A stretch of DNA of 64,000 bases. Origin: Bacteroidota bacterium (GTDB lineage: Bacteria; Bacteroidota; Bacteroidia; M30B66). A model generated the notes under the pieces. That model was given only the letters and a program-made list of their open reading frames with translations, did not search any database and had not been told where the DNA came from. This document shows positions 1 to 64,000 of this stretch, in pieces (within the stretch, counting starts at the first letter, position 1; every line of letters starts with the position of its first letter). The position numbers and the translations under genes are program-made. The stretch lies in the NCBI GenBank assembly GCA_027490225.1, contig JAIXYK010000057.1:13015-77014 (forward strand), in the 5' to 3' direction.

Positions 1-1164
1 AATACTGTTGTTCAAGAAACAATGCAAGGAATTGTAAATGTTAAAGCATTTGCAAATGAATCTGTAGAAGTAAATCGATACCAAAAATCTATTAAAGAAA
101 TAGCTGCGTTATCAATGAAGTCAGCATTTTCAAGAGGCCTTTTTGCATCTTTTATAATTCTTGCTCTATTTGGTGCAATTGTGGGCATAGTTTGGTATGC
201 AACGCAATTGATGCTTGAAAATAAAATCACTTTTGGAGAAGTTATTTCATTTGTAATTTATACTTCATTTATTGGTGCTTCAATTGGTGGCATTGCAGAA
301 TTATACGCCCAAATACAAAAAGCAATTGGCGCAACCGAAAGAATATTTGAAATCCTTGACCAAACGCCAGAAAAGATTGATTTGAAATTCGACAAACAAG
401 CAGCTATTCGTTTCCATGGAAATGTAATATTCGAAAACGTAGAATTTTCTTATCCTGCAAGAAAAGAAGTAATGGTTTTAAAAGGATTAAATTTTGAAGC
501 TAAATCTGGCGAAAGCATCGCCATTGTTGGTTCTAGCGGGGCAGGTAAATCTACTATAACTCAGTTATTATTGAGATTTTACGAACCCGATGCAGGTAAA
601 ATATTGATTGACAATAAAGACGCCTTATCTTATAGTTTAACACAATTACGCGATCAAATGGCAATTGTTCCGCAGGATGTTATGTTGTTTGGAGGAACGA
701 TAAGAGAAAATATCCTTTATGGCAATCCAAATGCAAGCATGGAAGAAGTAATAGAAGCTGCAAAAAACGCAAATGCAGATTCATTTATTTCCTCATTTCC
801 AGATAAATACGAAACAGTTGTAGGTGAACGCGGAATTACACTCAGCGGAGGACAAAGACAAAGAATTGCAATTGCGAGAGCAGTTTTAAAAAATCCTTCC
901 ATATTGATTTTAGATGAAGCAACTTCTTCTTTAGATTCCGAATCGGAAAGGCTTGTGCAAGAAGCAATTGAAAAACTTATGATTGGAAGAACATCATTCA
1001 TAGTAGCCCATAGATTATCTACTATCAGAAATTCCAGTAAAATCATCGTTTTAGATAATGGAGTTATTTCAGAATCAGGAACTCATGAAGAACTCATAGT
1101 AAAAGAAAATGGTATTTATGCCAATCTTTCAAGATTACAATTCGCTCCTTCCGAGATTTATTAA
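1..1164 (+). CDS. ABC transporter permease/ATP-binding protein, C-terminal part (5' end lies outside the window)
   Basis: Frame is open from nt 1. Walker A GSSGAGKST, ABC signature LSGGQRQR, Walker B ILILDEATS and H-loop AHRLST are all canonical. A transmembrane segment precedes the NBD. Confidence 0.85.
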   Translation, partial: NTVVQETMQGIVNVKAFANESVEVNRYQKSIKEIAALSMKSAFSRGLFASFIILALFGAIVGIVWYATQLMLENKITFGEVISFVIYTSFIGASIGGIAELYAQIQKAIGATERIFEILDQTPEKIDLKFDKQAAIRFHGNVIFENVEFSYPARKEVMVLKGLNFEAKSGESIAIVGSSGAGKSTITQLLLRFYEPDAGKILIDNKDALSYSLTQLRDQMAIVPQDVMLFGGTIRENILYGNPNASMEEVIEAAKNANADSFISSFPDKYETVVGERGITLSGGQRQRIAIARAVLKNPSILILDEATSSLDSESERLVQEAIEKLMIGRTSFIVAHRLSTIRNSSKIIVLDNGVISESGTHEELIVKENGIYANLSRLQFAPSEIY

Positions 1165-1253
1165 TTTGGTTTAAAAATTGCTAAGAGCGGCATTTTTTTG
1201 AATTTCACTTTAATTTATAACTTAAGTTTGCAACAGTATTTAAACATTTTATT

Positions 1254-3503
1254 TTGATACCCAATAGTAGTATAGCTCTCATTTTAAGTAAGTTATCAGA
1301 ATTATTTAAAATTGATTCTAATGATTTAAAAGTTAGGCGCTCGGTTGAGCAGATGGATATAAAGGAAAATGCATTTGAAGAATACCTTCAATCATTATCA
1401 GAAGCTTCTACAGCCGTTAATTTATCTTTTATTAAACAAGAGTTCACAAGCAGTGAATTTAGAACTGTATTAAAGAATCTTACTTTTCCTACAATATTGT
1501 TTGCAAAAAAAGAAACTGAAATAGTTCCAGTAATTTTTTATGAGGTAAAATCAAGTTTAAAAGCTTGGTATATAAAAGCAAATGATGTTATTGAAATTGA
1601 AAATTCAGAAATAGAAAGTTGGCTTCCATTATTATTGAGTTTTGAAGAATGCTGTGTGCTTCAAGGAGGGAAAAATATTACAATAAAAGAAGCAGAGAAT
1701 AGGTATTTATTTTCATTATGCCCTGTAATTTTGAACTCAATGTTTGGTGCTGAAATAGATGACCAAATGAGAGGAGAGGTTGAGCATTATACACCTTTAA
1801 AAAGATTCTGGAGATTTGTAAAAACTGAAAAATCGAATATTTTCTATATTTATGTTTATTCAATTGTTATTGGATTAATTAATTTATCTCTTCCACTCGG
1901 AATTCAAGCTATTATTGGTAGGATTTCGGGAGGTCTTTTGTTTGATGGTGTAGTAGTTTTAATAACATTTGTAATTATCGGAATTATTATTGCAGGAGGT
2001 TTACAAATAATGCAGATTTACTTGGTTGAGATTTTACAAAGAAGAATATTCACAAGAGCTGCTTTTGAGTTTGCATTTAGAATTCCACGCATAAAAACCG
2101 AAGCATTATTAAAATCGCATCCACCTGAATTAATGAATCGTTTTTTTGAAGTGATAACCTTACAAAAAGGATTTTCAAAAATACTTTTAGACCTTACAAC
2201 AGCAGCCCTGCAAATTATTTTTGGATTATTGTTGCTTTCATTTTATAACGTTTCTTTCGTTTTCTTCGGACTATTTCTTTTTGTAGTTTTAATAATAGTG
2301 TTTCGAGCGACTGGTCCAAAGGGATTACAAACCAGCATTAAAGAATCAAAGTACAAATACAATATGGTTGCTTGGTTTGAGGAATTAGCAAGAAATATAT
2401 ATACATTTAAATCTGCAGGTTATACCAACATGCCATTAGACAGAACAGATGATCTTGTAGACAACTATTTATCAGCCAGAAAAAAACACTTCTCTATTTT
2501 ACTGACTCAATTCATAAACATTACAATTTTTAAGTTATTGGTAACAGGAGGAACCTTAATAATTGGTTGTATATTGGTAGTAAATCGAGAGATTACACTC
2601 GGTCAGTTCGTAGCTTCAGAAATTGTAATTATCTTTATTTTAGGTGCTACTGAAAAAATAATCATGAATATGGATACTGTTTATGATGTGCTCACTGCCT
2701 TGGATAAAATAGGACATATTACAGATTTACCTTTAGACGCCCCATCTGGCATAAGAATCAACAATTTGCAAGACAATGATGGATTTGAGTTAGAGACAAA
2801 AAATCTTTCATACTCTTATCCAGAAAGAAAAGAAAAGATTCTGAATGGTATAAACTTCAAAATAAGAACAGGTGAAAAAGTTTGTATTACAGGATCTAAT
2901 GGTTCAGGAAAAAACACTTTTACACAAATAATTTCTGGATTATTGAATAATTTTGATGGCACAGCCACTGTGAATGGAATATCGTTAAGAAACATTCACT
3001 TAACTGATTTACATGACGCTGTTGCTATAAATACTGCTTCAGACGAGATTTTCGAAGGTACAATTGAAGAAAATATTCGTTTAGGTAAGCCAGGGATTTC
3101 CCAAATTCAAGTTGTAAGAGCTATTGAAAAAGCGGGTTTGGTTGATTTTGTAAATAAATTGAAAGATGGAATTTACACAAAACTACTTCCAACTGGAAAA
3201 GGTATTCCAGGGTCTGCAGTTAGGAAAATCATACTTGCAAGGTGCTTAATTAAACAGCCTAGGTTGCTCATTTTTAATGATTATTTCGATAAATTAGAAA
3301 AAGCAGAAAAGTCCACTATTATTCAATCCTTGTGCAATATTGAATCGCAAACAACTTTAATTGCTGTTTCAACCGATCCATACTTAATGAAGCAATGCGA
3401 CAGGGTTATCATTTTTGATGCAGGCAAAATAGTTGCCGAAGGATCTTATGAAACACTTTCAAAAGATAGTAAATTTAAAAGTTTAATTAATCCAAACGAA
3501 TAG
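1254..3503 (+). CDS. ABC transporter-family protein with N-terminal extra (C39-like?) domain, six-TM domain and degenerate NBD
   Basis: 749-aa ORF with a TTG start at 1254; the first in-frame ATG is at 1353. Walker A is the variant GSNGSGKNT. The Q-loop Q is absent. The signature is replaced by IPGSAVRK. Walker B reads LLIFND with no catalytic E. No H-loop His. Confidence 0.75.
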   Translation: MIPNSSIALILSKLSELFKIDSNDLKVRRSVEQMDIKENAFEEYLQSLSEASTAVNLSFIKQEFTSSEFRTVLKNLTFPTILFAKKETEIVPVIFYEVKSSLKAWYIKANDVIEIENSEIESWLPLLLSFEECCVLQGGKNITIKEAENRYLFSLCPVILNSMFGAEIDDQMRGEVEHYTPLKRFWRFVKTEKSNIFYIYVYSIVIGLINLSLPLGIQAIIGRISGGLLFDGVVVLITFVIIGIIIAGGLQIMQIYLVEILQRRIFTRAAFEFAFRIPRIKTEALLKSHPPELMNRFFEVITLQKGFSKILLDLTTAALQIIFGLLLLSFYNVSFVFFGLFLFVVLIIVFRATGPKGLQTSIKESKYKYNMVAWFEELARNIYTFKSAGYTNMPLDRTDDLVDNYLSARKKHFSILLTQFINITIFKLLVTGGTLIIGCILVVNREITLGQFVASEIVIIFILGATEKIIMNMDTVYDVLTALDKIGHITDLPLDAPSGIRINNLQDNDGFELETKNLSYSYPERKEKILNGINFKIRTGEKVCITGSNGSGKNTFTQIISGLLNNFDGTATVNGISLRNIHLTDLHDAVAINTASDEIFEGTIEENIRLGKPGISQIQVVRAIEKAGLVDFVNKLKDGIYTKLLPTGKGIPGSAVRKIILARCLIKQPRLLIFNDYFDKLEKAEKSTIIQSLCNIESQTTLIAVSTDPYLMKQCDRVIIFDAGKIVAEGSYETLSKDSKFKSLINPNE

Positions 3504-3505
3504 GA

Positions 3506-4864
3506 ATGTTGCAAATATCACCACATTCGGTAGAACAAGATTTGAAAAAACATAAGTTGTACGCAATTAAACTTGCAGGTACGCCAAGGTTTGGGAAAGT
3601 AGTTACATGGTGGCTCGGAGGTCTCATGTTACTGCTTGTAATTATCTTATTCGTACCCTGGCAACAAAATGTTGATGGAAATGGTCATTTGACAGCTTTG
3701 TCACCCCAAGAAAGACCGCAAAACATACAATCTCCAATTGCTGGTAGAATAGATAAATGGGCCGTAGCAGAAGGTCAATTTGTGAAAAAAGGTGATACCA
3801 TTATGGTTCTTACCGAGATCAAAGAAAAATTTTTAGATCCCGAACTTTTACCAAGACTTCAGCAGCAAGTTGGCGCCAAACAAGGCGTGATAAAATCCAC
3901 CTTCGACAAAGCTGAGTCTTTAAGTAATCAAATAGGAGCTTTAAATTCAGGCTTAAAATTAAAATTACAACAAGCAACAAACAAGGTGTATCAAGGGAGA
4001 TTGAAAGTTAAATCAGATTCAATTGATTTGGTTGCAGAAACAATTAATTTTTCAATAGCTGACACACAGCTAACTTTAGGAAGAAATCTTTACAACAAAG
4101 GCTTGATTTCTCAGGTAGAGTTTCAAAGACGACAAGAAAAATTTCAGAATTCAACAGCAAAGCTTATTTCACAAGAAAATAAGTTGCTTGAAGCTAAAAA
4201 CAGCCTTTTAAATGCTCAAATAGAATTGAATTCGATAAGAGCCGATTATATGGAAAAAGTATCAAAAGCTGAATCTGACCGAAATTCTACTTTAGCCTAT
4301 GTTGCTGAAGCAGAAGGCGATTTGGCCAAGCTTGAAAATGAATATTCGAGCATGTTGGTTCGGAATACTTTTTATACAATTCGAGCACCTCAAGATGGTT
4401 ACGTTGTAAAAGCAGTTAGAGTTGGTATTGGTGAAAATATAAAAGAAGGAGAATCTGTCGTTACAATTATGCCTGCCAATCCTAAAGTTGCAGCAGAAAT
4501 TTATGTACGAGCAATGGATATTCCTTTGTTAAAAAAAGGACAGAAAGTAAGAATTCAATTTGATGGTTGGCCTGCTATTGTATTTTCAGGATGGCCAAAT
4601 GTAAGTGTTGGTACTTTTGGTGGCATCATACAAGTAGTTGATTTTGTTGAAAGTGATAATGGAAAATTCAGAGTATTAATTACTCCTGATCCTTCAGAAG
4701 ATCCTTGGCCAACACAAGTAAGAATGGGAAGCGGAGCAATTGCTTGGGCTATGCTCGATAATGTTCCAATTTGGTTTGAATTGTGGAGACAATTAAATGG
4801 CTTTCCGCCAAATTTAGACAAAGAATCAAAATCATCAAATAAAGAATTCGGAGCCAAGAAATGA
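3506..4864 (+). CDS. HlyD-family membrane fusion (secretion) protein
   Basis: Single N-terminal TM segment, long coiled-coil region, C-terminal beta-domain. Starts 3 nt after the ABC stop. Its end overlaps the next gene by ATGA. Confidence 0.8.
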   Translation: MLQISPHSVEQDLKKHKLYAIKLAGTPRFGKVVTWWLGGLMLLLVIILFVPWQQNVDGNGHLTALSPQERPQNIQSPIAGRIDKWAVAEGQFVKKGDTIMVLTEIKEKFLDPELLPRLQQQVGAKQGVIKSTFDKAESLSNQIGALNSGLKLKLQQATNKVYQGRLKVKSDSIDLVAETINFSIADTQLTLGRNLYNKGLISQVEFQRRQEKFQNSTAKLISQENKLLEAKNSLLNAQIELNSIRADYMEKVSKAESDRNSTLAYVAEAEGDLAKLENEYSSMLVRNTFYTIRAPQDGYVVKAVRVGIGENIKEGESVVTIMPANPKVAAEIYVRAMDIPLLKKGQKVRIQFDGWPAIVFSGWPNVSVGTFGGIIQVVDFVESDNGKFRVLITPDPSEDPWPTQVRMGSGAIAWAMLDNVPIWFELWRQLNGFPPNLDKESKSSNKEFGAKK

Positions 4865-6279
4865 GAAATAAAAGTTTTGTTATTTTTTTGTTTTTGTTTT
4901 CAAAAGTTGCTTTATCTCAACCACTTGATACAGTTAAAGTTGGTTCTGTTTCTATAAAGGATGTTTTTGAATATGTAAATGCATTTCATCCAATTATTAA
5001 ACAAGCTAAATTGCTGCCTCAGCAAGCCAGGTTTGAGATACGTGAAGCAAGAGGTTTTTTCGACCCTAAGTTTGCTGGAGATTTTGCCGAGAAAAAGTAC
5101 GACGATAAATTCTACTACAATAACTTAAATGCAATGCTGAAAGTTCCAGCTTGGATTGGAGATTTTAAAGGAGGATTGGAAAGAAACCGCGGCGTTTTTG
5201 TTAATGGAGAAAATTCAACTCCTGATGCAGGATTAATTTATGCAGGCTACTCTTTGCCTCTTGGCGCAGGTTTGTTTATTGATGAACGAAGAAATGCGTT
5301 AAGACAAGCGCAACAATTATCTAAAATAGCTGAAGCTGAGCAAGTTAAAATAATCAATAAGACACTGCTCAATGTTTCTAATGATTATTGGGAATGGTAT
5401 TTTTCTTGGAGACAATTAAATTTTATTAGTAATGCGGATTCTTTAGCAAAACAAAGATTTCGTTTTGTAAAAGACGTCGCAAGTCTTGGTAATTCTTCTA
5501 TGCTTGATACTTTGGAAGCTTATGGAAACATGCTTCAAAGAAATATTCAATTAGAACAGTCAAAATTAGAATTGAAAAACGCACGTTTACGATTGTCTGT
5601 TCATTTATGGGATTCTATTGCAAGACCTTTAGAATTGAGCAATGCTGCTATTCCATTTTTTATTAATCCTTTGGAATATTCTTTCTCTATTGGATTGTTA
5701 GATAGTTTGAAAAGTTTTTCATTGGTAAATCATCCAGATTTGTTAAAAATTGAAGGGAAATTAACACAACTCATATTTGAAAAACGTTTTAGAAATGAAA
5801 TGCTAAAACCTACAGTAAATCTGGATTATAATTTTTTAACTGCAGGAACAATACCAAATGTTGCTCAAAATATATTTCTATCTAATAATTATAAATTTGG
5901 GCTTTCGGTAGGTATGCCGCTGTTTCTTCGAAAAGAAAGAGGTAAATTGCAGGTAGTGAAAACAAAAATATCATTGCAAGAACTAGAAATGATAGATACC
6001 CGCCGTTCTGTAGGTGTTGAAGTAAATACAAGGTATAATGAATTGAAAAACCTAGAAGTTCAATTGAAAAGGCAAAATGAGGTGGTAATAGCGCTTCAAA
6101 CTTTGTTATCTGGGGAAATAGTAAAATTTCAAAATGGTGAAAGTTCCCTTTTTGTAGTAAACATGAGAGAAACAAATTTGATAAATGCAGGTGTTAAGCT
6201 TGCAGAATTTGAATCTAAATTTGCAAAATCTATTGCTTATTTATTTTGGGCATCAGGAATTAAAAACTGGACTTACTAA
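4861..6279 (+). CDS. TolC-like outer membrane efflux protein
   Basis: Signal peptide, about 470 aa, internally duplicated helical/beta architecture. Position after ABC-HlyD. ATGA overlap with HlyD. Confidence 0.65.
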   Translation: MRNKSFVIFLFLFSKVALSQPLDTVKVGSVSIKDVFEYVNAFHPIIKQAKLLPQQARFEIREARGFFDPKFAGDFAEKKYDDKFYYNNLNAMLKVPAWIGDFKGGLERNRGVFVNGENSTPDAGLIYAGYSLPLGAGLFIDERRNALRQAQQLSKIAEAEQVKIINKTLLNVSNDYWEWYFSWRQLNFISNADSLAKQRFRFVKDVASLGNSSMLDTLEAYGNMLQRNIQLEQSKLELKNARLRLSVHLWDSIARPLELSNAAIPFFINPLEYSFSIGLLDSLKSFSLVNHPDLLKIEGKLTQLIFEKRFRNEMLKPTVNLDYNFLTAGTIPNVAQNIFLSNNYKFGLSVGMPLFLRKERGKLQVVKTKISLQELEMIDTRRSVGVEVNTRYNELKNLEVQLKRQNEVVIALQTLLSGEIVKFQNGESSLFVVNMRETNLINAGVKLAEFESKFAKSIAYLFWASGIKNWTY

Positions 6280-6281
6280 TC

Positions 6282-6728
6282 ATGGCAGACTGGAGAATTA
6301 TTCAACCCTCAAACAGTGCAGAATGGGAAGCCTATTTTCAATTAAGGTTTGAGGTTTTAAGAAAGCCTTGGAATGAACCAATTGGCTCAGAAAAAAGTGA
6401 GGATGATGCAACATCTTTACATGCTTTAATTTTAGAAAATACAGGTAAAGCTATTGCCGTCGCAAGAATTCATCAATCAATTAAAAACCAACTTCAAGTC
6501 AGATTTATGGCTGTTAGACCTGAATTTCAAAAAAAAGGAATAGGGGGGGGCATGCTTAAATTCGTTGAAAAGATTGGTGTAAAACAATATCCCGAAACAA
6601 TAGAAATCATTTTGCATGCCCGCGAAAATGCAATAGAATTTTATAAATCAAATGGTTATAATATTGTAGAAGAGTCTTATGTTTTGTTTGGTGAAATTCA
6701 GCACTATCTTATGAAAAAGAAAGTTTGA
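6282..6728 (+). CDS. GNAT family N-acetyltransferase
   Basis: Acetyl-CoA binding motif RFMAVRPEFQKKGIGGGML. 148 aa. Starts 3 nt after the TolC stop. Confidence 0.7.
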   Translation: MADWRIIQPSNSAEWEAYFQLRFEVLRKPWNEPIGSEKSEDDATSLHALILENTGKAIAVARIHQSIKNQLQVRFMAVRPEFQKKGIGGGMLKFVEKIGVKQYPETIEIILHARENAIEFYKSNGYNIVEESYVLFGEIQHYLMKKKV

Positions 6729-6804
6729 TGCATTTAAAAATTCGCTACATTTAAACCATTCTAATTTTAACCATCAAAGTCAACTATAAATTAAAATCCA
6801 AAAA

Positions 6805-7242
6805 ATGAAATCAATTATTTTATCATTAGCAATGTTTGCATTTACTGCATCAACTTTTGCTCAAACAAATGGTGTGGCAGCTCCTCAAACAAATGCGCCT
6901 GCAAAACAAAAAACTCTTTCACCAGAAGACAGAGCAATTAGAGTTTTAAGAATGATGACAAGTCGTGTAGGATTAAAAGATAACCAAAGTGCTGAAGTAA
7001 AAGCGATTTTGATTGAAAGAGAAAATGCGAAAGCAGAAGCTAAAAAACTTACTGAAAAAGGAGCTAAAAAAGCTAAAATGCAAGAAGCTCAAGCATCAGC
7101 TGAAACTAAACTGCAGAAAGTTTTAACACCAGAACAGTGGACTGCTTGGGTGAAATTTAAAGAAGAACAAAAAGCAAAAAAAGCAGGTAATCAAGATGGT
7201 TCAAAATCTAATGAGCCCCAAAAAGAAGAAGATTTTTATTAA
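6805..7242 (+). CDS. hypothetical secreted Lys/Glu-rich protein (possible periplasmic LTXXQ/Spy-like)
   Basis: Signal peptide. Low-complexity K/E/A-rich helical sequence with motif LTPEQW. Confidence 0.45.
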   Translation: MKSIILSLAMFAFTASTFAQTNGVAAPQTNAPAKQKTLSPEDRAIRVLRMMTSRVGLKDNQSAEVKAILIERENAKAEAKKLTEKGAKKAKMQEAQASAETKLQKVLTPEQWTAWVKFKEEQKAKKAGNQDGSKSNEPQKEEDFY

Positions 7243-7382
7243 TCTTTTTTGGTATGAATTTAGTTGAGTAAAGTAAATAAATACCTTATATAATAAATTT
7301 ATTACCAATTATTTTGTTTTTTTTCAGATTTCTAAAAAGGAGTATACAATTGAATTTCTCTGCTAATAGCGGTAGAAGTATA

Positions 7383-9284
7383 ATGAATTGTATGCTCCTT
7401 TTTTTATTTTTTATTATCAGTCATCCTTCAAAATCACAAACACTCACTAAATTCTATTTAGAAAAGGAAACACCTGATGGATTAGTCTTTACATATGAAG
7501 GCTTAAAGAATGTAACAGATGAAATAATAATTCCAGCCAATTATGATTTTATATGGAATTTCAGAAATGATTCATTAACACTTGCCAGAAAAAGAATCTG
7601 GAATCCTATTGAAAAAACAACGGAATTAAGCTTTCAAATAATTAGTAAAAGTGGATTTCTATACTTTGAATTTCCGTATTATTTAATTCCAGAACCTAAT
7701 AATGAAGGATTGTTTAGATGTTTTAATACCAAAACAAATAAATGGGGATTTGTAGATGGTTTTGGTAATAATATTATTAAATATAAATACGTAGAGGCGC
7801 TTGATTTTCAAGAAGGTCTTGCTGTAGTAAAAGATGAAATAAGTTTGCTTTATGGTTATATTAACAAAAAAGGGAACTTTATCATAAAACCAGCTTATTC
7901 AGAAGCTTTTTCCTTCTCAGAAGGAAAAGCAATTGTAAAAAACAGTGCATCTGCAGATACTTATTCTTTTTTGAATAAAAATGGAAGTCAAGTTCCCATA
8001 AAAGAATCATACAAAAGAGTATATAATTTAGAAAATGGATTTGCAATTGTTGAAAAATCAAATGCAGATACCATATTGTATGGATTCATAGATAGCACAG
8101 GTAAAGAGATTCTATCTCCTAAATTTCAATTTATTGATAATTTCGAAAATGGAACTGCCGTTTTTTTGCAAAACAATGAAGCTGGAATGTTAAATTCTAA
8201 AGGAGAAATTATAATTCCAGCGCGATATGACGAATTATATAGATTTGATCAACAACATTATTTGTTTCAAAAGAATGGTCTTAAAGGCTTAATTAATTTA
8301 GATGGCAAAACTATTGTTCCTGCTAAATATTCATTAATTGATTATTTTAACGAAGGTTTAAGCGCAGTTCTTAAGTTTGATAAATGGGGCTTTGTTGACG
8401 CAGCCGGTAATGAAGTTATTTCTTGCAAATACGCCGAAGTTAAAAACAGTTTTGTTAATGGAGTAGTTGAAGTAAGAACCCAAGACAAGTGGTTAATTGA
8501 AAGCGCAAAAGACACAATTGTATTACCTCCATATGATGAGGTACTACCTTTTTATGGAAAAGCAGCTGCCTTTAGAATTGGTAATTTATGGGGTTTTTTA
8601 AATGACCATGGAGAAGAAAGTATTGAACCTAAATTTGTAGAATTAGTTTTCAATAAAGGAGGAGACATTTTTGGAAGAATACCTTTAGATGATGGACTTT
8701 CACATTGGGTGCTAATTGGTAATAATGGAGAGTTCTTAACAACTAATGTTTACAATGAGATTGTGCGATTTACCGAAGGATTTGCTGCTGTTAAAAATGA
8801 AAAAGGCTGGGGATTTATTGATGTAAATGGGTTGGAGATTGTTTCACCGAAATATGATGCAGTAAGAAATTTTTCAAATGGAAGAGCAGCTGTTATGAAA
8901 AACGATTTATGGGGATTCATAAATACATCCGGTCATGAAGTTATCCCAATTTACAATGGAAATCCTTCTTTTGAAGACGAAGAAGTTGCCCCAAACGACA
9001 CGCTATTTCATATTAGAGAATCTTATCCTTTATATGGAATGATTGTTCTTGGCGACTTCTTTGAAAATTGTGCTTGTATTCAAGATGAATTTGCTTCAGA
9101 TACCCAAAATGGGAATTTATGCATCAATAAGATTGGCAAACTACAATACAATAATGATTGCAAGCCATTTACCAAAATTGCCGACTATTTTGACCCAAAA
9201 TTAGAGATAAATACGAATTTGCGAATTGTTAGAATTCCTGGCAAATGGATGAAAATCGACAAATCGGGAAAATCTGTTGAATAA
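7383..9284 (+). CDS. KWG (WG) repeat-containing protein
   Basis: At least 10 copies of the ~35-aa K/EWGF(V/I)D..G motif. Start chosen at the ATG giving a signal-peptide-like N-terminus (MNCMLLFLFFIIS); the ORF is open from 7314. Confidence 0.65.
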   Translation: MNCMLLFLFFIISHPSKSQTLTKFYLEKETPDGLVFTYEGLKNVTDEIIIPANYDFIWNFRNDSLTLARKRIWNPIEKTTELSFQIISKSGFLYFEFPYYLIPEPNNEGLFRCFNTKTNKWGFVDGFGNNIIKYKYVEALDFQEGLAVVKDEISLLYGYINKKGNFIIKPAYSEAFSFSEGKAIVKNSASADTYSFLNKNGSQVPIKESYKRVYNLENGFAIVEKSNADTILYGFIDSTGKEILSPKFQFIDNFENGTAVFLQNNEAGMLNSKGEIIIPARYDELYRFDQQHYLFQKNGLKGLINLDGKTIVPAKYSLIDYFNEGLSAVLKFDKWGFVDAAGNEVISCKYAEVKNSFVNGVVEVRTQDKWLIESAKDTIVLPPYDEVLPFYGKAAAFRIGNLWGFLNDHGEESIEPKFVELVFNKGGDIFGRIPLDDGLSHWVLIGNNGEFLTTNVYNEIVRFTEGFAAVKNEKGWGFIDVNGLEIVSPKYDAVRNFSNGRAAVMKNDLWGFINTSGHEVIPIYNGNPSFEDEEVAPNDTLFHIRESYPLYGMIVLGDFFENCACIQDEFASDTQNGNLCINKIGKLQYNNDCKPFTKIADYFDPKLEINTNLRIVRIPGKWMKIDKSGKSVE

Positions 9285-9309
9285 AACATTCGAATTCTTA
9301 GTTTTGTGA

Positions 9310-10359
9310 ATGGATAATCAGGAGCCCAAAAAACAACGCAGAATTCGCTATGCTGGTTCTCACCCAAAATCATTTAAAGAGAAATACAAGGAACTGCAAC
9401 CCGAAACATACATTGCGGATGTTGCTAAAATAATTGAACAAGGCAAAACGCCAGCTGGAATGCATCGTTCAATTTGTGTAAATGAAATTTTGTCTTTTTT
9501 GCAAATTAAACCAGGTCAAATAGGACTAGATGCTACCTTAGGCTACGGAGGTCATAGTGTTGAAATGATAAAGTGTTTACTTCCAAATGGACGTTTATAT
9601 GCAACAGATGTTGATCCAATAGAGTTACCCAAAACAAAAGAGCGTTTAGAGGCTTTGGGTTTTGGTCCTGAGGTTATTGAAATTAGGAAAATGAATTTTT
9701 CTGGCATTGATCAAATAGTTGCTGAAGCAGGACTGCTTGATTTTGTTTTAGCAGATTTAGGTGTTTCATCTATGCAAATTGATAATCCTGAAAGAGGATT
9801 TTCCTTTAAGATTGATGGTCCTCTTGATTTAAGGTTAAATCCCAAAAGTGGAAAAACCGCTGCAATGCTTTTAAAAAACTTATCAAAGGAAAAATTAGTT
9901 GAGATTCTTATAAATAATTCAGATGAGCCTCATGCTGAAATTATTGCAAAAAATATTATCAATAAAATTAAAAAGGGCGAAGTAATAGAAACAACCACAT
10001 GTTTGCAAAATATCATTAAAGATGCACTTGCGTTCATTCCTCCAAACGAACGAAAAGAAGAAATTAAAAAGGCTTGTCAACGTTGTTTTCAGGCCCTTAG
10101 AATAGAAGTTAATGACGAGTTTGGAGTCTTAGATAAGTTCTTGGAAAAGCTACCTGGTTCTTTAAAATCTGGAGGCAGAGTTGCAATTCTATCGTTTCAT
10201 TCGGGTGAAGATAGAAGAGTAAAAAAGTCATTTCAGCATTTCAATCGCGAAGGCGTTTATGCTAAAGTTGCTTCTGACCCAATTCGCGCAACATCTCAAG
10301 AAATTAATAGTAATCCAAGAGCTCGTTCAGCAAAATTGCGCTGGGCAATAAAAGCTTAA
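9310..10359 (+). CDS. rsmH: 16S rRNA (cytosine1402-N4)-methyltransferase RsmH-family protein, paralog with ~45-aa N-terminal extension
   Basis: Motifs LDATLGYGGHS, ADLGVSSMQID.PERGFSF..DGPLDLR, SFHSGEDRRVK and NPRARSAKLR align with E. coli RsmH. Not followed by ftsL or other dcw genes. Confidence 0.7.
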   Translation: MDNQEPKKQRRIRYAGSHPKSFKEKYKELQPETYIADVAKIIEQGKTPAGMHRSICVNEILSFLQIKPGQIGLDATLGYGGHSVEMIKCLLPNGRLYATDVDPIELPKTKERLEALGFGPEVIEIRKMNFSGIDQIVAEAGLLDFVLADLGVSSMQIDNPERGFSFKIDGPLDLRLNPKSGKTAAMLLKNLSKEKLVEILINNSDEPHAEIIAKNIINKIKKGEVIETTTCLQNIIKDALAFIPPNERKEEIKKACQRCFQALRIEVNDEFGVLDKFLEKLPGSLKSGGRVAILSFHSGEDRRVKKSFQHFNREGVYAKVASDPIRATSQEINSNPRARSAKLRWAIKA

Positions 10360-10383
10360 AACTGATTTATTTTAAATAAAAAA

Positions 10384-10416
10384 GGCTGCCTTAGATTAAC
10401 AGGACAGCCGTTTTTT
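10384..10416. terminator. bidirectional rho-independent terminator between convergent genes
   Basis: Stem GGCTGCC / GGACAGCC with a one-nt bulge and 11-nt loop, followed by TTTTTT. An A/T run sits on the opposite side for the minus-strand gene. Confidence 0.6.
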
Positions 10417-10433
10417 ATGTACTTATTTGAAGT

Positions 10434-12290
10434 TTAATTTTTAATCCATTTTTGAGTAGCAACAACCTTATCGCTTTCTACTTCAATTAAATACATTCCT
10501 TTTGAAAGAGATTCTGTATTTAAAATCTCATTAAAATTTCCCTGCACTTGCAATTGTTTTTGTAATTGAAGTTTTCCAAGTAAATCATAAATCTTAAAGT
10601 TAACTTTTTTATTTGAATGCGTTACACCGCTGAATATCAAAAAGTCATTTCCTGGATTTGGTCCAACATTAACACTGTTAAAGCCAGGTAAATCATTAAT
10701 TGAAGTTTTAATTACATTCACTGTAATTGTAGTAGTGCTGGTTCCACAGTTATTGGTTACTGTTAAGGTAACTGGCCAATTATTATCAAATGCAAATGTA
10801 AACAATGGGCTTTGTTCAATGCTGGTGTTATTTCCTCCAAAATTCCATAAATATGCATCTGCACTTGAGCTTGTATTTGTAAATTGTACTTGATATTCAG
10901 TAGTAAAAGTTTGTTCAAAAGTGAAATTTGCAACAGGCAAACTATTTAACTCAATATCAACAATTCCAGATACCAAAGTACAGCCATTTGCATCTTGCGC
11001 GCTTACCGAATAGCCGCCAGTTTCTGATACGTTTAAAGTATTTCCAGTTGCTCCGTTAGACCATATATAATTTGTTAAACCTGATTGAGCTGTTAGCACA
11101 ACACTTTGTCCTTCACATGAAGCAATTGGTCCGGGAGGTGTTATTGTTATATTTCCTCCTCCAGTAGAATAATTTAAGGTAACTGCAGGTGCTGTTGAAA
11201 GACATCCATTTGCATCAGTTGCAGAAACCTGAAAGTCACCTGCTAAATCTGCGGTAATTGTTTGACCATTTAAAACACCACCTGGACTTGTCCAACTGTA
11301 ATTGGTAAAACCAGCACTTGCCGTTATTGGCAAAGATTGACCAGCGCAAAGATTCTGAATTCCACTAGGGTTGGTAGTTAATGTTTGTGGATTGTCTACT
11401 GTTACAGTTACAGACCCTGAGCCTGTGCATACAGCTCCACCTTGAGTTACAACTAAATTATAAGTTGTTGTTGTAGTTGGATTAGCACTTGGATTTGCCA
11501 CAGTTGCACTACTTAATCCAGTTGAAGGTGTCCATGCGTAAGTATATGTTCCATTTCCAGAACCACCCGTAGCAGTTGGAGAGCCACCAATATTAACTGA
11601 AGCTCCACTACAAATAGCCGAGGCAGTTCCTGCATTCACTGTTGGTGGCGTGCAAGTTTGGGAAGGAGTAGTAAGGGCGATATCATCAATTGAGAAGGCT
11701 GGGTCTGAGGCTCCTGGGGAATTTACTCCATTAATCCATCTGAATCTAATTCTGAAATTCGTAATGTTTTCATATTGAACAGGAACTGGAATTGTAATGG
11801 TTGAACAGGAAGATACACTTTGATAACGAGTTGGAAGTTCATCCCAAGTAGTACCGCCGTTTCCAGAAAAGCTAAGTGTTCCAAAATCTAAATCTGGAAC
11901 TCCAAGACATAAAAAACTAAAACTCAAACTTATGTTTGTTCTTCCGATTGTGCTGATGTTAGGAGAGAAGGTACTGCGATTAGAAGCATTACTGGCATTA
12001 TATACTGGATCAGAAGGGCCTCCAAAAAAGCTACAGATTAACCCGTCACAACTCACTTGAATTCCAGTTCCAGTTCCACAAGAAGAAGGTTGATTGAGAA
12101 ACCATTGATTGGTGCCTGATCCGCCCTGATTCAATGTCCATCCAACGCCTGCGTTATTGTTGTTGGTACCTCCGGAGGGTGAATCAAAATTATCGCTCCA
12201 AAAAGTTGTTTGTGATATTCCTGATGAAATAGCTATGAAAACTGAAATTATAACAGCTATGTGTGATTTTGCGTGAGGGTTTTTTATCAT
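10434..12290 (-). CDS. T9SS type-A C-terminal-sorted secreted protein with Ig/PKD-like modules
   Basis: Signal peptide. Repeated C.G.S..LTA..G.TNY.W modules. C-terminal ~80 aa (KIYDLLGKL...GMYLIEVESD) typical of a Por/T9SS CTD. Confidence 0.7.
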   Translation of the reverse strand: MIKNPHAKSHIAVIISVFIAISSGISQTTFWSDNFDSPSGGTNNNNAGVGWTLNQGGSGTNQWFLNQPSSCGTGTGIQVSCDGLICSFFGGPSDPVYNASNASNRSTFSPNISTIGRTNISLSFSFLCLGVPDLDFGTLSFSGNGGTTWDELPTRYQSVSSCSTITIPVPVQYENITNFRIRFRWINGVNSPGASDPAFSIDDIALTTPSQTCTPPTVNAGTASAICSGASVNIGGSPTATGGSGNGTYTYAWTPSTGLSSATVANPSANPTTTTTYNLVVTQGGAVCTGSGSVTVTVDNPQTLTTNPSGIQNLCAGQSLPITASAGFTNYSWTSPGGVLNGQTITADLAGDFQVSATDANGCLSTAPAVTLNYSTGGGNITITPPGPIASCEGQSVVLTAQSGLTNYIWSNGATGNTLNVSETGGYSVSAQDANGCTLVSGIVDIELNSLPVANFTFEQTFTTEYQVQFTNTSSSADAYLWNFGGNNTSIEQSPLFTFAFDNNWPVTLTVTNNCGTSTTTITVNVIKTSINDLPGFNSVNVGPNPGNDFLIFSGVTHSNKKVNFKIYDLLGKLQLQKQLQVQGNFNEILNTESLSKGMYLIEVESDKVVATQKWIKN

Positions 12291-12972
12291 AATTTAGTTT
12301 AGGTAGTAAAACTCAAAGGTAGTTTTCAATAAATTTATAAAAAAGTATTGGTTGGAATAAGATAATAAGATGAAAGCATCAGGAATTATTTATTGATATC
12401 AAATTCAGCATTTAATCGAAACTTTTATTGTTTCATTCAACTTTCGCTGTTAAATCATAATTTCACTTCCAATGGTTCTTTTACTTTATTTAGTTCCATA
12501 GTATATTACCTTAATTGAAGTTGTGTTTTTTATAATAGAAAAAACAAGTTCATATGAGTTGAAACCCATAATTTATTTAGGACTTTATCTTTAAAATGGT
12601 AATTAGAGCGAGATTAAAAAAAAACTAAAGATTCTTAATAAGTTTAAAATCTATTTTATCTAAACTAAAATCTAATCTTTATTTTAAAACAGAATTCCAC
12701 TAAATATGAGTGATTTTTCAACGATTTATTTAAGTAATAGTAATATAATGTTAATTATAAATTAACATGTGTTTTCTTATAATAGGCATTTTTACGAATT
12801 GTTAATAAATATAGGCCTTTCATTTTTATTGTTCAACAGAAAAATATGAAATGTAATTAACCTAATATTAATAACTACTTCACATTGATGTGTTTTTTTA
12901 AAATGACTTTTGTACTCTCAAAAACAGCACATAATTAACGTTAACATTTTATAGTCACTCAAACCACATCAC

Positions 12973-14052
12973 ATGAAAAAACACCTACTATTAGCATTTG
13001 CTGCATTTGCAACCTTTGAAGCATTTAGCCAGAATGGCTTAGAAAATATAATTGTTGAGAAATACTATATTTCTAATGATAACGACGCAACTGTAAATGG
13101 TACCGGCGGAGTTTTGCCAGTTGGTTCTGTAACATATAGAATATATGTAGACATGCAACCAAATTACATACTTCAAGCAATTTATGGTGTACCAGGCCAT
13201 GAAATGAGAATAGCAACAACATCATTGTTTTTTAATAATGAAGATAGAGGAGCAACAACTCCAACATATACAAAGAATCAAGCAAAGAATAATACTGTTA
13301 TGCTAGATTCTTGGTTGTCAGTTGGGGCAGCATGTGCAGGTAACTTTGGAGTTTTAAAAACAGAGGATGACGGAGCAGCCACAAACGTAAATTCTGATGG
13401 AGTTTTGCAAAACACTGATCCAAATGCTGGAATTCCATTAACACAACAAGATGGTTTATTATTAGGTACACCTCAGCCTGTAACTACAGTAGGATTAGAT
13501 AATATTGTTACTGTATTTGATAATCAAAATGATGGTACAAACGGACCTGTGTTTTCTACTTCAGATGGCGCATGGTCAGCACTTAATGGTGCAACAGGTC
13601 CAACACCATCTAATACTGTGCTAATTGCACAAATTACAACAAATGGAATTTTATCTTTTGAGCTGAACATTCAGATTAGAAGTGAAGGAGGCCAGGTAGA
13701 GAATTATGTTGCAAGAAACCCTGTAAATCAGGAGATTTTATTCCCAGGGTTAAATTTTGCCTCTGATTCACCAACAAAGAACTTATTTATAGAGGCAGAA
13801 CAAGCATTGTTCAGTTTGTTTCCAAATCCTGCTAATGAAACTTTATTTGTAAAGTTGAATTCAACTAAAAATGAAATTGGCCGTTATTCAATTTATGATA
13901 TAACAGGTAAATTGGTAACGTTAAAAACTTTAGGTGTTGTAAACGAAGGACAAATTGAAACAATTGACATCTCTCAACTTTCAAAAGGTCAGTACTTTAT
14001 GGATGTCGTTTTAAACGGAAAAAGATATACCGAAAAGTTTATAAAGAATTAA
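12973..14052 (+). CDS. T9SS type-A cargo protein, member of a local 3-gene paralog family (shared ~230-aa N-domain)
   Basis: Signal peptide. N-domain (EKYYISNDNDA...FFNNEDRGATTPTYTKNQA...DSWLSVG) shared with 17173..18510 and 21532..24978. CTD FPNPANETLFVKL...GQYFMDV. Confidence 0.65.
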   Translation: MKKHLLLAFAAFATFEAFSQNGLENIIVEKYYISNDNDATVNGTGGVLPVGSVTYRIYVDMQPNYILQAIYGVPGHEMRIATTSLFFNNEDRGATTPTYTKNQAKNNTVMLDSWLSVGAACAGNFGVLKTEDDGAATNVNSDGVLQNTDPNAGIPLTQQDGLLLGTPQPVTTVGLDNIVTVFDNQNDGTNGPVFSTSDGAWSALNGATGPTPSNTVLIAQITTNGILSFELNIQIRSEGGQVENYVARNPVNQEILFPGLNFASDSPTKNLFIEAEQALFSLFPNPANETLFVKLNSTKNEIGRYSIYDITGKLVTLKTLGVVNEGQIETIDISQLSKGQYFMDVVLNGKRYTEKFIKN

Positions 14053-14073
14053 ATCTTAAAAAATTCATATTAA

Positions 14074-14101
14074 AGACAGGTGTTAAAAACCTGTCTTTTT
14101 A
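14074..14101 (+). terminator. rho-independent terminator
   Basis: 7-bp stem AGACAGG / CCTGTCT, 9-nt loop, then TTTTT. Lies immediately after the 14052 stop. Confidence 0.6.
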
Positions 14102-14115
14102 ATTTATACCTACTT

Positions 14116-17100
14116 ATGAATAGAATTTTACTTTGTATATTAATTATTTGCTTGTATGCTCTAAACAGTTTTTCACAAGGCACTGTAAGAGGTAAAATTA
14201 CAGATGAAAACGGAGAAACTATTATTGGGGCAACAATTGTCTTGAAAGCAAACAAAAGTATTGGAACTATTACTGATTTTGATGGCAATTACTCATTAGC
14301 CATAAAGGATTCTACACTTCAAACTATTATAATTTCCTTTGTTAGTTATAAACCAATTGAGGAAAATGTTAAATTAAAGAAAGGTGAAGTTTTAATCAGA
14401 AATTTTTCTCTAAAACCAAATCAAAACGAAATTAAAGAAGTTGAAATAACTGCAACTGCCATTAAGAATAAGGAATATTTCATGGAGAATATCAAAAAGA
14501 AGTCAGCAGCTTCAATTGATTATATTTCTTCAGAGACAATGAAAAAAACAGGTGATAATAATGTTACAGCTGCAGTTGCCAGGGTAAGTGGTGTTTCTAC
14601 AAATGGAAGCTTTATTACAGTAAGGGGAATAGGTGATAGGTATTTAAAAACCAATATCAATGGAATGAGGATTCCAACATTAGACCCATTCACAAACAAT
14701 ATTAAGCTCGATTTATTTCCAGCAAGTTTGGTAGACAATATTATTATCACAAAAACTGCCTCTCCTGATTTACCAGGCGATTGGGCTGGTGCATATATTT
14801 CTATTGAAACCAAAGATTATCCTGATAAGTTAACTGTTAGTGTAGAATCTCAATTTGGGTATAATGCGCAAACAACTGGAAAAGACATGCTTACTTCAGA
14901 AAGAAGTCAAACTGATTGGTTGGGTTTTGATAATGGATTAAGAAATGTTGACCATAATAGTTTTGTGCAAGTAAATGTCAATCCTACTCAATATCAAGAA
15001 TTTGCAGCATTAGGTTTGGGTAATTATTTACAATCTTTAGGTGTAAATGAGAACTCAGCTTGGAATGATACTTACTATAAGCTTTCTTTGGTAGAACTTG
15101 GTTTATTAGATAAAGGTAGGTTTTATGATGATGCAGCAGTTGCAGCAGCTAAAGCAACTTTTAATGCTGGTGATTATAAAGGAAATGCATTTGCTACAAT
15201 AAATGAAGCTGCTTCAGCATCAAGTCAAAAGTTTGCAAATAACTGGGATACAAAAACCAGAAAAGGCCCTATGAATTTTAGCCAGAGCTTTAGTATTGGA
15301 AATCAGGTGATGCTTTTCGGAAAGCCCTTGGGTTTTTTAACGGGATTTAGATATGGAAGTTCTTTTCAGAATGACCCCAACTCAACGGTAGAAAGGGCAG
15401 GAACCGACAACAATGGAAATGTATTTGTTCCTACATTCATTAATCAGCATGTGAGCAGAGAAATGTACGGTTGGAGTGGATTAGTTAATTTAGCATACAA
15501 ATTTGCTAAAAATCACAGTGTGTCACTTTTGTTTATGCCCAATTTTAATGGAGCAAATAATGTGAGGAATGATGCTGAGTTTGATAATTCTTTCGCTTAT
15601 CAATACACTTACTCTAAGACACAGTTTTATGAAGAAAGAAGGCAAATGATTTATCAGCTCAAAACAGAGCATTATATTCCCAAACCAAAAATTAAAGTAG
15701 AATCTAATGTTTCATACACCAGAGGAAAAAGTAGCGCACCAGATTTTAAAAATTATAATTATTTCTTATCCAACGATAACCAATATATAATTGATAGAAC
15801 AGGCTCATTTACAAGCAGATTTTACAGGTATTTAACTGAAAATTTATTCGATTCTAAAGTTTCAGCAGAAATGCCATTAGGAAACAAACCTTTGCTTGTA
15901 AGAAAAGTAAAGATTGGAGGAGGATTTCAAAGAAACGACAGAGCTAACGACCAATATAATTATATAGCTAAATGGACTATTCCAGGTGCTTATGTAATTC
16001 AAAATGGAGATATATCGCCGTTTTTTGCTTTGAGCGATTTTGCATTAAACAGTAACAATCAAATTATTGCATATTACGAAAGAGATGAAAATCCGGCTAA
16101 TAGAAATATTGGTTACAGCCAGATTGTAAGTGGTTTTGCAATGACTGACTACAGCATTGATTACAGATGGAGGGTTGCTGGAGGATTAAGAATTGAGTCA
16201 GCAAGAATTTTTACAGATGTTTTGGCATATGATTCATTGGGTTATGCAGCCAATGATGGAAGAAGATTTTTTTCTGCTGGAATTCTACCATTACTGCCTA
16301 ATCCAGGAAACTTAGAAAATTTTAATCTCTTGCCGAGTGCCAATGTTATTTTTAAAATAAAACCTGAAGATGATGCGCCTATGAATTTGCGCTTTAACTT
16401 TAGTAAAACAGTTGCAAGACCAAGTATCAGAGAGCTTTCTGAGATAATTGTTCCTGATTTTGAATTACGTGCCAATGTATTTGGAAATTCAGATTTGAAA
16501 ACAGTTGAAATCATGAACTACGATTTAAGATGGGAAAATTATTTTAAATCAGGTGATAATCTTTCTTTCAGTTTGTTTTACAAAGATTTTAAAAATCATA
16601 TTGAACTAACAAACTCAACCTTAGGCTTTACATGGCAGAATATTGATAAATCTGTTGCTTATGGATTGGAATTAGAAGGTAAAAAGCGAATTATTAAAAA
16701 CTTAGAATTCAGAGGAAATATAACTATTACCAATTCTAGTTCTACATTCATACCAACCACTTTAATTTTAGATGGAGGAGTGAAGACTTATGTTCCTTTA
16801 CCAGAAGTTACTAGGTCTATGTTTGGTCAAGCGCCTTATGTTTTAAACGGTATGTTGAATTATAATTCTGATACCTTAGGTTTAACTGCCACTTTAAGTT
16901 ACAATAGACAAGGCAGAAGATTAGTAATAGCAAATGGATTTACCATTCCTGATGTGTATGAAGTACCTAGAAATTTAATTGATTTAAAAATTAGTAAAAA
17001 TCTAGGAAAGCATTTCATTGTATCTCTAACAATAAGAGATATATTGAATTCCCCAATTGTAAGAACTTATGATTTCAAAGAAGGTGATCCAATTGATTTT

Positions 17101-17154
17101 GATAGGTTTAGGTATGGAACAAATTATCAAATTGGAATTCAATATAAATTGTAA
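14116..17154 (+). CDS. TonB-dependent outer membrane receptor with N-terminal carboxypeptidase-regulatory-like domain
   Basis: Signal peptide and CarbopepD_reg-like start (GTVRGKITDENGETIIGATI). Plug domain (ITVRGIGDRYL), long beta-barrel, C-terminal aromatic (YKL). Start set after the upstream terminator; the ORF is open from 14080. Confidence 0.75.
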   Translation: MNRILLCILIICLYALNSFSQGTVRGKITDENGETIIGATIVLKANKSIGTITDFDGNYSLAIKDSTLQTIIISFVSYKPIEENVKLKKGEVLIRNFSLKPNQNEIKEVEITATAIKNKEYFMENIKKKSAASIDYISSETMKKTGDNNVTAAVARVSGVSTNGSFITVRGIGDRYLKTNINGMRIPTLDPFTNNIKLDLFPASLVDNIIITKTASPDLPGDWAGAYISIETKDYPDKLTVSVESQFGYNAQTTGKDMLTSERSQTDWLGFDNGLRNVDHNSFVQVNVNPTQYQEFAALGLGNYLQSLGVNENSAWNDTYYKLSLVELGLLDKGRFYDDAAVAAAKATFNAGDYKGNAFATINEAASASSQKFANNWDTKTRKGPMNFSQSFSIGNQVMLFGKPLGFLTGFRYGSSFQNDPNSTVERAGTDNNGNVFVPTFINQHVSREMYGWSGLVNLAYKFAKNHSVSLLFMPNFNGANNVRNDAEFDNSFAYQYTYSKTQFYEERRQMIYQLKTEHYIPKPKIKVESNVSYTRGKSSAPDFKNYNYFLSNDNQYIIDRTGSFTSRFYRYLTENLFDSKVSAEMPLGNKPLLVRKVKIGGGFQRNDRANDQYNYIAKWTIPGAYVIQNGDISPFFALSDFALNSNNQIIAYYERDENPANRNIGYSQIVSGFAMTDYSIDYRWRVAGGLRIESARIFTDVLAYDSLGYAANDGRRFFSAGILPLLPNPGNLENFNLLPSANVIFKIKPEDDAPMNLRFNFSKTVARPSIRELSEIIVPDFELRANVFGNSDLKTVEIMNYDLRWENYFKSGDNLSFSLFYKDFKNHIELTNSTLGFTWQNIDKSVAYGLELEGKKRIIKNLEFRGNITITNSSSTFIPTTLILDGGVKTYVPLPEVTRSMFGQAPYVLNGMLNYNSDTLGLTATLSYNRQGRRLVIANGFTIPDVYEVPRNLIDLKISKNLGKHFIVSLTIRDILNSPIVRTYDFKEGDPIDFDRFRYGTNYQIGIQYKL

Positions 17155-17172
17155 TTAAAAATATTTTTAGAT

Positions 17173-18510
17173 ATGACAAATGTTAGAAAACAATTCCTAG
17201 CCATTTTATTTTGCCTTTTTTTATCTCCTGTTTTTTCACAAATTGAAAATGTAGTTGTAGAAACATATTACATTTCAGATAGCAATGATGCTACTGATAC
17301 AACTGGCGGTGGAATTGAAATCGGAACTAAAACTTACCGAGTTTATTTAGATTTAGTAGCAGGGACAAGGGTGAAAAAAATATATGGAGATATCAATCAT
17401 CCCTTAATTATTAGTAGTACGCAGAACTTTTTCAACAATAAAGTTGATGGTCAAACTTTTGGTAAAGAATTTACTAAAAACAGATTAGGCGAAAATACTG
17501 TTGCCTTGGATACTTGGATAACATTAGGCCAAACAACTCGAAACGCTGCTGTTACTTACTTCGGTGTATTAAAAGTAAATGATGAAAATTCATTTATAGG
17601 CGGTTCAAATAATGATGGAGGAAGCGAAGCCATCACAAATGGATTATTAACAAATAATATTTCTGAAATGGGAATTCCATTGACAGAAAAAGATGGTATG
17701 GATACCATTTTAAATCCCCCAAATTCTTGGGCAGATTATGGTTTTGCAGATGTTGTTTCTGGAGAAGATTCAACTATTTTTGGATCATTAGTTTCTGGAA
17801 ATAGATTTGAAAGCAGAAATGCGGGATTGCTCAATTCAGGAGTTATTGGAGTTGATTCTTTGTTAAATCATGTTTTGGTTGCACAATTATCTACAAAAGG
17901 TGAAATTGCATTTGAATTAAACATTGAAGTCGAAATTCCATCATTAATTGGTTTTCAAACAGTGAAATATGTTGCCAACGATTCACTTATTGGGGAAGGA
18001 GAAGTATTAAGTCCTTTTTTAAAATACCCTCAACAATGTGGATGTCAAGATGCAAACTATTTAGAATATAGCCCGATTTATGCTTGCAACAATCCTGATT
18101 CATGCAGGAATTTAATAGTTTTCGGTTGCATGGATCCAATGGCTTGCAATTTTAGCAGTACTGCTAATTTTAATATTCAAGATATCTGCTGCTATATTGG
18201 TGATTGCAATGATTTAGATATTTCAATTGTTTGTCCATCTTTAGGAGAAAATGAAATTTCAGAAATCGAGAAATTACGCGTTTTTCCAAATCCTGCTACT
18301 GAAACAATAAATGTAAAGCATAGCTTCACTCAGAATAATGAATTTAAGATTAAGATTTTAGATCACGTAGGAAGAGTTGTTTCAGTATATAATGTTCTTA
18401 ATCCTGAAAATTCAACTGCAATTAATATCTCCAATTTTGCACCGGGTATTTATTTTATTGAGTTGACTTCTAAAGAAGGTATTTCAGCTGAAAAATTTAT
18501 TAAGCAATAA
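17173..18510 (+). CDS. T9SS type-A cargo protein, paralog-family member
   Basis: Same N-domain as 12973 and 21532 (VETYYISDSNDA...FFNNKVDG...DTWITLG). Cys-rich middle. CTD VFPNPATETINVK...GIYFIELTSKEG. Confidence 0.65.
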   Translation: MTNVRKQFLAILFCLFLSPVFSQIENVVVETYYISDSNDATDTTGGGIEIGTKTYRVYLDLVAGTRVKKIYGDINHPLIISSTQNFFNNKVDGQTFGKEFTKNRLGENTVALDTWITLGQTTRNAAVTYFGVLKVNDENSFIGGSNNDGGSEAITNGLLTNNISEMGIPLTEKDGMDTILNPPNSWADYGFADVVSGEDSTIFGSLVSGNRFESRNAGLLNSGVIGVDSLLNHVLVAQLSTKGEIAFELNIEVEIPSLIGFQTVKYVANDSLIGEGEVLSPFLKYPQQCGCQDANYLEYSPIYACNNPDSCRNLIVFGCMDPMACNFSSTANFNIQDICCYIGDCNDLDISIVCPSLGENEISEIEKLRVFPNPATETINVKHSFTQNNEFKIKILDHVGRVVSVYNVLNPENSTAINISNFAPGIYFIELTSKEGISAEKFIKQ

Positions 18511-18526
18511 TTCAATTTTTATTAAA

Positions 18527-19267
18527 ATGAAAAATAGTTTTAAAAAATATAAAAATATTTGTGTTTTAACTCTTTTAATAGGAACAAGCTTTTTGTATTC
18601 TTGCGAAGAAGATACTCCTGTAACTCCTGTTCCAGAGACAGGAACTGTTACTGATGTAAGCGGAAACGTTTATAAAACCGTGAAAATTGGAGAAAAGTGG
18701 TGGATGGCTGAAAATTTGAAAACTACAAAATTTAAAAATGGCAATGACATTCAAACAATAGCAGATGCAGATGATTGGATGCTTGGAGCTGCAGCATATT
18801 GCCAGTTTGAAAATAACCAACTTGCCCCAGGTCTTCTTTATAATTGGGCAGCAGTAAAAAGTGAAAACGGTTTAGCTCCAGACGGCTGGCATATAGCAAC
18901 AGAAGAAGATTGGAAAAATTTGGAGAGACATTTAAAAATGTCAGAAGTTGAAATTAATAAAATAAACTGGAGAGAAGATAATAAGGTTGGAGATAAATTG
19001 AAAATAAAAGGTCCAACCAGTTGGACTAGATTCGAAGATGTTTGGGGTAATAATGAAAGCGGGTTTGAAGCTCTTTCTGGTGGATGTAGATTAAATAATG
19101 GAAACTGGGGAAATCCAGGCATCGGAGCAGCAGGGTTTTGGTGGTCTTCTACTGAAAATGATTACAATACTGCTTGGATGCGACAATTAGATTATAAGAA
19201 ATCTGGTGTTTTTAGATTTTATATTCAAAAAAATTATGGGCTAAGTGTTCGTTGTGTAAAAGATTAA
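18527..19267 (+). CDS. lipoprotein with Fibrobacter succinogenes major paralogous (Fib_succ_major) domain
   Basis: Lipobox LYSC. Motifs GEKWWMAENL, LYNWAAV, DGWHIATEEDW, GFEALSGGCR, GFWWSST. Confidence 0.7.
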   Translation: MKNSFKKYKNICVLTLLIGTSFLYSCEEDTPVTPVPETGTVTDVSGNVYKTVKIGEKWWMAENLKTTKFKNGNDIQTIADADDWMLGAAAYCQFENNQLAPGLLYNWAAVKSENGLAPDGWHIATEEDWKNLERHLKMSEVEINKINWREDNKVGDKLKIKGPTSWTRFEDVWGNNESGFEALSGGCRLNNGNWGNPGIGAAGFWWSSTENDYNTAWMRQLDYKKSGVFRFYIQKNYGLSVRCVKD

Positions 19268-19288
19268 TATCACATTTCTATATGAAAA

Positions 19289-19317
19289 GCCATTTCTTAG
19301 TTGAAATGGCTTTTTTT
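19289..19317 (+). terminator. rho-independent terminator
   Basis: 8-bp stem GCCATTTC / GAAATGGC, 6-nt loop, T7 run. Confidence 0.65.
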
Positions 19318-19661
19318 GTTTTAAGCTATTTCTTACTTTCATTTAAATATCATATAAAAATCGCATTATATTAATATTTAATTAATATTCTTAATTCTTG
19401 ATTTGTTTGATAATTGTAATTTGATTTAAGAATATTATGAATTTCAAATCCTAAGTGCTTATTATTTATAAAAAAATAAAATAATGTAGAGTAAAATGTT
19501 GAATAGTTAAATTTATCATTGCTTTGTTTGATAAATCTAAATTTGACAATCCTTATAACATAGTATTCCAATGTTAATTAAATGTAAATTAAAGATTAAT
19601 AGTAATATTAAATTAAAGTGTTTTAATTTTAACAAATTGAGAAGAATATATAGGTATTAAT

Positions 19662-19687
19662 CCTTATTAATTAATCAATTAATAAGG
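19662..19687. promoter_or_regulatory. perfect 11-bp inverted repeat CCTTATTAATT-aatc-AATTAATAAGG, candidate operator
   Basis: Exact reverse-complement arms with a 4-bp spacer, ~80 bp upstream of the 19768 start codon. Confidence 0.4.
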
Positions 19688-19767
19688 TTTACTTTCCAAT
19701 TTAGTTACTCACAAGGTACACTTTTGTGCCACTCAATGTTGAGTACAAACAACCATATTATTTCATC

Positions 19768-21501
19768 ATGAAAAAAAACCTTACCAAAGTTGCAGCATTC
19801 GCACTACTTGCGATGGCAACAAGTTTCGAGGCTTCTGCGCAATTAGCATCGCAGCAAAACCTTGGAGCAGCTTGTGGATGTCCTCCAGTGGCATCTAGAC
19901 CTACTGTTTCCATGTCAACTCTTGCAGTTGTTGGTGGAGCTACTGATGGAGATTTACTTTCTCCAAACACTGTATTAACTTGCGACAAAACTTATTTGTT
20001 AGACAACAAAATTTATGTGCAAGATGGTAAATCATTGACCATTCAACCAGGTACAGTAATTAAAGGAGTTTCTACTGGAACTACAGCAGCAGCTAACGCA
20101 ATTTTAGTAAACCGTGGCGGTAAAATTTTCGCAAATGGTTCAGCAAGTTGCCCAATCGTATTTACAGCATTTGATGACCAATTAGATGGTACTTATGCAT
20201 TAACAAACAAAGGAAAATGGGGTGGAATCATCCTTTTAGGAAAAGCAAAAAACAACTTAACTACAGCTGCTAATTACAGCGCTGCAGGAACAGTAGGTTT
20301 TGCTGGAACTGCTTTAAATTCAGGATCTGTTACTTTAAGTACAGGTCAAGTAATTCCTTCTGGTTACAATGGTGGTGACGGTGTAGGATTCATTGAAGGT
20401 TTCCTTGCTGCTGATGCACGTAATTTATATGGTATGCCTGTGGGTTATGAAGATGATAACGATAACTCAGGTATCATGCGTTATGTTTCTATCCGTCATG
20501 CTGGTGCTACTGTAGGTGCTAACAACGAAATCAACGGTCTTACATTAGGTTCAGTTGGTCGTGGTACTACTTTAGAGTACATCGAAGTTGTTTCTAACGA
20601 TGATGATGGTATCGAGTTTTTTGGTGGTACTGTTAACTTGAAGTATGCAACAGTTATGTTTAACAATGATGATGCATTCGATTACGATCAAGGTTGGAGA
20701 GGTAAAGGCCAATTCTGGTTTGGTGTTAAATTAGATGCAGCTACATTTACAGGTGGCGACGGTGGTTTCGAGGTTGATGGAGATGATCAAAAATCAAATT
20801 CTTCTTACTTATCTCGTCCAATTATTTATAACGCAACTATGATTGGTAATGGTTCAAACACAACACCTACAGGTGGTGGTTCTGGTCCATTCGCAATTCA
20901 AGCTAAAGAGCGTGCTGAAGGTGAAATTTATTCTTCAATTTTCGCTAACTACAGATCTGGTTTCAACTTAGTAAAATCTTTAGGTACAAGAACTGGAACT
21001 GTAGAAGTTTACCACAACTGGTCAGGTTTTGATGCTACTACTCCAACTCCAGTTGCAATTCCAAAAACTTTCAAAGTAGAATGTAATACTTTCATTGGTA
21101 ACACTGCTGCATTAACAGTAGGTGGTTCTACAGCAAACGTTACTGCTGCTGATAACACTCAATTTGCTGCAGATAACAATGTTTCTGCTGCAACTTTAGC
21201 TGGTTTAGATTTTACATTTGCTGCTACAGGAACTACAGTTTCTGATCAGTACAATGCACAACCAAATCCTGCAGTAGCTACAACTTGTGTTGCTCCTCAA
21301 GATGGTTTCTTTACACCTGCTACTTACCGTGGTGCTTTTGCTTTAGGTCAAACATCTTGGTTAACTGACTGGGCTTATTCAGCTTTAATTGATGCTTCAA
21401 ATAACTTAGTTTCTTGTCCTACAGACTTAACTAAGGATGGAGTTACGAATACCGCAGATTTCCTTAACCTAGTTGGTGAATTCGGTAACTCTTGCGATTA
21501 A
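19768..21501 (+). CDS. secreted Gly/Thr-rich protein with C-terminal dockerin-like calcium-binding segment (no T9SS CTD)
   Basis: Signal peptide MKKNLTKVAAFALLAMATSFEASAQ. Repetitive G/T/N-rich beta-rich sequence. C-terminus CPTDLTKDGVTNTADFLNLVGEFGNSCD has D-x-T-x-D-G...D spacing between two Cys. ORF is open from 19726. Confidence 0.55.
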   Translation: MKKNLTKVAAFALLAMATSFEASAQLASQQNLGAACGCPPVASRPTVSMSTLAVVGGATDGDLLSPNTVLTCDKTYLLDNKIYVQDGKSLTIQPGTVIKGVSTGTTAAANAILVNRGGKIFANGSASCPIVFTAFDDQLDGTYALTNKGKWGGIILLGKAKNNLTTAANYSAAGTVGFAGTALNSGSVTLSTGQVIPSGYNGGDGVGFIEGFLAADARNLYGMPVGYEDDNDNSGIMRYVSIRHAGATVGANNEINGLTLGSVGRGTTLEYIEVVSNDDDGIEFFGGTVNLKYATVMFNNDDAFDYDQGWRGKGQFWFGVKLDAATFTGGDGGFEVDGDDQKSNSSYLSRPIIYNATMIGNGSNTTPTGGGSGPFAIQAKERAEGEIYSSIFANYRSGFNLVKSLGTRTGTVEVYHNWSGFDATTPTPVAIPKTFKVECNTFIGNTAALTVGGSTANVTAADNTQFAADNNVSAATLAGLDFTFAATGTTVSDQYNAQPNPAVATTCVAPQDGFFTPATYRGAFALGQTSWLTDWAYSALIDASNNLVSCPTDLTKDGVTNTADFLNLVGEFGNSCD

Positions 21502-21531
21502 TCCACATAAAATTTAAAAACAAATATTAAA

Positions 21532-24500
21532 ATGAAAAAAATATTTTTAGGCTTAGCTTTGTTATGCTCGGCGGCCTTGGTTAATGCTCAAAATGGGTTA
21601 GAGGCCCTTACTGTTGAGAAATACTACGTTTCTAATGCTACAGATGCTGCAGGAAGCGTTGGAACTTTACCAACAGGTTCTGTAACTTACAGATTCTTTG
21701 TTGACCTTTTACCAGGTTACACTTTCCAAGCAGCTTACGCTGTACCAGGAAGTGGAGGAGTTGGAGCACATCCTTTATTCTTTACTACATCAACAACTTT
21801 CTTCAACAACGAAGATAGAGGAGCTACAACGCCAACATATACAAAAACACAAGCAAGAGGTAACTCAGTAATGTTAGATTCTTGGATTTCTGTTGGTGGT
21901 GTTGCTGCAGGTAACGTAGGTGTATTGAAATCAGAAGATGATGGTGTTGCTACTGTTGTAAACAATAGTGTTCCTCAAATGCTTCAAAATGCTAATGCTT
22001 CTGCAGGTATCGCTTTATCTCTTCAAGATGGTTATTTATTGGGAACTCCAGGAACTGTTACTACAGTAGGAACTCAAATCGTAACTCAATTAGCAGGTTT
22101 AGATGCAACTAGCCAGGCTGCTAGTTCATTTTCTTTAACTGATGGTGCTTGGTCTAATTTAACAGGTTCAACTGGTCCACTAGCTTCTAACAGAATTTGT
22201 ATTGCACAGATTACTACAGATGGTGTTTTAGATTACAAATTAAACATTCAAGTTGGTGTTCCGGCTGCTAATGGTGGTGGTGTTCAGCGTTTTGTTGCTG
22301 ATAACGCTGTTGGTGCTGAGATTGCATTCCCAAGTTTAGCTGGTACATTAGGAGCTCCTAACGTATTACCAACTGTAAGTATTACATCACCAGCTAATGG
22401 TGCTTCTTTTATTACTGGTTCTACTGTAAATATCGCTGCAACAGCTGCTGATGCTGGTGGTTCAATTGCTTCAGTTGCTTTCTTTATTGATGGTGTATTG
22501 TTGTCTACAGATAACACTGCTCCTTACACAGCTTCTTACGTTCCAACTATTGGAAGTGATGCAATTACTGCAGTAGCTACTGATAACGAAGGTGCTCAAA
22601 CAACTTCAACTGCTGTTAACATTACTGTTGCTAACAACCCTCCTCCAACTGTTGCTATTACAGCACCAACTACTGGAGCTTCATTTATTACTGGTTCTAT
22701 TGTTAACATTACTGCTACTGCAACTGATAACGGTTCTGTAACAGGAGTTGAATTTTTAGTTGATGGTGTTGTTATTTCAACAGACAACACTTCTCCTTAC
22801 ACTGCAACATACACTTCTACTTTAGGTGGACACGTATTAACTGCAAGAGCTACTGATAACTTAGGTTTATCAGCAACTTCTACTGCTGTAAACATTACTG
22901 TTGTTAACAACGTGCCTCCAAGTGTAACGCTTACTTCACCTTTAGCTTCTGCTTTATTTACAGCTCCAGCAGTTGTTAATATTACTGCAAATGTTACTGA
23001 TAATGATGGAACTATTGCTTTAGTTGAGTTTTTAGTTAATGGAACTGTTGTAAATTCAACTTCAGTTGGTTCATCTCCATATTCTTTTGCTTGGACAAGT
23101 ACTCCTGGTATTAGAGCATTTTCTGTAAGAGCTACAGATAACAATGGTGGTATTACTACTTCTAACGTTGTAACATTAGAAATTGCTGATCCAAATGCAC
23201 TTCCTTACAGAATTACATCTTCAGTAAATACTTGTAATGCAACTAATTTCTGCTTACCAATCCGCGCTTTAAACACTGTTTCTAACGTTATTGGTTATGA
23301 TATCACAGTTAATTTTGATAACACTAAAGTTGCTCCTGCTGCTTCTAACACTGTAACTGTACTAGGTGATTTAATCAACCCTTCATTTGTAGAGGTTGGA
23401 AGTTCAGTAGATCAAGCTGCTGGTACTATCAACATTTACTTATCATTTAACGGTACAGCTCCTGCTGCAACTCGTTTCTCTGGAACTGGTGATTTATTAT
23501 GTATCAACTTCAACAGATTAGCAGGTTCAACTTCTACTGACGTAGCTTCTTTCTCAGTGCCTTTCTTACAAGAAAGTTATTTCACTGGTGTTCAAGGTAA
23601 ATTAACTCAAAGCGGTACTTATGAAACTTTCAGAGACACTGCATTTAATGGTAAATTAAAACTTTGGTCAGATAATAGCGCAATTGGTTACAATGCAGCT
23701 AATCCAAACCAATTCTTAATCACAAACATTAGAGGTAACAATGCTACTGGTACTGCTCCTTCTGTAACTTTGGTTCAACCAAACACTTTAGGTGAGTTCA
23801 AATACAGCACTAACAATGGTTTGTTTATCAATATCGAAAAAGATATCTTATCTAATACAGATGTTCAAGCTGTTGTAAACGGTTTCGACGCTTTATTAGC
23901 TAGAAGAATCTTATTGAATGATGCTTCTTTCTTACCAAATGTTAATCAAATAGTTGCTGCTGATGTTAACTTAGATGGTGTTATCTCTGCTGGTGATATT
24001 TCTCAAATTAACCAACGTGCAGTATTATTCATTCCTGAATTCAGACAAGCTTGGAATTACAATGCACAAGGTGTTTCTGATGGTCGTCCTTCAAAAGATT
24101 GGTTATTTATTGACTCTGCAAGAGTTGTTTCAAATCCTTTGTATACACGTTCAACTACATATCCTGCTTCTAACGGAACTGGTTTCAACAAGTCAAACGT
24201 ACCTCAAGTACCTTTCAATTTACCAGTTGTAGTAAGTAACTTTGCAGTTTGTCCTGAATTCTCTTTAGAATTTTATAATGGAGTTTTAATTGGAGATGTT
24301 AACGGTAACGTTGCAACTGCAAATCCAAGCAACTTATTCAGAGATGAGGCTAACAAAGTTATTTTCAACTTAAACCAAGCTGTTTATGCTAACAATACAG
24401 TTGAAATTCCAGTTTCTGTTTTAGGAACTAATGTTATAAACTCTGTGGATTTTGCATTACAATTAGATGAGTCTAAACTTTCTTTCAACTCTATTAATAA

Positions 24501-24978
24501 TGTTGATGCTTCTTTAGATGCATTCAGCCACTTTAATACTGAAGACAGAACAGTACGTTTCACATCTAACAACATGGAAGCAATTCAAAATAATGCAGTT
24601 CTTGCTACATTAAAATTGAACATTGTTTCTGGAAATGTTTCTTCTTCTGATATTAAAAACGCAATTTCTTACTTAAACGGTGATGCTTCTGGTGTTGAGT
24701 TTGTAGGAGATTTCTCTACGGGTATCAATGCAGTTGATTTTTCAAATGTAGTTTCTGTTTTCCCTAATCCTGCAAACGAATATGTACAAGTTCTTTCTCC
24801 TGAATCAGCTAACATTCAATTGTTAGATGCTGCTGGTAGATTAGTTCTTGGTTCAATCAATGCAATTGGTGGTCAAACACAAACTATCAACACTTCAGAT
24901 TTATCTGCTGGTGTTTATTTTGTTCGTATTGCAAACGATAATTTTTCAGTAATGAAGAAAATTGTTTTGAACAAATAA
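21532..24978 (+). CDS. large T9SS type-A cargo protein: paralog N-domain + 3 Ig-like repeats + 2 cohesin-like modules + dockerin-like segment + CTD
   Basis: N-domain matches 12973 and 17173. Three ~90-aa repeats. Modules similar to 25122 and 25951. Segment DVNLDGVISAGDISQINQRAV. CTD VFPNPANEYVQVL...GVYFVRIANDNFSVMKKIVLNK. Confidence 0.7.
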   Translation: MKKIFLGLALLCSAALVNAQNGLEALTVEKYYVSNATDAAGSVGTLPTGSVTYRFFVDLLPGYTFQAAYAVPGSGGVGAHPLFFTTSTTFFNNEDRGATTPTYTKTQARGNSVMLDSWISVGGVAAGNVGVLKSEDDGVATVVNNSVPQMLQNANASAGIALSLQDGYLLGTPGTVTTVGTQIVTQLAGLDATSQAASSFSLTDGAWSNLTGSTGPLASNRICIAQITTDGVLDYKLNIQVGVPAANGGGVQRFVADNAVGAEIAFPSLAGTLGAPNVLPTVSITSPANGASFITGSTVNIAATAADAGGSIASVAFFIDGVLLSTDNTAPYTASYVPTIGSDAITAVATDNEGAQTTSTAVNITVANNPPPTVAITAPTTGASFITGSIVNITATATDNGSVTGVEFLVDGVVISTDNTSPYTATYTSTLGGHVLTARATDNLGLSATSTAVNITVVNNVPPSVTLTSPLASALFTAPAVVNITANVTDNDGTIALVEFLVNGTVVNSTSVGSSPYSFAWTSTPGIRAFSVRATDNNGGITTSNVVTLEIADPNALPYRITSSVNTCNATNFCLPIRALNTVSNVIGYDITVNFDNTKVAPAASNTVTVLGDLINPSFVEVGSSVDQAAGTINIYLSFNGTAPAATRFSGTGDLLCINFNRLAGSTSTDVASFSVPFLQESYFTGVQGKLTQSGTYETFRDTAFNGKLKLWSDNSAIGYNAANPNQFLITNIRGNNATGTAPSVTLVQPNTLGEFKYSTNNGLFINIEKDILSNTDVQAVVNGFDALLARRILLNDASFLPNVNQIVAADVNLDGVISAGDISQINQRAVLFIPEFRQAWNYNAQGVSDGRPSKDWLFIDSARVVSNPLYTRSTTYPASNGTGFNKSNVPQVPFNLPVVVSNFAVCPEFSLEFYNGVLIGDVNGNVATANPSNLFRDEANKVIFNLNQAVYANNTVEIPVSVLGTNVINSVDFALQLDESKLSFNSINNVDASLDAFSHFNTEDRTVRFTSNNMEAIQNNAVLATLKLNIVSGNVSSSDIKNAISYLNGDASGVEFVGDFSTGINAVDFSNVVSVFPNPANEYVQVLSPESANIQLLDAAGRLVLGSINAIGGQTQTINTSDLSAGVYFVRIANDNFSVMKKIVLNK
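22371..23190 (+). repeat. three tandem ~270-nt repeats encoding Ig-like domains inside 21532..24978
   Basis: Protein repeats ...SP..GASFITGS.VNI.ATA.D.G......F.VDGV..STDNT.PYTA.Y....G......A.DN.G...TSTAVNITV.NN occur three times. Confidence 0.7.
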
Positions 24979-25000
24979 TAATTAATTAGATTTTTCAAAA

Positions 25001-25032
25001 AGGGTCTTGATTCATTTCAAGGCCCTTTTTTT
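25001..25032 (+). terminator. rho-independent terminator
   Basis: 9-bp stem GGGTCTTGA / TCAAGGCCC with one G-T wobble, 6-nt loop, T7 run. Confidence 0.65.
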
Positions 25033-25121
25033 ATTAAAATTTTTACAAAAACTTAATATTGAAGAATCTAATTTATTAAACTTAAAAATTACATTTACAC
25101 GATAATAAATACTTTGCAACC

Positions 25122-25907
25122 ATGAAAAAATTATTACTTTCTGTTTTTGTACTTACTGGCTTTTCTTTGTTTGGAACGATAAATTTCAATGCAATTGAAG
25201 GTAAGGACAATGACAATAAAAATACCTTAAAGCCTATTACAGAAGGAATCAGAACAATAGATTCTGGAGATACGGTAGTTTTCGACTTAACTCAAATTAC
25301 TGATTTAGGTAATGCAGTTATATTTCCTGTTTCTGTTATTTCAGACGATGTAATCTTATCTTTAGATTTTTCATTAAAATATAACCAAACTGATTTTAAT
25401 TGGGATACAATCATTCCTAATACAACCAATGTATTAAATGCTACACAGAATTTTAATGAGAATGATTTAACGTTACGTTTTAGTTCATATACATTAGATT
25501 TTAATCAAGGGTATTTGTTATCAGAACCAATTGTAGATATTCGTTTTAATGTGCTTGCTGGGGTTTTAGACAGCAGCGATTTGGATATAGTAGCTGTGTA
25601 TTTAAATGGAGATCCTTGCAGCTTTATTGTAAAAGTAGATGCTGCTGTAGGACTTGAAAATACAATGAAAAAAGCAGCATTTGTGAATGTTTTTCCAAAT
25701 CCAACAAGCAATTTTGTAAGTTTGACTTGCAGCGACAATGCAGTTGCTGAAATAGTTGATTTAAATGGAAAATCAATCATTTCCAATATTGAATTAAATG
25801 CGGGGCAAAATACATCAGTTGCCACTAATAATATTGCAAGTGGAATCTATTTTGTAAAATTCACATCATCCAATAAAACACAGTTTAGAAAATTAATCAT
25901 ACAGTAG
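25122..25907 (+). CDS. T9SS type-A cargo protein with single cohesin-like module
   Basis: Signal peptide. Module DTVVFDL...FPVSVISDDVILSLDFSLKYN...LTLRFSS...AVYLNGD. CTD VFPNPTSNFVSL...GIYFVKF. Confidence 0.6.
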   Translation: MKKLLLSVFVLTGFSLFGTINFNAIEGKDNDNKNTLKPITEGIRTIDSGDTVVFDLTQITDLGNAVIFPVSVISDDVILSLDFSLKYNQTDFNWDTIIPNTTNVLNATQNFNENDLTLRFSSYTLDFNQGYLLSEPIVDIRFNVLAGVLDSSDLDIVAVYLNGDPCSFIVKVDAAVGLENTMKKAAFVNVFPNPTSNFVSLTCSDNAVAEIVDLNGKSIISNIELNAGQNTSVATNNIASGIYFVKFTSSNKTQFRKLIIQ

Positions 25908-25950
25908 TAATTTTATTACTTTTGAACTATTGTATTGTTAATTTTTTAGT

Positions 25951-26718
25951 TTGATGAAATATGTTGTCTTGTTTATTTTTAGTTTAAGTATCTTTTCATT
26001 TAGAGGTATTTCCCAAGAAAATGATTTAGATAACATTTTAAAAAACGAAAATTTTATAGACTCTATTTTGTCTAATTTATCATTTACAATTGATGAATTA
26101 GACACTGTAGTTTTTGATATTAATTCTGGAAATTTTAATTCAGATTTCATAGAATTTCCAGTAAGTATTATTAGCGATGATTCTATTTATTCTTTAGATT
26201 TTTCTTTTGAATTTAATAGCTTAAATTATGTTTATGATACTGTTTATCCATTGATTTCTCCAGTTCAATTTCTCGCTTATTTTAATACTGAAGATTTACG
26301 TTTGCGATTTACTTCCAATAGTTTTACAATTTATCCAACATTGACTCCTGTAGTTTTTGTTGGATTTAACATTTTAGACTTTTCATTTTGCGAGTTGAAT
26401 TTTTTTGAGCCCAAGGCATATCTTAATGGCGATAGATGCAGCGTGAAAATTACTGCTTGTCCAGATCCAACATTCATTGAAAAAATAGCCGCTTCCAAAT
26501 TAGTTTACCCAAATCCTGTTATAGATGAACTCTTTATAGCTCAGCCTCAGGGTTCCAAAGTTTACATTTTAGATAACCTTGGAAATATTGTTTATGAAAA
26601 GTTTAATCAACAAATGTCTTCGACTATTTCTATGGAGAAATTTAGTGCTGGAGTGTATTTTTTAAAACTTGAAACGTCCTCCTCAGTAGAATCACATAAG
26701 ATTATTGTTACCAAATAA
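25951..26718 (+). CDS. T9SS type-A cargo protein with single cohesin-like module (paralog of 25122)
   Basis: Module DTVVFDI...FPVSIISDDSIYSLDFSFEFN...LRLRFTS...AYLNGD. CTD VYPNPVIDELFIA...GVYFLKL. Confidence 0.6.
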   Translation: MMKYVVLFIFSLSIFSFRGISQENDLDNILKNENFIDSILSNLSFTIDELDTVVFDINSGNFNSDFIEFPVSIISDDSIYSLDFSFEFNSLNYVYDTVYPLISPVQFLAYFNTEDLRLRFTSNSFTIYPTLTPVVFVGFNILDFSFCELNFFEPKAYLNGDRCSVKITACPDPTFIEKIAASKLVYPNPVIDELFIAQPQGSKVYILDNLGNIVYEKFNQQMSSTISMEKFSAGVYFLKLETSSSVESHKIIVTK

Positions 26719-26722
26719 TAGA

Positions 26723-27145
26723 TTATTTCACTACCACTCCGTCTTTAATTTCCACATCTGTAAGAAACCCGCTGCAGAAACCTTTTACCACTATATTTTG
26801 AGAAGGAGTTAAAGATTTTACATCATCTAAATGCCTTTTATCTATTGAAACTCTCACAGAACCAAAAGTTGCATCAGGAACCGAAAAAATAACCCTTGCA
26901 ATAGAATCTGTATTTTCAATTTCGGCGACAGCTCCGCTTATTTCAAGCACTTTACCTACATAAATTGTATTTGCTTGTTGCTCGTTCGTTTCGAAAGCTT
27001 TGTAAAGGTCAATTGCAGTTACTTTTATTCCTTCCATTTCAGAGGCATCAGCGTGTGGTTTATTCCACATTTTGTATGCTACAAAGCCGCCAATTGCTGC
27101 AGCTACCAATCCAATTACAATAACAATTTTTAAGTTTCGTTTCAT
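26723..27145 (-). CDS. small membrane-anchored OB-fold (tRNA_anti-like family) protein
   Basis: N-terminal TM segment. ~140 aa with the Bacteroidota tRNA_anti-like pattern (YVGKVLEISG...VVVKG). Confidence 0.45.
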   Translation of the reverse strand: MKRNLKIVIVIGLVAAAIGGFVAYKMWNKPHADASEMEGIKVTAIDLYKAFETNEQQANTIYVGKVLEISGAVAEIENTDSIARVIFSVPDATFGSVRVSIDKRHLDDVKSLTPSQNIVVKGFCSGFLTDVEIKDGVVVK

Positions 27146-27239
27146 GTTGTAAGTTATATTCAGTAAAAGAACTGATTTTTTTTGATTAGTCTACCATAAT
27201 TAATCTAATTTTGTCCCTATTCCAATTAGTTAACGAATA

Positions 27240-27950
27240 ATGAAAAAAGCTCTTTTTACAATTTCTGTTATCGCGCTTATTGCTTTAATAGGTTGTAAAC
27301 ACGATTTGCAAATGGCAATTACGGAGCTAAATGGAGGATCAGATACAACTGTAATAAATCCTCCACCACCCGTTGATACAATGATTTGTTTTGAATCTCA
27401 AATTTTGCCATTGTTTGTTAGCTCTTGTGCCAAAAGTGGCTGTCATGATGCGATTACAGCAGAAAAGGATTACATTTTAACGAGTTATCAGGCAATAATG
27501 GAAGAGATTGTGCCCTTTAATCCGAATAACAGCAAATTTCTTGAAGTGATGCTTTTGCCGGCAACTGAAAATGATGCAATGCCACCACTTCCAGCTGCAC
27601 GAATGACTGCTGAACAAATTGCTTTAATTACACAATGGATAAATCAAGGTGCCCAAAACACAACAAATTGCGCCAACACATGCGATACAACTCAGTTTCA
27701 ATATACAGCTCATATTAAACCAATAATGTCAACTTATTGCAATGGCTGTCACCAAGGTACGAGTCCTTCGGCAGGAATAAATACATCTACTCATGCAGGA
27801 TTAAGCGCCATTGCAGCAAATGGCAAATTGGTAGGTGTTACCAATCATTTACCAGGATTTTCATTCATGCCACAAAATCAACCTTTAATGGATGCTTGTT
27901 ACAGAACTAAAATTCAGAAATGGGTTTTAGCAGGTGCTCCAAACAATTAA
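27240..27950 (+). CDS. lipoprotein with two c-type-cytochrome-like (PSCyt1-like) domains
   Basis: Lipobox LIGC. ILPLFVSSCAKSGCH (CX4CH) and YCNGCHQG (CXXCH), each followed by ...MPP/MPQ...W(I/V).(Q/A)GA, the Planctomycete-cytochrome-C-type layout. Confidence 0.55.
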   Translation: MKKALFTISVIALIALIGCKHDLQMAITELNGGSDTTVINPPPPVDTMICFESQILPLFVSSCAKSGCHDAITAEKDYILTSYQAIMEEIVPFNPNNSKFLEVMLLPATENDAMPPLPAARMTAEQIALITQWINQGAQNTTNCANTCDTTQFQYTAHIKPIMSTYCNGCHQGTSPSAGINTSTHAGLSAIAANGKLVGVTNHLPGFSFMPQNQPLMDACYRTKIQKWVLAGAPNN

Positions 27951-27963
27951 TTATTATCTAAAT

Positions 27964-28350
27964 ATGAATAAAATTATTTTGCTATGTTTTGCCTTTGTTT
28001 CAATTAGTTTAACTTCTTGCTATTATGATGTAGATGAGGAGTTAAATCCACCATTAACAAACAATGATTGCGATACAACAGCTTCAAAATTTGCTGCAGA
28101 TATACAACCAATTTTAAATTCAAACTGTGCCACATCGGGTTGCCATACTGCTGCTGTAATAGCTGGAGGATATGTCTTTGATAATTATAACGATGTGAAA
28201 TCTACAATTGTAAATGACTCTGCAAGGTTTATTGGTTCTATTTTGCAACAAACTGGCTATAGCCCAATGCCAAAAGGAGGCGGTAAATTAAGCGATTGTA
28301 ATATTTCTAAAATAAAAGCCTGGCTTGCATCGGGTGCCCCCAATAATTAA
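27964..28350 (+). CDS. lipoprotein with one c-type-cytochrome-like (PSCyt1-like) domain, tandem paralog
   Basis: Lipobox LTSC. NCATSGCHTA (CX4CH)...SPMPKGGGKLS...WLASGAPNN. ORF is open from 27934 but that overlaps the previous gene; ATG at 27964 preferred. Confidence 0.5.
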   Translation: MNKIILLCFAFVSISLTSCYYDVDEELNPPLTNNDCDTTASKFAADIQPILNSNCATSGCHTAAVIAGGYVFDNYNDVKSTIVNDSARFIGSILQQTGYSPMPKGGGKLSDCNISKIKAWLASGAPNN

Positions 28351-28378
28351 TATTAATTCAATTTAAAACTCATAAAAC

Positions 28379-28945
28379 ATGAAAAAATCAATTTTATTTT
28401 TTGCTGCTTTTACAGCATTTGTTTCATTAAATGTAAACGCACAAGATCAATATTTTACAAAAACTGCTAAAATAAATTTCGATGCATCTCCTGCTGAACC
28501 GATTGAAGTAATAGATGCAGTTAACAATGAAGGAACTTCTTTGTTAAATGTTAAAACGGGTGATATTGGATTTATGCTTTTAGTTAAGAGCTTTCGTTTT
28601 GAAAGAGCTTTAATGGAAGAGCACTTTAATGAAAATTATATGGAAAGTACAAAGTTTCCTAAAGGAGATTTTAGTGGGAAGATTGATAATTTATCTGCTG
28701 TAAATTTTACAAAAGATGGAACCTACAAAGTAAAAGTTTCAGGGAAATTAACCATACATGGCATTACACAACCAACTACTGCTGACGGTGTTATTACTGT
28801 TAAAAACGGTAAAATATCTGCAAGCTCAAGTTTTTCAATTAAACTAGCTGATTATAAAATTGACCGTCCGAAAGTGGTTGCCAATAAAATTAACGAAACT
28901 GTGAAAATTACTGTTGCTGCTAACTACGAATTGAAAAAAAAATAG
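28379..28945 (+). CDS. YceI-like family periplasmic protein
   Basis: Signal peptide; YceI pattern (KINFDAS.AEP...GKLTIHGITQP...). Confidence 0.7.
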   Translation: MKKSILFFAAFTAFVSLNVNAQDQYFTKTAKINFDASPAEPIEVIDAVNNEGTSLLNVKTGDIGFMLLVKSFRFERALMEEHFNENYMESTKFPKGDFSGKIDNLSAVNFTKDGTYKVKVSGKLTIHGITQPTTADGVITVKNGKISASSSFSIKLADYKIDRPKVVANKINETVKITVAANYELKKK

Positions 28946-29869
28946 ATGAAGCAATCTTTAATAACCTTAATTTACATTACGTTTTTTCATTTGATTGGAG
29001 TTGCTCAACCCGACGATTTAACGAAGATGATGGAGGAAGAAATGGGAGCTTCTAACGAGCCCGATTACGCTTCTGCAACTTTTAAAACTACACGTTTGGT
29101 CAACGGCCATACCAATGAGCAAGTCGCACCCGGAGTTTTAGACTTTAGAATTGGTCACCGTTTCGGGGCATTTAATACTGGGATTTATAATTTCTTTGGT
29201 TTAGATCAGGCAAGTATGCGGATGGCCTTTGAATACGGGATAAACGATTGGTTAATGATAGGAGCAGGGAGAAGCACTTATCAAAAAACGTATGATGGTT
29301 TTGTAAAAGCTAAGATTATTAGGCAGCAAAAAGGCAAAAGAAATATTCCTATTTCAATTAATTATTTAGGAGCAATGGCGGTTAAAACGCTCAAATTTTC
29401 AAATCCTGAAAACACTAATTTTTATACATCAAACTTCTTTTATACACATCAATTAATAATCGCTAGAAAATTTTCAGAAAGTTTTTCTTTTCAAGTTTTG
29501 CCAACTTTGGTACACAGAAATTTGGTTGAGAAAATAACAGACGAACACGATATTTACTCAATTGGTGTGGGAGGAAGAATGAAACTTTCTAAACGTACTT
29601 GTGTGAATGTGGAGTATTTTTATCAGATTAATAAACCAAGAGATGTAATTAATTCCTTAGCGATAGCATTTGATATTGAAACTGGAGGCCACGTGTTTCA
29701 ACTAGCCTTTACAAATGCAGCAGCGATGATTGAGCATGCATTTATTACGCAAACTACAGGAAGATGGGACAAAGGAGATATTATTGGTGGTTTTAATTTA
29801 TCTCGTGTTTTTACTTTGAAAGACCCTAGAAAAAAGGGAACAAAAAATGAAGACGCTCCAAGTAAATAA
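28946..29869 (+). CDS. hypothetical secreted protein (possible outer-membrane beta-barrel, DUF5777-like)
   Basis: Signal peptide. Alternating hydrophobic beta-strand pattern. Starts 1 nt after the YceI stop. Confidence 0.45.
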   Translation: MKQSLITLIYITFFHLIGVAQPDDLTKMMEEEMGASNEPDYASATFKTTRLVNGHTNEQVAPGVLDFRIGHRFGAFNTGIYNFFGLDQASMRMAFEYGINDWLMIGAGRSTYQKTYDGFVKAKIIRQQKGKRNIPISINYLGAMAVKTLKFSNPENTNFYTSNFFYTHQLIIARKFSESFSFQVLPTLVHRNLVEKITDEHDIYSIGVGGRMKLSKRTCVNVEYFYQINKPRDVINSLAIAFDIETGGHVFQLAFTNAAAMIEHAFITQTTGRWDKGDIIGGFNLSRVFTLKDPRKKGTKNEDAPSK

Positions 29870-29897
29870 TCCAATTAGTTAATTTAATGTTTTTTGT

Positions 29898-30932
29898 TTG
29901 GAACCCCAATTATTAAAGTCCAAAAGAGATATTCCTGTAGTACATGTTATAAGAGGTTTAACTTCTTTTATTATTGTCTTATACCATTTCTGTAATTTTT
30001 CAGATCAACGCGGCTCGTTTTTTCCAGTTGATTCATTTATAGTGAATTTAACGCATGATTTTTTCGATGCTGTTACAGTTTTTTTCTTTATTTCAGGCTT
30101 TATTTTGCCTTGGGCTTTGTTTTGTTCTGATTATAAGATTACAAATTATCCCCGTTACTTTTTAAAAAGAATTGTCCGAATTCATCCACCATATTTTTTA
30201 TCTGTTTTAATATTCGTTTCAATTATTGCAGGATTTCAAATTTATTATAATGCTCCTGTTGATATAGAAGTTAAGAAACTGATTGCGCATTTCTTTTATG
30301 CAATTCCATTTATTGACATGGAATGGTTTAATGTTATTTATTGGACATTAGCAGTAGAAATTCAGTTTTATGTAATAGTTGGATTTATATTCCCTTTGCT
30401 AAATTCTAAAAATGAATTAATAAAATATATTCCAATTATAGGTTTATTAATAGCGGGTTATTTTTTTCCTTCGCATGATTTTGTAACAGGCTATTCTATT
30501 CCGTTTAGTGCAGGAATGCTATTCTTTTTATATTTTAAAACACCAACTAATCTGAAGTTTATTCCTTTGTTTCTTTGTTTTTCATTGGTTGCATTTCAGT
30601 TTTACTTATTTTATTTTTCTCCGGTAAGAACTATTTTTCTTGTAACTACCATCATTATGTTGATGGTGAATTGGCCAGTAAATTCTTGGCTTAATTGGCT
30701 TGGTGAAACGAGTTATTCCTTGTACCTAACACATGGTTTTTTAGGAAATTGGTTTATCTATAATTTAAAATACAGAGTAGACGGAACATTTTGGAATGTT
30801 TTAATTTTAATTGACGCAATTATCATTTCACTTATTGGAGCGCGAATATTTTATTACATCATCGAGCATCCTTCTAAAAAATGGGCATCCAAAATCAAGT
30901 ACAAGCGACAAGTTGCAAAAGTGTCGCTGTAA
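29898..30932 (+). CDS. acyltransferase family 3 (OafA-like) membrane protein
   Basis: Multi-TM protein with N-terminal VHVIRGLTSFIIVLYHF and later SYSLYLTHGF motifs. ORF begins with TTG; there is no in-frame ATG near the 5' end. Confidence 0.6.
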   Translation: MEPQLLKSKRDIPVVHVIRGLTSFIIVLYHFCNFSDQRGSFFPVDSFIVNLTHDFFDAVTVFFFISGFILPWALFCSDYKITNYPRYFLKRIVRIHPPYFLSVLIFVSIIAGFQIYYNAPVDIEVKKLIAHFFYAIPFIDMEWFNVIYWTLAVEIQFYVIVGFIFPLLNSKNELIKYIPIIGLLIAGYFFPSHDFVTGYSIPFSAGMLFFLYFKTPTNLKFIPLFLCFSLVAFQFYLFYFSPVRTIFLVTTIIMLMVNWPVNSWLNWLGETSYSLYLTHGFLGNWFIYNLKYRVDGTFWNVLILIDAIIISLIGARIFYYIIEHPSKKWASKIKYKRQVAKVSL

Positions 30933-31118
30933 GTTTTTAATCGTGTTTTTTACATTGAAAATCTTAATGTAAGTTATAATCTATTGATTGTTAATTATGT
31001 AAGGTCTTTGTTTTGATAATTACTTTATTCTCTTTTTTCAAACAATCATGTAATTAATTTAGGAATTCTCTTTCCAATAAATCTAACCCTTGGTAAGCCA
31101 ATGTCGTAAACCAATGCG

Positions 31119-34100
31119 ATGTTGACTTACAAAATAGTTTGGTTATTAGAGCGAGTGCTCAGATTGATTTTAAAAAGCAGATGGAGTAAAATATGCTGTT
31201 TTTTAATAATTACTTTGTTTACTGTTACAGATGGATTTAGCCAGCCACAAAGATTTTACAACTGGTATTTTGGAAACAGGGCAGGTGTAAACTTTTCGAG
31301 TGGAGCGCCTGTTGCGTTAACAAATGGACAAATAGTTACTACAGAAGGGTGCGCATCAATTTCAGATGCAACAGGCAATCTTTTATTTTATACAGATGGC
31401 GTTAGTGTTTGGAATAGAAATCATGTTGTAATGCCTAATGGTTCTGGTCTCTTTGGTCATGCTTCTTCAACACAGTCTGCTATAATTGTACAGCAACCAG
31501 GAAATGCAAATTTATACTACATTTTTACGACAACTGCAGACGCAGGACCGAGTGGAGTTTGTTATTCGGTTGTTGATATGACCCTTTCAGCAGGATTAGG
31601 TAATGTAACCGCAGCAAAGAATGTGCTGATAAGGACTCCATCATGTGAAAAACTTACTGCAATAAGACATTGTAATAACAAAGATATATGGATTGTAACG
31701 CACGATTGGAATTCAAATGCATATAGAACATGGTTGTTAAGCAATACCGGTTTAAATGCAACTCCAGTAGTTAGTGCAACAGGTTCTGTTATTAACGGAA
31801 TTAATCAATCTACTTATGGTCAAATGAAGGCCAATCCTGATGGTAATAGGCTTTTAGTTGCACATTACGGTTTTACTGGTGGTGGAATCAATAGATTTGA
31901 ATTGTCTGATTTTAACAATTCTACAGGAGTAGTTAGTAATACTTTTGTACTTGCCAATGAAAGTGGTGCTTACGGTTGTGAATTTTCACCAGATGGCAGA
32001 TTGGCTTATGGTGGAACAAATCAAGGTCGTTTGCTACAATGGAATTTATGTGCAGGAACAAATGCTGCAATATCAGCTTCAATGTTTGTAATCGGCAACC
32101 TTGGACCTTTTATTGGCTCTTTACAATTGGGGCCAGATAATAAAGTATACGTATCAAGAAATGCACAATTTCTTTCAGTAATTAATAATCCAAATGTTAT
32201 TGGAGCAGGATGTGGTTTTGCAAATGGAAGTATTTCACTTTCTGCAAGAGATTCCAGGATGGGTTTGCCAAACATGGCATCTTTATATTTAAGACCTCAG
32301 ATTCCACCATTTACTTATGCTGCCAATTGTTTAACAGTAGGGTTTACAGCACCAACAGCTGTTAGTGCATCTAGCAGTTGTTCTACTTCTCCAACGGGAA
32401 TCCAAAGTGTAAACTGGAATTTTGGAGATGTTGCTTCTGGTGCAAATAATATTTCTACTGTTTTAAATCCATCACATACATTTTCAGCTATCGGAAATTA
32501 CTCCGTAAGGTTGATTTTGAACATGGGTTGTTATTACGATACGTTGACTCAGAATTTAACAATCAGTGGTTTCAATACCAGTACTTCCTTTACTGCTGCA
32601 AGTTGTGGAATAAACAATGGTTCTGCCACAGTAACGCCTGCGGTTGCAGGTTCATATACATATTTATGGAGCAATGGGGCTACAACGGCTACTGCTTCAA
32701 ATTTAGCGGCTGGAATTTATACTGTAGCAGTTACATCTACAACTGGATGCACATCAAATGCAACGGTAACTGTACCAAGTTCGGGCTCTGTTACAGTTAC
32801 TGCAACACCAACAGCGGCAAGTTGTTTTGGAACAAATACTGGTTCTGCAACTGCAGTAGGGGCAGGCGGAACAGCTCCTTATACTTATTTATGGAGCAAT
32901 GGCGCAACAGGTAATACCGCAACTGGCCTAGCAGCTGGCAATTACACCTTAACAACTACGAGTGCAAATGGCTGCACAGCTACGGCTTCATTTACCATTA
33001 CTCAACCAACACAGTTGGCTGCATCCACATCATTTACTCCAACAAATTGCAGCGGGACTGGTGGGACAGCAGCAGTAACTGCAAGTGGAGGAACAGCTCC
33101 TTATACATATTTATGGAGTAATGGGGCAACAACTTCAACAATTTCAAATTTATCAGCAGGAACATTCACAGTTGTAGTTACTGATACAAGAGGTTGTACA
33201 ATAAACGCTTCTGCAACTGTAACACAACCAACTGCTGTAGCATTAACAACAAGCAATACTTCAGCAACTTGTGGTAATTCTAATGGAACTGCAACAGTTG
33301 TAGCTTCTTCAGCTCCAGCTCCTTATACTTATTCTTGGAATACAACTCCTGTACAAACAACAGCAGTTGCAAATAATCTTCCTACAGGAACCTATACAGT
33401 TACTGTTGGTGCAGCAAATGGTTGTAACGCAACAGCAAATGTTACGATTACGTCTTCGGGAGCTATTTCTGTGCTAGTTACACCTACGCCTGTTACCTGT
33501 TTTGGTACAGCCACAGGTGCAGCAACGGCAAGTGCTACAGGAGGAACGGCCCCTTATACTTACAGTTGGAGTAACGGAAATACCGGCGTTAGTGCAACAA
33601 ACCTAATTGCTGCCGCTTATACCGTTACCGCTACAAGTGCAAATGGATGCACTGCAACACAGAATTTTACCATTACTCAACCAGCTCAATTGGCCGGTGC
33701 AATAACAAATACTGCAGCATTGTGTTCTGGTGGTGGAGGTTCAGCAACAGCGAGCCCTACTGGAGGAACATCACCTTACACTTATGCTTGGAACAATGGC
33801 GCAACTACACAAACAATTAATAGTTTAAATGCAGGAAACTACTCTGTAACAATAACAGATGCAAATGGGTGTAGTATTTCAAGAAATACAACTATTACTC
33901 AACCTGTAGGAATCACTTTAACAACTTCCTTTACCGCAACTACTTGCGGTGCTTCAAATGGCACAGCTACAGTAACTGCTTCAGGTGGCACCGCGCCATA
34001 CACATATTCATGGAACACCATTCCTGCGCAAACAACAGCCACAGCTACTGGATTAGCTGGAGGAAATTATACTGTAAATGTAACTTCTTCGAATGGATGC

Positions 34101-37100
34101 GTGGCGCCTGCTACTGTTATAGTAACTACTGGAGGAAGTGTTACTTTAGGTGTTGTAGCTACTAATGCTTCTTGTTTCGGCACATCTACAGGTTCTGCAA
34201 TAGCAACTGGCAATGGAGGCGCGGCACCATACACTTATTTATGGAGCAACGGTAATACAGGAAATAATGCAACAGGATTAGCTGCTGGAAATTATTCGGT
34301 TACAACAACAGATGCAACTGGTTGTACTGCTGTGCAATCGTTCACTGTAAACCAACCGAATGCATTAACTGCCACAACTACAATTGCTCCTTTTACTTGC
34401 AATGCAACCACAGGAGCAGCTTCTGTAACCGTAACAGGAGGAACAATTCCATACGCTTATCTATGGAGCAATGGAGCTACAACTGCAGCTGTTACTGGTT
34501 TGGCTAATGGAAATTATAGCGTTACAATAACCGACTTTAATGGATGTACCATCACAAGGAATGTATCCATCAATGTTCCAATTGCATTAACGGGTTCAAT
34601 TGCAGCAACAAACATAACTTGTAATGGGGTTTCCAATGGAAGTCTTTCAGCTTCAGTATCAGGAGGAACTGCCCCTTACGCTTATTTATGGAGTAATGGC
34701 GCAACAACAGCAACAATTTCTAATTTAAACACAGGCAATTACACATTGGTAATTACAGATGCAAATGGTTGCGCAATTAATAGATCTTCAAGTATCACAT
34801 CTCCAACAGCCCTTTTAGCAACAACTTCTGTTTTACCAGCTTCATGTTTGCCTAATTCAGGAGGTGCAAGTGTTACAGTTTCAGGTGGAACGAGTCCTTA
34901 CTCATACTTGTGGAGCAGCGGAGCAACTACTGCAAACGCAACGGGTTTATCAAATGGAAATTATACTGTAACTACTACAGATGCTTTAGGATGTTCAATA
35001 GTATCAAATGTTACTATAAATCAGCCTGCACCAATATTAGTTTCAATTGCAGGAACAAATGTTTCGTGTAATGGTGGAGCAAATGGAGCAGCAACTGCAA
35101 CGGTTTCCGGCGGAACTTTACCATACACTTACAATTGGACAAATAGTAGCACCTCAGCCAGTATCACAGCTTTAGTTTCAGGAAATTACACAGTAACAGT
35201 ATCAGATGCTGCAGGATGTTCTGCAAATAGCAGCATTCTTATAACACAACCAGCAGGTATTCAACTTACAACTAGTTTTACTCCAGCCATTTGCGGAGCA
35301 GCTAATGGTTCAGTAGGAGTAACGGTTTCAAGTGGCGCAGGACCATTCACTTATTCATGGAATACTATACCAGTGCAAACTACAGCAACTGCATTAAATC
35401 TACCTTCAGGAGCTTACACTGTAACAGTTACAAATGCTGCAGGTTGTTCTAATACAGCATCAGTTGTAATTCCAAATACCGGTGGCTTAAGTGTTTCTGC
35501 AAATGTTTCTTCAAATGTTAGTTGTTTTGGATTAAATGATGGAAGTGCTGTTGCTATTGCAAATGGAGGCGCAACTCCTTACACATATTTATGGAGCAAC
35601 GGTAATACAACTTCAACAGCTTCAAACCTAATTGCAGGAACATACACAGTTACTGTTACAGACAATATTGGTTGTTCAAGTGGCCAAACGGTTACTATAA
35701 CAGAACCTGTTCAGTTAAATGCAACAACAACTCAAACAGCTATTGTATGTTTTGGAAATAACAATGGTACTGCAACAGTAGTTGCAAGTGGTGGAGAAGC
35801 TCCATACACGTACAGTTGGAGCAATGGGTCAACAGCAGCAACAATTACTGGATTAAGTAGTGGTAACTACAATGTAATTGTAAACGATATCAATAATTGT
35901 ACAGTAAGCAGAAATGTAACGATTGTTTCTCCATTACAAATTATGGTAACACAAAATTTTACAACAGTTACTTGTTTTGGAGGGAATAATGGTAGTGTAA
36001 ATTTAAGTGTATCTGGAGGAAACGCACCGTATACTTGTTTATGGAATGGTGGTGCAACAGGCTTATCAAGAACAGGTTTGGTAGCTGGAAATTATACATA
36101 CACCATAACAGATGCTGCAGGATGTGTAGAAAATGGAAGTGTTACGATTTCTCAACCTACACAAATTCAAGTATCTGAAAATATTACAAATTTAAATTGC
36201 AATGCTTTAAGTGATGGAAGTATAGATATTACTATTATTGGAGGTTTACCAAACTATCAGGTTGTTTGGTCGAATGGGGCAACAACAGAAGACATTTCTG
36301 GTTTATCAGCAGGAAGTTATACTGCTACCATAACTGACATGGCAGGCTGCTCTGTTCAGAACAACGCTCAAATTACCGCACCAGATTCAATCTCTTATAC
36401 ATACACTGTAACAGGTTCTGCATGTAATGGCTCAACAGGAACTTTATTGTTCTCTGCATCTGGAGGAACATCTCCTTATGAATATTCATTAGATGGATTG
36501 CCATATCAAACTTCTCCATTTTTCGGATCTCTCACAGCAGGTATTCATACTTTGGATATTAGAGACGATAATGCTTGTGTTAAATCGACAATGGTTACTG
36601 TTCCTTCACCTGCAGGAATTGGTGTGCAAGTGAATGCGATTACTGCCGTTTCTTGCTTTGGAAATACAGATGGAAGTGCACAAGCTACAGTTACAGGAGG
36701 AAATGCTCCTTACACATTTACTTGGTCATCTGGAGAATCAGGAATTACAGCAAATGCACTTTCGGCGGGAGCAAATTTTGTGAGTGTAACCGATGCTTTA
36801 GGATGCACTGCCACACAAACGTTCTCAACTTTAGGTGCTTCTGCAATTAATATTCAAGCAACAGTAATAGATGTTTTATGTTATGGCGCTTCAACTGGGG
36901 CAATTGATTTAACCGTAACTGGAGGAGCTGGGAATTATGTATTTGATTGGAATAGCAACAACCAAACAAATATTCTATCGAATGTTGGAGCTGGCAATTA
37001 TTACATTACAGTTTATGATGACAATAATTGTTCATCAACAGATACAATACAAATTAACCAGCCATTACAACCAATCATTCTTCAAACTTTTGTAACACCA

Positions 37101-38981
37101 GGGGCATGCGGTTCGGCTGGAGGAAGCATCTCTGTGCAAAGCATTGGAGGAACAGCTCCATATAGTTATTCTTGGAATACCACACCTGTAGAAACTAATG
37201 CCACCATTGGAAATTTAAGTCCAGGTTCATATCAAGTTACGGTAACAGATGCAAATGGCTGCAGCACAAATACAACTGAAGTGCTTCCAGATTATCCAGG
37301 AGTTGTTGTCGTAGTAGATTCAGTGCAACATGTAAATTGTTATGGAGGGAATGATGGAAATGTATTTTTGAATATTTCAGGAGGAATAATGCCTTTTACC
37401 TATCAATTGGGAACTGGAGTGCAAAATACTCCTCCTGATTCATTGGTAGCAGGTACTTATAACTTAACTGTAATTGATGCCAATGGCTGCAGTGGGACTA
37501 GTAATTTTGTAATTCAACAGCCTGCTTCATTTACAGCAGTTGCAACTTCACAAAATGTAACTTGTTACGGAGGTACTGATGGTCGTGTATTTTTGGCAGT
37601 TAATGGTGGTACACAACCTTATTCTTACAATTGGTCAAATGGAATAAATACTTTAGCAAATAATAATGTACTTGCTGGAGATTATAATTGCGTGGTAACT
37701 GATGCTGCAGGCTGCAGTGTTACTGCAAATGCAACTGTTTCTCAGCCTTCAGAATTAGTAGTTGATATAACAATAACACCTCCTGGATGCGCCGGAAACA
37801 ATAATGGTGAAATAGAAACGCAGGTATCTGGAGGTCTAAGTCCATACATTTATCAATGGAGCACTGGAGCTCAATCTCCTGTTATATCAGGCTTGGGAGC
37901 TGGTGAATTTATTGTAAATGTAATTGACCAAAATGCTTGTATGGTGCAACAAATTGCTCAATTAGAGGCTGCTGTTCCTTTTGAAGTTATTATTGAAGGA
38001 GATACTACGATTTGTTTAGGTGAACAAACCATAATTAAAGCTACTGGCAATGGTTTACATGATGATTACAGTTATACATGGAATCATGGAGTAACAGGTT
38101 CTGCATTTCCGGCAAATCCTGCAGAAACTACAACCTATACAGTTGTTGTTAAAGATTCTGCAGATTGTATTACGATAAGAAATGTAACAGTAATTGTAAA
38201 TCCGCAGCCAACGGTAATTATTACCACTGATGATACATCAGGTTGTGCGCCTTTCTGTACTAAAATAAGAGCTAATTCTGAAACAGCCACAACTTTTTTA
38301 TGGAGAACAAGCGATGGATTTACTTCTGAAGGGGATTTGTTAACACATTGCTTTGACTTACCTGGAATTTATACTGTTCAAATAAAAGCTGAAGATGCAC
38401 AAGGATGCAGCACTACATTAAATTGGGATGCTACTGTAAATGTATTTCCTAATCCTGAAGCTGCATTTGTTCCAGATCCACCTGAGGCGAGTATCGAAAA
38501 TGCAACTATAAATTTCATTAATCAAAGTCAAGGAGCTACACAATATAATTATCATTTTGGTGATCCTAACCAAAGCACTGTTTTATTGCCAAATACTGCC
38601 TTTACCTATAGCGATACAGGTTCATTCGAGGTAACATTGCAAGTGAGTAATGAATATGGATGCTCTGACCAAACCATACAAACAATTCATATTGGAGGTT
38701 TTGTTGCATTTTATGTTCCCAAAGCTTTTTCTCCAAATGAAGATGGCTTAAATGATGTATTTCTGCCTAAAGCTTCAGGAATGGCTCCAGACGGATTTGA
38801 AATGCGTATTTATGATAGATGGGGAAATGTAATTTTCTTCTCTGACAGCTGGGACAAAGGTTGGGACGGAACTATTGACGGTAAACCTGTTCAGTTAGAT
38901 TTATACGTATGTAAAATAAAGTACTTTGATAGAATGGGTAATGGAAACGACCATATTGGCTCAGTAACTATTACTGAGTAG
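31119..38981 (+). CDS. SprB-repeat giant cell-surface adhesin with T9SS type-B (gliding-motility-associated) C-terminal domain
   Basis: 2620 aa. ~27 tandem ~75-aa repeats (C.G...G.A....GG..PYTY.WSNG.T......L..G.Y.V.VTD..GC). PKD-like domains near the C-terminus. Terminal FYVPKAFSPNEDGLNDVF...YDRWGN...DG...YVCKIKY domain. Confidence 0.8.
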   Translation: MLTYKIVWLLERVLRLILKSRWSKICCFLIITLFTVTDGFSQPQRFYNWYFGNRAGVNFSSGAPVALTNGQIVTTEGCASISDATGNLLFYTDGVSVWNRNHVVMPNGSGLFGHASSTQSAIIVQQPGNANLYYIFTTTADAGPSGVCYSVVDMTLSAGLGNVTAAKNVLIRTPSCEKLTAIRHCNNKDIWIVTHDWNSNAYRTWLLSNTGLNATPVVSATGSVINGINQSTYGQMKANPDGNRLLVAHYGFTGGGINRFELSDFNNSTGVVSNTFVLANESGAYGCEFSPDGRLAYGGTNQGRLLQWNLCAGTNAAISASMFVIGNLGPFIGSLQLGPDNKVYVSRNAQFLSVINNPNVIGAGCGFANGSISLSARDSRMGLPNMASLYLRPQIPPFTYAANCLTVGFTAPTAVSASSSCSTSPTGIQSVNWNFGDVASGANNISTVLNPSHTFSAIGNYSVRLILNMGCYYDTLTQNLTISGFNTSTSFTAASCGINNGSATVTPAVAGSYTYLWSNGATTATASNLAAGIYTVAVTSTTGCTSNATVTVPSSGSVTVTATPTAASCFGTNTGSATAVGAGGTAPYTYLWSNGATGNTATGLAAGNYTLTTTSANGCTATASFTITQPTQLAASTSFTPTNCSGTGGTAAVTASGGTAPYTYLWSNGATTSTISNLSAGTFTVVVTDTRGCTINASATVTQPTAVALTTSNTSATCGNSNGTATVVASSAPAPYTYSWNTTPVQTTAVANNLPTGTYTVTVGAANGCNATANVTITSSGAISVLVTPTPVTCFGTATGAATASATGGTAPYTYSWSNGNTGVSATNLIAAAYTVTATSANGCTATQNFTITQPAQLAGAITNTAALCSGGGGSATASPTGGTSPYTYAWNNGATTQTINSLNAGNYSVTITDANGCSISRNTTITQPVGITLTTSFTATTCGASNGTATVTASGGTAPYTYSWNTIPAQTTATATGLAGGNYTVNVTSSNGCVAPATVIVTTGGSVTLGVVATNASCFGTSTGSAIATGNGGAAPYTYLWSNGNTGNNATGLAAGNYSVTTTDATGCTAVQSFTVNQPNALTATTTIAPFTCNATTGAASVTVTGGTIPYAYLWSNGATTAAVTGLANGNYSVTITDFNGCTITRNVSINVPIALTGSIAATNITCNGVSNGSLSASVSGGTAPYAYLWSNGATTATISNLNTGNYTLVITDANGCAINRSSSITSPTALLATTSVLPASCLPNSGGASVTVSGGTSPYSYLWSSGATTANATGLSNGNYTVTTTDALGCSIVSNVTINQPAPILVSIAGTNVSCNGGANGAATATVSGGTLPYTYNWTNSSTSASITALVSGNYTVTVSDAAGCSANSSILITQPAGIQLTTSFTPAICGAANGSVGVTVSSGAGPFTYSWNTIPVQTTATALNLPSGAYTVTVTNAAGCSNTASVVIPNTGGLSVSANVSSNVSCFGLNDGSAVAIANGGATPYTYLWSNGNTTSTASNLIAGTYTVTVTDNIGCSSGQTVTITEPVQLNATTTQTAIVCFGNNNGTATVVASGGEAPYTYSWSNGSTAATITGLSSGNYNVIVNDINNCTVSRNVTIVSPLQIMVTQNFTTVTCFGGNNGSVNLSVSGGNAPYTCLWNGGATGLSRTGLVAGNYTYTITDAAGCVENGSVTISQPTQIQVSENITNLNCNALSDGSIDITIIGGLPNYQVVWSNGATTEDISGLSAGSYTATITDMAGCSVQNNAQITAPDSISYTYTVTGSACNGSTGTLLFSASGGTSPYEYSLDGLPYQTSPFFGSLTAGIHTLDIRDDNACVKSTMVTVPSPAGIGVQVNAITAVSCFGNTDGSAQATVTGGNAPYTFTWSSGESGITANALSAGANFVSVTDALGCTATQTFSTLGASAINIQATVIDVLCYGASTGAIDLTVTGGAGNYVFDWNSNNQTNILSNVGAGNYYITVYDDNNCSSTDTIQINQPLQPIILQTFVTPGACGSAGGSISVQSIGGTAPYSYSWNTTPVETNATIGNLSPGSYQVTVTDANGCSTNTTEVLPDYPGVVVVVDSVQHVNCYGGNDGNVFLNISGGIMPFTYQLGTGVQNTPPDSLVAGTYNLTVIDANGCSGTSNFVIQQPASFTAVATSQNVTCYGGTDGRVFLAVNGGTQPYSYNWSNGINTLANNNVLAGDYNCVVTDAAGCSVTANATVSQPSELVVDITITPPGCAGNNNGEIETQVSGGLSPYIYQWSTGAQSPVISGLGAGEFIVNVIDQNACMVQQIAQLEAAVPFEVIIEGDTTICLGEQTIIKATGNGLHDDYSYTWNHGVTGSAFPANPAETTTYTVVVKDSADCITIRNVTVIVNPQPTVIITTDDTSGCAPFCTKIRANSETATTFLWRTSDGFTSEGDLLTHCFDLPGIYTVQIKAEDAQGCSTTLNWDATVNVFPNPEAAFVPDPPEASIENATINFINQSQGATQYNYHFGDPNQSTVLLPNTAFTYSDTGSFEVTLQVSNEYGCSDQTIQTIHIGGFVAFYVPKAFSPNEDGLNDVFLPKASGMAPDGFEMRIYDRWGNVIFFSDSWDKGWDGTIDGKPVQLDLYVCKIKYFDRMGNGNDHIGSVTITE
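32570..37980 (+). repeat. tandem array of ~27 SprB-type repeats (~225-230 nt each) within the giant gene
   Basis: Recurrent nucleotide and protein periodicity (ccttatac.ta...tggagcaatgg...); off-frame ORFs rich in W/C/N are by-products. Confidence 0.75.
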
Positions 38982-39862
38982 TTTAAACGATTTGAAGCAT
39001 ATAAAAAAAGTCCATCAGGAGAAATATGAATGTCGGCACTTCCGTATGATTCTTGATTTTCTAAATAGGAAAATATTCTTTGCAAAGAATCAAGATTACC
39101 GTTGTGATAGGAATAAACAGAAATCATTCCGCTAAGCTCTTCAATGTAATATGCAAGCTTATTGTTAGGGTGAAAAGTAAAATGTCTTGGGCCACTTCCT
39201 TGAATTGATTTAACAACGTAATTGTCAAATGGTATCAGAGGTTTTATGTTGGTTGAATTAAATTTGAATACGCGTATTTTATCAGCACCAAGGTCAGGAA
39301 AAAAAATGAAATCGTTGTTTGGTGAAAAAACAGTTGCGTGAATATGTGCTTTGTCTTGTCGTAATTTGTTTATACTGCTGTCGGTAAATTGAATGTTTTG
39401 AACATACGGATTTATACTTCCATCTTTATTTGTTGTAAAAACAGTAACATTTCCTTCTGTTTAATTGGCATTTATAATAAACTTGTTGTTTTTGTGAACC
39501 GTTAAGTATAATGGATTTTCACCACCACTTGGTTGATTGTTAATTAGTGATATTCTTCCGTTTACACTATCAATTTTGAATACTGTAACGCTTCCTTCTT
39601 TAGGCAATTTTGTATCTGTACATGCAAACAAAAAATGTCCGTTTGGTGAAATTGTTAAGAATGATGGATTGGTTAGGTTTTCTGAATTACTGCAAAGTTT
39701 TAACGCTCCTGATTTTGGATTAAACTCATAAATGTAAATACCGAGGTCAGGTTTTCCTTCGGTATATGAACCAACAAATAAGAATGTCTTTGAGTTATTT
39801 TGTGCATTTACTGTAACCAACAAAAGAGTGAAGAAGAGGATTAAAAGTATTTTGTATATCAT
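38891..39862 (-). pseudogene. 6-phosphogluconolactonase (lactonase, 7-bladed beta-propeller) family gene disrupted by an in-frame TAA at 39461-39463 and 3'-truncated
   Basis: Translated by hand codon-by-codon on the minus strand; both ORF-track pieces (39461..39862 and 38891..39127) are in one frame with no other stop between them. N-part GSYTEG..GIYIYEF; C-part SADIHISPDG.FLYASNR. Similarity ends where the gene runs into the 3' end of 31119..38981. Confidence 0.6.
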
Positions 39863-40152
39863 TGATTTGGTTTGAGTTTCAGTTTGGCAGCAAACTTTTG
39901 CATTCTTTTTATTTATAACTAAAATTCATAACTTTAAAATACATTTATAAAAGCTTTAATAAGCATTATTAATGATTTAATTCCCAATTTAAGCGACTTG
40001 CTTATTTTATTAATTAATTTAAAATTTTATTAATTAATAAATTTAAATGCAAGCTGTAGCTTTAAATTTTACAATTTAATTTCCGGATTTTAAATACTTA
40101 AAATTGCGGAAATAAAATCAGTGAAATAAAACTGTTATTATCCAAGAGGATA

Positions 40153-40614
40153 CTATTTTTCACATATTTCTTTTAACTTCTCAAGCGCCTGTGGGTAGAT
40201 TTTGTTCATATAATCTACAAAATCTTCGGTAGTGTCTAAGTCAACTATTACGGTTGTAATTTCGTTATTTTCTTCGAATGTATAATTTTCAAATCCGTTT
40301 GCCCACTTTTCTACTTCAGGCCCTTCAGTTATTTCTAAATCATCTTTAACAAGTCCGTAATGTTGAATTGAAATAAAACGGTTGGGAATGTTTTCAACTA
40401 TCTTTGAAACCATGCCTCCCTTTTCTCCTTTTTCATCAACGCCAATAAATAACATTTTACTTCCGATGTTCCAGCTTCCTTCATAAGTAGATGTTGGGTT
40501 AAACATTGCTGTCCATTGTTCATAAGTTGATTTGTTGCTAATGCCAAGCATTACGTCAAATATCTTGTCCACTGGAGCATTGATGTTTATATTGAATTGT
40601 AATTTTTTCATCAT
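40153..40614 (-). CDS. SRPBCC-superfamily protein (AHSA1/START-like)
   Basis: 153 aa; pattern resembles activator-of-Hsp90-ATPase-homolog/YndB-like proteins. Confidence 0.5.
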   Translation of the reverse strand: MMKKLQFNININAPVDKIFDVMLGISNKSTYEQWTAMFNPTSTYEGSWNIGSKMLFIGVDEKGEKGGMVSKIVENIPNRFISIQHYGLVKDDLEITEGPEVEKWANGFENYTFEENNEITTVIVDLDTTEDFVDYMNKIYPQALEKLKEICEK

Positions 40615-40641
40615 GTTATTTACTTTTTAATCAAATATATG

Positions 40642-41220
40642 CTAATAAATGCAGACTTGTCCTTGTCCAATTGGTAAAACAGATGCAATTACATCTTCAC
40701 TGACTTTTTTGTTGTAAAGTTTTTCGATTGCCCAGCTCACTAAGTCAACTGCTGCAAGGCAACCTGCTGCAGTGCCAATGTTACCATGTGTAACTAAATG
40801 TTTGTCTTCGAGCACTTCAACGCCATAATTTTTCAATGCTTCAAATGCTGTTGGATATGTTGTAGCTGAAAGTCCTGTTAAATGTCCAAGTGCTGCAATT
40901 ATTAAAGCACCGGAACACATTGAACAAATAATTTGTCGGTTAGGGTCAAGCTTAAATCGTTTTAAATAATGTTCATCTTTTATTACGGCTCTTGTGCCTG
41001 GTCCGCTTCCAAAAAACACGAGGTCAGCATCATTGCATTCTTCAATAAGTCCTTGAGTTTTTACGTCAAGTCCGCAAACAGATTTATGCGTTGTTTCTGT
41101 CCCAACAAATTTCACTTGAAATTCTTTTTGACGTAATTTAACTCGGTTAAGTAAATCCCAAGCTAAGAAAATATCAATGTCTGTGAACTTGTCGAATGCT
41201 ACTAATACTGCTTTTTTCAT
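40642..41220 (-). CDS. DJ-1/PfpI family protein
   Basis: Class-I glutamine-amidotransferase-like fold with nucleophile-elbow Cys (ICSMCSGALII). 192 aa. Confidence 0.65.
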   Translation of the reverse strand: MKKAVLVAFDKFTDIDIFLAWDLLNRVKLRQKEFQVKFVGTETTHKSVCGLDVKTQGLIEECNDADLVFFGSGPGTRAVIKDEHYLKRFKLDPNRQIICSMCSGALIIAALGHLTGLSATTYPTAFEALKNYGVEVLEDKHLVTHGNIGTAAGCLAAVDLVSWAIEKLYNKKVSEDVIASVLPIGQGQVCIY

Positions 41221-41364
41221 ATTATTAATTTCTTTATTAGGCCAAAGAAGCCTTCTAACATAAAAATGCTTTTACGAAACCATGAAGCTCAAAACTAGTA
41301 AAATGTTTTTCACTTAACTAAATGTGTTTATTTCGCTTGCAAAGTTTTATTTGCTCCCGCTTTT

Positions 41365-41868
41365 TTAAAGATATTTATATGGTTCTTCGTTAATGGTAAG
41401 TTTTCTAACATTTTCTAAAGCATGTTTCATATATTTTTTCCAGAATGTGTGGGTAAAAATCCAATTTATTGGATAAAGAAATATATTATTTGAATAAAGC
41501 GTGTAGGTGTATTCAATCAAAGTTTTGTTCTTTTCAAGTTCTGTTGTCTGCCACTCGCCAACAAATTTGTAAAAACCTAACATCCAGGCTTGAAATTGGT
41601 TAATTTCAATTTTCCAATACTTGTTTTCGATGCGTTCTACAATATTGTCTACTGAGCCAAATCCACCTTTATGTGTCAACGATTTTGCCACAAAAACTTT
41701 TTTGCTGGAATTGGGTTGTCCCCATTTTTCGTCATCTGTACAATGGGTAATTTTTGGCATTATGCCATATCCAGTATGAACTTTCGTTACATCACAAAGC
41801 ATAGGTGATTTGAATGCTCTTTCCAAAGTACAGTTAAAGGTTGTTGTTATTTTTACTTTCGTTTCCAT
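41365..41868 (-). CDS. hypothetical protein
   Basis: 167-aa ORF with no recognised motif; preceded on its strand by a GC-rich leader. Confidence 0.4.
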   Translation of the reverse strand: METKVKITTTFNCTLERAFKSPMLCDVTKVHTGYGIMPKITHCTDDEKWGQPNSSKKVFVAKSLTHKGGFGSVDNIVERIENKYWKIEINQFQAWMLGFYKFVGEWQTTELEKNKTLIEYTYTLYSNNIFLYPINWIFTHTFWKKYMKHALENVRKLTINEEPYKYL

Positions 41869-42083
41869 TGTTTCTGTTTTAAGTCTTAATTGCTTATTGT
41901 TTTCTGTTTCGTTTTGGGGCTTGACGGCTGTGTTGAATGAAGTTGTACAGCCTGCGCCAGGGATTGAGCGAACTGCCGCCCGACACAGGAGGGAGTAGTA
42001 GCGAAAGCCCGGTTTTCAAAACAATATTGCATTGATTAAATTTAAAAAATAGTTTGTATTGTTTTGGAAAGGCGCCCAAAATA

Positions 42084-43313
42084 TTAATGGATGGCGTCTT
42101 CGGCTTTGTAACTGGCGAGCGACTTTAATGCAACTATTAAAGAAGCCAAAGCGAAGACTGCACCCAGTAAAAATGCGGCGCCGGGAAAGTAAACAATGGC
42201 TTCGGGGCGCGTGAAATAGGCAAATGTATTGGTCATGAGCAATGGACCAATAATAGAAGTGAGGCTTATTAAACTGGTAAGCGCGCCTTGTAATTCGCCT
42301 TGCTCGTTGGGTGGAACTTGTCCAGACATGATACCTTGGAGCGCAGGACCAGAAATACCGCCTAAGCAGTAAGGAACGAGGGCTGCATACATCATCCAGC
42401 CTTTGTAAGCGAAGGCGAAAAAAGCCAAACCTATTACATACAATACCATTCCAATATACACAGAACGTTTAGGGCCGAGTTTGGGATTGATGTAGCGAAT
42501 GAGTCCACCTTGCACGATGGCCACCATTAAACCTACAAAACCGAGTGAGTAACCAACTGCTCTTTCTGACCATGAGAATTGTTCCATGGTGAAGAATGAC
42601 CAGGTGCTTTGCACGGCTTGTCCTGCAAGGTAAATGAGCAAGAGGCAACCTACAAGGCCTGAAATTACCGGGTATTTGCGCAATTGCAAGAGACTTCCAA
42701 TTGGGTTTGCTCGTTTGATGTCGAATTTTCGGCGGTTTTCTTTGGCTAAAGATTCAGGCAAAATAAAATAACCGTAAAGGAAATTTAGAAAGGTAAGTGC
42801 TGCTGCTGCCAAAAAAGGTACACGTGAGCCAAACTGCCCCAGCAAACCGCCAATTACGGGACCAATAATAAATCCTAATCCAAATGCGGCACCTACTAAA
42901 CCAAAGTTTTGTGCTCGGTTTTCGGGTGTGGAAATATCGGCAATGTAAGCTGTGGCTGTTGTAATGCTGGCGCCCATAACACCGGCAATTAGCCGTCCTA
43001 CAAACAACCAGACGATGGTTGGGGCAAAAGCCAGAAATAGATAATCTATGGCAAAACCTAAAAGTGAAATGAGTAAAATAGGCCGGCGCCCGTATTGGTC
43101 GCTGAGGTTTCCTAAAACGGGCGAAAAAAGGAATTGCATGATTGCGAATGAAAATAGGAGCCAGCCTCCATAAGATGATGCTTCACTTAAGGTGCCACCA
43201 GTTAATTCCTGTATGAGTTTTGGAAAAACAGGAATGATAATTCCTAAGCCTGTAATATCTATGATTAATGTGGCGAAAATAAAGCCCATGGCGGGCTTGC
43301 GGTGTTGAGTCAT
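42084..43313 (-). CDS. MFS transporter, TetA/DHA1-like efflux pump
   Basis: 12 predicted TM segments. Motif A-like [15 protein letters not shown]-terminal [10 protein letters not shown]. Confidence 0.8.
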
Positions 43314-43316
43314 GGG

Positions 43317-43730
43317 TTAATATTCTCTTATTTTTAAGCCTTCTTTTTGCAATTGTTTTAGTTCGAGATTTACGGCTCTAACAGAAATCATGATTTCACG
43401 CAAAGAAAGAATGAGGGAAATCATCATTAAAATAAGTGAGGCTCCAAATAAGATTTTGCCGAGTGTAACTAAATTAAAAAACAATGCAAACATGCATACT
43501 ACGCACATGAGCATGCTGCTGATGCCGAATGCCTGCATGTTGCGAATTAGAATAAGACGGTTTTGCAGGTTTTGAATTTGTGTAATGAGGTTTGCATCAT
43601 GGTCGGTTTCAAATTGCTTTTTTAATCCACGGATTAAGCTAGATAAACCGAGAAAGCGATTGGTAAATGCCAATAACAACAGCGAAATAGCTGGAAACAA
43701 TAATGCAGGTGTGTTTAATGTAATTTCCAT
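43317..43730 (-). CDS. small membrane protein (DUF2721-like)
   Basis: Three TM segments, ~137 aa. Starts 3 nt after the MFS gene on the same strand. Confidence 0.4.
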   Translation of the reverse strand: MEITLNTPALLFPAISLLLLAFTNRFLGLSSLIRGLKKQFETDHDANLITQIQNLQNRLILIRNMQAFGISSMLMCVVCMFALFFNLVTLGKILFGASLILMMISLILSLREIMISVRAVNLELKQLQKEGLKIREY

Positions 43731-43823
43731 AACTATTGTTTTTTACCATATTTGTAAAACATAAAATAACTTAGTGTATTTTTGACACCCTTCATTCTAA
43801 TAATCACTGTAATCAAATAAATT

Positions 43824-46800
43824 ATGTCGCAATTTAGACTTATTAAACCATCCAGCGTTTTTAAATTTTTGTTAATTTTCAACAGCTTTTTATTATTGAG
43901 TTTTAGCGCATCTGCGCAGATTTTTGCTCCAGAAGGAGTAAATATTACAGGTAGTTTTATCGGTTTTCAAAATCCTCCGGTTGATCATTTGGCGTTTGCC
44001 AGTGAAAATCAGGTACCGGGTGGTAAATTTAAATTGATTACTTCAGGAACCCGCAGGTGGCAAACTACTTTTTATTGCGCAGACACTGCTTTGGTTCCTG
44101 CTGCGGATGTACCACAAGGAGATTATGCATTTTTGTTTACTTCAGGACCTTCGAATAATGCGTTTGCAAACAAATGGGCAGGTGTAAACAATGTTGTTAT
44201 GAATACTGTATTGAATTATATTTTCGGTGCAAATACAGACAACAACATATCGCTGGTAAACAATAATTATTACACGGTGAATTTTGAAGATGTTGGATAC
44301 CAGAGCAATCGTGCTATTTTTATGGTTACCAGCAATGCGCCAGTTACAATTGATTCTGTATTTCAATTACCAGCTTCAAATTTGATTGCACCAAATATTC
44401 CAGTAGTAGTGAAAGGTTTGTTAAGTGCAGCCCCATCCTCAGAAGAAAGATTTTACCTGCGTTATTCCACAGATGCTTTTGCCTCAAGTATTACATTGCC
44501 TATGAGTGTCGTGAATGACAGTATTATAGGCACAATTCCTGGATTACCTAATGGAAATACTATTCAGTATTATGTGTTTTCGAGCACTCAGCCTACTGCA
44601 CCTAGTGTTTTACATGATTTATACACTTTGAATTTTAAGAATAACAATGGTTTGAATTTTATTTACAATGTGGCTGGAGCTCCTGTTTTTAATGTGAATT
44701 TAGGACCAGATGCGAATATTTGTCCCGGTGCAACTTTAACGCTTACAACAGACGAAACGTACGATTCTTATTTGTGGAGTACTGGTCAAACAACGGAAAC
44801 AATTCAGATTACGCAACCGGGTCAATATTTTGTAGCTGTTACACAAGGTGTTCAAATAGATAGAGATACGATAAATGTTACAGGAATTGTTCTACCAGAA
44901 TTTTCTTTAGGAAACGATACTTCCGTTTGTGCTTTAGGAGGTTTTGAATTACAATCGGAAATACAAGTTACTCCTGATGGTGATTCTTTGACAATTACTT
45001 ATGATGCCACATTAGGACAAAGCGGATTGGTTGGAGCAAGTAAAGTGTACTTTCATTCTTCATTCGAATATGCGCCGTTTGGAGGTCCAGTTACACCGTT
45101 TATTGGCAACTGGGGACAAGATGATGGAGTAGGGGAAATGACATCAATTGGAAACAATAAATGGAGAATTACCATTCAGCCACAAACGTATTATGGATAT
45201 AATCCTGGATTGTATGTGAATGGATTGTTTATGGTTTTTCGCAATGCTGATGGTACACAAACAGGAAAAGATAACAATGGCAATGATATATTTTTGGGAT
45301 TGTCAGGTCCATCGCCTGTTTCAGCTTTTGCAGGCGTTACAGCCACAAGAGATGAGAGTATCTATACAGATATAGTTTGGAATACAGAAGAAACATCGAG
45401 CAGTATTATTATTGAAAATTCAGGAACGTATTCAGCGACAGTGACCATTGCTGGCGGCTGTCAAATTTCTGATACCATTCAGGTTACTTTGTTACCTGCG
45501 CCAGCATTAGATTTACCTTCAAATATTAGCACCTGTGTGTTACCTGTTAACAATGTGATTGATGCGGGAGCAGGATTTGCAGCTTACAATTGGTCTACAG
45601 GAGCAACAACACAAACAATTGTTGTAGATACTGCCGGAACTTATTCTGTAGAAGTTACGGCTGCCAATGGTTGTAAAGCAGAAGATTCAACAGTTGTGGT
45701 AGTTGGCACTCCATTTACGTTTAGTTTAGGAAACGACACAACCGTTTGTGGAGTTGGTCCATTGGTAATTGCACCAAATGTTGGATTGTTTTTTAATGGA
45801 GATTCATTAACCATTCGCTATGATGCTACCAAAGGATTGGGAGATTTAGAAAATGTTGAGAAAGTTTATATACATTCAGGAATTTCAGTTTCTGTAAATG
45901 GCCCATGGACATATGTTGCAGGCAATTGGGGACAAGATGATGGTTGGGGAGAGATGACAGAAGTTTCGCCTAATATTTGGGAAATTACTATCAATCCAAC
46001 TTCACATTACAATTTGCCACCAGCAATGACCTATGCTGGAATCTGGATGGTATTTAGAAATGCAGATGGAACAGTTACCGGTAAGGATGATGCTGGATTG
46101 GATATTTACTTAAACACTTCAATTACACCTGCATTTAATTCTACGTTTGATGGTATTGAAGCTTCTTACACGCCTGGACCTTACCAATCTATTATTTGGT
46201 CAACAGGAGCAACATCTCAAAGTATTTCTGTGAATGCTTCAGGAACATATTCGGCAACAATAAGCAACGGAAGCTGCTCTGCAACAGATGAGATTACAAT
46301 CGACTTTTTACCAGCGCCAGCATTAACAGTTTCTAATGATACATCATTTTGTGGGGCCATTCAAAACTTACCAATAGCAGCAAGTGCAGGATTTGATGAA
46401 TATTTATGGAGCAATGGTGCTACAACTGCTTCTATTTTAGTAAATGCGCCGGGTACATATGAAGTAATAGCATCAATGAGCAACGGTTGCAGTTTTACAG
46501 ATTCTGTTGTTGTAAGAAACAATGTATTGGCAAGTTCAGTGGCATTAGGACCAGATAGAACAATTTGTGGAACACAGGTTTTAGAAATTGGTCCATCGGT
46601 TTCTGTAACATCTGCGGGAGATTCTATCACAATTGTGTATGATGCTACAAAAGGAGTTGGAGATTTAGAAGGGGCTAATAAAGTATACTTTCATTCTACT
46701 TACGAATTGGTGCCATTTGGAGGTCCGGTATCGCCTTGGGTAGGAAATTGGGGACTTGATGATGGAATTGGAGAAATGACAGAAATTGAAAATGACATTT

Positions 46801-47852
46801 GGAGCATTACGATCAATCCTTATACTTACTATGATTTACCATTAGGTACTAATTTGAATGGTTTGTTTATGGTGTTTAGAAATGCCAATGGAACATTAAC
46901 TGGAAAAGACGATGCAAATAATGATATCTTCTTAAATTTATCTGTAAATCCGCCAACTTCAGCATTCGATGGAATTACTGCAACGGCAGATTTTTCACCA
47001 TTTGAAGGCATATTGTGGTCGAATGGTGAAACTACACAAACCATTGCTGTAAATACACCTGGAACATACAGCATGATTGTATATGGAGCTGAAGGATGTA
47101 ATGTTTACGATACCATTCAGGTAAATTCTTCACCTTCGCCGTTTGTGAATTTGGGGCCAAATAGATTTATTTGTCCAGGAACGCCTTCAATAACTTTAAA
47201 TGCTGGAGCAGGATTTTCTAGCTACACATGGTCTACCGATGATACAACGCAAACATTAACGGTAAGTGAAGCCGGCGTATACATAATTGCAGTTACAAAT
47301 GTTGCAGGTTGCGTGGGTACAGACCAACTTACCGTAACTCTTCCCGGTGCAGCAAATGCACAGTTTACCGCCTTAGAAGGCAATGGCTTGCAAGTTACAT
47401 TTACAAATACATCAACTGGAACAGATACTTATGCTTGGGATTATGATGGAAATGGTACAACCGACAATAGTTCTGCAAATCCTACAACTACATTTACTTA
47501 TCCCGCAGTAGGAACTTACCCGGCAAGATTAATTGCTACAGGTTTGTGCGGAACAGATACATTTACATTGCAAGTTTCAGTAATTGGAGTTTCAACAGGC
47601 GAAGAAATTACACAAAGCAGTTGGGCTATTTATCCAAATCCTGCCAATGAATTGTTGAATATGAGTTTGCCTCAACTATTTAATGGAACAAGTAATATTG
47701 AAATTTATAATGAAATGGGTGCTTTGTTAAGAAAAGAAAGTACCAGCGATAAGATGCAAGTAATAAACGTTTCTGAATTTAGTTCAGGAATTTATATCGT
47801 ACGGGTAACAAATGGCAATACTGTTTATAACAAGCGATTTATAAAACAATAA
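43824..47852 (+). CDS. large T9SS type-A cargo protein with three copies of a ~110-aa GNWGQDDG.GEMT module, Ig-like modules and a PKD domain
   Basis: Signal peptide. Three modules (TI.YDAT.G...L.G..KVY.HS......GP.....GNWG.DDG.GEMT......W.ITI.P...Y.......NG..MVFRNA.GT.TGKD..G.DI.L). YxWSxGxTT Ig-like modules. PKD segment. CTD AIYPNPANELLNMSL...GIYIVRVTNG. Confidence 0.7.
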   Translation: MSQFRLIKPSSVFKFLLIFNSFLLLSFSASAQIFAPEGVNITGSFIGFQNPPVDHLAFASENQVPGGKFKLITSGTRRWQTTFYCADTALVPAADVPQGDYAFLFTSGPSNNAFANKWAGVNNVVMNTVLNYIFGANTDNNISLVNNNYYTVNFEDVGYQSNRAIFMVTSNAPVTIDSVFQLPASNLIAPNIPVVVKGLLSAAPSSEERFYLRYSTDAFASSITLPMSVVNDSIIGTIPGLPNGNTIQYYVFSSTQPTAPSVLHDLYTLNFKNNNGLNFIYNVAGAPVFNVNLGPDANICPGATLTLTTDETYDSYLWSTGQTTETIQITQPGQYFVAVTQGVQIDRDTINVTGIVLPEFSLGNDTSVCALGGFELQSEIQVTPDGDSLTITYDATLGQSGLVGASKVYFHSSFEYAPFGGPVTPFIGNWGQDDGVGEMTSIGNNKWRITIQPQTYYGYNPGLYVNGLFMVFRNADGTQTGKDNNGNDIFLGLSGPSPVSAFAGVTATRDESIYTDIVWNTEETSSSIIIENSGTYSATVTIAGGCQISDTIQVTLLPAPALDLPSNISTCVLPVNNVIDAGAGFAAYNWSTGATTQTIVVDTAGTYSVEVTAANGCKAEDSTVVVVGTPFTFSLGNDTTVCGVGPLVIAPNVGLFFNGDSLTIRYDATKGLGDLENVEKVYIHSGISVSVNGPWTYVAGNWGQDDGWGEMTEVSPNIWEITINPTSHYNLPPAMTYAGIWMVFRNADGTVTGKDDAGLDIYLNTSITPAFNSTFDGIEASYTPGPYQSIIWSTGATSQSISVNASGTYSATISNGSCSATDEITIDFLPAPALTVSNDTSFCGAIQNLPIAASAGFDEYLWSNGATTASILVNAPGTYEVIASMSNGCSFTDSVVVRNNVLASSVALGPDRTICGTQVLEIGPSVSVTSAGDSITIVYDATKGVGDLEGANKVYFHSTYELVPFGGPVSPWVGNWGLDDGIGEMTEIENDIWSITINPYTYYDLPLGTNLNGLFMVFRNANGTLTGKDDANNDIFLNLSVNPPTSAFDGITATADFSPFEGILWSNGETTQTIAVNTPGTYSMIVYGAEGCNVYDTIQVNSSPSPFVNLGPNRFICPGTPSITLNAGAGFSSYTWSTDDTTQTLTVSEAGVYIIAVTNVAGCVGTDQLTVTLPGAANAQFTALEGNGLQVTFTNTSTGTDTYAWDYDGNGTTDNSSANPTTTFTYPAVGTYPARLIATGLCGTDTFTLQVSVIGVSTGEEITQSSWAIYPNPANELLNMSLPQLFNGTSNIEIYNEMGALLRKESTSDKMQVINVSEFSSGIYIVRVTNGNTVYNKRFIKQ
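44978..46940 (+). repeat. three dispersed ~320-nt internal repeats (period ~820 nt) encoding the GNWGQDDG module
   Basis: Copies at approx 44978-45300, 45808-46130 and 46618-46940, with near-identical protein motifs. Confidence 0.65.
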
Positions 47853-48036
47853 TTGAATAATGAATAATGGATAATGAATAATGAAAAAGGGTAATTAATA
47901 ATGTAAAGCAATCAATTATTAATTTTTAATTGTTAATTAAAGAGGGTGTTGCCTTTTTTGATGTAAGAAATGACGTAATAAGAAAGTAACAATTTAAGCT
48001 GTTTGGGCTATAAGTGTGTGTTCTTAAAACCCATGA

Positions 48037-49554
48037 ATGAATAAAACTCTACTCTTCACATTTTCAATTATTTTTCTGTTTGTAAATAAAATTTCGGCTT
48101 GGAATATGCCTGAAGTAGTTGCTCCGCTTAACGCTGCCAACACTTTTACAGGAGTTACCATCAACTGGAATGCAGTAAATAATTCACAAGGCTATCAGTT
48201 AGAAATTGACACCCTTGCTACATTCTCAACACCTGCAAAGTTGAGGTTTACCAAAGACTACATCAGTACAAGCAGTGCAAACGAAGACACTGAACACAGC
48301 CTGAACAATTTGTTTTTTGGTCAAAAATATTACTGGAAAGTAAGGGCCTACATTAATGGCGATACTTCTGCCTGGAGTGCTACTTCTTTGTTTTCTACGT
48401 TTGCTATTGTAACTTTTGTAAGTCCCGAAAACGGAGTTCTAAATTTAGGAACCAATGGTATTACGCTAAATTGGGCAGCCTACGAGGGAGTTTCACAGTA
48501 TCAATTGCAAGTAGATACTACCAATCTTTTTAACTCGCCCATTTTAATCAATATTACAAAAACGTATTTGGGTGCTTCTTCAGATTCTGCTGATACAGAA
48601 CATACTATTTTTGCAGATATTGAAAACAGAACTTATTTCTGGCGCGTAAGAGCGCTTTCTGTAAATGATGCATCAGAATGGAATTCACGTTGGTTTTCTA
48701 CCGGTACCAATTCCTTTGCAATACCTGAAACACCTGCTTTGATTTTACCTTTTAATGATGAAACGGAAGTACCTACAATTATGCAATTTGTTTGGAACAG
48801 CAGTTTGTATGCAAATTCCTACCAGTTGTATGTTGATGAAAACAGCGATTTTACTTCACCATTGGTGTATACCACTACCGATACTTCCCGCATTGTGGTG
48901 ATTTTACAACCTAATCAGAAATATTACTGGTGCGTAAGGGCTTTTAACACACCTTCAATTGTTTCTTCTTGGTCTCAAATAAAGTCGTTTACGACAGTTA
49001 CAGTATTCGAAGGGCCTAATTTACTTGCACCTACGTTCAATGAAAACAACGTTTCTTTGAATGCAGATTTTGATTGGGAAGACATTGAAGACGCTACTTC
49101 TTACATTTTTTCTATAGACACCAGCAGCGATTTTAGTACACAGGTGTTAGATACAACAGAGTTTTCTGAGTATTCCACTGCATTGAATAAAGGCAGCAAG
49201 CGTTATTACTGGAGAGTAATGGCACAAAGAGATACACAGAATTCTATATGGAGCGATGTGTACGAATTTAAAACAGAATCGGCAGCAAGTACCTTTTCGG
49301 CATTCAATAAGCCAATGGTAAGCATTTTTCCAAATCCTTCGAGCGGAACTTTGTTTGTGTCGAGCGAGCAGTTGATTCAGAACATTATGGTTTTTGATAA
49401 TGCTGGGAAATTGATGGTAGATTACAACAATAGCAATGCGCAAAAACAATTGCACCTCGATTTACACACTTGGGCAACTGGCACTTATTTTTTAATTGTA
49501 AAGATGAATGACGGAACGGAAGCGAAACATAATTTCTTTGTGAAAGGGAATTGA
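48037..49554 (+). CDS. T9SS type-A cargo protein with four fibronectin-III-like repeats
   Basis: Signal peptide. Four repeats ending in the (Y)YW(R/K)VRA motif. CTD SIFPNPSSGTLFVS...GTYFLIVKMNDG. Confidence 0.65.
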   Translation: MNKTLLFTFSIIFLFVNKISAWNMPEVVAPLNAANTFTGVTINWNAVNNSQGYQLEIDTLATFSTPAKLRFTKDYISTSSANEDTEHSLNNLFFGQKYYWKVRAYINGDTSAWSATSLFSTFAIVTFVSPENGVLNLGTNGITLNWAAYEGVSQYQLQVDTTNLFNSPILINITKTYLGASSDSADTEHTIFADIENRTYFWRVRALSVNDASEWNSRWFSTGTNSFAIPETPALILPFNDETEVPTIMQFVWNSSLYANSYQLYVDENSDFTSPLVYTTTDTSRIVVILQPNQKYYWCVRAFNTPSIVSSWSQIKSFTTVTVFEGPNLLAPTFNENNVSLNADFDWEDIEDATSYIFSIDTSSDFSTQVLDTTEFSEYSTALNKGSKRYYWRVMAQRDTQNSIWSDVYEFKTESAASTFSAFNKPMVSIFPNPSSGTLFVSSEQLIQNIMVFDNAGKLMVDYNNSNAQKQLHLDLHTWATGTYFLIVKMNDGTEAKHNFFVKGN

Positions 49555-49614
49555 TAATTTGAAAGTCAGCGAAAACGCGTTGACGTGAGGAACGAAGTGG
49601 CAGCCGCCCAAAAA

Positions 49615-52023
49615 TTACCATTTCATCTTATATACTGCATCACCAATTCCGTAAATGGTTTTGCTATTTGGTAAAATTCTGAATTTGTTGGTGTACATGC
49701 CGAAATCTGCTTTTTGCCAGGTGAGGCCGCCGTTGGTAGTTTGAAAACCGCCTGCTGTGCTGCCTACAAAACCTATATTGGCATCGATGAAGCCAACGCC
49801 AAATTCCCGCACTTTATGGTTGTTGGTAAGTGGTATTTCGCTCCAGGTTTCGCCGGCATCATGGGTTTTTAAAACGTAGCGTTGGCTCACGGTGCTGTCG
49901 GGATTGTAGTTTTGAAGGGTAACGTAGCCGATTTTATGGGTAGGAAAACTGCATTTCCAGGTGAGCTCGAATGGGCGTGTACTCTGGTAAACTTTTTTCC
50001 AGGATTTTCCTGCGTCGGTGGTTTTGAGGATTACTGCATTGCATTTTTCCACATCTGCATCTGAGGCTGCGCAGATAAAACCTGTATCGGCCGACACAAA
50101 ATGAATGTCGAAAATGGCGGCGCAGTATTTTTCCATGTTCTCAGATTTCCAGGATTTACCGTTGTTGTAGCTGGTCATTAAAAACGCAGGACTACCAACC
50201 CTTCCGGCAGCTCTTATTGTATTTTCGGTTGCCGGATTTCCTGCATTGATCTTTATGTTTTTGTAAATATCTATGGCACATAATCCTTTTGGGTATGGTC
50301 CGAAAATGTTGGTAACGGCTTTCCAGGTTTTACCTGCATCAAAAGTTTCGTACAAGGCGGTAGTGTCTGTTACGTTGGGAAAATAATCGGTGCCCACATT
50401 TCCGATAAATCCATGTAAACTATCTGTAAATGCAAGGCAACGAATGAAGGTTCCCGGTTTTTCGTTTACCAATTCCCAGTTTTGTCCAGCGTTTTTGGTA
50501 TGGTATAATTTGCCTTTTCCATTGCCATACCAGCCAATATTTTCGTTGATAAAAAACACGTCATCTTGCTTGCCTTTGTAAGCTTCTGAATTGGTTTTCT
50601 GCCAAATAAATTCGGTCTTCGATTTATTCTCAATTACATTTTTTAGCCAATCAACAGAAACATATATGACTTCGGGATTGAAGTTCTCTACCATTATTTT
50701 GGAATAATTGGGATCAGCTTTGGTGCGGTAACCGTCTTCTATGCTACCAACTTTCGCAAATGCGTGGTCAGTTTGTTTTAAAAAATAGTAAGTTCCGTTT
50801 TCGGGATGGTAATGGTTGATAGTATTTACAATACTTTTGGCGCCTTCAGGATTCAGCGCTTCGATGTCTGCTTCACCATAAAATGCCAGCACTTTTGCGC
50901 TTGTTTTGCTCCATAAATCTATCGGATTAAGAGCATCTAATGTTTGGTTAAATGCAGCAGAACGCGTAAACAATAAATCGCTACCTTCTTGCCAACCAAA
51001 GTTTTCGGTCATGAATTGGCTGTAATCGGGATTTTCTTTTACGAATTGCGTAGGCGACTTTTTTTGCGTGTAAATTTCATACAAAGCTTTTCGGATTTTT
51101 CTTGCTGTATTTTCAACTTCAATGGGTTCCATGCCAAAACCATTGCTTTGAATGCGCGTCATTTCGAGGATGTATTCGCCCCAGATTTTATCGGTGGTTC
51201 CATAAACAACCGCACCTTTTACCCAAGTGTTTTTGGAAGTAAGCATTGGCGCAATGATTCCGCCCATGCTGTGTCCCCAAATGAAGATATTGTTGGTATC
51301 AATTTCGGGCATTTTTTTCAAGGTTAACAAGGCGTTTTCGAAAGCTTCGGCTTCTTCATGAATGTCTATTTGCTCGCAGGGCGGCGTATTTTCATTATCG
51401 CCGATGCCGGGTTTTTCTATGCGCAATACAGCAAATCCAGCTGCGGAGAGTCCGTCGGATAGTTGGCGGTAAGGATGTTTTTCGTCTAAATCCACATTCG
51501 GTGTGCAGGTATAACCTTGAATAAACAGAATGGCAGGAAGTTTTTGGGTAACAATTGCTGGTTTTGAAACAAGACTTCGGATGCGGCCATTTTTATAATT
51601 GAATTCACCGTACTGATAAGTTAATCCTGTTTTGTTTTCTTTAGGCCTTGCACTGGTTTTGCCTTTTAAAGTGATGAATTTATTGTTGCGCCAAACCTTG
51701 TAAACTATTGGTTCATTTTCCTTTAATGTGGCTAATTTTCCAGATTTTAAATCGGCTATTTTTTGAATGTTTATTTCGTTTACACTGCAAACAATATCGT
51801 TTTCTTTTACGCCGCAGTTGGCAGCACTTCCTGCCGGAATAACTTTTAAAACCAGTAATCCATTTGGTTCTTTATAGTTGTATTTTTTTGAAATACTATC
51901 GTTAATGGCTTGTAATGCAGCGCCATTGTAGTAATTGCGTTTTAAGCTTTGTGCATTGCTTATTGAAAAAAGAAAAATTAATATAGATAAAAGGTTTAGT
52001 TTCATTTCAGAATTTTGATGCAC
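49615..52023 (-). CDS. secreted multidomain hydrolase: PDZ + alpha/beta-hydrolase (S9/dienelactone-hydrolase-like) + C-terminal BNR/Ycf48-like beta-propeller
   Basis: Signal peptide. PDZ-like GLLVLKVIPAGSAA..GVKENDIV. Nucleophile elbow GHSMGG. C-terminal repeats DAGKTW, NAGQNW, DAGKSW, NGGLTW. Confidence 0.65.
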   Translation of the reverse strand: MHQNSEMKLNLLSILIFLFSISNAQSLKRNYYNGAALQAINDSISKKYNYKEPNGLLVLKVIPAGSAANCGVKENDIVCSVNEINIQKIADLKSGKLATLKENEPIVYKVWRNNKFITLKGKTSARPKENKTGLTYQYGEFNYKNGRIRSLVSKPAIVTQKLPAILFIQGYTCTPNVDLDEKHPYRQLSDGLSAAGFAVLRIEKPGIGDNENTPPCEQIDIHEEAEAFENALLTLKKMPEIDTNNIFIWGHSMGGIIAPMLTSKNTWVKGAVVYGTTDKIWGEYILEMTRIQSNGFGMEPIEVENTARKIRKALYEIYTQKKSPTQFVKENPDYSQFMTENFGWQEGSDLLFTRSAAFNQTLDALNPIDLWSKTSAKVLAFYGEADIEALNPEGAKSIVNTINHYHPENGTYYFLKQTDHAFAKVGSIEDGYRTKADPNYSKIMVENFNPEVIYVSVDWLKNVIENKSKTEFIWQKTNSEAYKGKQDDVFFINENIGWYGNGKGKLYHTKNAGQNWELVNEKPGTFIRCLAFTDSLHGFIGNVGTDYFPNVTDTTALYETFDAGKTWKAVTNIFGPYPKGLCAIDIYKNIKINAGNPATENTIRAAGRVGSPAFLMTSYNNGKSWKSENMEKYCAAIFDIHFVSADTGFICAASDADVEKCNAVILKTTDAGKSWKKVYQSTRPFELTWKCSFPTHKIGYVTLQNYNPDSTVSQRYVLKTHDAGETWSEIPLTNNHKVREFGVGFIDANIGFVGSTAGGFQTTNGGLTWQKADFGMYTNKFRILPNSKTIYGIGDAVYKMKW

Positions 52024-52105
52024 AAAAGTAGGGGAGTGGGTTTGTCAAAAATTGAGAAAAGGAAATCATTACTAAATTTGTTAACTTTGTAAAAAAAAAT
52101 CAAAA

Positions 52106-52351
52106 ATGCCCGAATTAACTATCAAGTATAAAAATAAGAGGACTTTGGATGCTTTGTTAGATTTTGCAAAGTATTTCGATTTTTCAATTATACTTCCATC
52201 TAAATCTAAAGGTAAAATATCGGAGATAAATGGCGTTTCTATAATTCGTGCCGATAATTCTATTGACACTTCTGAACTCGAAACTATATTTTCCACAAAC
52301 AATTTTGATGCAAAAGAAATCCGTGAAAAGGCATGGAAAAGAAAAAAATAG
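52106..52351 (+). CDS. hypothetical small protein
   Basis: 81-aa ORF in an AT-rich gap with no homology clue; overlapping antisense ORFs make the coding assignment uncertain. Confidence 0.3.
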   Translation: MPELTIKYKNKRTLDALLDFAKYFDFSIILPSKSKGKISEINGVSIIRADNSIDTSELETIFSTNNFDAKEIREKAWKRKK

Positions 52352-52429
52352 TTTGTCGTATATAGTTTATTTAAGTTATTACAAGAATTTAAATAATGAT
52401 AAACAACTTATTATTTCTAATAAAATAAT

Positions 52430-53053
52430 ATGAAGCAAAAATTACTCTTATTTGCACTAGTATTCTTAGTTTTTCTTCACTTTTCGGCAAATGCACAAGA
52501 AAAATACTTAGGTGCTGCAATTAGCAGCAATGCACCTTCATTGCCCGTTACTGGAATTGGAAATGTATTTCAGGGAAGTTTTCACCCAGGAATTGATGTT
52601 AATTATTCGAAGAAATTCAATAAAAAAGAAGTGAATCAATGGTTGTATAAAGTAAATGCAGGATTAATCTGGCAGAAATATGTGCAGACGCTTTTTACAG
52701 TTTCTGGAATGGCAGTTTATAGAAATAATCATTTTAAAAGATTAAACTTCGATTCAGGAATTGGCGCTGGTTACGGAGCATCTTTTGAAGGAGGTGCTGT
52801 TTTAAAGTTAAATGAAGATGGTGTATATGAAACCAGAAATAAATTTTCACCACGTTCTCAATTTGTAATTTTAGTGCAAGCCGGAATTATATATAATTTA
52901 AGAAAAGATGTAGCACAAAGTATGGCAATAACGCTGCATGCAAAAACCATAATTCAAGGTCCTTTTGTAAAAGGTTATGTGCCGCTTTTGCCAATAAATG
53001 CAATAGAATTGGGTGTTTTAATTCCTTTAAAAAAGAAAAATGAAAATAAATAA
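52430..53053 (+). CDS. hypothetical secreted protein
   Basis: Signal peptide (LVFLHFSANAQ); 207 aa, beta-rich. Confidence 0.45.
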   Translation: MKQKLLLFALVFLVFLHFSANAQEKYLGAAISSNAPSLPVTGIGNVFQGSFHPGIDVNYSKKFNKKEVNQWLYKVNAGLIWQKYVQTLFTVSGMAVYRNNHFKRLNFDSGIGAGYGASFEGGAVLKLNEDGVYETRNKFSPRSQFVILVQAGIIYNLRKDVAQSMAITLHAKTIIQGPFVKGYVPLLPINAIELGVLIPLKKKNENK

Positions 53054-54215
53054 ATCAATATTTTATTCGGTAATTATTTTGCTTTTATTTTCATTAAATA
53101 ATTGCAAAAAAGAAATTGGCCCAACTGAAGATATTGCTTGTTCTGGGCTGATAATTAATGAAAATCATCCAAAGAAAAATGCAATCAATGCAATTATTAC
53201 AGATTATGTAAAAAAGGGACTTCCCGGAATATCCGTATTAATTGAAGATAGCAATGGTATTTATGCCAATGCAGGTGGATTTGCTGATATTGAGAATAAT
53301 ATACCTTTTAAAACTTGTCATATTTCCAAAGCGGCAAGTATAACTAAAATGTTGGTGGGTACGCTTACTTTAAAGTTGCAAGAAGAAGGAAAGATAAATC
53401 TGGATGAGCCTATTAGTAAATATATCGATGCTGAAATTCTTAAAAAGATAGACAATGCAGAAGGAAAAACCATTCGACAATTGATGAACCATACAACAGG
53501 TATTTTCGATGTAATTACTTCTTCTAAATTTTACCTGGCAGTATTGAATACACCCAATAAAAAATGGACGCAGGAAGAGTTGTTGGAATATGTTTATGGG
53601 GAAGATGGATATGAATTAAATGCTCCCTATCCAGCACATTACAGCAATACCAATACTTTGTTATTGTCTATGTGCATAGAAAAGGCCACTGGTATTGCAC
53701 ATCATGTTTTATTAAAAGAAAAAATATTGTTGCCATTAAGTTTGGAAAATACATATTACCAAGGAAGAGAAGATTTACCGGGATTTACAGCACAAGGTTA
53801 TTTTGATTTGCATAACAACAATTCAATTGTAAACGTGAGCAATTTAATTACAGGTAGCGGAAATGGTTATGGTGGAATATTTTCGAATGTATTTGATTTA
53901 CATAAATTCGCAAAAGCGCTATTGGTAAATAAAACCATTTTAAGTGATTCATCTTTAAATGAAATGCAGCAATTTCTTCAAGAAGATACCGATTTTTATA
54001 CCGGTCCTGGATTGATTAAAAAATTCACCGATAAAGCCGCATTTGGAATTGGCCACACGGGCAGAGATTTAGGCTATAGTGCTGATTTATTTTACTTTCC
54101 AGCACAAAATAAGACCTTGGTGTTTTTTGTGAATTATGGTACCAATGGTTCAAGCGCTTTGAAAGATGTATTTAAACAATTTGAAAGTGATGTTGCGGAT
54201 GCTTTGTTGGAGTAG
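53040..54215 (+). CDS. serine hydrolase, class-C beta-lactamase/penicillin-binding-protein family lipoprotein
   Basis: Lipobox LNNC. SxxK motif (SITK) within HISKAASITKMLVG. YSN-like HYSNTNT motif. ~390 aa. Confidence 0.7.
   Translation: MKINKSIFYSVIILLLFSLNNCKKEIGPTEDIACSGLIINENHPKKNAINAIITDYVKKGLPGISVLIEDSNGIYANAGGFADIENNIPFKTCHISKAASITKMLVGTLTLKLQEEGKINLDEPISKYIDAEILKKIDNAEGKTIRQLMNHTTGIFDVITSSKFYLAVLNTPNKKWTQEELLEYVYGEDGYELNAPYPAHYSNTNTLLLSMCIEKATGIAHHVLLKEKILLPLSLENTYYQGREDLPGFTAQGYFDLHNNNSIVNVSNLITGSGNGYGGIFSNVFDLHKFAKALLVNKTILSDSSLNEMQQFLQEDTDFYTGPGLIKKFTDKAAFGIGHTGRDLGYSADLFYFPAQNKTLVFFVNYGTNGSSALKDVFKQFESDVADALLE
54177..54215 (+). repeat. direct repeat copy 1: the 3' end of the beta-lactamase-family gene
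   Basis: caatttgaaagtgatgttgcggatgctttgttggagtag aligns at ~85% identity with 54806..54843. Confidence 0.7.
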
Positions 54216-54274
54216 AGAAATTAGAAATTAACTTCAGTTAAATTGTAAATTGCCTTAAATTAAATCACTTAATA

Positions 54275-54802
54275 ATGAAAAAATCGGTATTAGTCATTAT
54301 CGCATTAACCGCTTCATTTTGTTTGGGCTTTGCATTTAATAATGTACTATTAAAACAAAAAAATGAAGAAGAGAAGTTAAAAAAAGTAACAGGCATTGGT
54401 GGTATATTTTTTAAGTGTAAAGACCCTAAAGCTGTGCGCGACTGGTATCAAACACATTTGGGATTAAACACCAATCAATACGGTTCTGTATTTGAGTGGT
54501 ATCAAGGAGCTGATTCTACGAAAAAAGGATTTTCTCAATGGAGTCCTTTTAAGGAAACAACTAAATATTTTGCCCCATCTACCAAAGAATTCATGATTAA
54601 TTACCGTGTGGCTAATTTAGAAGCACTATTAATCGAATTGAAGAAAGAAGGCGTAACTATTACGGATACTATGCAAAGCTTTGATTACGGAAAGTTCGTC
54701 CACATTATGGATATAGAAGGCAATAAAATTGAATTGTGGGAACCAAATGATGTGGTGTATGAAAAAATGGGAAAAGATATGGGGGCTGGAACTACAAAAT
54801 AG
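54275..54802 (+). CDS. VOC (glyoxalase/bleomycin-resistance-like) family protein
   Basis: 175 aa. GIGGIFFKCKDPKAVRDWY and HIMDIEGNKIELWE resemble the VOC beta-alpha-beta-beta-beta module. Confidence 0.5.
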   Translation: MKKSVLVIIALTASFCLGFAFNNVLLKQKNEEEKLKKVTGIGGIFFKCKDPKAVRDWYQTHLGLNTNQYGSVFEWYQGADSTKKGFSQWSPFKETTKYFAPSTKEFMINYRVANLEALLIELKKEGVTITDTMQSFDYGKFVHIMDIEGNKIELWEPNDVVYEKMGKDMGAGTTK

Positions 54803-54805
54803 TTG

Positions 54806-54843
54806 CAATTTGAAAGTGAATTGGAGGATGCTTTGTTAGACTG
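54806..54843 (+). repeat. direct repeat copy 2: degenerate duplicate of the upstream gene's 3' end
   Basis: caatttgaaagtgaattggaggatgctttgttagactg would encode QFESELEDALLD against the original QFESDVADALLE. Lies between the VOC stop and the mazF stop. Confidence 0.7.
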
Positions 54844-54848
54844 TTTTT

Positions 54849-55172
54849 TTAATCTACAAAAGTCTCTTTCAATACAGCTTTAACTTTTATTATTTCTTTT
54901 TCAGATAATGTGCCTAGAATTTTTACAATTCTTTGTTTGTCGATGGTTCTGATTTGATCTAATACAATCCAGCCGGTTTTTTTATCGAAATTTATGGAAA
55001 CGCGTGTTGGGTAATTTTTAGAACTACTTGTCATTGGTGCAACAACAATAGTATCTAAATGCTTATTCATTTCATTTGGCGATATAATAACGCATGGTCG
55101 CGTCTTTTTCATTTCGCTCCCAATTGTTGGGTCAAGATTTACTAAAACTATTTGATATTGTTTCATTACCAT
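54849..55172 (-). CDS. mazF: type II toxin MazF/PemK family endoribonuclease
   Basis: 107 aa; IVLVNLDPTIGSEMKKTRPCVIIS...VVAPMTS pattern of PemK/MazF. Confidence 0.75.
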   Translation of the reverse strand: MVMKQYQIVLVNLDPTIGSEMKKTRPCVIISPNEMNKHLDTIVVAPMTSSSKNYPTRVSINFDKKTGWIVLDQIRTIDKQRIVKILGTLSEKEIIKVKAVLKETFVD

Positions 55173-55408
55173 TCTTCCAAATTTTCATCTTCGAAAAAAT
55201 CGTTCATTAAAAGTTTGTCGTCACCATTTTTATGCATTTGTTTGAATGATTTTTCCCAACCGGCGCGTGGCGCAGAATGCGGTTTTAGAATAATATACCC
55301 TTTCTCTAAAATGAGCTCAATTTTATCTGTAATATTGTATTTCTGAAGCAGCGTTTTTGGAAGTCTAATTCCTTTAGAATTTCCAATTGGAATAATAGAA
55401 ATATCCAT
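55166..55408 (-). CDS. mazE: type II antitoxin MazE (AbrB/SpoVT-type swapped-hairpin)
   Basis: 80 aa. IPIGNSKGIRLPKTLL matches the AbrB/MazE fold. Overlaps mazF by 7 nt. Confidence 0.65.
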   Translation of the reverse strand: MDISIIPIGNSKGIRLPKTLLQKYNITDKIELILEKGYIILKPHSAPRAGWEKSFKQMHKNGDDKLLMNDFFEDENLEEW

Positions 55409-55490
55409 ATCATTTTTTTTTTTGTGATTACAAAGTTAGTACAAATTATTTAGAAATTTACAACCTTTCGAAAGTCTATATTTTTATTGT

Positions 55491-55519
55491 CTAAATGCCC
55501 ACAATAGCGACTGATGGCA
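55491..55519 (+). repeat. direct repeat copy 1 flanking the methyltransferase gene
   Basis: ctaaatgcccacaatagcgactgatggca versus 56540..56567 ctaaatgcccgcactagcggctgaggca (25/29 identical). Confidence 0.55.
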
Positions 55520-55724
55520 TTGTATTAATTCACATTATTAATACCAAAAGTATTTTGAAACGATTAGATTCAGTAATTTATTCCTTATCTTCGGACTTGG
55601 TAAAACAGATAGAATTCGTTTCTAATGTAGCAGCTTTTATTGACAGAGAAATGTTTTTTCATTGCTTTAAAACCGAAAAAAGAATAAGAATTGAAAGTAA
55701 GAATATTTAATTAAAAAATAGATT

Positions 55725-56510
55725 TTGAAAGATAAAATAAACAGTAATTATAAAGTTGGCGAATTAATTTATGATGCAAATATTTATGATGGTTTAAATA
55801 CTTTTCTGAATGATTTGCAATTTTATAAAAAGTGGCTACCGAAAAATAAGGATGCAAGAATACTGGAACTTTGCTGCGGCACAGGCAGACTTACACTTCC
55901 AATTGCAAAGGAAGGTTATGATATAACTGGTGTAGACAATGCATCAACTATGCTGAAGCAAGCAAAATTAAAATCGGCTGAGGCAGGATTAGAGATCAAG
56001 TTTATTGAAGCAGATATTAGAAATTTGGATTTACCTGAAAAATATGATTTAATTTTTATTCCATTTAATTCTATACATCATTTATATAAAAATGAAGATT
56101 TGTTGATGGCATTTAATGCGGTAAAAAAGCATCTTAAAAATGGAGGTTTATTTTTGTTAGATTGTTACAATCCCAATATTCATTATATAGTTGGAAATGA
56201 AAATGAATTAAAACAAATAGCTGAATACAAAACCAGCGATGGAAGAAAAGTGCTGATAAAACAGGCGATGCGATATGAAAATAGCACACAGATAAATAGA
56301 ATAGAATGGCTTTATTTTATAAATGGTGAATTTAATTCAATACAAAATCTGGATATGAGAATGTATTTTCCACAAGAATTAGATAGCTATTTGAAATTTA
56401 TAGGATTTAATATTGTGAAGAAGTTTGGAAGTTTTGAGGAGGAAGCGTTTAACGATAAATCGGAGAAACAGGTATTTGTGTGTGAAATAATTAATGATAA
56501 AAAATTATAA
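55725..56510 (+). CDS. class I SAM-dependent methyltransferase
   Basis: Motif I ILELCCGTGRLT; acidic residue after the beta2 strand (GVDNAS); 261 aa. Confidence 0.7.
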   Translation: MKDKINSNYKVGELIYDANIYDGLNTFLNDLQFYKKWLPKNKDARILELCCGTGRLTLPIAKEGYDITGVDNASTMLKQAKLKSAEAGLEIKFIEADIRNLDLPEKYDLIFIPFNSIHHLYKNEDLLMAFNAVKKHLKNGGLFLLDCYNPNIHYIVGNENELKQIAEYKTSDGRKVLIKQAMRYENSTQINRIEWLYFINGEFNSIQNLDMRMYFPQELDSYLKFIGFNIVKKFGSFEEEAFNDKSEKQVFVCEIINDKKL

Positions 56511-56539
56511 ATCGATTTATTCTATTTAGCATTTACTCC

Positions 56540-56567
56540 CTAAATGCCCGCACTAGCGGCTGAGGCA
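56540..56567 (+). repeat. direct repeat copy 2 flanking the methyltransferase gene
   Basis: See 55491..55519. Confidence 0.55.
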
Positions 56568-56669
56568 AATAGCTTGCGCATGAAATAAGCAACTATGGCC
56601 GAAGACGCGACCCCGCCGACGATATGGTGTTTTTGAAAATAATGTAAATGCGGGGGAGTGCCCAAAAAA

Positions 56670-57542
56670 TTACCTCGCTATTTTGGAAGGAGAAATACCG
56701 AAATAGTTTTTAAATGCTTTGCTAAAGCTTGGTAAATCAGCGAAATTTAATTTTAAGGCAATGGTTTCTAATGCGTATTTATTTTCGAAAATTAATTCTT
56801 TGGCGCGGAGCAATCTTAAATGCATTAAATATTGATAGGGTGTTTGCTGATAGATTTGTTTGAAATAGCGTATTAAATCGAATTTTGTAAGTGCTGAATT
56901 TTCTGCAATTAAATCTAGGTTAATTTCATCTTTAAAATTTAATTCTATGAAGTTTTTTGCTTTTTCTATGCGATGAAATATCTCGCTTTTGGTACTTTTT
57001 TTAATGCGCTCTATTCTTACTAATTTCGTATTTAATTGTAATTGAATATTGCAAACTTCCTGTGCCATAAGCTGAAGTTTTTCGGCAATTATTTCAGGTG
57101 AATTAAAATGTTGAATGATTGAATTTACAGTACTTTGAACGGTTGTATTGGCCTCAATACTTTGATATACATTGAGGTCGTGCACCAAATTAATGGCGCG
57201 CATATTTTCACTTAAATCATTTGAAAAAATAAGGTTGTTAAATGCAGCATTTATTAAATCATTGCTCAATTGAATGCATAAAGACTCTACTGGCGTAGGA
57301 TTTGAGAATTTTGCATCAATTGTTAAATCGGGTGGAGTAATGATGAATTTTCCTGATTCAACTTTATATTGATTATTATTGATATAATATTTTTCGTAGC
57401 CCGAAATGGTGTATTTTAAACTAAGGGAATCGGCTTGCAAGCGACCATCATAATTCGTTAAGGCAGAATAAATAATTGAATTATCTCCTTTACCTTTAAT
57501 TTTTTCGGTAGAATGATCGTATAACTTAATTGTTTCTATCAT
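56670..57542 (-). CDS. AraC family transcriptional regulator
   Basis: C-terminal double-HTH AraC domain (LIRYFKQIYQQTPYQYLMHLRLLRAKELI...SFSKAFKNYFGISPS). Start set at the ATG that forms an ATGA overlap with the upstream gene's stop; the ORF is open from 57581. Confidence 0.7.
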   Translation of the reverse strand: MIETIKLYDHSTEKIKGKGDNSIIYSALTNYDGRLQADSLSLKYTISGYEKYYINNNQYKVESGKFIITPPDLTIDAKFSNPTPVESLCIQLSNDLINAAFNNLIFSNDLSENMRAINLVHDLNVYQSIEANTTVQSTVNSIIQHFNSPEIIAEKLQLMAQEVCNIQLQLNTKLVRIERIKKSTKSEIFHRIEKAKNFIELNFKDEINLDLIAENSALTKFDLIRYFKQIYQQTPYQYLMHLRLLRAKELIFENKYALETIALKLNFADLPSFSKAFKNYFGISPSKIAR

Positions 57543-58795
57543 TTTTTCATAGATTTTCCTGCAACAAAGCCCGATGACCAAGCGTGTTGAAAATTAAAAC
57601 CACCTGTGATTCCATCCACATCTAATACTTCGCCAGCAAAATAAAGGTTCGGAATTTTTTTGGACATACAGGTATTGCTATCTATTTCGCTCAATTTTAC
57701 GCCTCCACAAGTTACAAATTCTTCTTTAAAGGTTGTTTTGCCTTGAATTTCAAACAAATCGGCTGAAATTGCTTCCACCAGTAAATTGAGTTTTTTGGAA
57801 GAAATATCGGCCCATTTTAAGTTCGCATCAATTTGAGATTTGTTGCATAAATGTTCCCATAAACGCGCTGGAATGCCATCGAACACGCGTGAATGTACTG
57901 CTCTTTTAGCATTCGAAATTCTCTGTTTTTCGAGCCATTCCCTGATTTCATCTTGCGTTAAATCGGGCAACCAGTGCACACGAATGTTGAAGTGGTAATT
58001 CATTTCGGCCAATTTTCTGGCGCCCCAAGCAGAACACCTTAATATGGCAGGTCCGCTGAAACCCCAATGTGTAATGAGAATTGGGCCCGTTTCTTCGAGT
58101 TTGGTACCATCTATTCTTACCCGCGCATTTTCCACTGAAAGTCCCATGAGGGAAACCATGCTGTGATTTTTTACATTGAAGGTAAATAAACTTGGAACGG
58201 GCGTTTCTATTGCGAAACCCAATTTACTTAACCAGTCGAAACCTTCTTTTTTAGGATGACCGCCCGTTGTGATAAGTAATTTTTTGCACCTCAGTTTTTC
58301 CTCATTTACAGTAAGTTCGAAATACTTTTCGGTGGGTAAAATATCAGTTACGGTGGCGTGTTGCTTGATTTCAATCTTGTTATTTTCAAATTCCTGCATG
58401 AGGCAATTGATAATGCTGATAGATTGGTCGGTCTGCGGGAACATTCTGCCATCGGCTTCATTTTTCAAGGGTACACCGCGCGATTCGAACCAATTGATGG
58501 TGTCTTGCGGGCCGAATTGAAATAATAACTTAAATAAATGCTGTTTGCCTCGCGGATATTGTGCCGAGAAGTTTTTCAAATCGAATAGATGATGGGTAAC
58601 GTTGCAGCGCCCTCCGCCCGAAATTTTAACTTTTGCAAGGCAGTTTCCGGTCTTCTCTATTAATAGTATTTTCTCTAATTGTGCTTCGTTTGCAGCCGTA
58701 ATTGCTCCAAAAAAACCTGCTGCACCACCGCCAATAACTATTAAATCGTAAACAAACACGCCTATTAATTTTACCTGCAATATTAACAATTCCAA
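57539..58795 (-). CDS. HI0933-like FAD-dependent oxidoreductase (BaiN/aminoacetone-oxidase family flavoprotein)
   Basis: N-terminal dinucleotide-binding YDLIVIGGGAAGFFGAITAA. KISGGGRCNVTH motif. ~410 aa. Confidence 0.75.
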   Translation of the reverse strand: MELLILQVKLIGVFVYDLIVIGGGAAGFFGAITAANEAQLEKILLIEKTGNCLAKVKISGGGRCNVTHHLFDLKNFSAQYPRGKQHLFKLLFQFGPQDTINWFESRGVPLKNEADGRMFPQTDQSISIINCLMQEFENNKIEIKQHATVTDILPTEKYFELTVNEEKLRCKKLLITTGGHPKKEGFDWLSKLGFAIETPVPSLFTFNVKNHSMVSLMGLSVENARVRIDGTKLEETGPILITHWGFSGPAILRCSAWGARKLAEMNYHFNIRVHWLPDLTQDEIREWLEKQRISNAKRAVHSRVFDGIPARLWEHLCNKSQIDANLKWADISSKKLNLLVEAISADLFEIQGKTTFKEEFVTCGGVKLSEIDSNTCMSKKIPNLYFAGEVLDVDGITGGFNFQHAWSSGFVAGKSMKK

Positions 58796-58906
58796 TAGAA
58801 ATCAGCAGAAAACATATTTAGCCGTTTATCAAATAAAATTTCTTTTAGATTTCTCTTTTCTCAACGCGAATTTTCATTAGGTTTGCGCCTCAATTTGAAA
58901 CACACT

Positions 58907-59788
58907 ATGAGCGTACTAGTAAATAAAGATAGCAGAATAATTGTACAAGGTTTTACGGGCACTGAAGGCACATTTCATGCAAGTCAAATGATTGAATACG
59001 GAACCAATGTTGTGGGCGGTGTTACGCCGGGCAAAGGTGGTTCTCAGCATTTAGACCGTCCTGTTTTTAATACTGTGCAAGATGCTGTTACGGCTACAAA
59101 AGCAAACGTATCCATTATTTTTGTTCCGCCTGCATTCGCTGCAGATGCAATTATGGAAGCTGCAGATGCTGGTATTGCTGTTATTGTGTGTATTACAGAA
59201 GGCATTCCTGTGAAAGATATGATAGTTGCCAAAGAATATTTGAATGGTAAAAATGTGCGTTTGATTGGACCAAATTGCCCAGGAATTATTACTCCAAACG
59301 AAGCTAAAGTGGGCATTATGCCAGGCTTTGTGTTTAAGAAAGGAAGAATTGGAATTGTTTCTAAATCGGGAACTTTAACATACGAAGCTGCTGACCAGGT
59401 TGTGAAAGCTGGAATGGGCGTTTCTACTGCGATTGGAATTGGTGGTGACCCAATAATTGGCACCACAACTTTAGAAGCAGTGAAGTTATTGATGGAAGAT
59501 CCAGAAACTGATGGAATTGTGATGATTGGTGAAATTGGTGGTAACCTAGAAGCTGATGCTGCAAGATGGATTAAGGTAAATGGAACTAAACCAGTAGTTG
59601 GCTTTATTGCAGGACAAACAGCGCCTCCGGGACGCCGTATGGGCCACGCAGGAGCAATTGTTGGTGGTGCGGAAGATACTGCAGCAGCGAAAATGAAAAT
59701 TATGGGCGAATGTGGTATTCACGTAGTTGCTTCTCCAGCTATTATTGGTAAAACGATGGCTGAAGTAATGAACGTTACAACTGCCTAA
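58907..59788 (+). CDS. sucD: succinate--CoA ligase [ADP-forming] subunit alpha
   Basis: [24 protein letters not shown]...; CoA-binding and phosphohistidine-loop motifs (GHAGAI). ORF is open from 58883. Confidence 0.9.
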
Positions 59789-59800
59789 AAACTTGAATGT

Positions 59801-61147
59801 ATGTCGGCTGCATTAGACGCAATTTCTCCAATAGACGGTCGATATTACAGACATACTTCTGTTTTAAGAGGATATTTCTCTGAACAAGCCTTGTTTAAAT
59901 ACAGGGTGTTGGTAGAGATTGAGTATTTTATTGTGTTGTCCACTGTTGGCATTCAACAGTTTCCGCCCTTGTCTCAAAGTCAGCAAAAGAATTTGAGGGC
60001 GATTTATGCAACATTTTCTAGCGAAGATGCCGAAAAGATTAAGGAAATTGAAAAACGCACCAACCACGATATTAAGGCAGTTGAATATTTTATAAAAGAT
60101 AAAATTTCTGAAATCGGCTTAGGTCAATACAAAGAATGGGTGCATTTCGGATTGACTTCTCAGGATATTAATAACACAGCCATTCCGCTTTCCATCAAAG
60201 ACGCAACATTAGAAGTGTTGTTGCCTGAATTGGAGCAATTTACAGATAGTTTATACCAGCTGGCCATACAATGGAAGAACATTCCCATGTTGGCCCGCAC
60301 GCATGGACAAGCCGCTTCTCCAACAGGTTTAGGAAAAGAAATTTTTGTGTTTGTAGAACGCCTGCGCATTCAGATTGCACAGTTAAAAACAACGGTTTGG
60401 GCAGCTAAATTTGGAGGTGCAACCGGAAATTTCAATGCACACAATGTGGCATTTCCTCAGGTGGAATGGAAGGCATTTGCCACACATTTCGTTGCAGAGC
60501 TAGGTTTAACAAGAAGCGAAACCACTACACAAATAGAACATTACGATCATTTGGCAGGTTGGTGCCACCAGTTGATAAGAATACATACCATTTTGGTTGA
60601 TTTTTGTCGTGATGTGTGGACGTACATTTCGATGGATTACTTTAAGCAAAAAGTAACTGCCGGTGAAATTGGTTCCAGCGCAATGCCGCATAAGGTAAAC
60701 CCGATAGATTTCGAAAATGCAGAAGGAAACCTAGGAATTGCCAATGCCTTACTGGATTATTTCGCCTTAAAATTACCCATTTCGAGGTTGCAGCGCGATC
60801 TAACCGACTCAACTGTTTTACGCAACATTGGAGTTCCCATTGCGCACAGCGTTATTGCTTTAACATCTTTGAAAAAAGGAGTAGGGAAGCTGGTAGTAAA
60901 CGAAAAAGCCATTCAAGCCGACCTGCAAAAGAATGCAGTAGTAATTGCAGAAGCCATTCAAACGGTATTGCGCAGAGAAGCTTACCCAGAACCCTACGAA
61001 GCCTTGAAACAGCTTACCCGCGGAAAAGAAACCATCGATTTAGCATCCATTCAGGAGTTCATTAATAGCTTGGATATTTCTACCGAATTGAAAATGGAAT
61101 TGTTGGCGATAACTCCGGAGAATTATACGGGGGTGACGGGTTTTTAA
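59801..61147 (+). CDS. purB: adenylosuccinate lyase
   Basis: SPIDGRY N-terminus, fumarate-lyase signature (GSSAMPHKVNP), 448 aa. Confidence 0.9.
   Translation: MSAALDAISPIDGRYYRHTSVLRGYFSEQALFKYRVLVEIEYFIVLSTVGIQQFPPLSQSQQKNLRAIYATFSSEDAEKIKEIEKRTNHDIKAVEYFIKDKISEIGLGQYKEWVHFGLTSQDINNTAIPLSIKDATLEVLLPELEQFTDSLYQLAIQWKNIPMLARTHGQAASPTGLGKEIFVFVERLRIQIAQLKTTVWAAKFGGATGNFNAHNVAFPQVEWKAFATHFVAELGLTRSETTTQIEHYDHLAGWCHQLIRIHTILVDFCRDVWTYISMDYFKQKVTAGEIGSSAMPHKVNPIDFENAEGNLGIANALLDYFALKLPISRLQRDLTDSTVLRNIGVPIAHSVIALTSLKKGVGKLVVNEKAIQADLQKNAVVIAEAIQTVLRREAYPEPYEALKQLTRGKETIDLASIQEFINSLDISTELKMELLAITPENYTGVTGF
61097..61146 (+). repeat. direct repeat copy 1: the 3' end of purB
   Basis: ggaattgttggcgataactccggagaattatacgggggtgacgggttttta aligns with 62817..62866 (~40/48 identical). 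Confidence 0.7.
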
Positions 61148-61299
61148 TTTTTTAACCTTCACATATAGTTTGCGGCTTAACAGAAGTGTGGGAATGGTGA
61201 ACGAAATCCTTTAACTTAGCGAGAAGTTACAAATAAATCGAATTCTTCAAACTTCCCCAATGCCTAAATTTTAGTTAGCCGCTTTTAGCTGCTGGTAGT

Positions 61300-61686
61300 T
61301 TATCCCCAAATCTGCTTCACTTTGTAATTCTTAAACAACTTGTCGCGAGTTATAATAATTAATTCTTCCGATATAGCTTGGGCAATAATTAATCTATCAA
61401 ACGGATCATTATGATGTGAGGGTAATTTTGATAGCTGCAAAAGATGTTCGTAGTTTATTGGAATAATTTCTATTTGATTTCTGTCTATAAAATCGAATAA
61501 TTCTTTCAAAGAAAGTCCTAAATCTAATTTATTATTTTGAAGTTTTATTGTAATTTCCCATAAACTTGCCGCACTCAAAAAGCAAGACTCATCAATATTT
61601 CCTATTATGCGCTTTGCAGATTCGGGTAGTAGCTTGTCGCCAGAAACAAACCAAAGAAAGGCATGTGTGTCGAGAAGATAAGCCAT
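61300..61686 (-). CDS. vapC: type II toxin VapC (PIN-domain ribonuclease)
   Basis: MAYLLDTHAFLW N-terminus and acidic PIN residues; 128 aa. Confidence 0.7.
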   Translation of the reverse strand: MAYLLDTHAFLWFVSGDKLLPESAKRIIGNIDESCFLSAASLWEITIKLQNNKLDLGLSLKELFDFIDRNQIEIIPINYEHLLQLSKLPSHHNDPFDRLIIAQAISEELIIITRDKLFKNYKVKQIWG

Positions 61687-61889
61687 TAAATATAATCTTT
61701 GAACTCATCTAATGGTTCATCGAAATCTGGAGAAAGGATGATCTTACCCTTTGCAAACCCAAACTCACGAGCTTTTAGCTTTGGTTTTGACTTTGATTTA
61801 TTTTTCAAAAACTCAACAAAATTAGCTACTTCTGCCCGCAATTCTTTTGGTAAAGAGTTGATTTCAAGCTTTAATGTCGTATTTGTCAT
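61686..61889 (-). CDS. type II antitoxin (DUF2281/VapB-like)
   Basis: 67 aa. 1-nt overlap with vapC. C-terminal ...GKIILSPDFDEPLDEFKDYI is typical of DUF2281 antitoxins. Confidence 0.5.
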   Translation of the reverse strand: MTNTTLKLEINSLPKELRAEVANFVEFLKNKSKSKPKLKAREFGFAKGKIILSPDFDEPLDEFKDYI

Positions 61890-61982
61890 TCAACAAATTT
61901 AAAATAATATGATGATTTATCAAACTTTAATTTAGATGTTGATTGTGAAGCCCGTATGCAGCTTGCTAAGCGGAGGGCGTTA

Positions 61983-62288
61983 TTATCCAAACAACAAATT
62001 CACTCTTTTTCCAAGTCCAAATTCAAAAATTCTGTAAAGTGTGGATAGTTGAATGTCACATTTTCCGTTTTCAAGTCTAGAAATATAACTTTTTTTAGCT
62101 CCAACTTTTTCGGCAAGTTGTTCTTGTGTCATATTTGCCTCTTTACGAGCTTCTTTAAGAATCTCGCTGATAACAAAATATTGAGCCTTCTCTTCAAAAC
62201 TATCTCGTTTTTCAGCGCCAATTTTTCCGTATTTTATGTCTAACAACTCATCAAAGTTCTTAGCATTTCTGATTTTATCTTTGTCCAT
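61983..62288 (-). CDS. XRE-family helix-turn-helix transcriptional regulator (HigA-like antitoxin candidate)
   Basis: HTH MTQEQLAEKVGAKKSYISRLENGK; 101 aa. Confidence 0.7.
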   Translation of the reverse strand: MDKDKIRNAKNFDELLDIKYGKIGAEKRDSFEEKAQYFVISEILKEARKEANMTQEQLAEKVGAKKSYISRLENGKCDIQLSTLYRIFEFGLGKRVNLLFG

Positions 62289-62385
62289 TACTTTTTTAAT
62301 TCATTCATAAGTTTCGATGCCAAATCGATTTCCTTTTTTGCACGGTATTGGGTGGTGGGCACTATCAAATTTTTTAGTCCCAAAG

Positions 62386-62559
62386 CTAAGAATGAAGAAC
62401 TTTTGCTTTCTTTTTTATTGTCTCAGGTTTTTGCTTTTTATTTTTTGATTCGCTCTTATAATTACGAATAAAATCACTAATTTCTTTACGAGCATTGTCA
62501 GTCAACGGATCGCTTGATATTATAAAGTCAATTCCTTTCGGTTCTTTTATATGTCCCAT
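62386..62559 (-). CDS. hypothetical small basic protein (57 aa) upstream of the XRE gene
   Basis: Hand-translated minus-strand ORF MGHIKEPKGIDFIISSDPLTDNARKEISDFIRNYKSESKNKKQKPETIKKKAKVLHS. It is below the ORF-track length cut-off. Confidence 0.25.
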   Translation of the reverse strand: MGHIKEPKGIDFIISSDPLTDNARKEISDFIRNYKSESKNKKQKPETIKKKAKVLHS

Positions 62560-62816
62560 AATTTTTTTAAGATTTAAAATACTTGAAACCGCGGTATCAA
62601 AACTGCCGCCCGAAATTGTATTCAGAATTTAATTTGTTAAATTGTCTACAATGAAGTCGAGATTTATTTTTTTCCTTTTTTTCACATCGTAAGTTTACGA
62701 AAAATCTCTTTTCAATCTACCGTAATTTTTATTTATGTTGGTTGTTTTTGTGCCTTACGCCCAACTTAATATCAGAGATAATTTTCAAAAATCATATATA
62801 AAACCAGCAATAGGGA

Positions 62817-62866
62817 AGTTGTTGGCGATAACGCCAGAGAATTATATGGGGGAGACTTCGTTTTAA
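62817..62866 (+). repeat. direct repeat copy 2: degenerate duplicate of the purB 3' end
   Basis: ggaagttgttggcgataacgccagagaattatatgggggagacttcgttttaa would encode ...KLLAITPENYMGETSF* against purB ...ELLAITPENYTGVTGF*. Confidence 0.7.
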
Positions 62867-63023
62867 ATAGATTCCCTTTTTGCAATTGATTTTTATATTT
62901 ATTTGTAACGTTTTTTATGTAAAATGGCTATCTAAATTAATAAAGAAATAACCAGTAAAAAATTACGGTAATACTAATTTTTACAGTTAATTTTTGTAAT
63001 TTTTCGGTGCTAATTCAAGATGT

Positions 63024-63593
63024 ATGAAAAGAAGTTTGACAGTGCATTTTATTTTGATATGTGTATGTAGTTGCAGTTTGTTTGCACAGACGAGTATAGA
63101 CACAACTGGAATAAGGAACACGTTGGAAGAAATTCTAAACCGCGACCAAAAAACACGCACAGGAAAGGACTCTGCTGCTTTTATGCGTTATATAGACAGC
63201 ACAAACTTGGTGCAAGTTGAATTATTAATTGCAAAATACGGTTGGATGGGAAGGAGCTTTGTGGGAGATAGAGGCAACAGTGCATTGTTTTTTGTAATTC
63301 AGCATGCAGACTTAGCAACACAATTAAAATATGTTTCACTTTTAGAAAAGTCAGTTGAAGTGGGAGAATCCCGACCAAGCAATTTGGCGCTTTTGCAAGA
63401 CAGAATTTTAATGCGACAAGGCAAAAAGCAAATCTATGGTTCACAAGTAGTTTACAGCGAAACAGGAGAGCAAATATTTTATCAGATAGAAGATGAAAAG
63501 AATGTAAACATAAGAAGAGCCAAAATGGGAATGCAACCTTTAGAAGATTATGCTAAACTTTTTGGCATCGAATACAAGCTTCCTGAACAGTAA
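63024..63593 (+). CDS. hypothetical secreted protein
   Basis: Signal peptide (ILICVCSCSLFAQ), 189 aa, no recognised motif. Confidence 0.45.
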   Translation: MKRSLTVHFILICVCSCSLFAQTSIDTTGIRNTLEEILNRDQKTRTGKDSAAFMRYIDSTNLVQVELLIAKYGWMGRSFVGDRGNSALFFVIQHADLATQLKYVSLLEKSVEVGESRPSNLALLQDRILMRQGKKQIYGSQVVYSETGEQIFYQIEDEKNVNIRRAKMGMQPLEDYAKLFGIEYKLPEQ

Positions 63594-64000
63594 TTCACAA
63601 CGAAATGACTATAAAAGAAGTTAACATTTAATTGCGCTGAATTCGTTGAAATCATTGATAAGTTCAGTGAACTATGATTGTTTAATAGAGGAATTTTTTA
63701 GGTGAATTTTGATCAGTTCTAATAACCATAATATTGCAATCAATTTTTTCTTGCACAACTTCATTTAGTTCAAAATAGAACTCTGAGAAATGGTGCGCGT
63801 AAAAAATGATTTGTCTTTAAAAATCCACGCGACAAAGTTATCTCTAAAGTTATCAGTCATTAATTTTTTGTTTTGTTATTAATTTATGTTGAGTAAATTG
63901 TTAATAATAAAAAAGGTAATTATTAATGAATAAAGTAAGATGCCATAAGTTTGTCAATAATTGACAAGTCATATGAAAGAAACTTTTGGACATTATATTA

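Follow-up and report, generated by a model that had tools for sequence, protein, structure and literature searches.

A diverged copy of the purB tail beside a toxin-antitoxin island in an uncultured Bacteroidota lineage, probably a recombination scar in a later insertion

The locus lies in a 64-kb stretch of Bacteroidota DNA (the window, with positions counted from its first letter) and starts with purB, the left flank of an island of variable content. A first-pass annotation had singled out the 1.7 kb after purB (the islet), which ends in a second copy of the purB tail, and had read it as an element inserted by an integrase. Features of the islet and of the DNA next to it were as follows.

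59801-61147, plus strand: purB (adenylosuccinate lyase), 448 aa (Pfam Lyase_1 5.7e-53 and ASL_C 5.7e-46)
61100-61147, plus strand: purB tail copy 1, the functional gene end, closing with LLAITPENYTGVTGF and the stop
61148-61299, no strand: purB-vapC spacer, conserved in the sister lineage
61299-61939, no strand: VapBC module, genes and promoter region, 91.4% identical in nucleotide sequence over 641 nt to L107:4785-5425
61300-61686, minus strand: vapC, PIN-domain toxin, 128 aa (Pfam PIN 2.4e-20)
61686-61889, minus strand: vapB antitoxin, 67 aa (DUF2281 2.8e-17; NCBIfam TA_VapB 81.4 bits, cut-off 60)
61983-62288, minus strand: higA-type XRE antitoxin, 101 aa (Pfam HTH_3 2.6e-13)
62288-62340, minus strand: 3' remnant of the higB toxin gene, closing with KKEIDLASKLMNELKK and the stop, aligned to the C-terminus of the sister HigB
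62341-63687, no strand: lineage-specific segment, 1,347 bp, delimited by blastn and exact junction mapping against L109/L119
62386-62559, minus strand: complete 57-aa gene, a conserved small-protein family of unknown function
62763-62813, plus strand: 51-nt internal fragment of a Fic-like_C winged-helix gene, 92% identical to L123:18743-18793
62814-62866, plus strand: purB tail copy 2, closing with KLLAITPENYMGETSF and the stop, fused directly to the Fic-like_C fragment
63024-63593, plus strand: DUF6624 gene, 189 aa (Pfam DUF6624 4.8e-21), with a signal-peptide-like N-terminus
63688-63756, minus strand: 5' remnant of the higB toxin gene, VQEKIDCNIMVIRTDQNSPKKFL, matching the N-terminus of the sister HigB
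63757-63891, no strand: higB upstream (promoter) region, shared with the sister lineage

The two genes nearest purB form a type II module, the PIN toxin gene following directly on a small antitoxin gene, to which it is coupled with a 1-nt overlap at 61686. The Pfam matches, together with an NCBIfam score above the cut-off, bear out the first-pass description of a VapC toxin with a DUF2281-like antitoxin and a 1-nt overlap, and the HTH_3 match does so for the XRE-family regulator. That this XRE gene encodes the antitoxin of a HigBA pair, now broken, was overlooked in the first pass. VapBC (PIN/DUF2281) and HigBA (Gp49-RelE-type toxin and XRE antitoxin) are like the known types in domain content, gene order, 1-nt overlaps and small size; the HigBA of the window differs from its type in that HigB is split and inactive, with HigA an orphan. 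No significant fold and no terminator-like site was found in the purB-vapC spacer, and the islet as a whole yielded no structured RNA, tRNA or terminator. The related locus L100, which carries MazF instead of VapC, shares only the first ~26 nt of the spacer, and L123 shares none of it. A GC-rich motif (61947-61985), reported as common to another leader, has no second copy in the window.

The 57-aa frame of the first-pass annotation proved to be a full-length member of a genuine small-protein family: phmmer against 1.84 billion representatives returned 189 matches at E<=1e-3, mostly 50-60 aa long and aligned end to end, and the protein falls in no Pfam or NCBIfam family. Its identity as a fragment of a 477-aa protein was considered and dropped, the cluster mate concerned (P0151) being a low-complexity eukaryotic TAF4 and the clustering spurious. 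N-terminal extensions of DUF6624 homologues are read-through artefacts.

The VapBC copy of L107 stands at another locus, with a 2-Hacid_dh gene on one side and an HI0933-like gene on the other; the purB of that genome is no more than 70.7% identical in nucleotide sequence to that of the window. Around this VapBC insertion the intergenic DNA is too diverged to align between L107 and L103. A plasmid search gave as its sole match a 92-nt similarity to VapBC in a cyanobacterial plasmid. The cluster of proteins at least 90% identical to the XRE regulator spans orders, with Paludibacter and Daejeonella members, and the closest DUF6624 homologue with sequence context (L122, 83% amino acid identity) has no purB tail upstream, on which ground DUF6624 was rejected as the native follower of purB. 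Judged by these comparisons, the VapBC, XRE and DUF6624 modules evidently move independently of one another.

That the last ~50 nt of purB recur downstream, as first reported, was confirmed. The direct repeat (61100-61147 and 62819-62866) is 48 nt long, ungapped and identical at 40 positions (83%), far above chance; it opens with a 14-nt perfect block and ends exactly at the stop codon, both copies being in the same register with TAA at the end. Copy 2 does encode the purB-like ending and stop ascribed to it, and its homology to purB reaches back to 62814 if one gap is allowed (about 52 nt). A 34-nt degenerate pattern, allowing at most 3 mismatches, matched these two sites and no others in the 64 kb, with a match in 0 of 100 shuffles, and the same tail test applied to other Bacteroidota purB loci as an empirical null gave best values of 19-30 of 48. 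The contig that holds the window is metagenome-derived, and this part of it is AT-rich, circumstances that would suit a chance similarity or a mis-assembly. Chance is contradicted by the shuffles and by the gap between 40/48 here and 30/48 at the best of the other purB loci, and mis-assembly by the recurrence of the arrangement in three or more assemblies made independently from separate runs: both copies are spanned by Logan assemblies L005/L094 (SRR16126836) and L096 (SRR16126855), and the stretch from vapB through copy 2 to DUF6624 by L091/L097 (SRR16126860). Both explanations are refuted, and the likelihood left to them is negligible.

The final purB codons are of a 'TGF' type in copy 1 of the window and in L123, and of a 'TSF' type in copy 2, the sister lineage, L100 and L101. 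Copy 2 agrees with the purB ends of L100, L101 and L102 at 43 of 48 positions, as against 40 of 48 for the window's own, and has three private substitutions, two of them non-synonymous. It would be a non-functional scar, a purB end derived from a related 'TSF'-type strain through an illegitimate join.

Loci of the sister lineage (L109-L121) are 91-93% identical in nucleotide sequence over window positions 56543-62340 and carry purB, vapC, vapB and the XRE gene together with an intact Gp49/HigB gene of 82-91 aa (Pfam 2.1e-20), which precedes the XRE gene and is start/stop-coupled to it; no second purB tail lies within 10.7 kb. Homology to the window ends at 62340 and restarts at 63688 (82.7% match between window 63685-63891 and L109rc 4809-5016). 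The window lacks 139 bp of the central part of the sister higB, and in their place stands the 1,347-bp segment with the complete 57-aa gene, the purB-tail copy and the DUF6624 gene. The toxin gene is left in two pieces beside an antitoxin gene that is present, and by this comparison the insertion appears to have killed the HigB toxin and made XRE (HigA) an orphan antitoxin. The first-pass picture of the 1.7-kb islet as a single unit fails here, given the sister's purB-vapCB-XRE block with intact higB and no second tail. So does that of copy 2 as its far boundary: copy 2 sits within the separate, later 1,347-bp segment that split higB, with half of higB beyond DUF6624, and is not the far att site of that block.

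To the left of copy 2, the Fic-like_C fragment ends at 62813 and purB homology begins at 62814, with 0 nt between them. The gene from which the fragment derives is intact in L123 (133 aa, Pfam Fic-like_C 4.1e-21), and the sister lineage has a homologue of 157 aa. Two unrelated sequences are joined here with no or few nucleotides of microhomology, the stretch common to the parents being at most short (ATGG/GAAAATGG-like), and the fused pair is intergenic, between two complete small genes (57-aa and DUF6624). The left border of copy 2 is, on this mapping, apparently an illegitimate junction and not an att arm. The 43-aa ORF holding copy 2 is a chimera of the Fic-like_C fragment and the purB tail, also overlooked in the first pass.

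L123 and the sister lineage have Fic-like_C on the purB strand, 1-1.7 kb further downstream, and a tandem duplication of the purB-to-Fic-like_C interval would yield exactly the junction seen, the middle of Fic-like_C followed by the purB tail. Copy 2 might on this account be the novel junction of an old duplication running from purB codon ~432 to mid Fic-like_C, the rest having been deleted or replaced. We hold this to be quite improbable: the DNA past copy 2 (DUF6624) is unrelated to that past copy 1, the Fic-like_C fragment is just 51 nt long with a second non-homologous junction at its left, the 'TSF' ending of copy 2 differs from that of the window's own purB, and at least two further replacements would be required, both ending inside higB.

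Beyond the purB stop the strains diverge. The sister island continues after VapBC-HigBA with methylase, Z1 and AIPR genes; L123, whose homology to the window ends exactly at the purB stop codon, has 56-aa, 184-aa and Fic-like_C genes and an SLFN helicase; L100 has MazF; and in the window HTH-methylase and HNH genes follow the segment. Close relatives thus show at least four different contents after purB, which supports the first pass in so far as the purB stop is the edge of strain-variable DNA with toxin-antitoxin cassettes, and in more distant relatives there is no island, purB directly adjoining a glycosyltransferase-like gene. Like defence and toxin-antitoxin islands at core-gene hotspots, the locus has strain-specific VapBC, HigBA and MazEF sets directly after the core gene, with restriction-modification, Z1/AIPR and SLFN-helicase genes coming next; such hotspots are core-flanked, whereas this one is known from the left flank alone. 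By its gene content the region appears to be an ordinary, fast-changing toxin-antitoxin/defence island beside purB, seen from its left flank.

Of the first-pass proposal of an integrase-type insertion at the purB 3' end, the variable edge and the repeat stood, and the unit islet between attL and attR did not. A rival reading takes copy 2 for what is left of an att site, either attR or an attP from inside an element that an integrase mobilised, that targets the purB 3' end and that carries a replacement tail; its recombinase would have been lost or would act in trans from an unseen distal part of the island, and later rearrangements would have moved the relic into higB. The repeat, running from the 14-nt perfect block to the exact stop codon, suits this, as do the sharp boundary at the purB stop with at least four cargos behind it (L100 sharing 26 nt past the stop) and a similar tail duplication around a VOC ORF. 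A direct repeat of the target's 3' end lies at both borders, and the proximal copy completes the gene. There is also a documented precedent in e14 at icd, where the prophage gives a diverged replacement 3' end and a pseudo-icd' tail is found at the other att (PMC6379469); e14 and phage 21 at icd share with the window an intact housekeeping frame and diverged last codons with a stop downstream of foreign DNA (PMC6379469). The window differs: the search for an integrase found none, the two copies do not enclose a single element, the distal copy is inside a separate higB insertion and fused to a fragment of another gene, and the sister lineage has the proximal genes, its VapBC-HigBA block lying beside purB, without the distal copy. 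The first pass had rightly noted that the islet holds no integrase, and recombinase domains were likewise absent from the 38 window ORFs scanned and from 10 kb of the sister lineage (precomputed Pfam), the distal end of the island being beyond the data; a CIME can do without such a gene. What adjoins copy 2 on its inner side is a piece from within a gene resident in the island, leaving 0 nt of element arm, and the empty site that had been envisaged, purB followed by the gene at 63024, was seen in no relative. An origin of the repeat as the attP of a phage or plasmid was rejected: viral contigs and the phage collection gave no match, plasmids none beyond the 92-nt VapBC similarity, and metagenomes a sole match, the sister purB end. 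Other Bacteroidota purB loci lack a short duplicated tail, and purB is thus no general hotspot for att sites; L079 alone has a longer, decayed purB pseudogene. We therefore regard a relic att site as unlikely.

The first pass had drawn a parallel with a VOC cassette 7 kb away. A tail duplication does exist there, with the tail of a beta-lactamase-family gene duplicated around a 175-aa 'VOC' ORF with very tight borders; a common recombinase motif does not, the flanks of the purB repeat having none in common with those of the beta-lactamase repeat, which also speaks against a relic att site at purB. It is conceivable, though we would give it very little weight, that both duplications are footprints of an undescribed family of mini-cassettes of 0.6-1.3 kb, integrase-less and with one or two genes each, that are mobilised by a trans-acting recombinase of this lineage and inserted at gene 3' ends, each carrying a replacement gene tail as its attachment site; the segment with the 57-aa gene, purB tail and DUF6624 would then be a cassette of this sort that was caught off-target in higB and kept its attP intact.

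Other mobility systems were considered. Integron cassettes and CALINs are likewise small modules of one gene or a gene pair, often toxin-antitoxin, with turnover between strains, but the window has neither attC-like imperfect palindromes at the module borders nor an IntI-like ORF. A Tn7-like or CAST homing spacer was considered as the variable DNA of L100 begins ~26 nt past the stop; no tnsABC/tniQ, transposase or cas genes were found in the window or its relatives and no CRISPR repeats around copy 2, and in L123 the divergence begins at the stop itself. As terminal inverted repeats for the islet, 61250-61263 and 62807-62820 (12/14) were no better than many chance pairs nearby.

The explanation that we favour, and hold to be probable, is that the purB-tail copy is a scar within a later 1.35-kb insertion, in an island made mosaic by recombination in its flank and by illegitimate joins. 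The first 1.2 kb after purB holds two type II modules, vapBC and higBA. The purB end of a 'TSF'-type strain would have been joined illegitimately to a Fic-like_C fragment, and this scar and its neighbours would later have been carried into higB as the 1,347-bp segment, replacing 139 bp. Homologous recombination in the purB flank, which is conserved, would act together with illegitimate joins (of the homology-facilitated type) and deletions to turn over the island content, with no part for a site-specific integrase at a purB att site. The anatomy, the broken toxin gene, the chimeric join, the variation among strains and the independent movement of the modules are seen directly; how the DNA recombined, and in what sequence (the latter judged from three lineages), is an inference. 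In purB and the genes upstream of it, the window and L123 alternate between 0-5 and 10-14 mismatches per 200 nt, and over the final 200 nt of purB the three lineages all differ from one another by ~7%. L079, where a full purB is followed by an inserted gene and then by a purB pseudogene of ~270 nt that is decaying and has its breakpoint elsewhere, seems to offer an independent precedent for a purB remnant behind an inserted gene.

Homology-facilitated illegitimate recombination was reportedly described by de Vries and Wackernagel in 2002 (cited in PMC8116780). The locus is like it in that foreign DNA lies beside a conserved anchor gene with a junction of little or no microhomology, a leftover of the recipient gene stands at the illegitimate join, and the anchor gene is mosaic. 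It differs in that the scar is now inside higB and not at the simple one-step position, and natural transformation would be a presumption for this organism.

Some observations count against the scar. Its exact end at the stop codon and the 14-nt perfect block would also fit an element-borne replacement tail (attP), and a second tail duplication, that of the beta-lactamase family gene and VOC ORF, lies 7 kb away. No donor of the segment was found and no strain has purB followed directly by DUF6624. The distal end of the island, a possible site for an integrase, lies beyond the sequence of every strain.

For scans of genomes the locus carries a caution: a diverged duplicate of a gene's last codons that ends at the stop resembles an attL/attR pair and can equally be a recombination scar, and it was the comparison of strains that told the two apart. 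The purB-tail copy implies no new mechanism. The split higB is a clear example of an insertion that destroys a toxin gene and leaves an orphan HigA antitoxin, and the island as a whole adds a new purB-flanked toxin-antitoxin/defence hotspot for an uncultured lineage of Bacteroidota lacking a close reference genome.

The final 48 nt of purB (61100-61147, copy 1) were found duplicated at 62819-62866 (copy 2), with 40/48 positions identical in an ungapped alignment, the same register and TAA at both ends; when one gap was allowed, tail homology began at 62814. A 34-nt degenerate pattern (up to 3 mismatches) matched the two tail sites only within the window and gave 0 matches in 100 shuffles, and top matches from the identical test on other Bacteroidota purB loci reached just 19-30/48. 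Mis-assembly as the cause was ruled out, since independent Logan assemblies from different runs reproduced the arrangement with both tail copies. The tail repeat is far beyond chance, and the duplicated purB terminus described in the first-pass annotation was borne out. Separately, Logan contigs from two samples shared a break where the XRE gene begins (window ~62267-62296, ~30-nt overlap; ends of L001 and L007, starts of L088 and L090), which may point to a variant co-existing in these populations.

The 1.7-kb block between the tail copies (the islet) had been described as carrying VapC, VapB, an XRE regulator and a 57-aa ORF, and domain searches and the 1-nt vapBC overlap agreed with these calls. 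A GC-rich motif supposedly shared with another leader was not recovered, as no second copy was found in the window. Features of the islet and adjoining DNA, with matches to a sister lineage (close relatives, ~92% nt) and to the metagenome contig L123, are as follows.

VapC: PIN domain, 2.4e-20
VapB, overlapping vapC by 1 nt: DUF2281, 2.8e-17; NCBIfam TA_VapB above cut-off
61983-62288: XRE HTH protein
62288-62340, minus strand: HigB C-terminus remnant (KKEIDLASKLMNELKK, then stop), by match to sister HigB
62386-62559, minus strand: complete 57-aa gene of a family of 50-60-aa proteins
62763-62813: 51-nt Fic-like_C fragment; 92% identity to a stretch within the Fic-like_C gene of L123 (133 aa; Pfam 4.1e-21)
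63024-63593: complete DUF6624 gene, 157 nt beyond the second purB tail
63688-63756, minus strand: HigB N-terminus remnant (VQEKIDCNIMVIRTDQNSPKKFL), by match to sister HigB

The 57-aa gene belongs to a real small-protein family, of which 189 representatives (E<=1e-3) align over their full length. The purB-vapC spacer was searched for a tRNA, an Rfam family, a terminator-like site and a significant fold, and none was found.

Among GTDB representatives the top purB match was 64% identical at the amino acid level, and the window's Bacteroidota lineage is without a close genome there. Usable relatives were drawn from metagenome contigs and comprised four sets.

Relatives and the DNA that follows their purB
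Sister lineage (L102, L109-L121; JGI Ga02478xx, ENA ERZ272504xx), 91-93% nt over 56543-62340: vapCB, XRE, intact higB, then defence genes
L123 (JGI Ga0620595_000009, 1.05-Mb contig), 93-96% nt over 44062-61146: 56-aa, 184-aa and Fic-like_C genes, SLFN helicase
L100, purB 98% aa: 26 shared nt, then a MazF gene
L103-L108, more distant, purB 67-70% aa: glycosyltransferase-like gene adjoining purB, then purL; island absent

Homology between the window and L123 ended exactly at the purB stop codon. On L123 itself, a G8 run lies right after that stop (L123:17604-17612), and the Fic-like_C gene contains a 12-nt tandem repeat ATACCATACATG, yielding HDTIHDTIHDTI (L123:18605-18650).

Gene order in the sister lineage (purB-vapC-vapB-XRE) is that of the window. 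The sister XRE gene is start/stop-coupled to an intact gene directly upstream, which encodes a Gp49/HigB toxin of 82-91 aa (Pfam 2.1e-20), and XRE is therefore a HigA antitoxin; no second purB tail was found within 10.7 kb past purB in this lineage. Window/sister homology extended to 62340 and began again at 63688, with 139 bp of sister higB absent from the window and 1,347 bp (62341-63687) substituted. The XRE gene at 61983-62288 is thus an orphan HigA antitoxin whose partner HigB (Gp49) gene is split with 139 bp lost, and a 31-aa ORF (62288-62383) is the HigB C-terminal remnant reading on into foreign DNA. Intact higB could not be regenerated from the window state, which lacks those 139 bp, so the sister lineage shows the ancestral form of higB. 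The higB comparison thus places copy 2 in a separate, later indel that destroyed the toxin gene. The DNA between the tail repeats is not a single inserted unit.

The 1,347-bp segment consists, in order, of the 57-aa gene, an AT-rich stretch, the Fic-like_C fragment, the purB tail and the DUF6624 gene; the sister lineage has a 157-aa Fic-like_C homologue just past higB. Since the purB tail starts at 62814, the base right after the Fic-like_C fragment, the 43-aa ORF at 62735-62866 is chimeric (...NFQKSYIKPAIG joined to KLLAITPENYMGETSF and a stop). Microhomology at this junction is a few nt at most, as is typical of illegitimate recombination; the sequence is not an att-site arm. Tandem duplication is a geometrically possible source of the same junction, but would require several extra events. 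Copy 2 ends in ...ACTTCGTTTTAA ('TSF'), as does purB of the sister lineage, L100 and the compared contig L101 (43/48 identical); purB of the window and L123 ends in 'TGF'. This ending, together with 3 private changes (2 non-synonymous), indicates that copy 2 came from a related strain's purB end or an older state and is free of constraint.

Integrase-mediated insertion at the purB 3' end, for which prophage e14 in icd is the classic case (PMC6379469), was weighed as a minority rival. The repeat spans a 14-nt perfect block to the exact stop codon and another tail duplication lies close by, as this model would have it, but the sister lineage carries vapCB-XRE and intact higB without a second tail, and copy 2 sits in a separate indel, fused to a Fic-like_C fragment rather than an att arm. 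Recombinase and transposase domains were absent from the islet (in agreement with the first-pass annotation), from 38 scanned ORFs distributed over the 64 kb and from a precomputed gene annotation covering 10 kb of the sister island, and the tail-repeat pattern had no match among viral contigs. The islet was without relatives in the phage collection; its sole match in the plasmid collection was a 92-nt VapBC similarity. Of the insertion earlier proposed at the purB end, the variable island is real, but an att-bounded, integrase-inserted islet is not upheld, given the sister lineage without a second tail, the split higB and the chimeric junction.

In the best-supported explanation, a hypervariable toxin-antitoxin/defence island would have purB as its left flank, and the second purB tail would be a scar without function, left by an illegitimate join. 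This tail lies between two small genes that would have entered higB together, at the cost of 139 bp. The join would be of the type known from homology-facilitated illegitimate recombination, in which one end of the foreign DNA is anchored by homology, here in purB, and the other is joined illegitimately. An independent precedent for a leftover purB tail past an inserted gene is provided by L079, a Chitinophagaceae MAG, in which (L079:7335-8299) full purB precedes an oppositely oriented gene for a lipoprotein-like product of 195 aa; next come a decayed pseudogene of purB (~270 nt, internal deletion, end ...KEITPFNYIGMNNAF and a stop) and prfC. The breakpoint there is unlike the window's.

Only two gene-tail duplications occur in the 64 kb. 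The other involves a beta-lactamase-family gene (53040-54215), whose last ~12 codons (54177-54215) are repeated at 54806-54844 (30/35 nt), 3 nt past the stop of a 175-aa lactoylglutathione-lyase-like (VOC) ORF (54275-54802; insert 54216-54805), and this repeat, which ends ...DALLDCFF and a stop, occupies the gap up to a convergent mazF. The arrangement is identical in L123, no relative with an empty site was seen, and modules turn over between strains in the neighbourhood. The tail repeat of the VOC cassette proposed earlier is genuine, but the suggested shared cassette-exchange system was not sustained: no common motif was found in the flanks of the two repeats, and nothing linked the turnover to a dedicated recombinase.

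Other repeats were also noted. A GC-rich motif (CTAAATGCCC...TAGCG.CTGA; 55483-55514 and 56532-56563; also L123:11219-11295) brackets a 71-aa ORF and a methyltransferase, and its copies coincide with strain breakpoints: at the first, L123 carries an additional inserted module of a 76-aa gene and PemK (115 aa; L123:11230-11998), and sister synteny starts at 56543, within the second. The second copy opens a ~130-nt GC-rich element (~56539-56670) downstream of the AraC gene, ending GCGGGGGAGTGCCCAAAAAA, which is kept in L123 and the sister lineage and has no Rfam match. A 1342-aa Por_Secre_tail protein gene (43824-47852) contains 3-4 diverged internal tandem repeats of ~816-820 nt (44900-47260).

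The island is a mosaic, and its modules move independently of one another. The VapBC module (61299-61939) has a counterpart of 91.4% nt identity at another locus in a genome with purB only 70.7% identical; that copy (L107:4785-5425) lies 3 kb upstream of purB (67% aa), between 2-Hacid_dh and HI0933-like genes, and neither flanking repeats nor a gene-tail repeat were found there. The ~255 nt preceding it resemble remnants of another small gene. Proteins named from Paludibacter and Daejeonella share at least 90% identity with the XRE protein, and the nearest DUF6624 homologue with context (83% aa, contig L122) has no upstream purB tail. On that metagenome contig, ~135-nt direct repeats with internal inverted repeats (L122:315-448 and 1253-1437) bracket the homologue, an arrangement reminiscent of a cassette array bounded by repeats or of a MITE pair.

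Genes downstream are strain-specific and mostly defence-related: HTH-methylase/HNH/ScoMcrA-like in the window, methylase/HATPase/Z1/DUF4420/AIPR in the sister lineage, and an SLFN helicase in L123 and L116 (a sister contig). The window's continuation past 64000 (L088:1707-7327) encodes, beyond DUF6624 and the higB upstream region, a 505-aa HTH-fused DNA methylase, an HNH_2 protein, two unannotated genes and a ScoMcrA-like/HNH protein, a restriction-type defence set unlike that of the sister lineage.

In the conserved block upstream, stretches with 0-5 mismatches per 200 nt between the window and L123 alternate with stretches of 10-14, and in purB's last 200 nt three lineages are ~7% apart from one another. 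Such a divergence mosaic would be expected from homologous-recombination exchange of island variants in the flank. VapBC, the broken HigBA, DUF6624 and the small protein are new members of known families, and the feature is an ordinary recombination product in a toxin-antitoxin/defence island.
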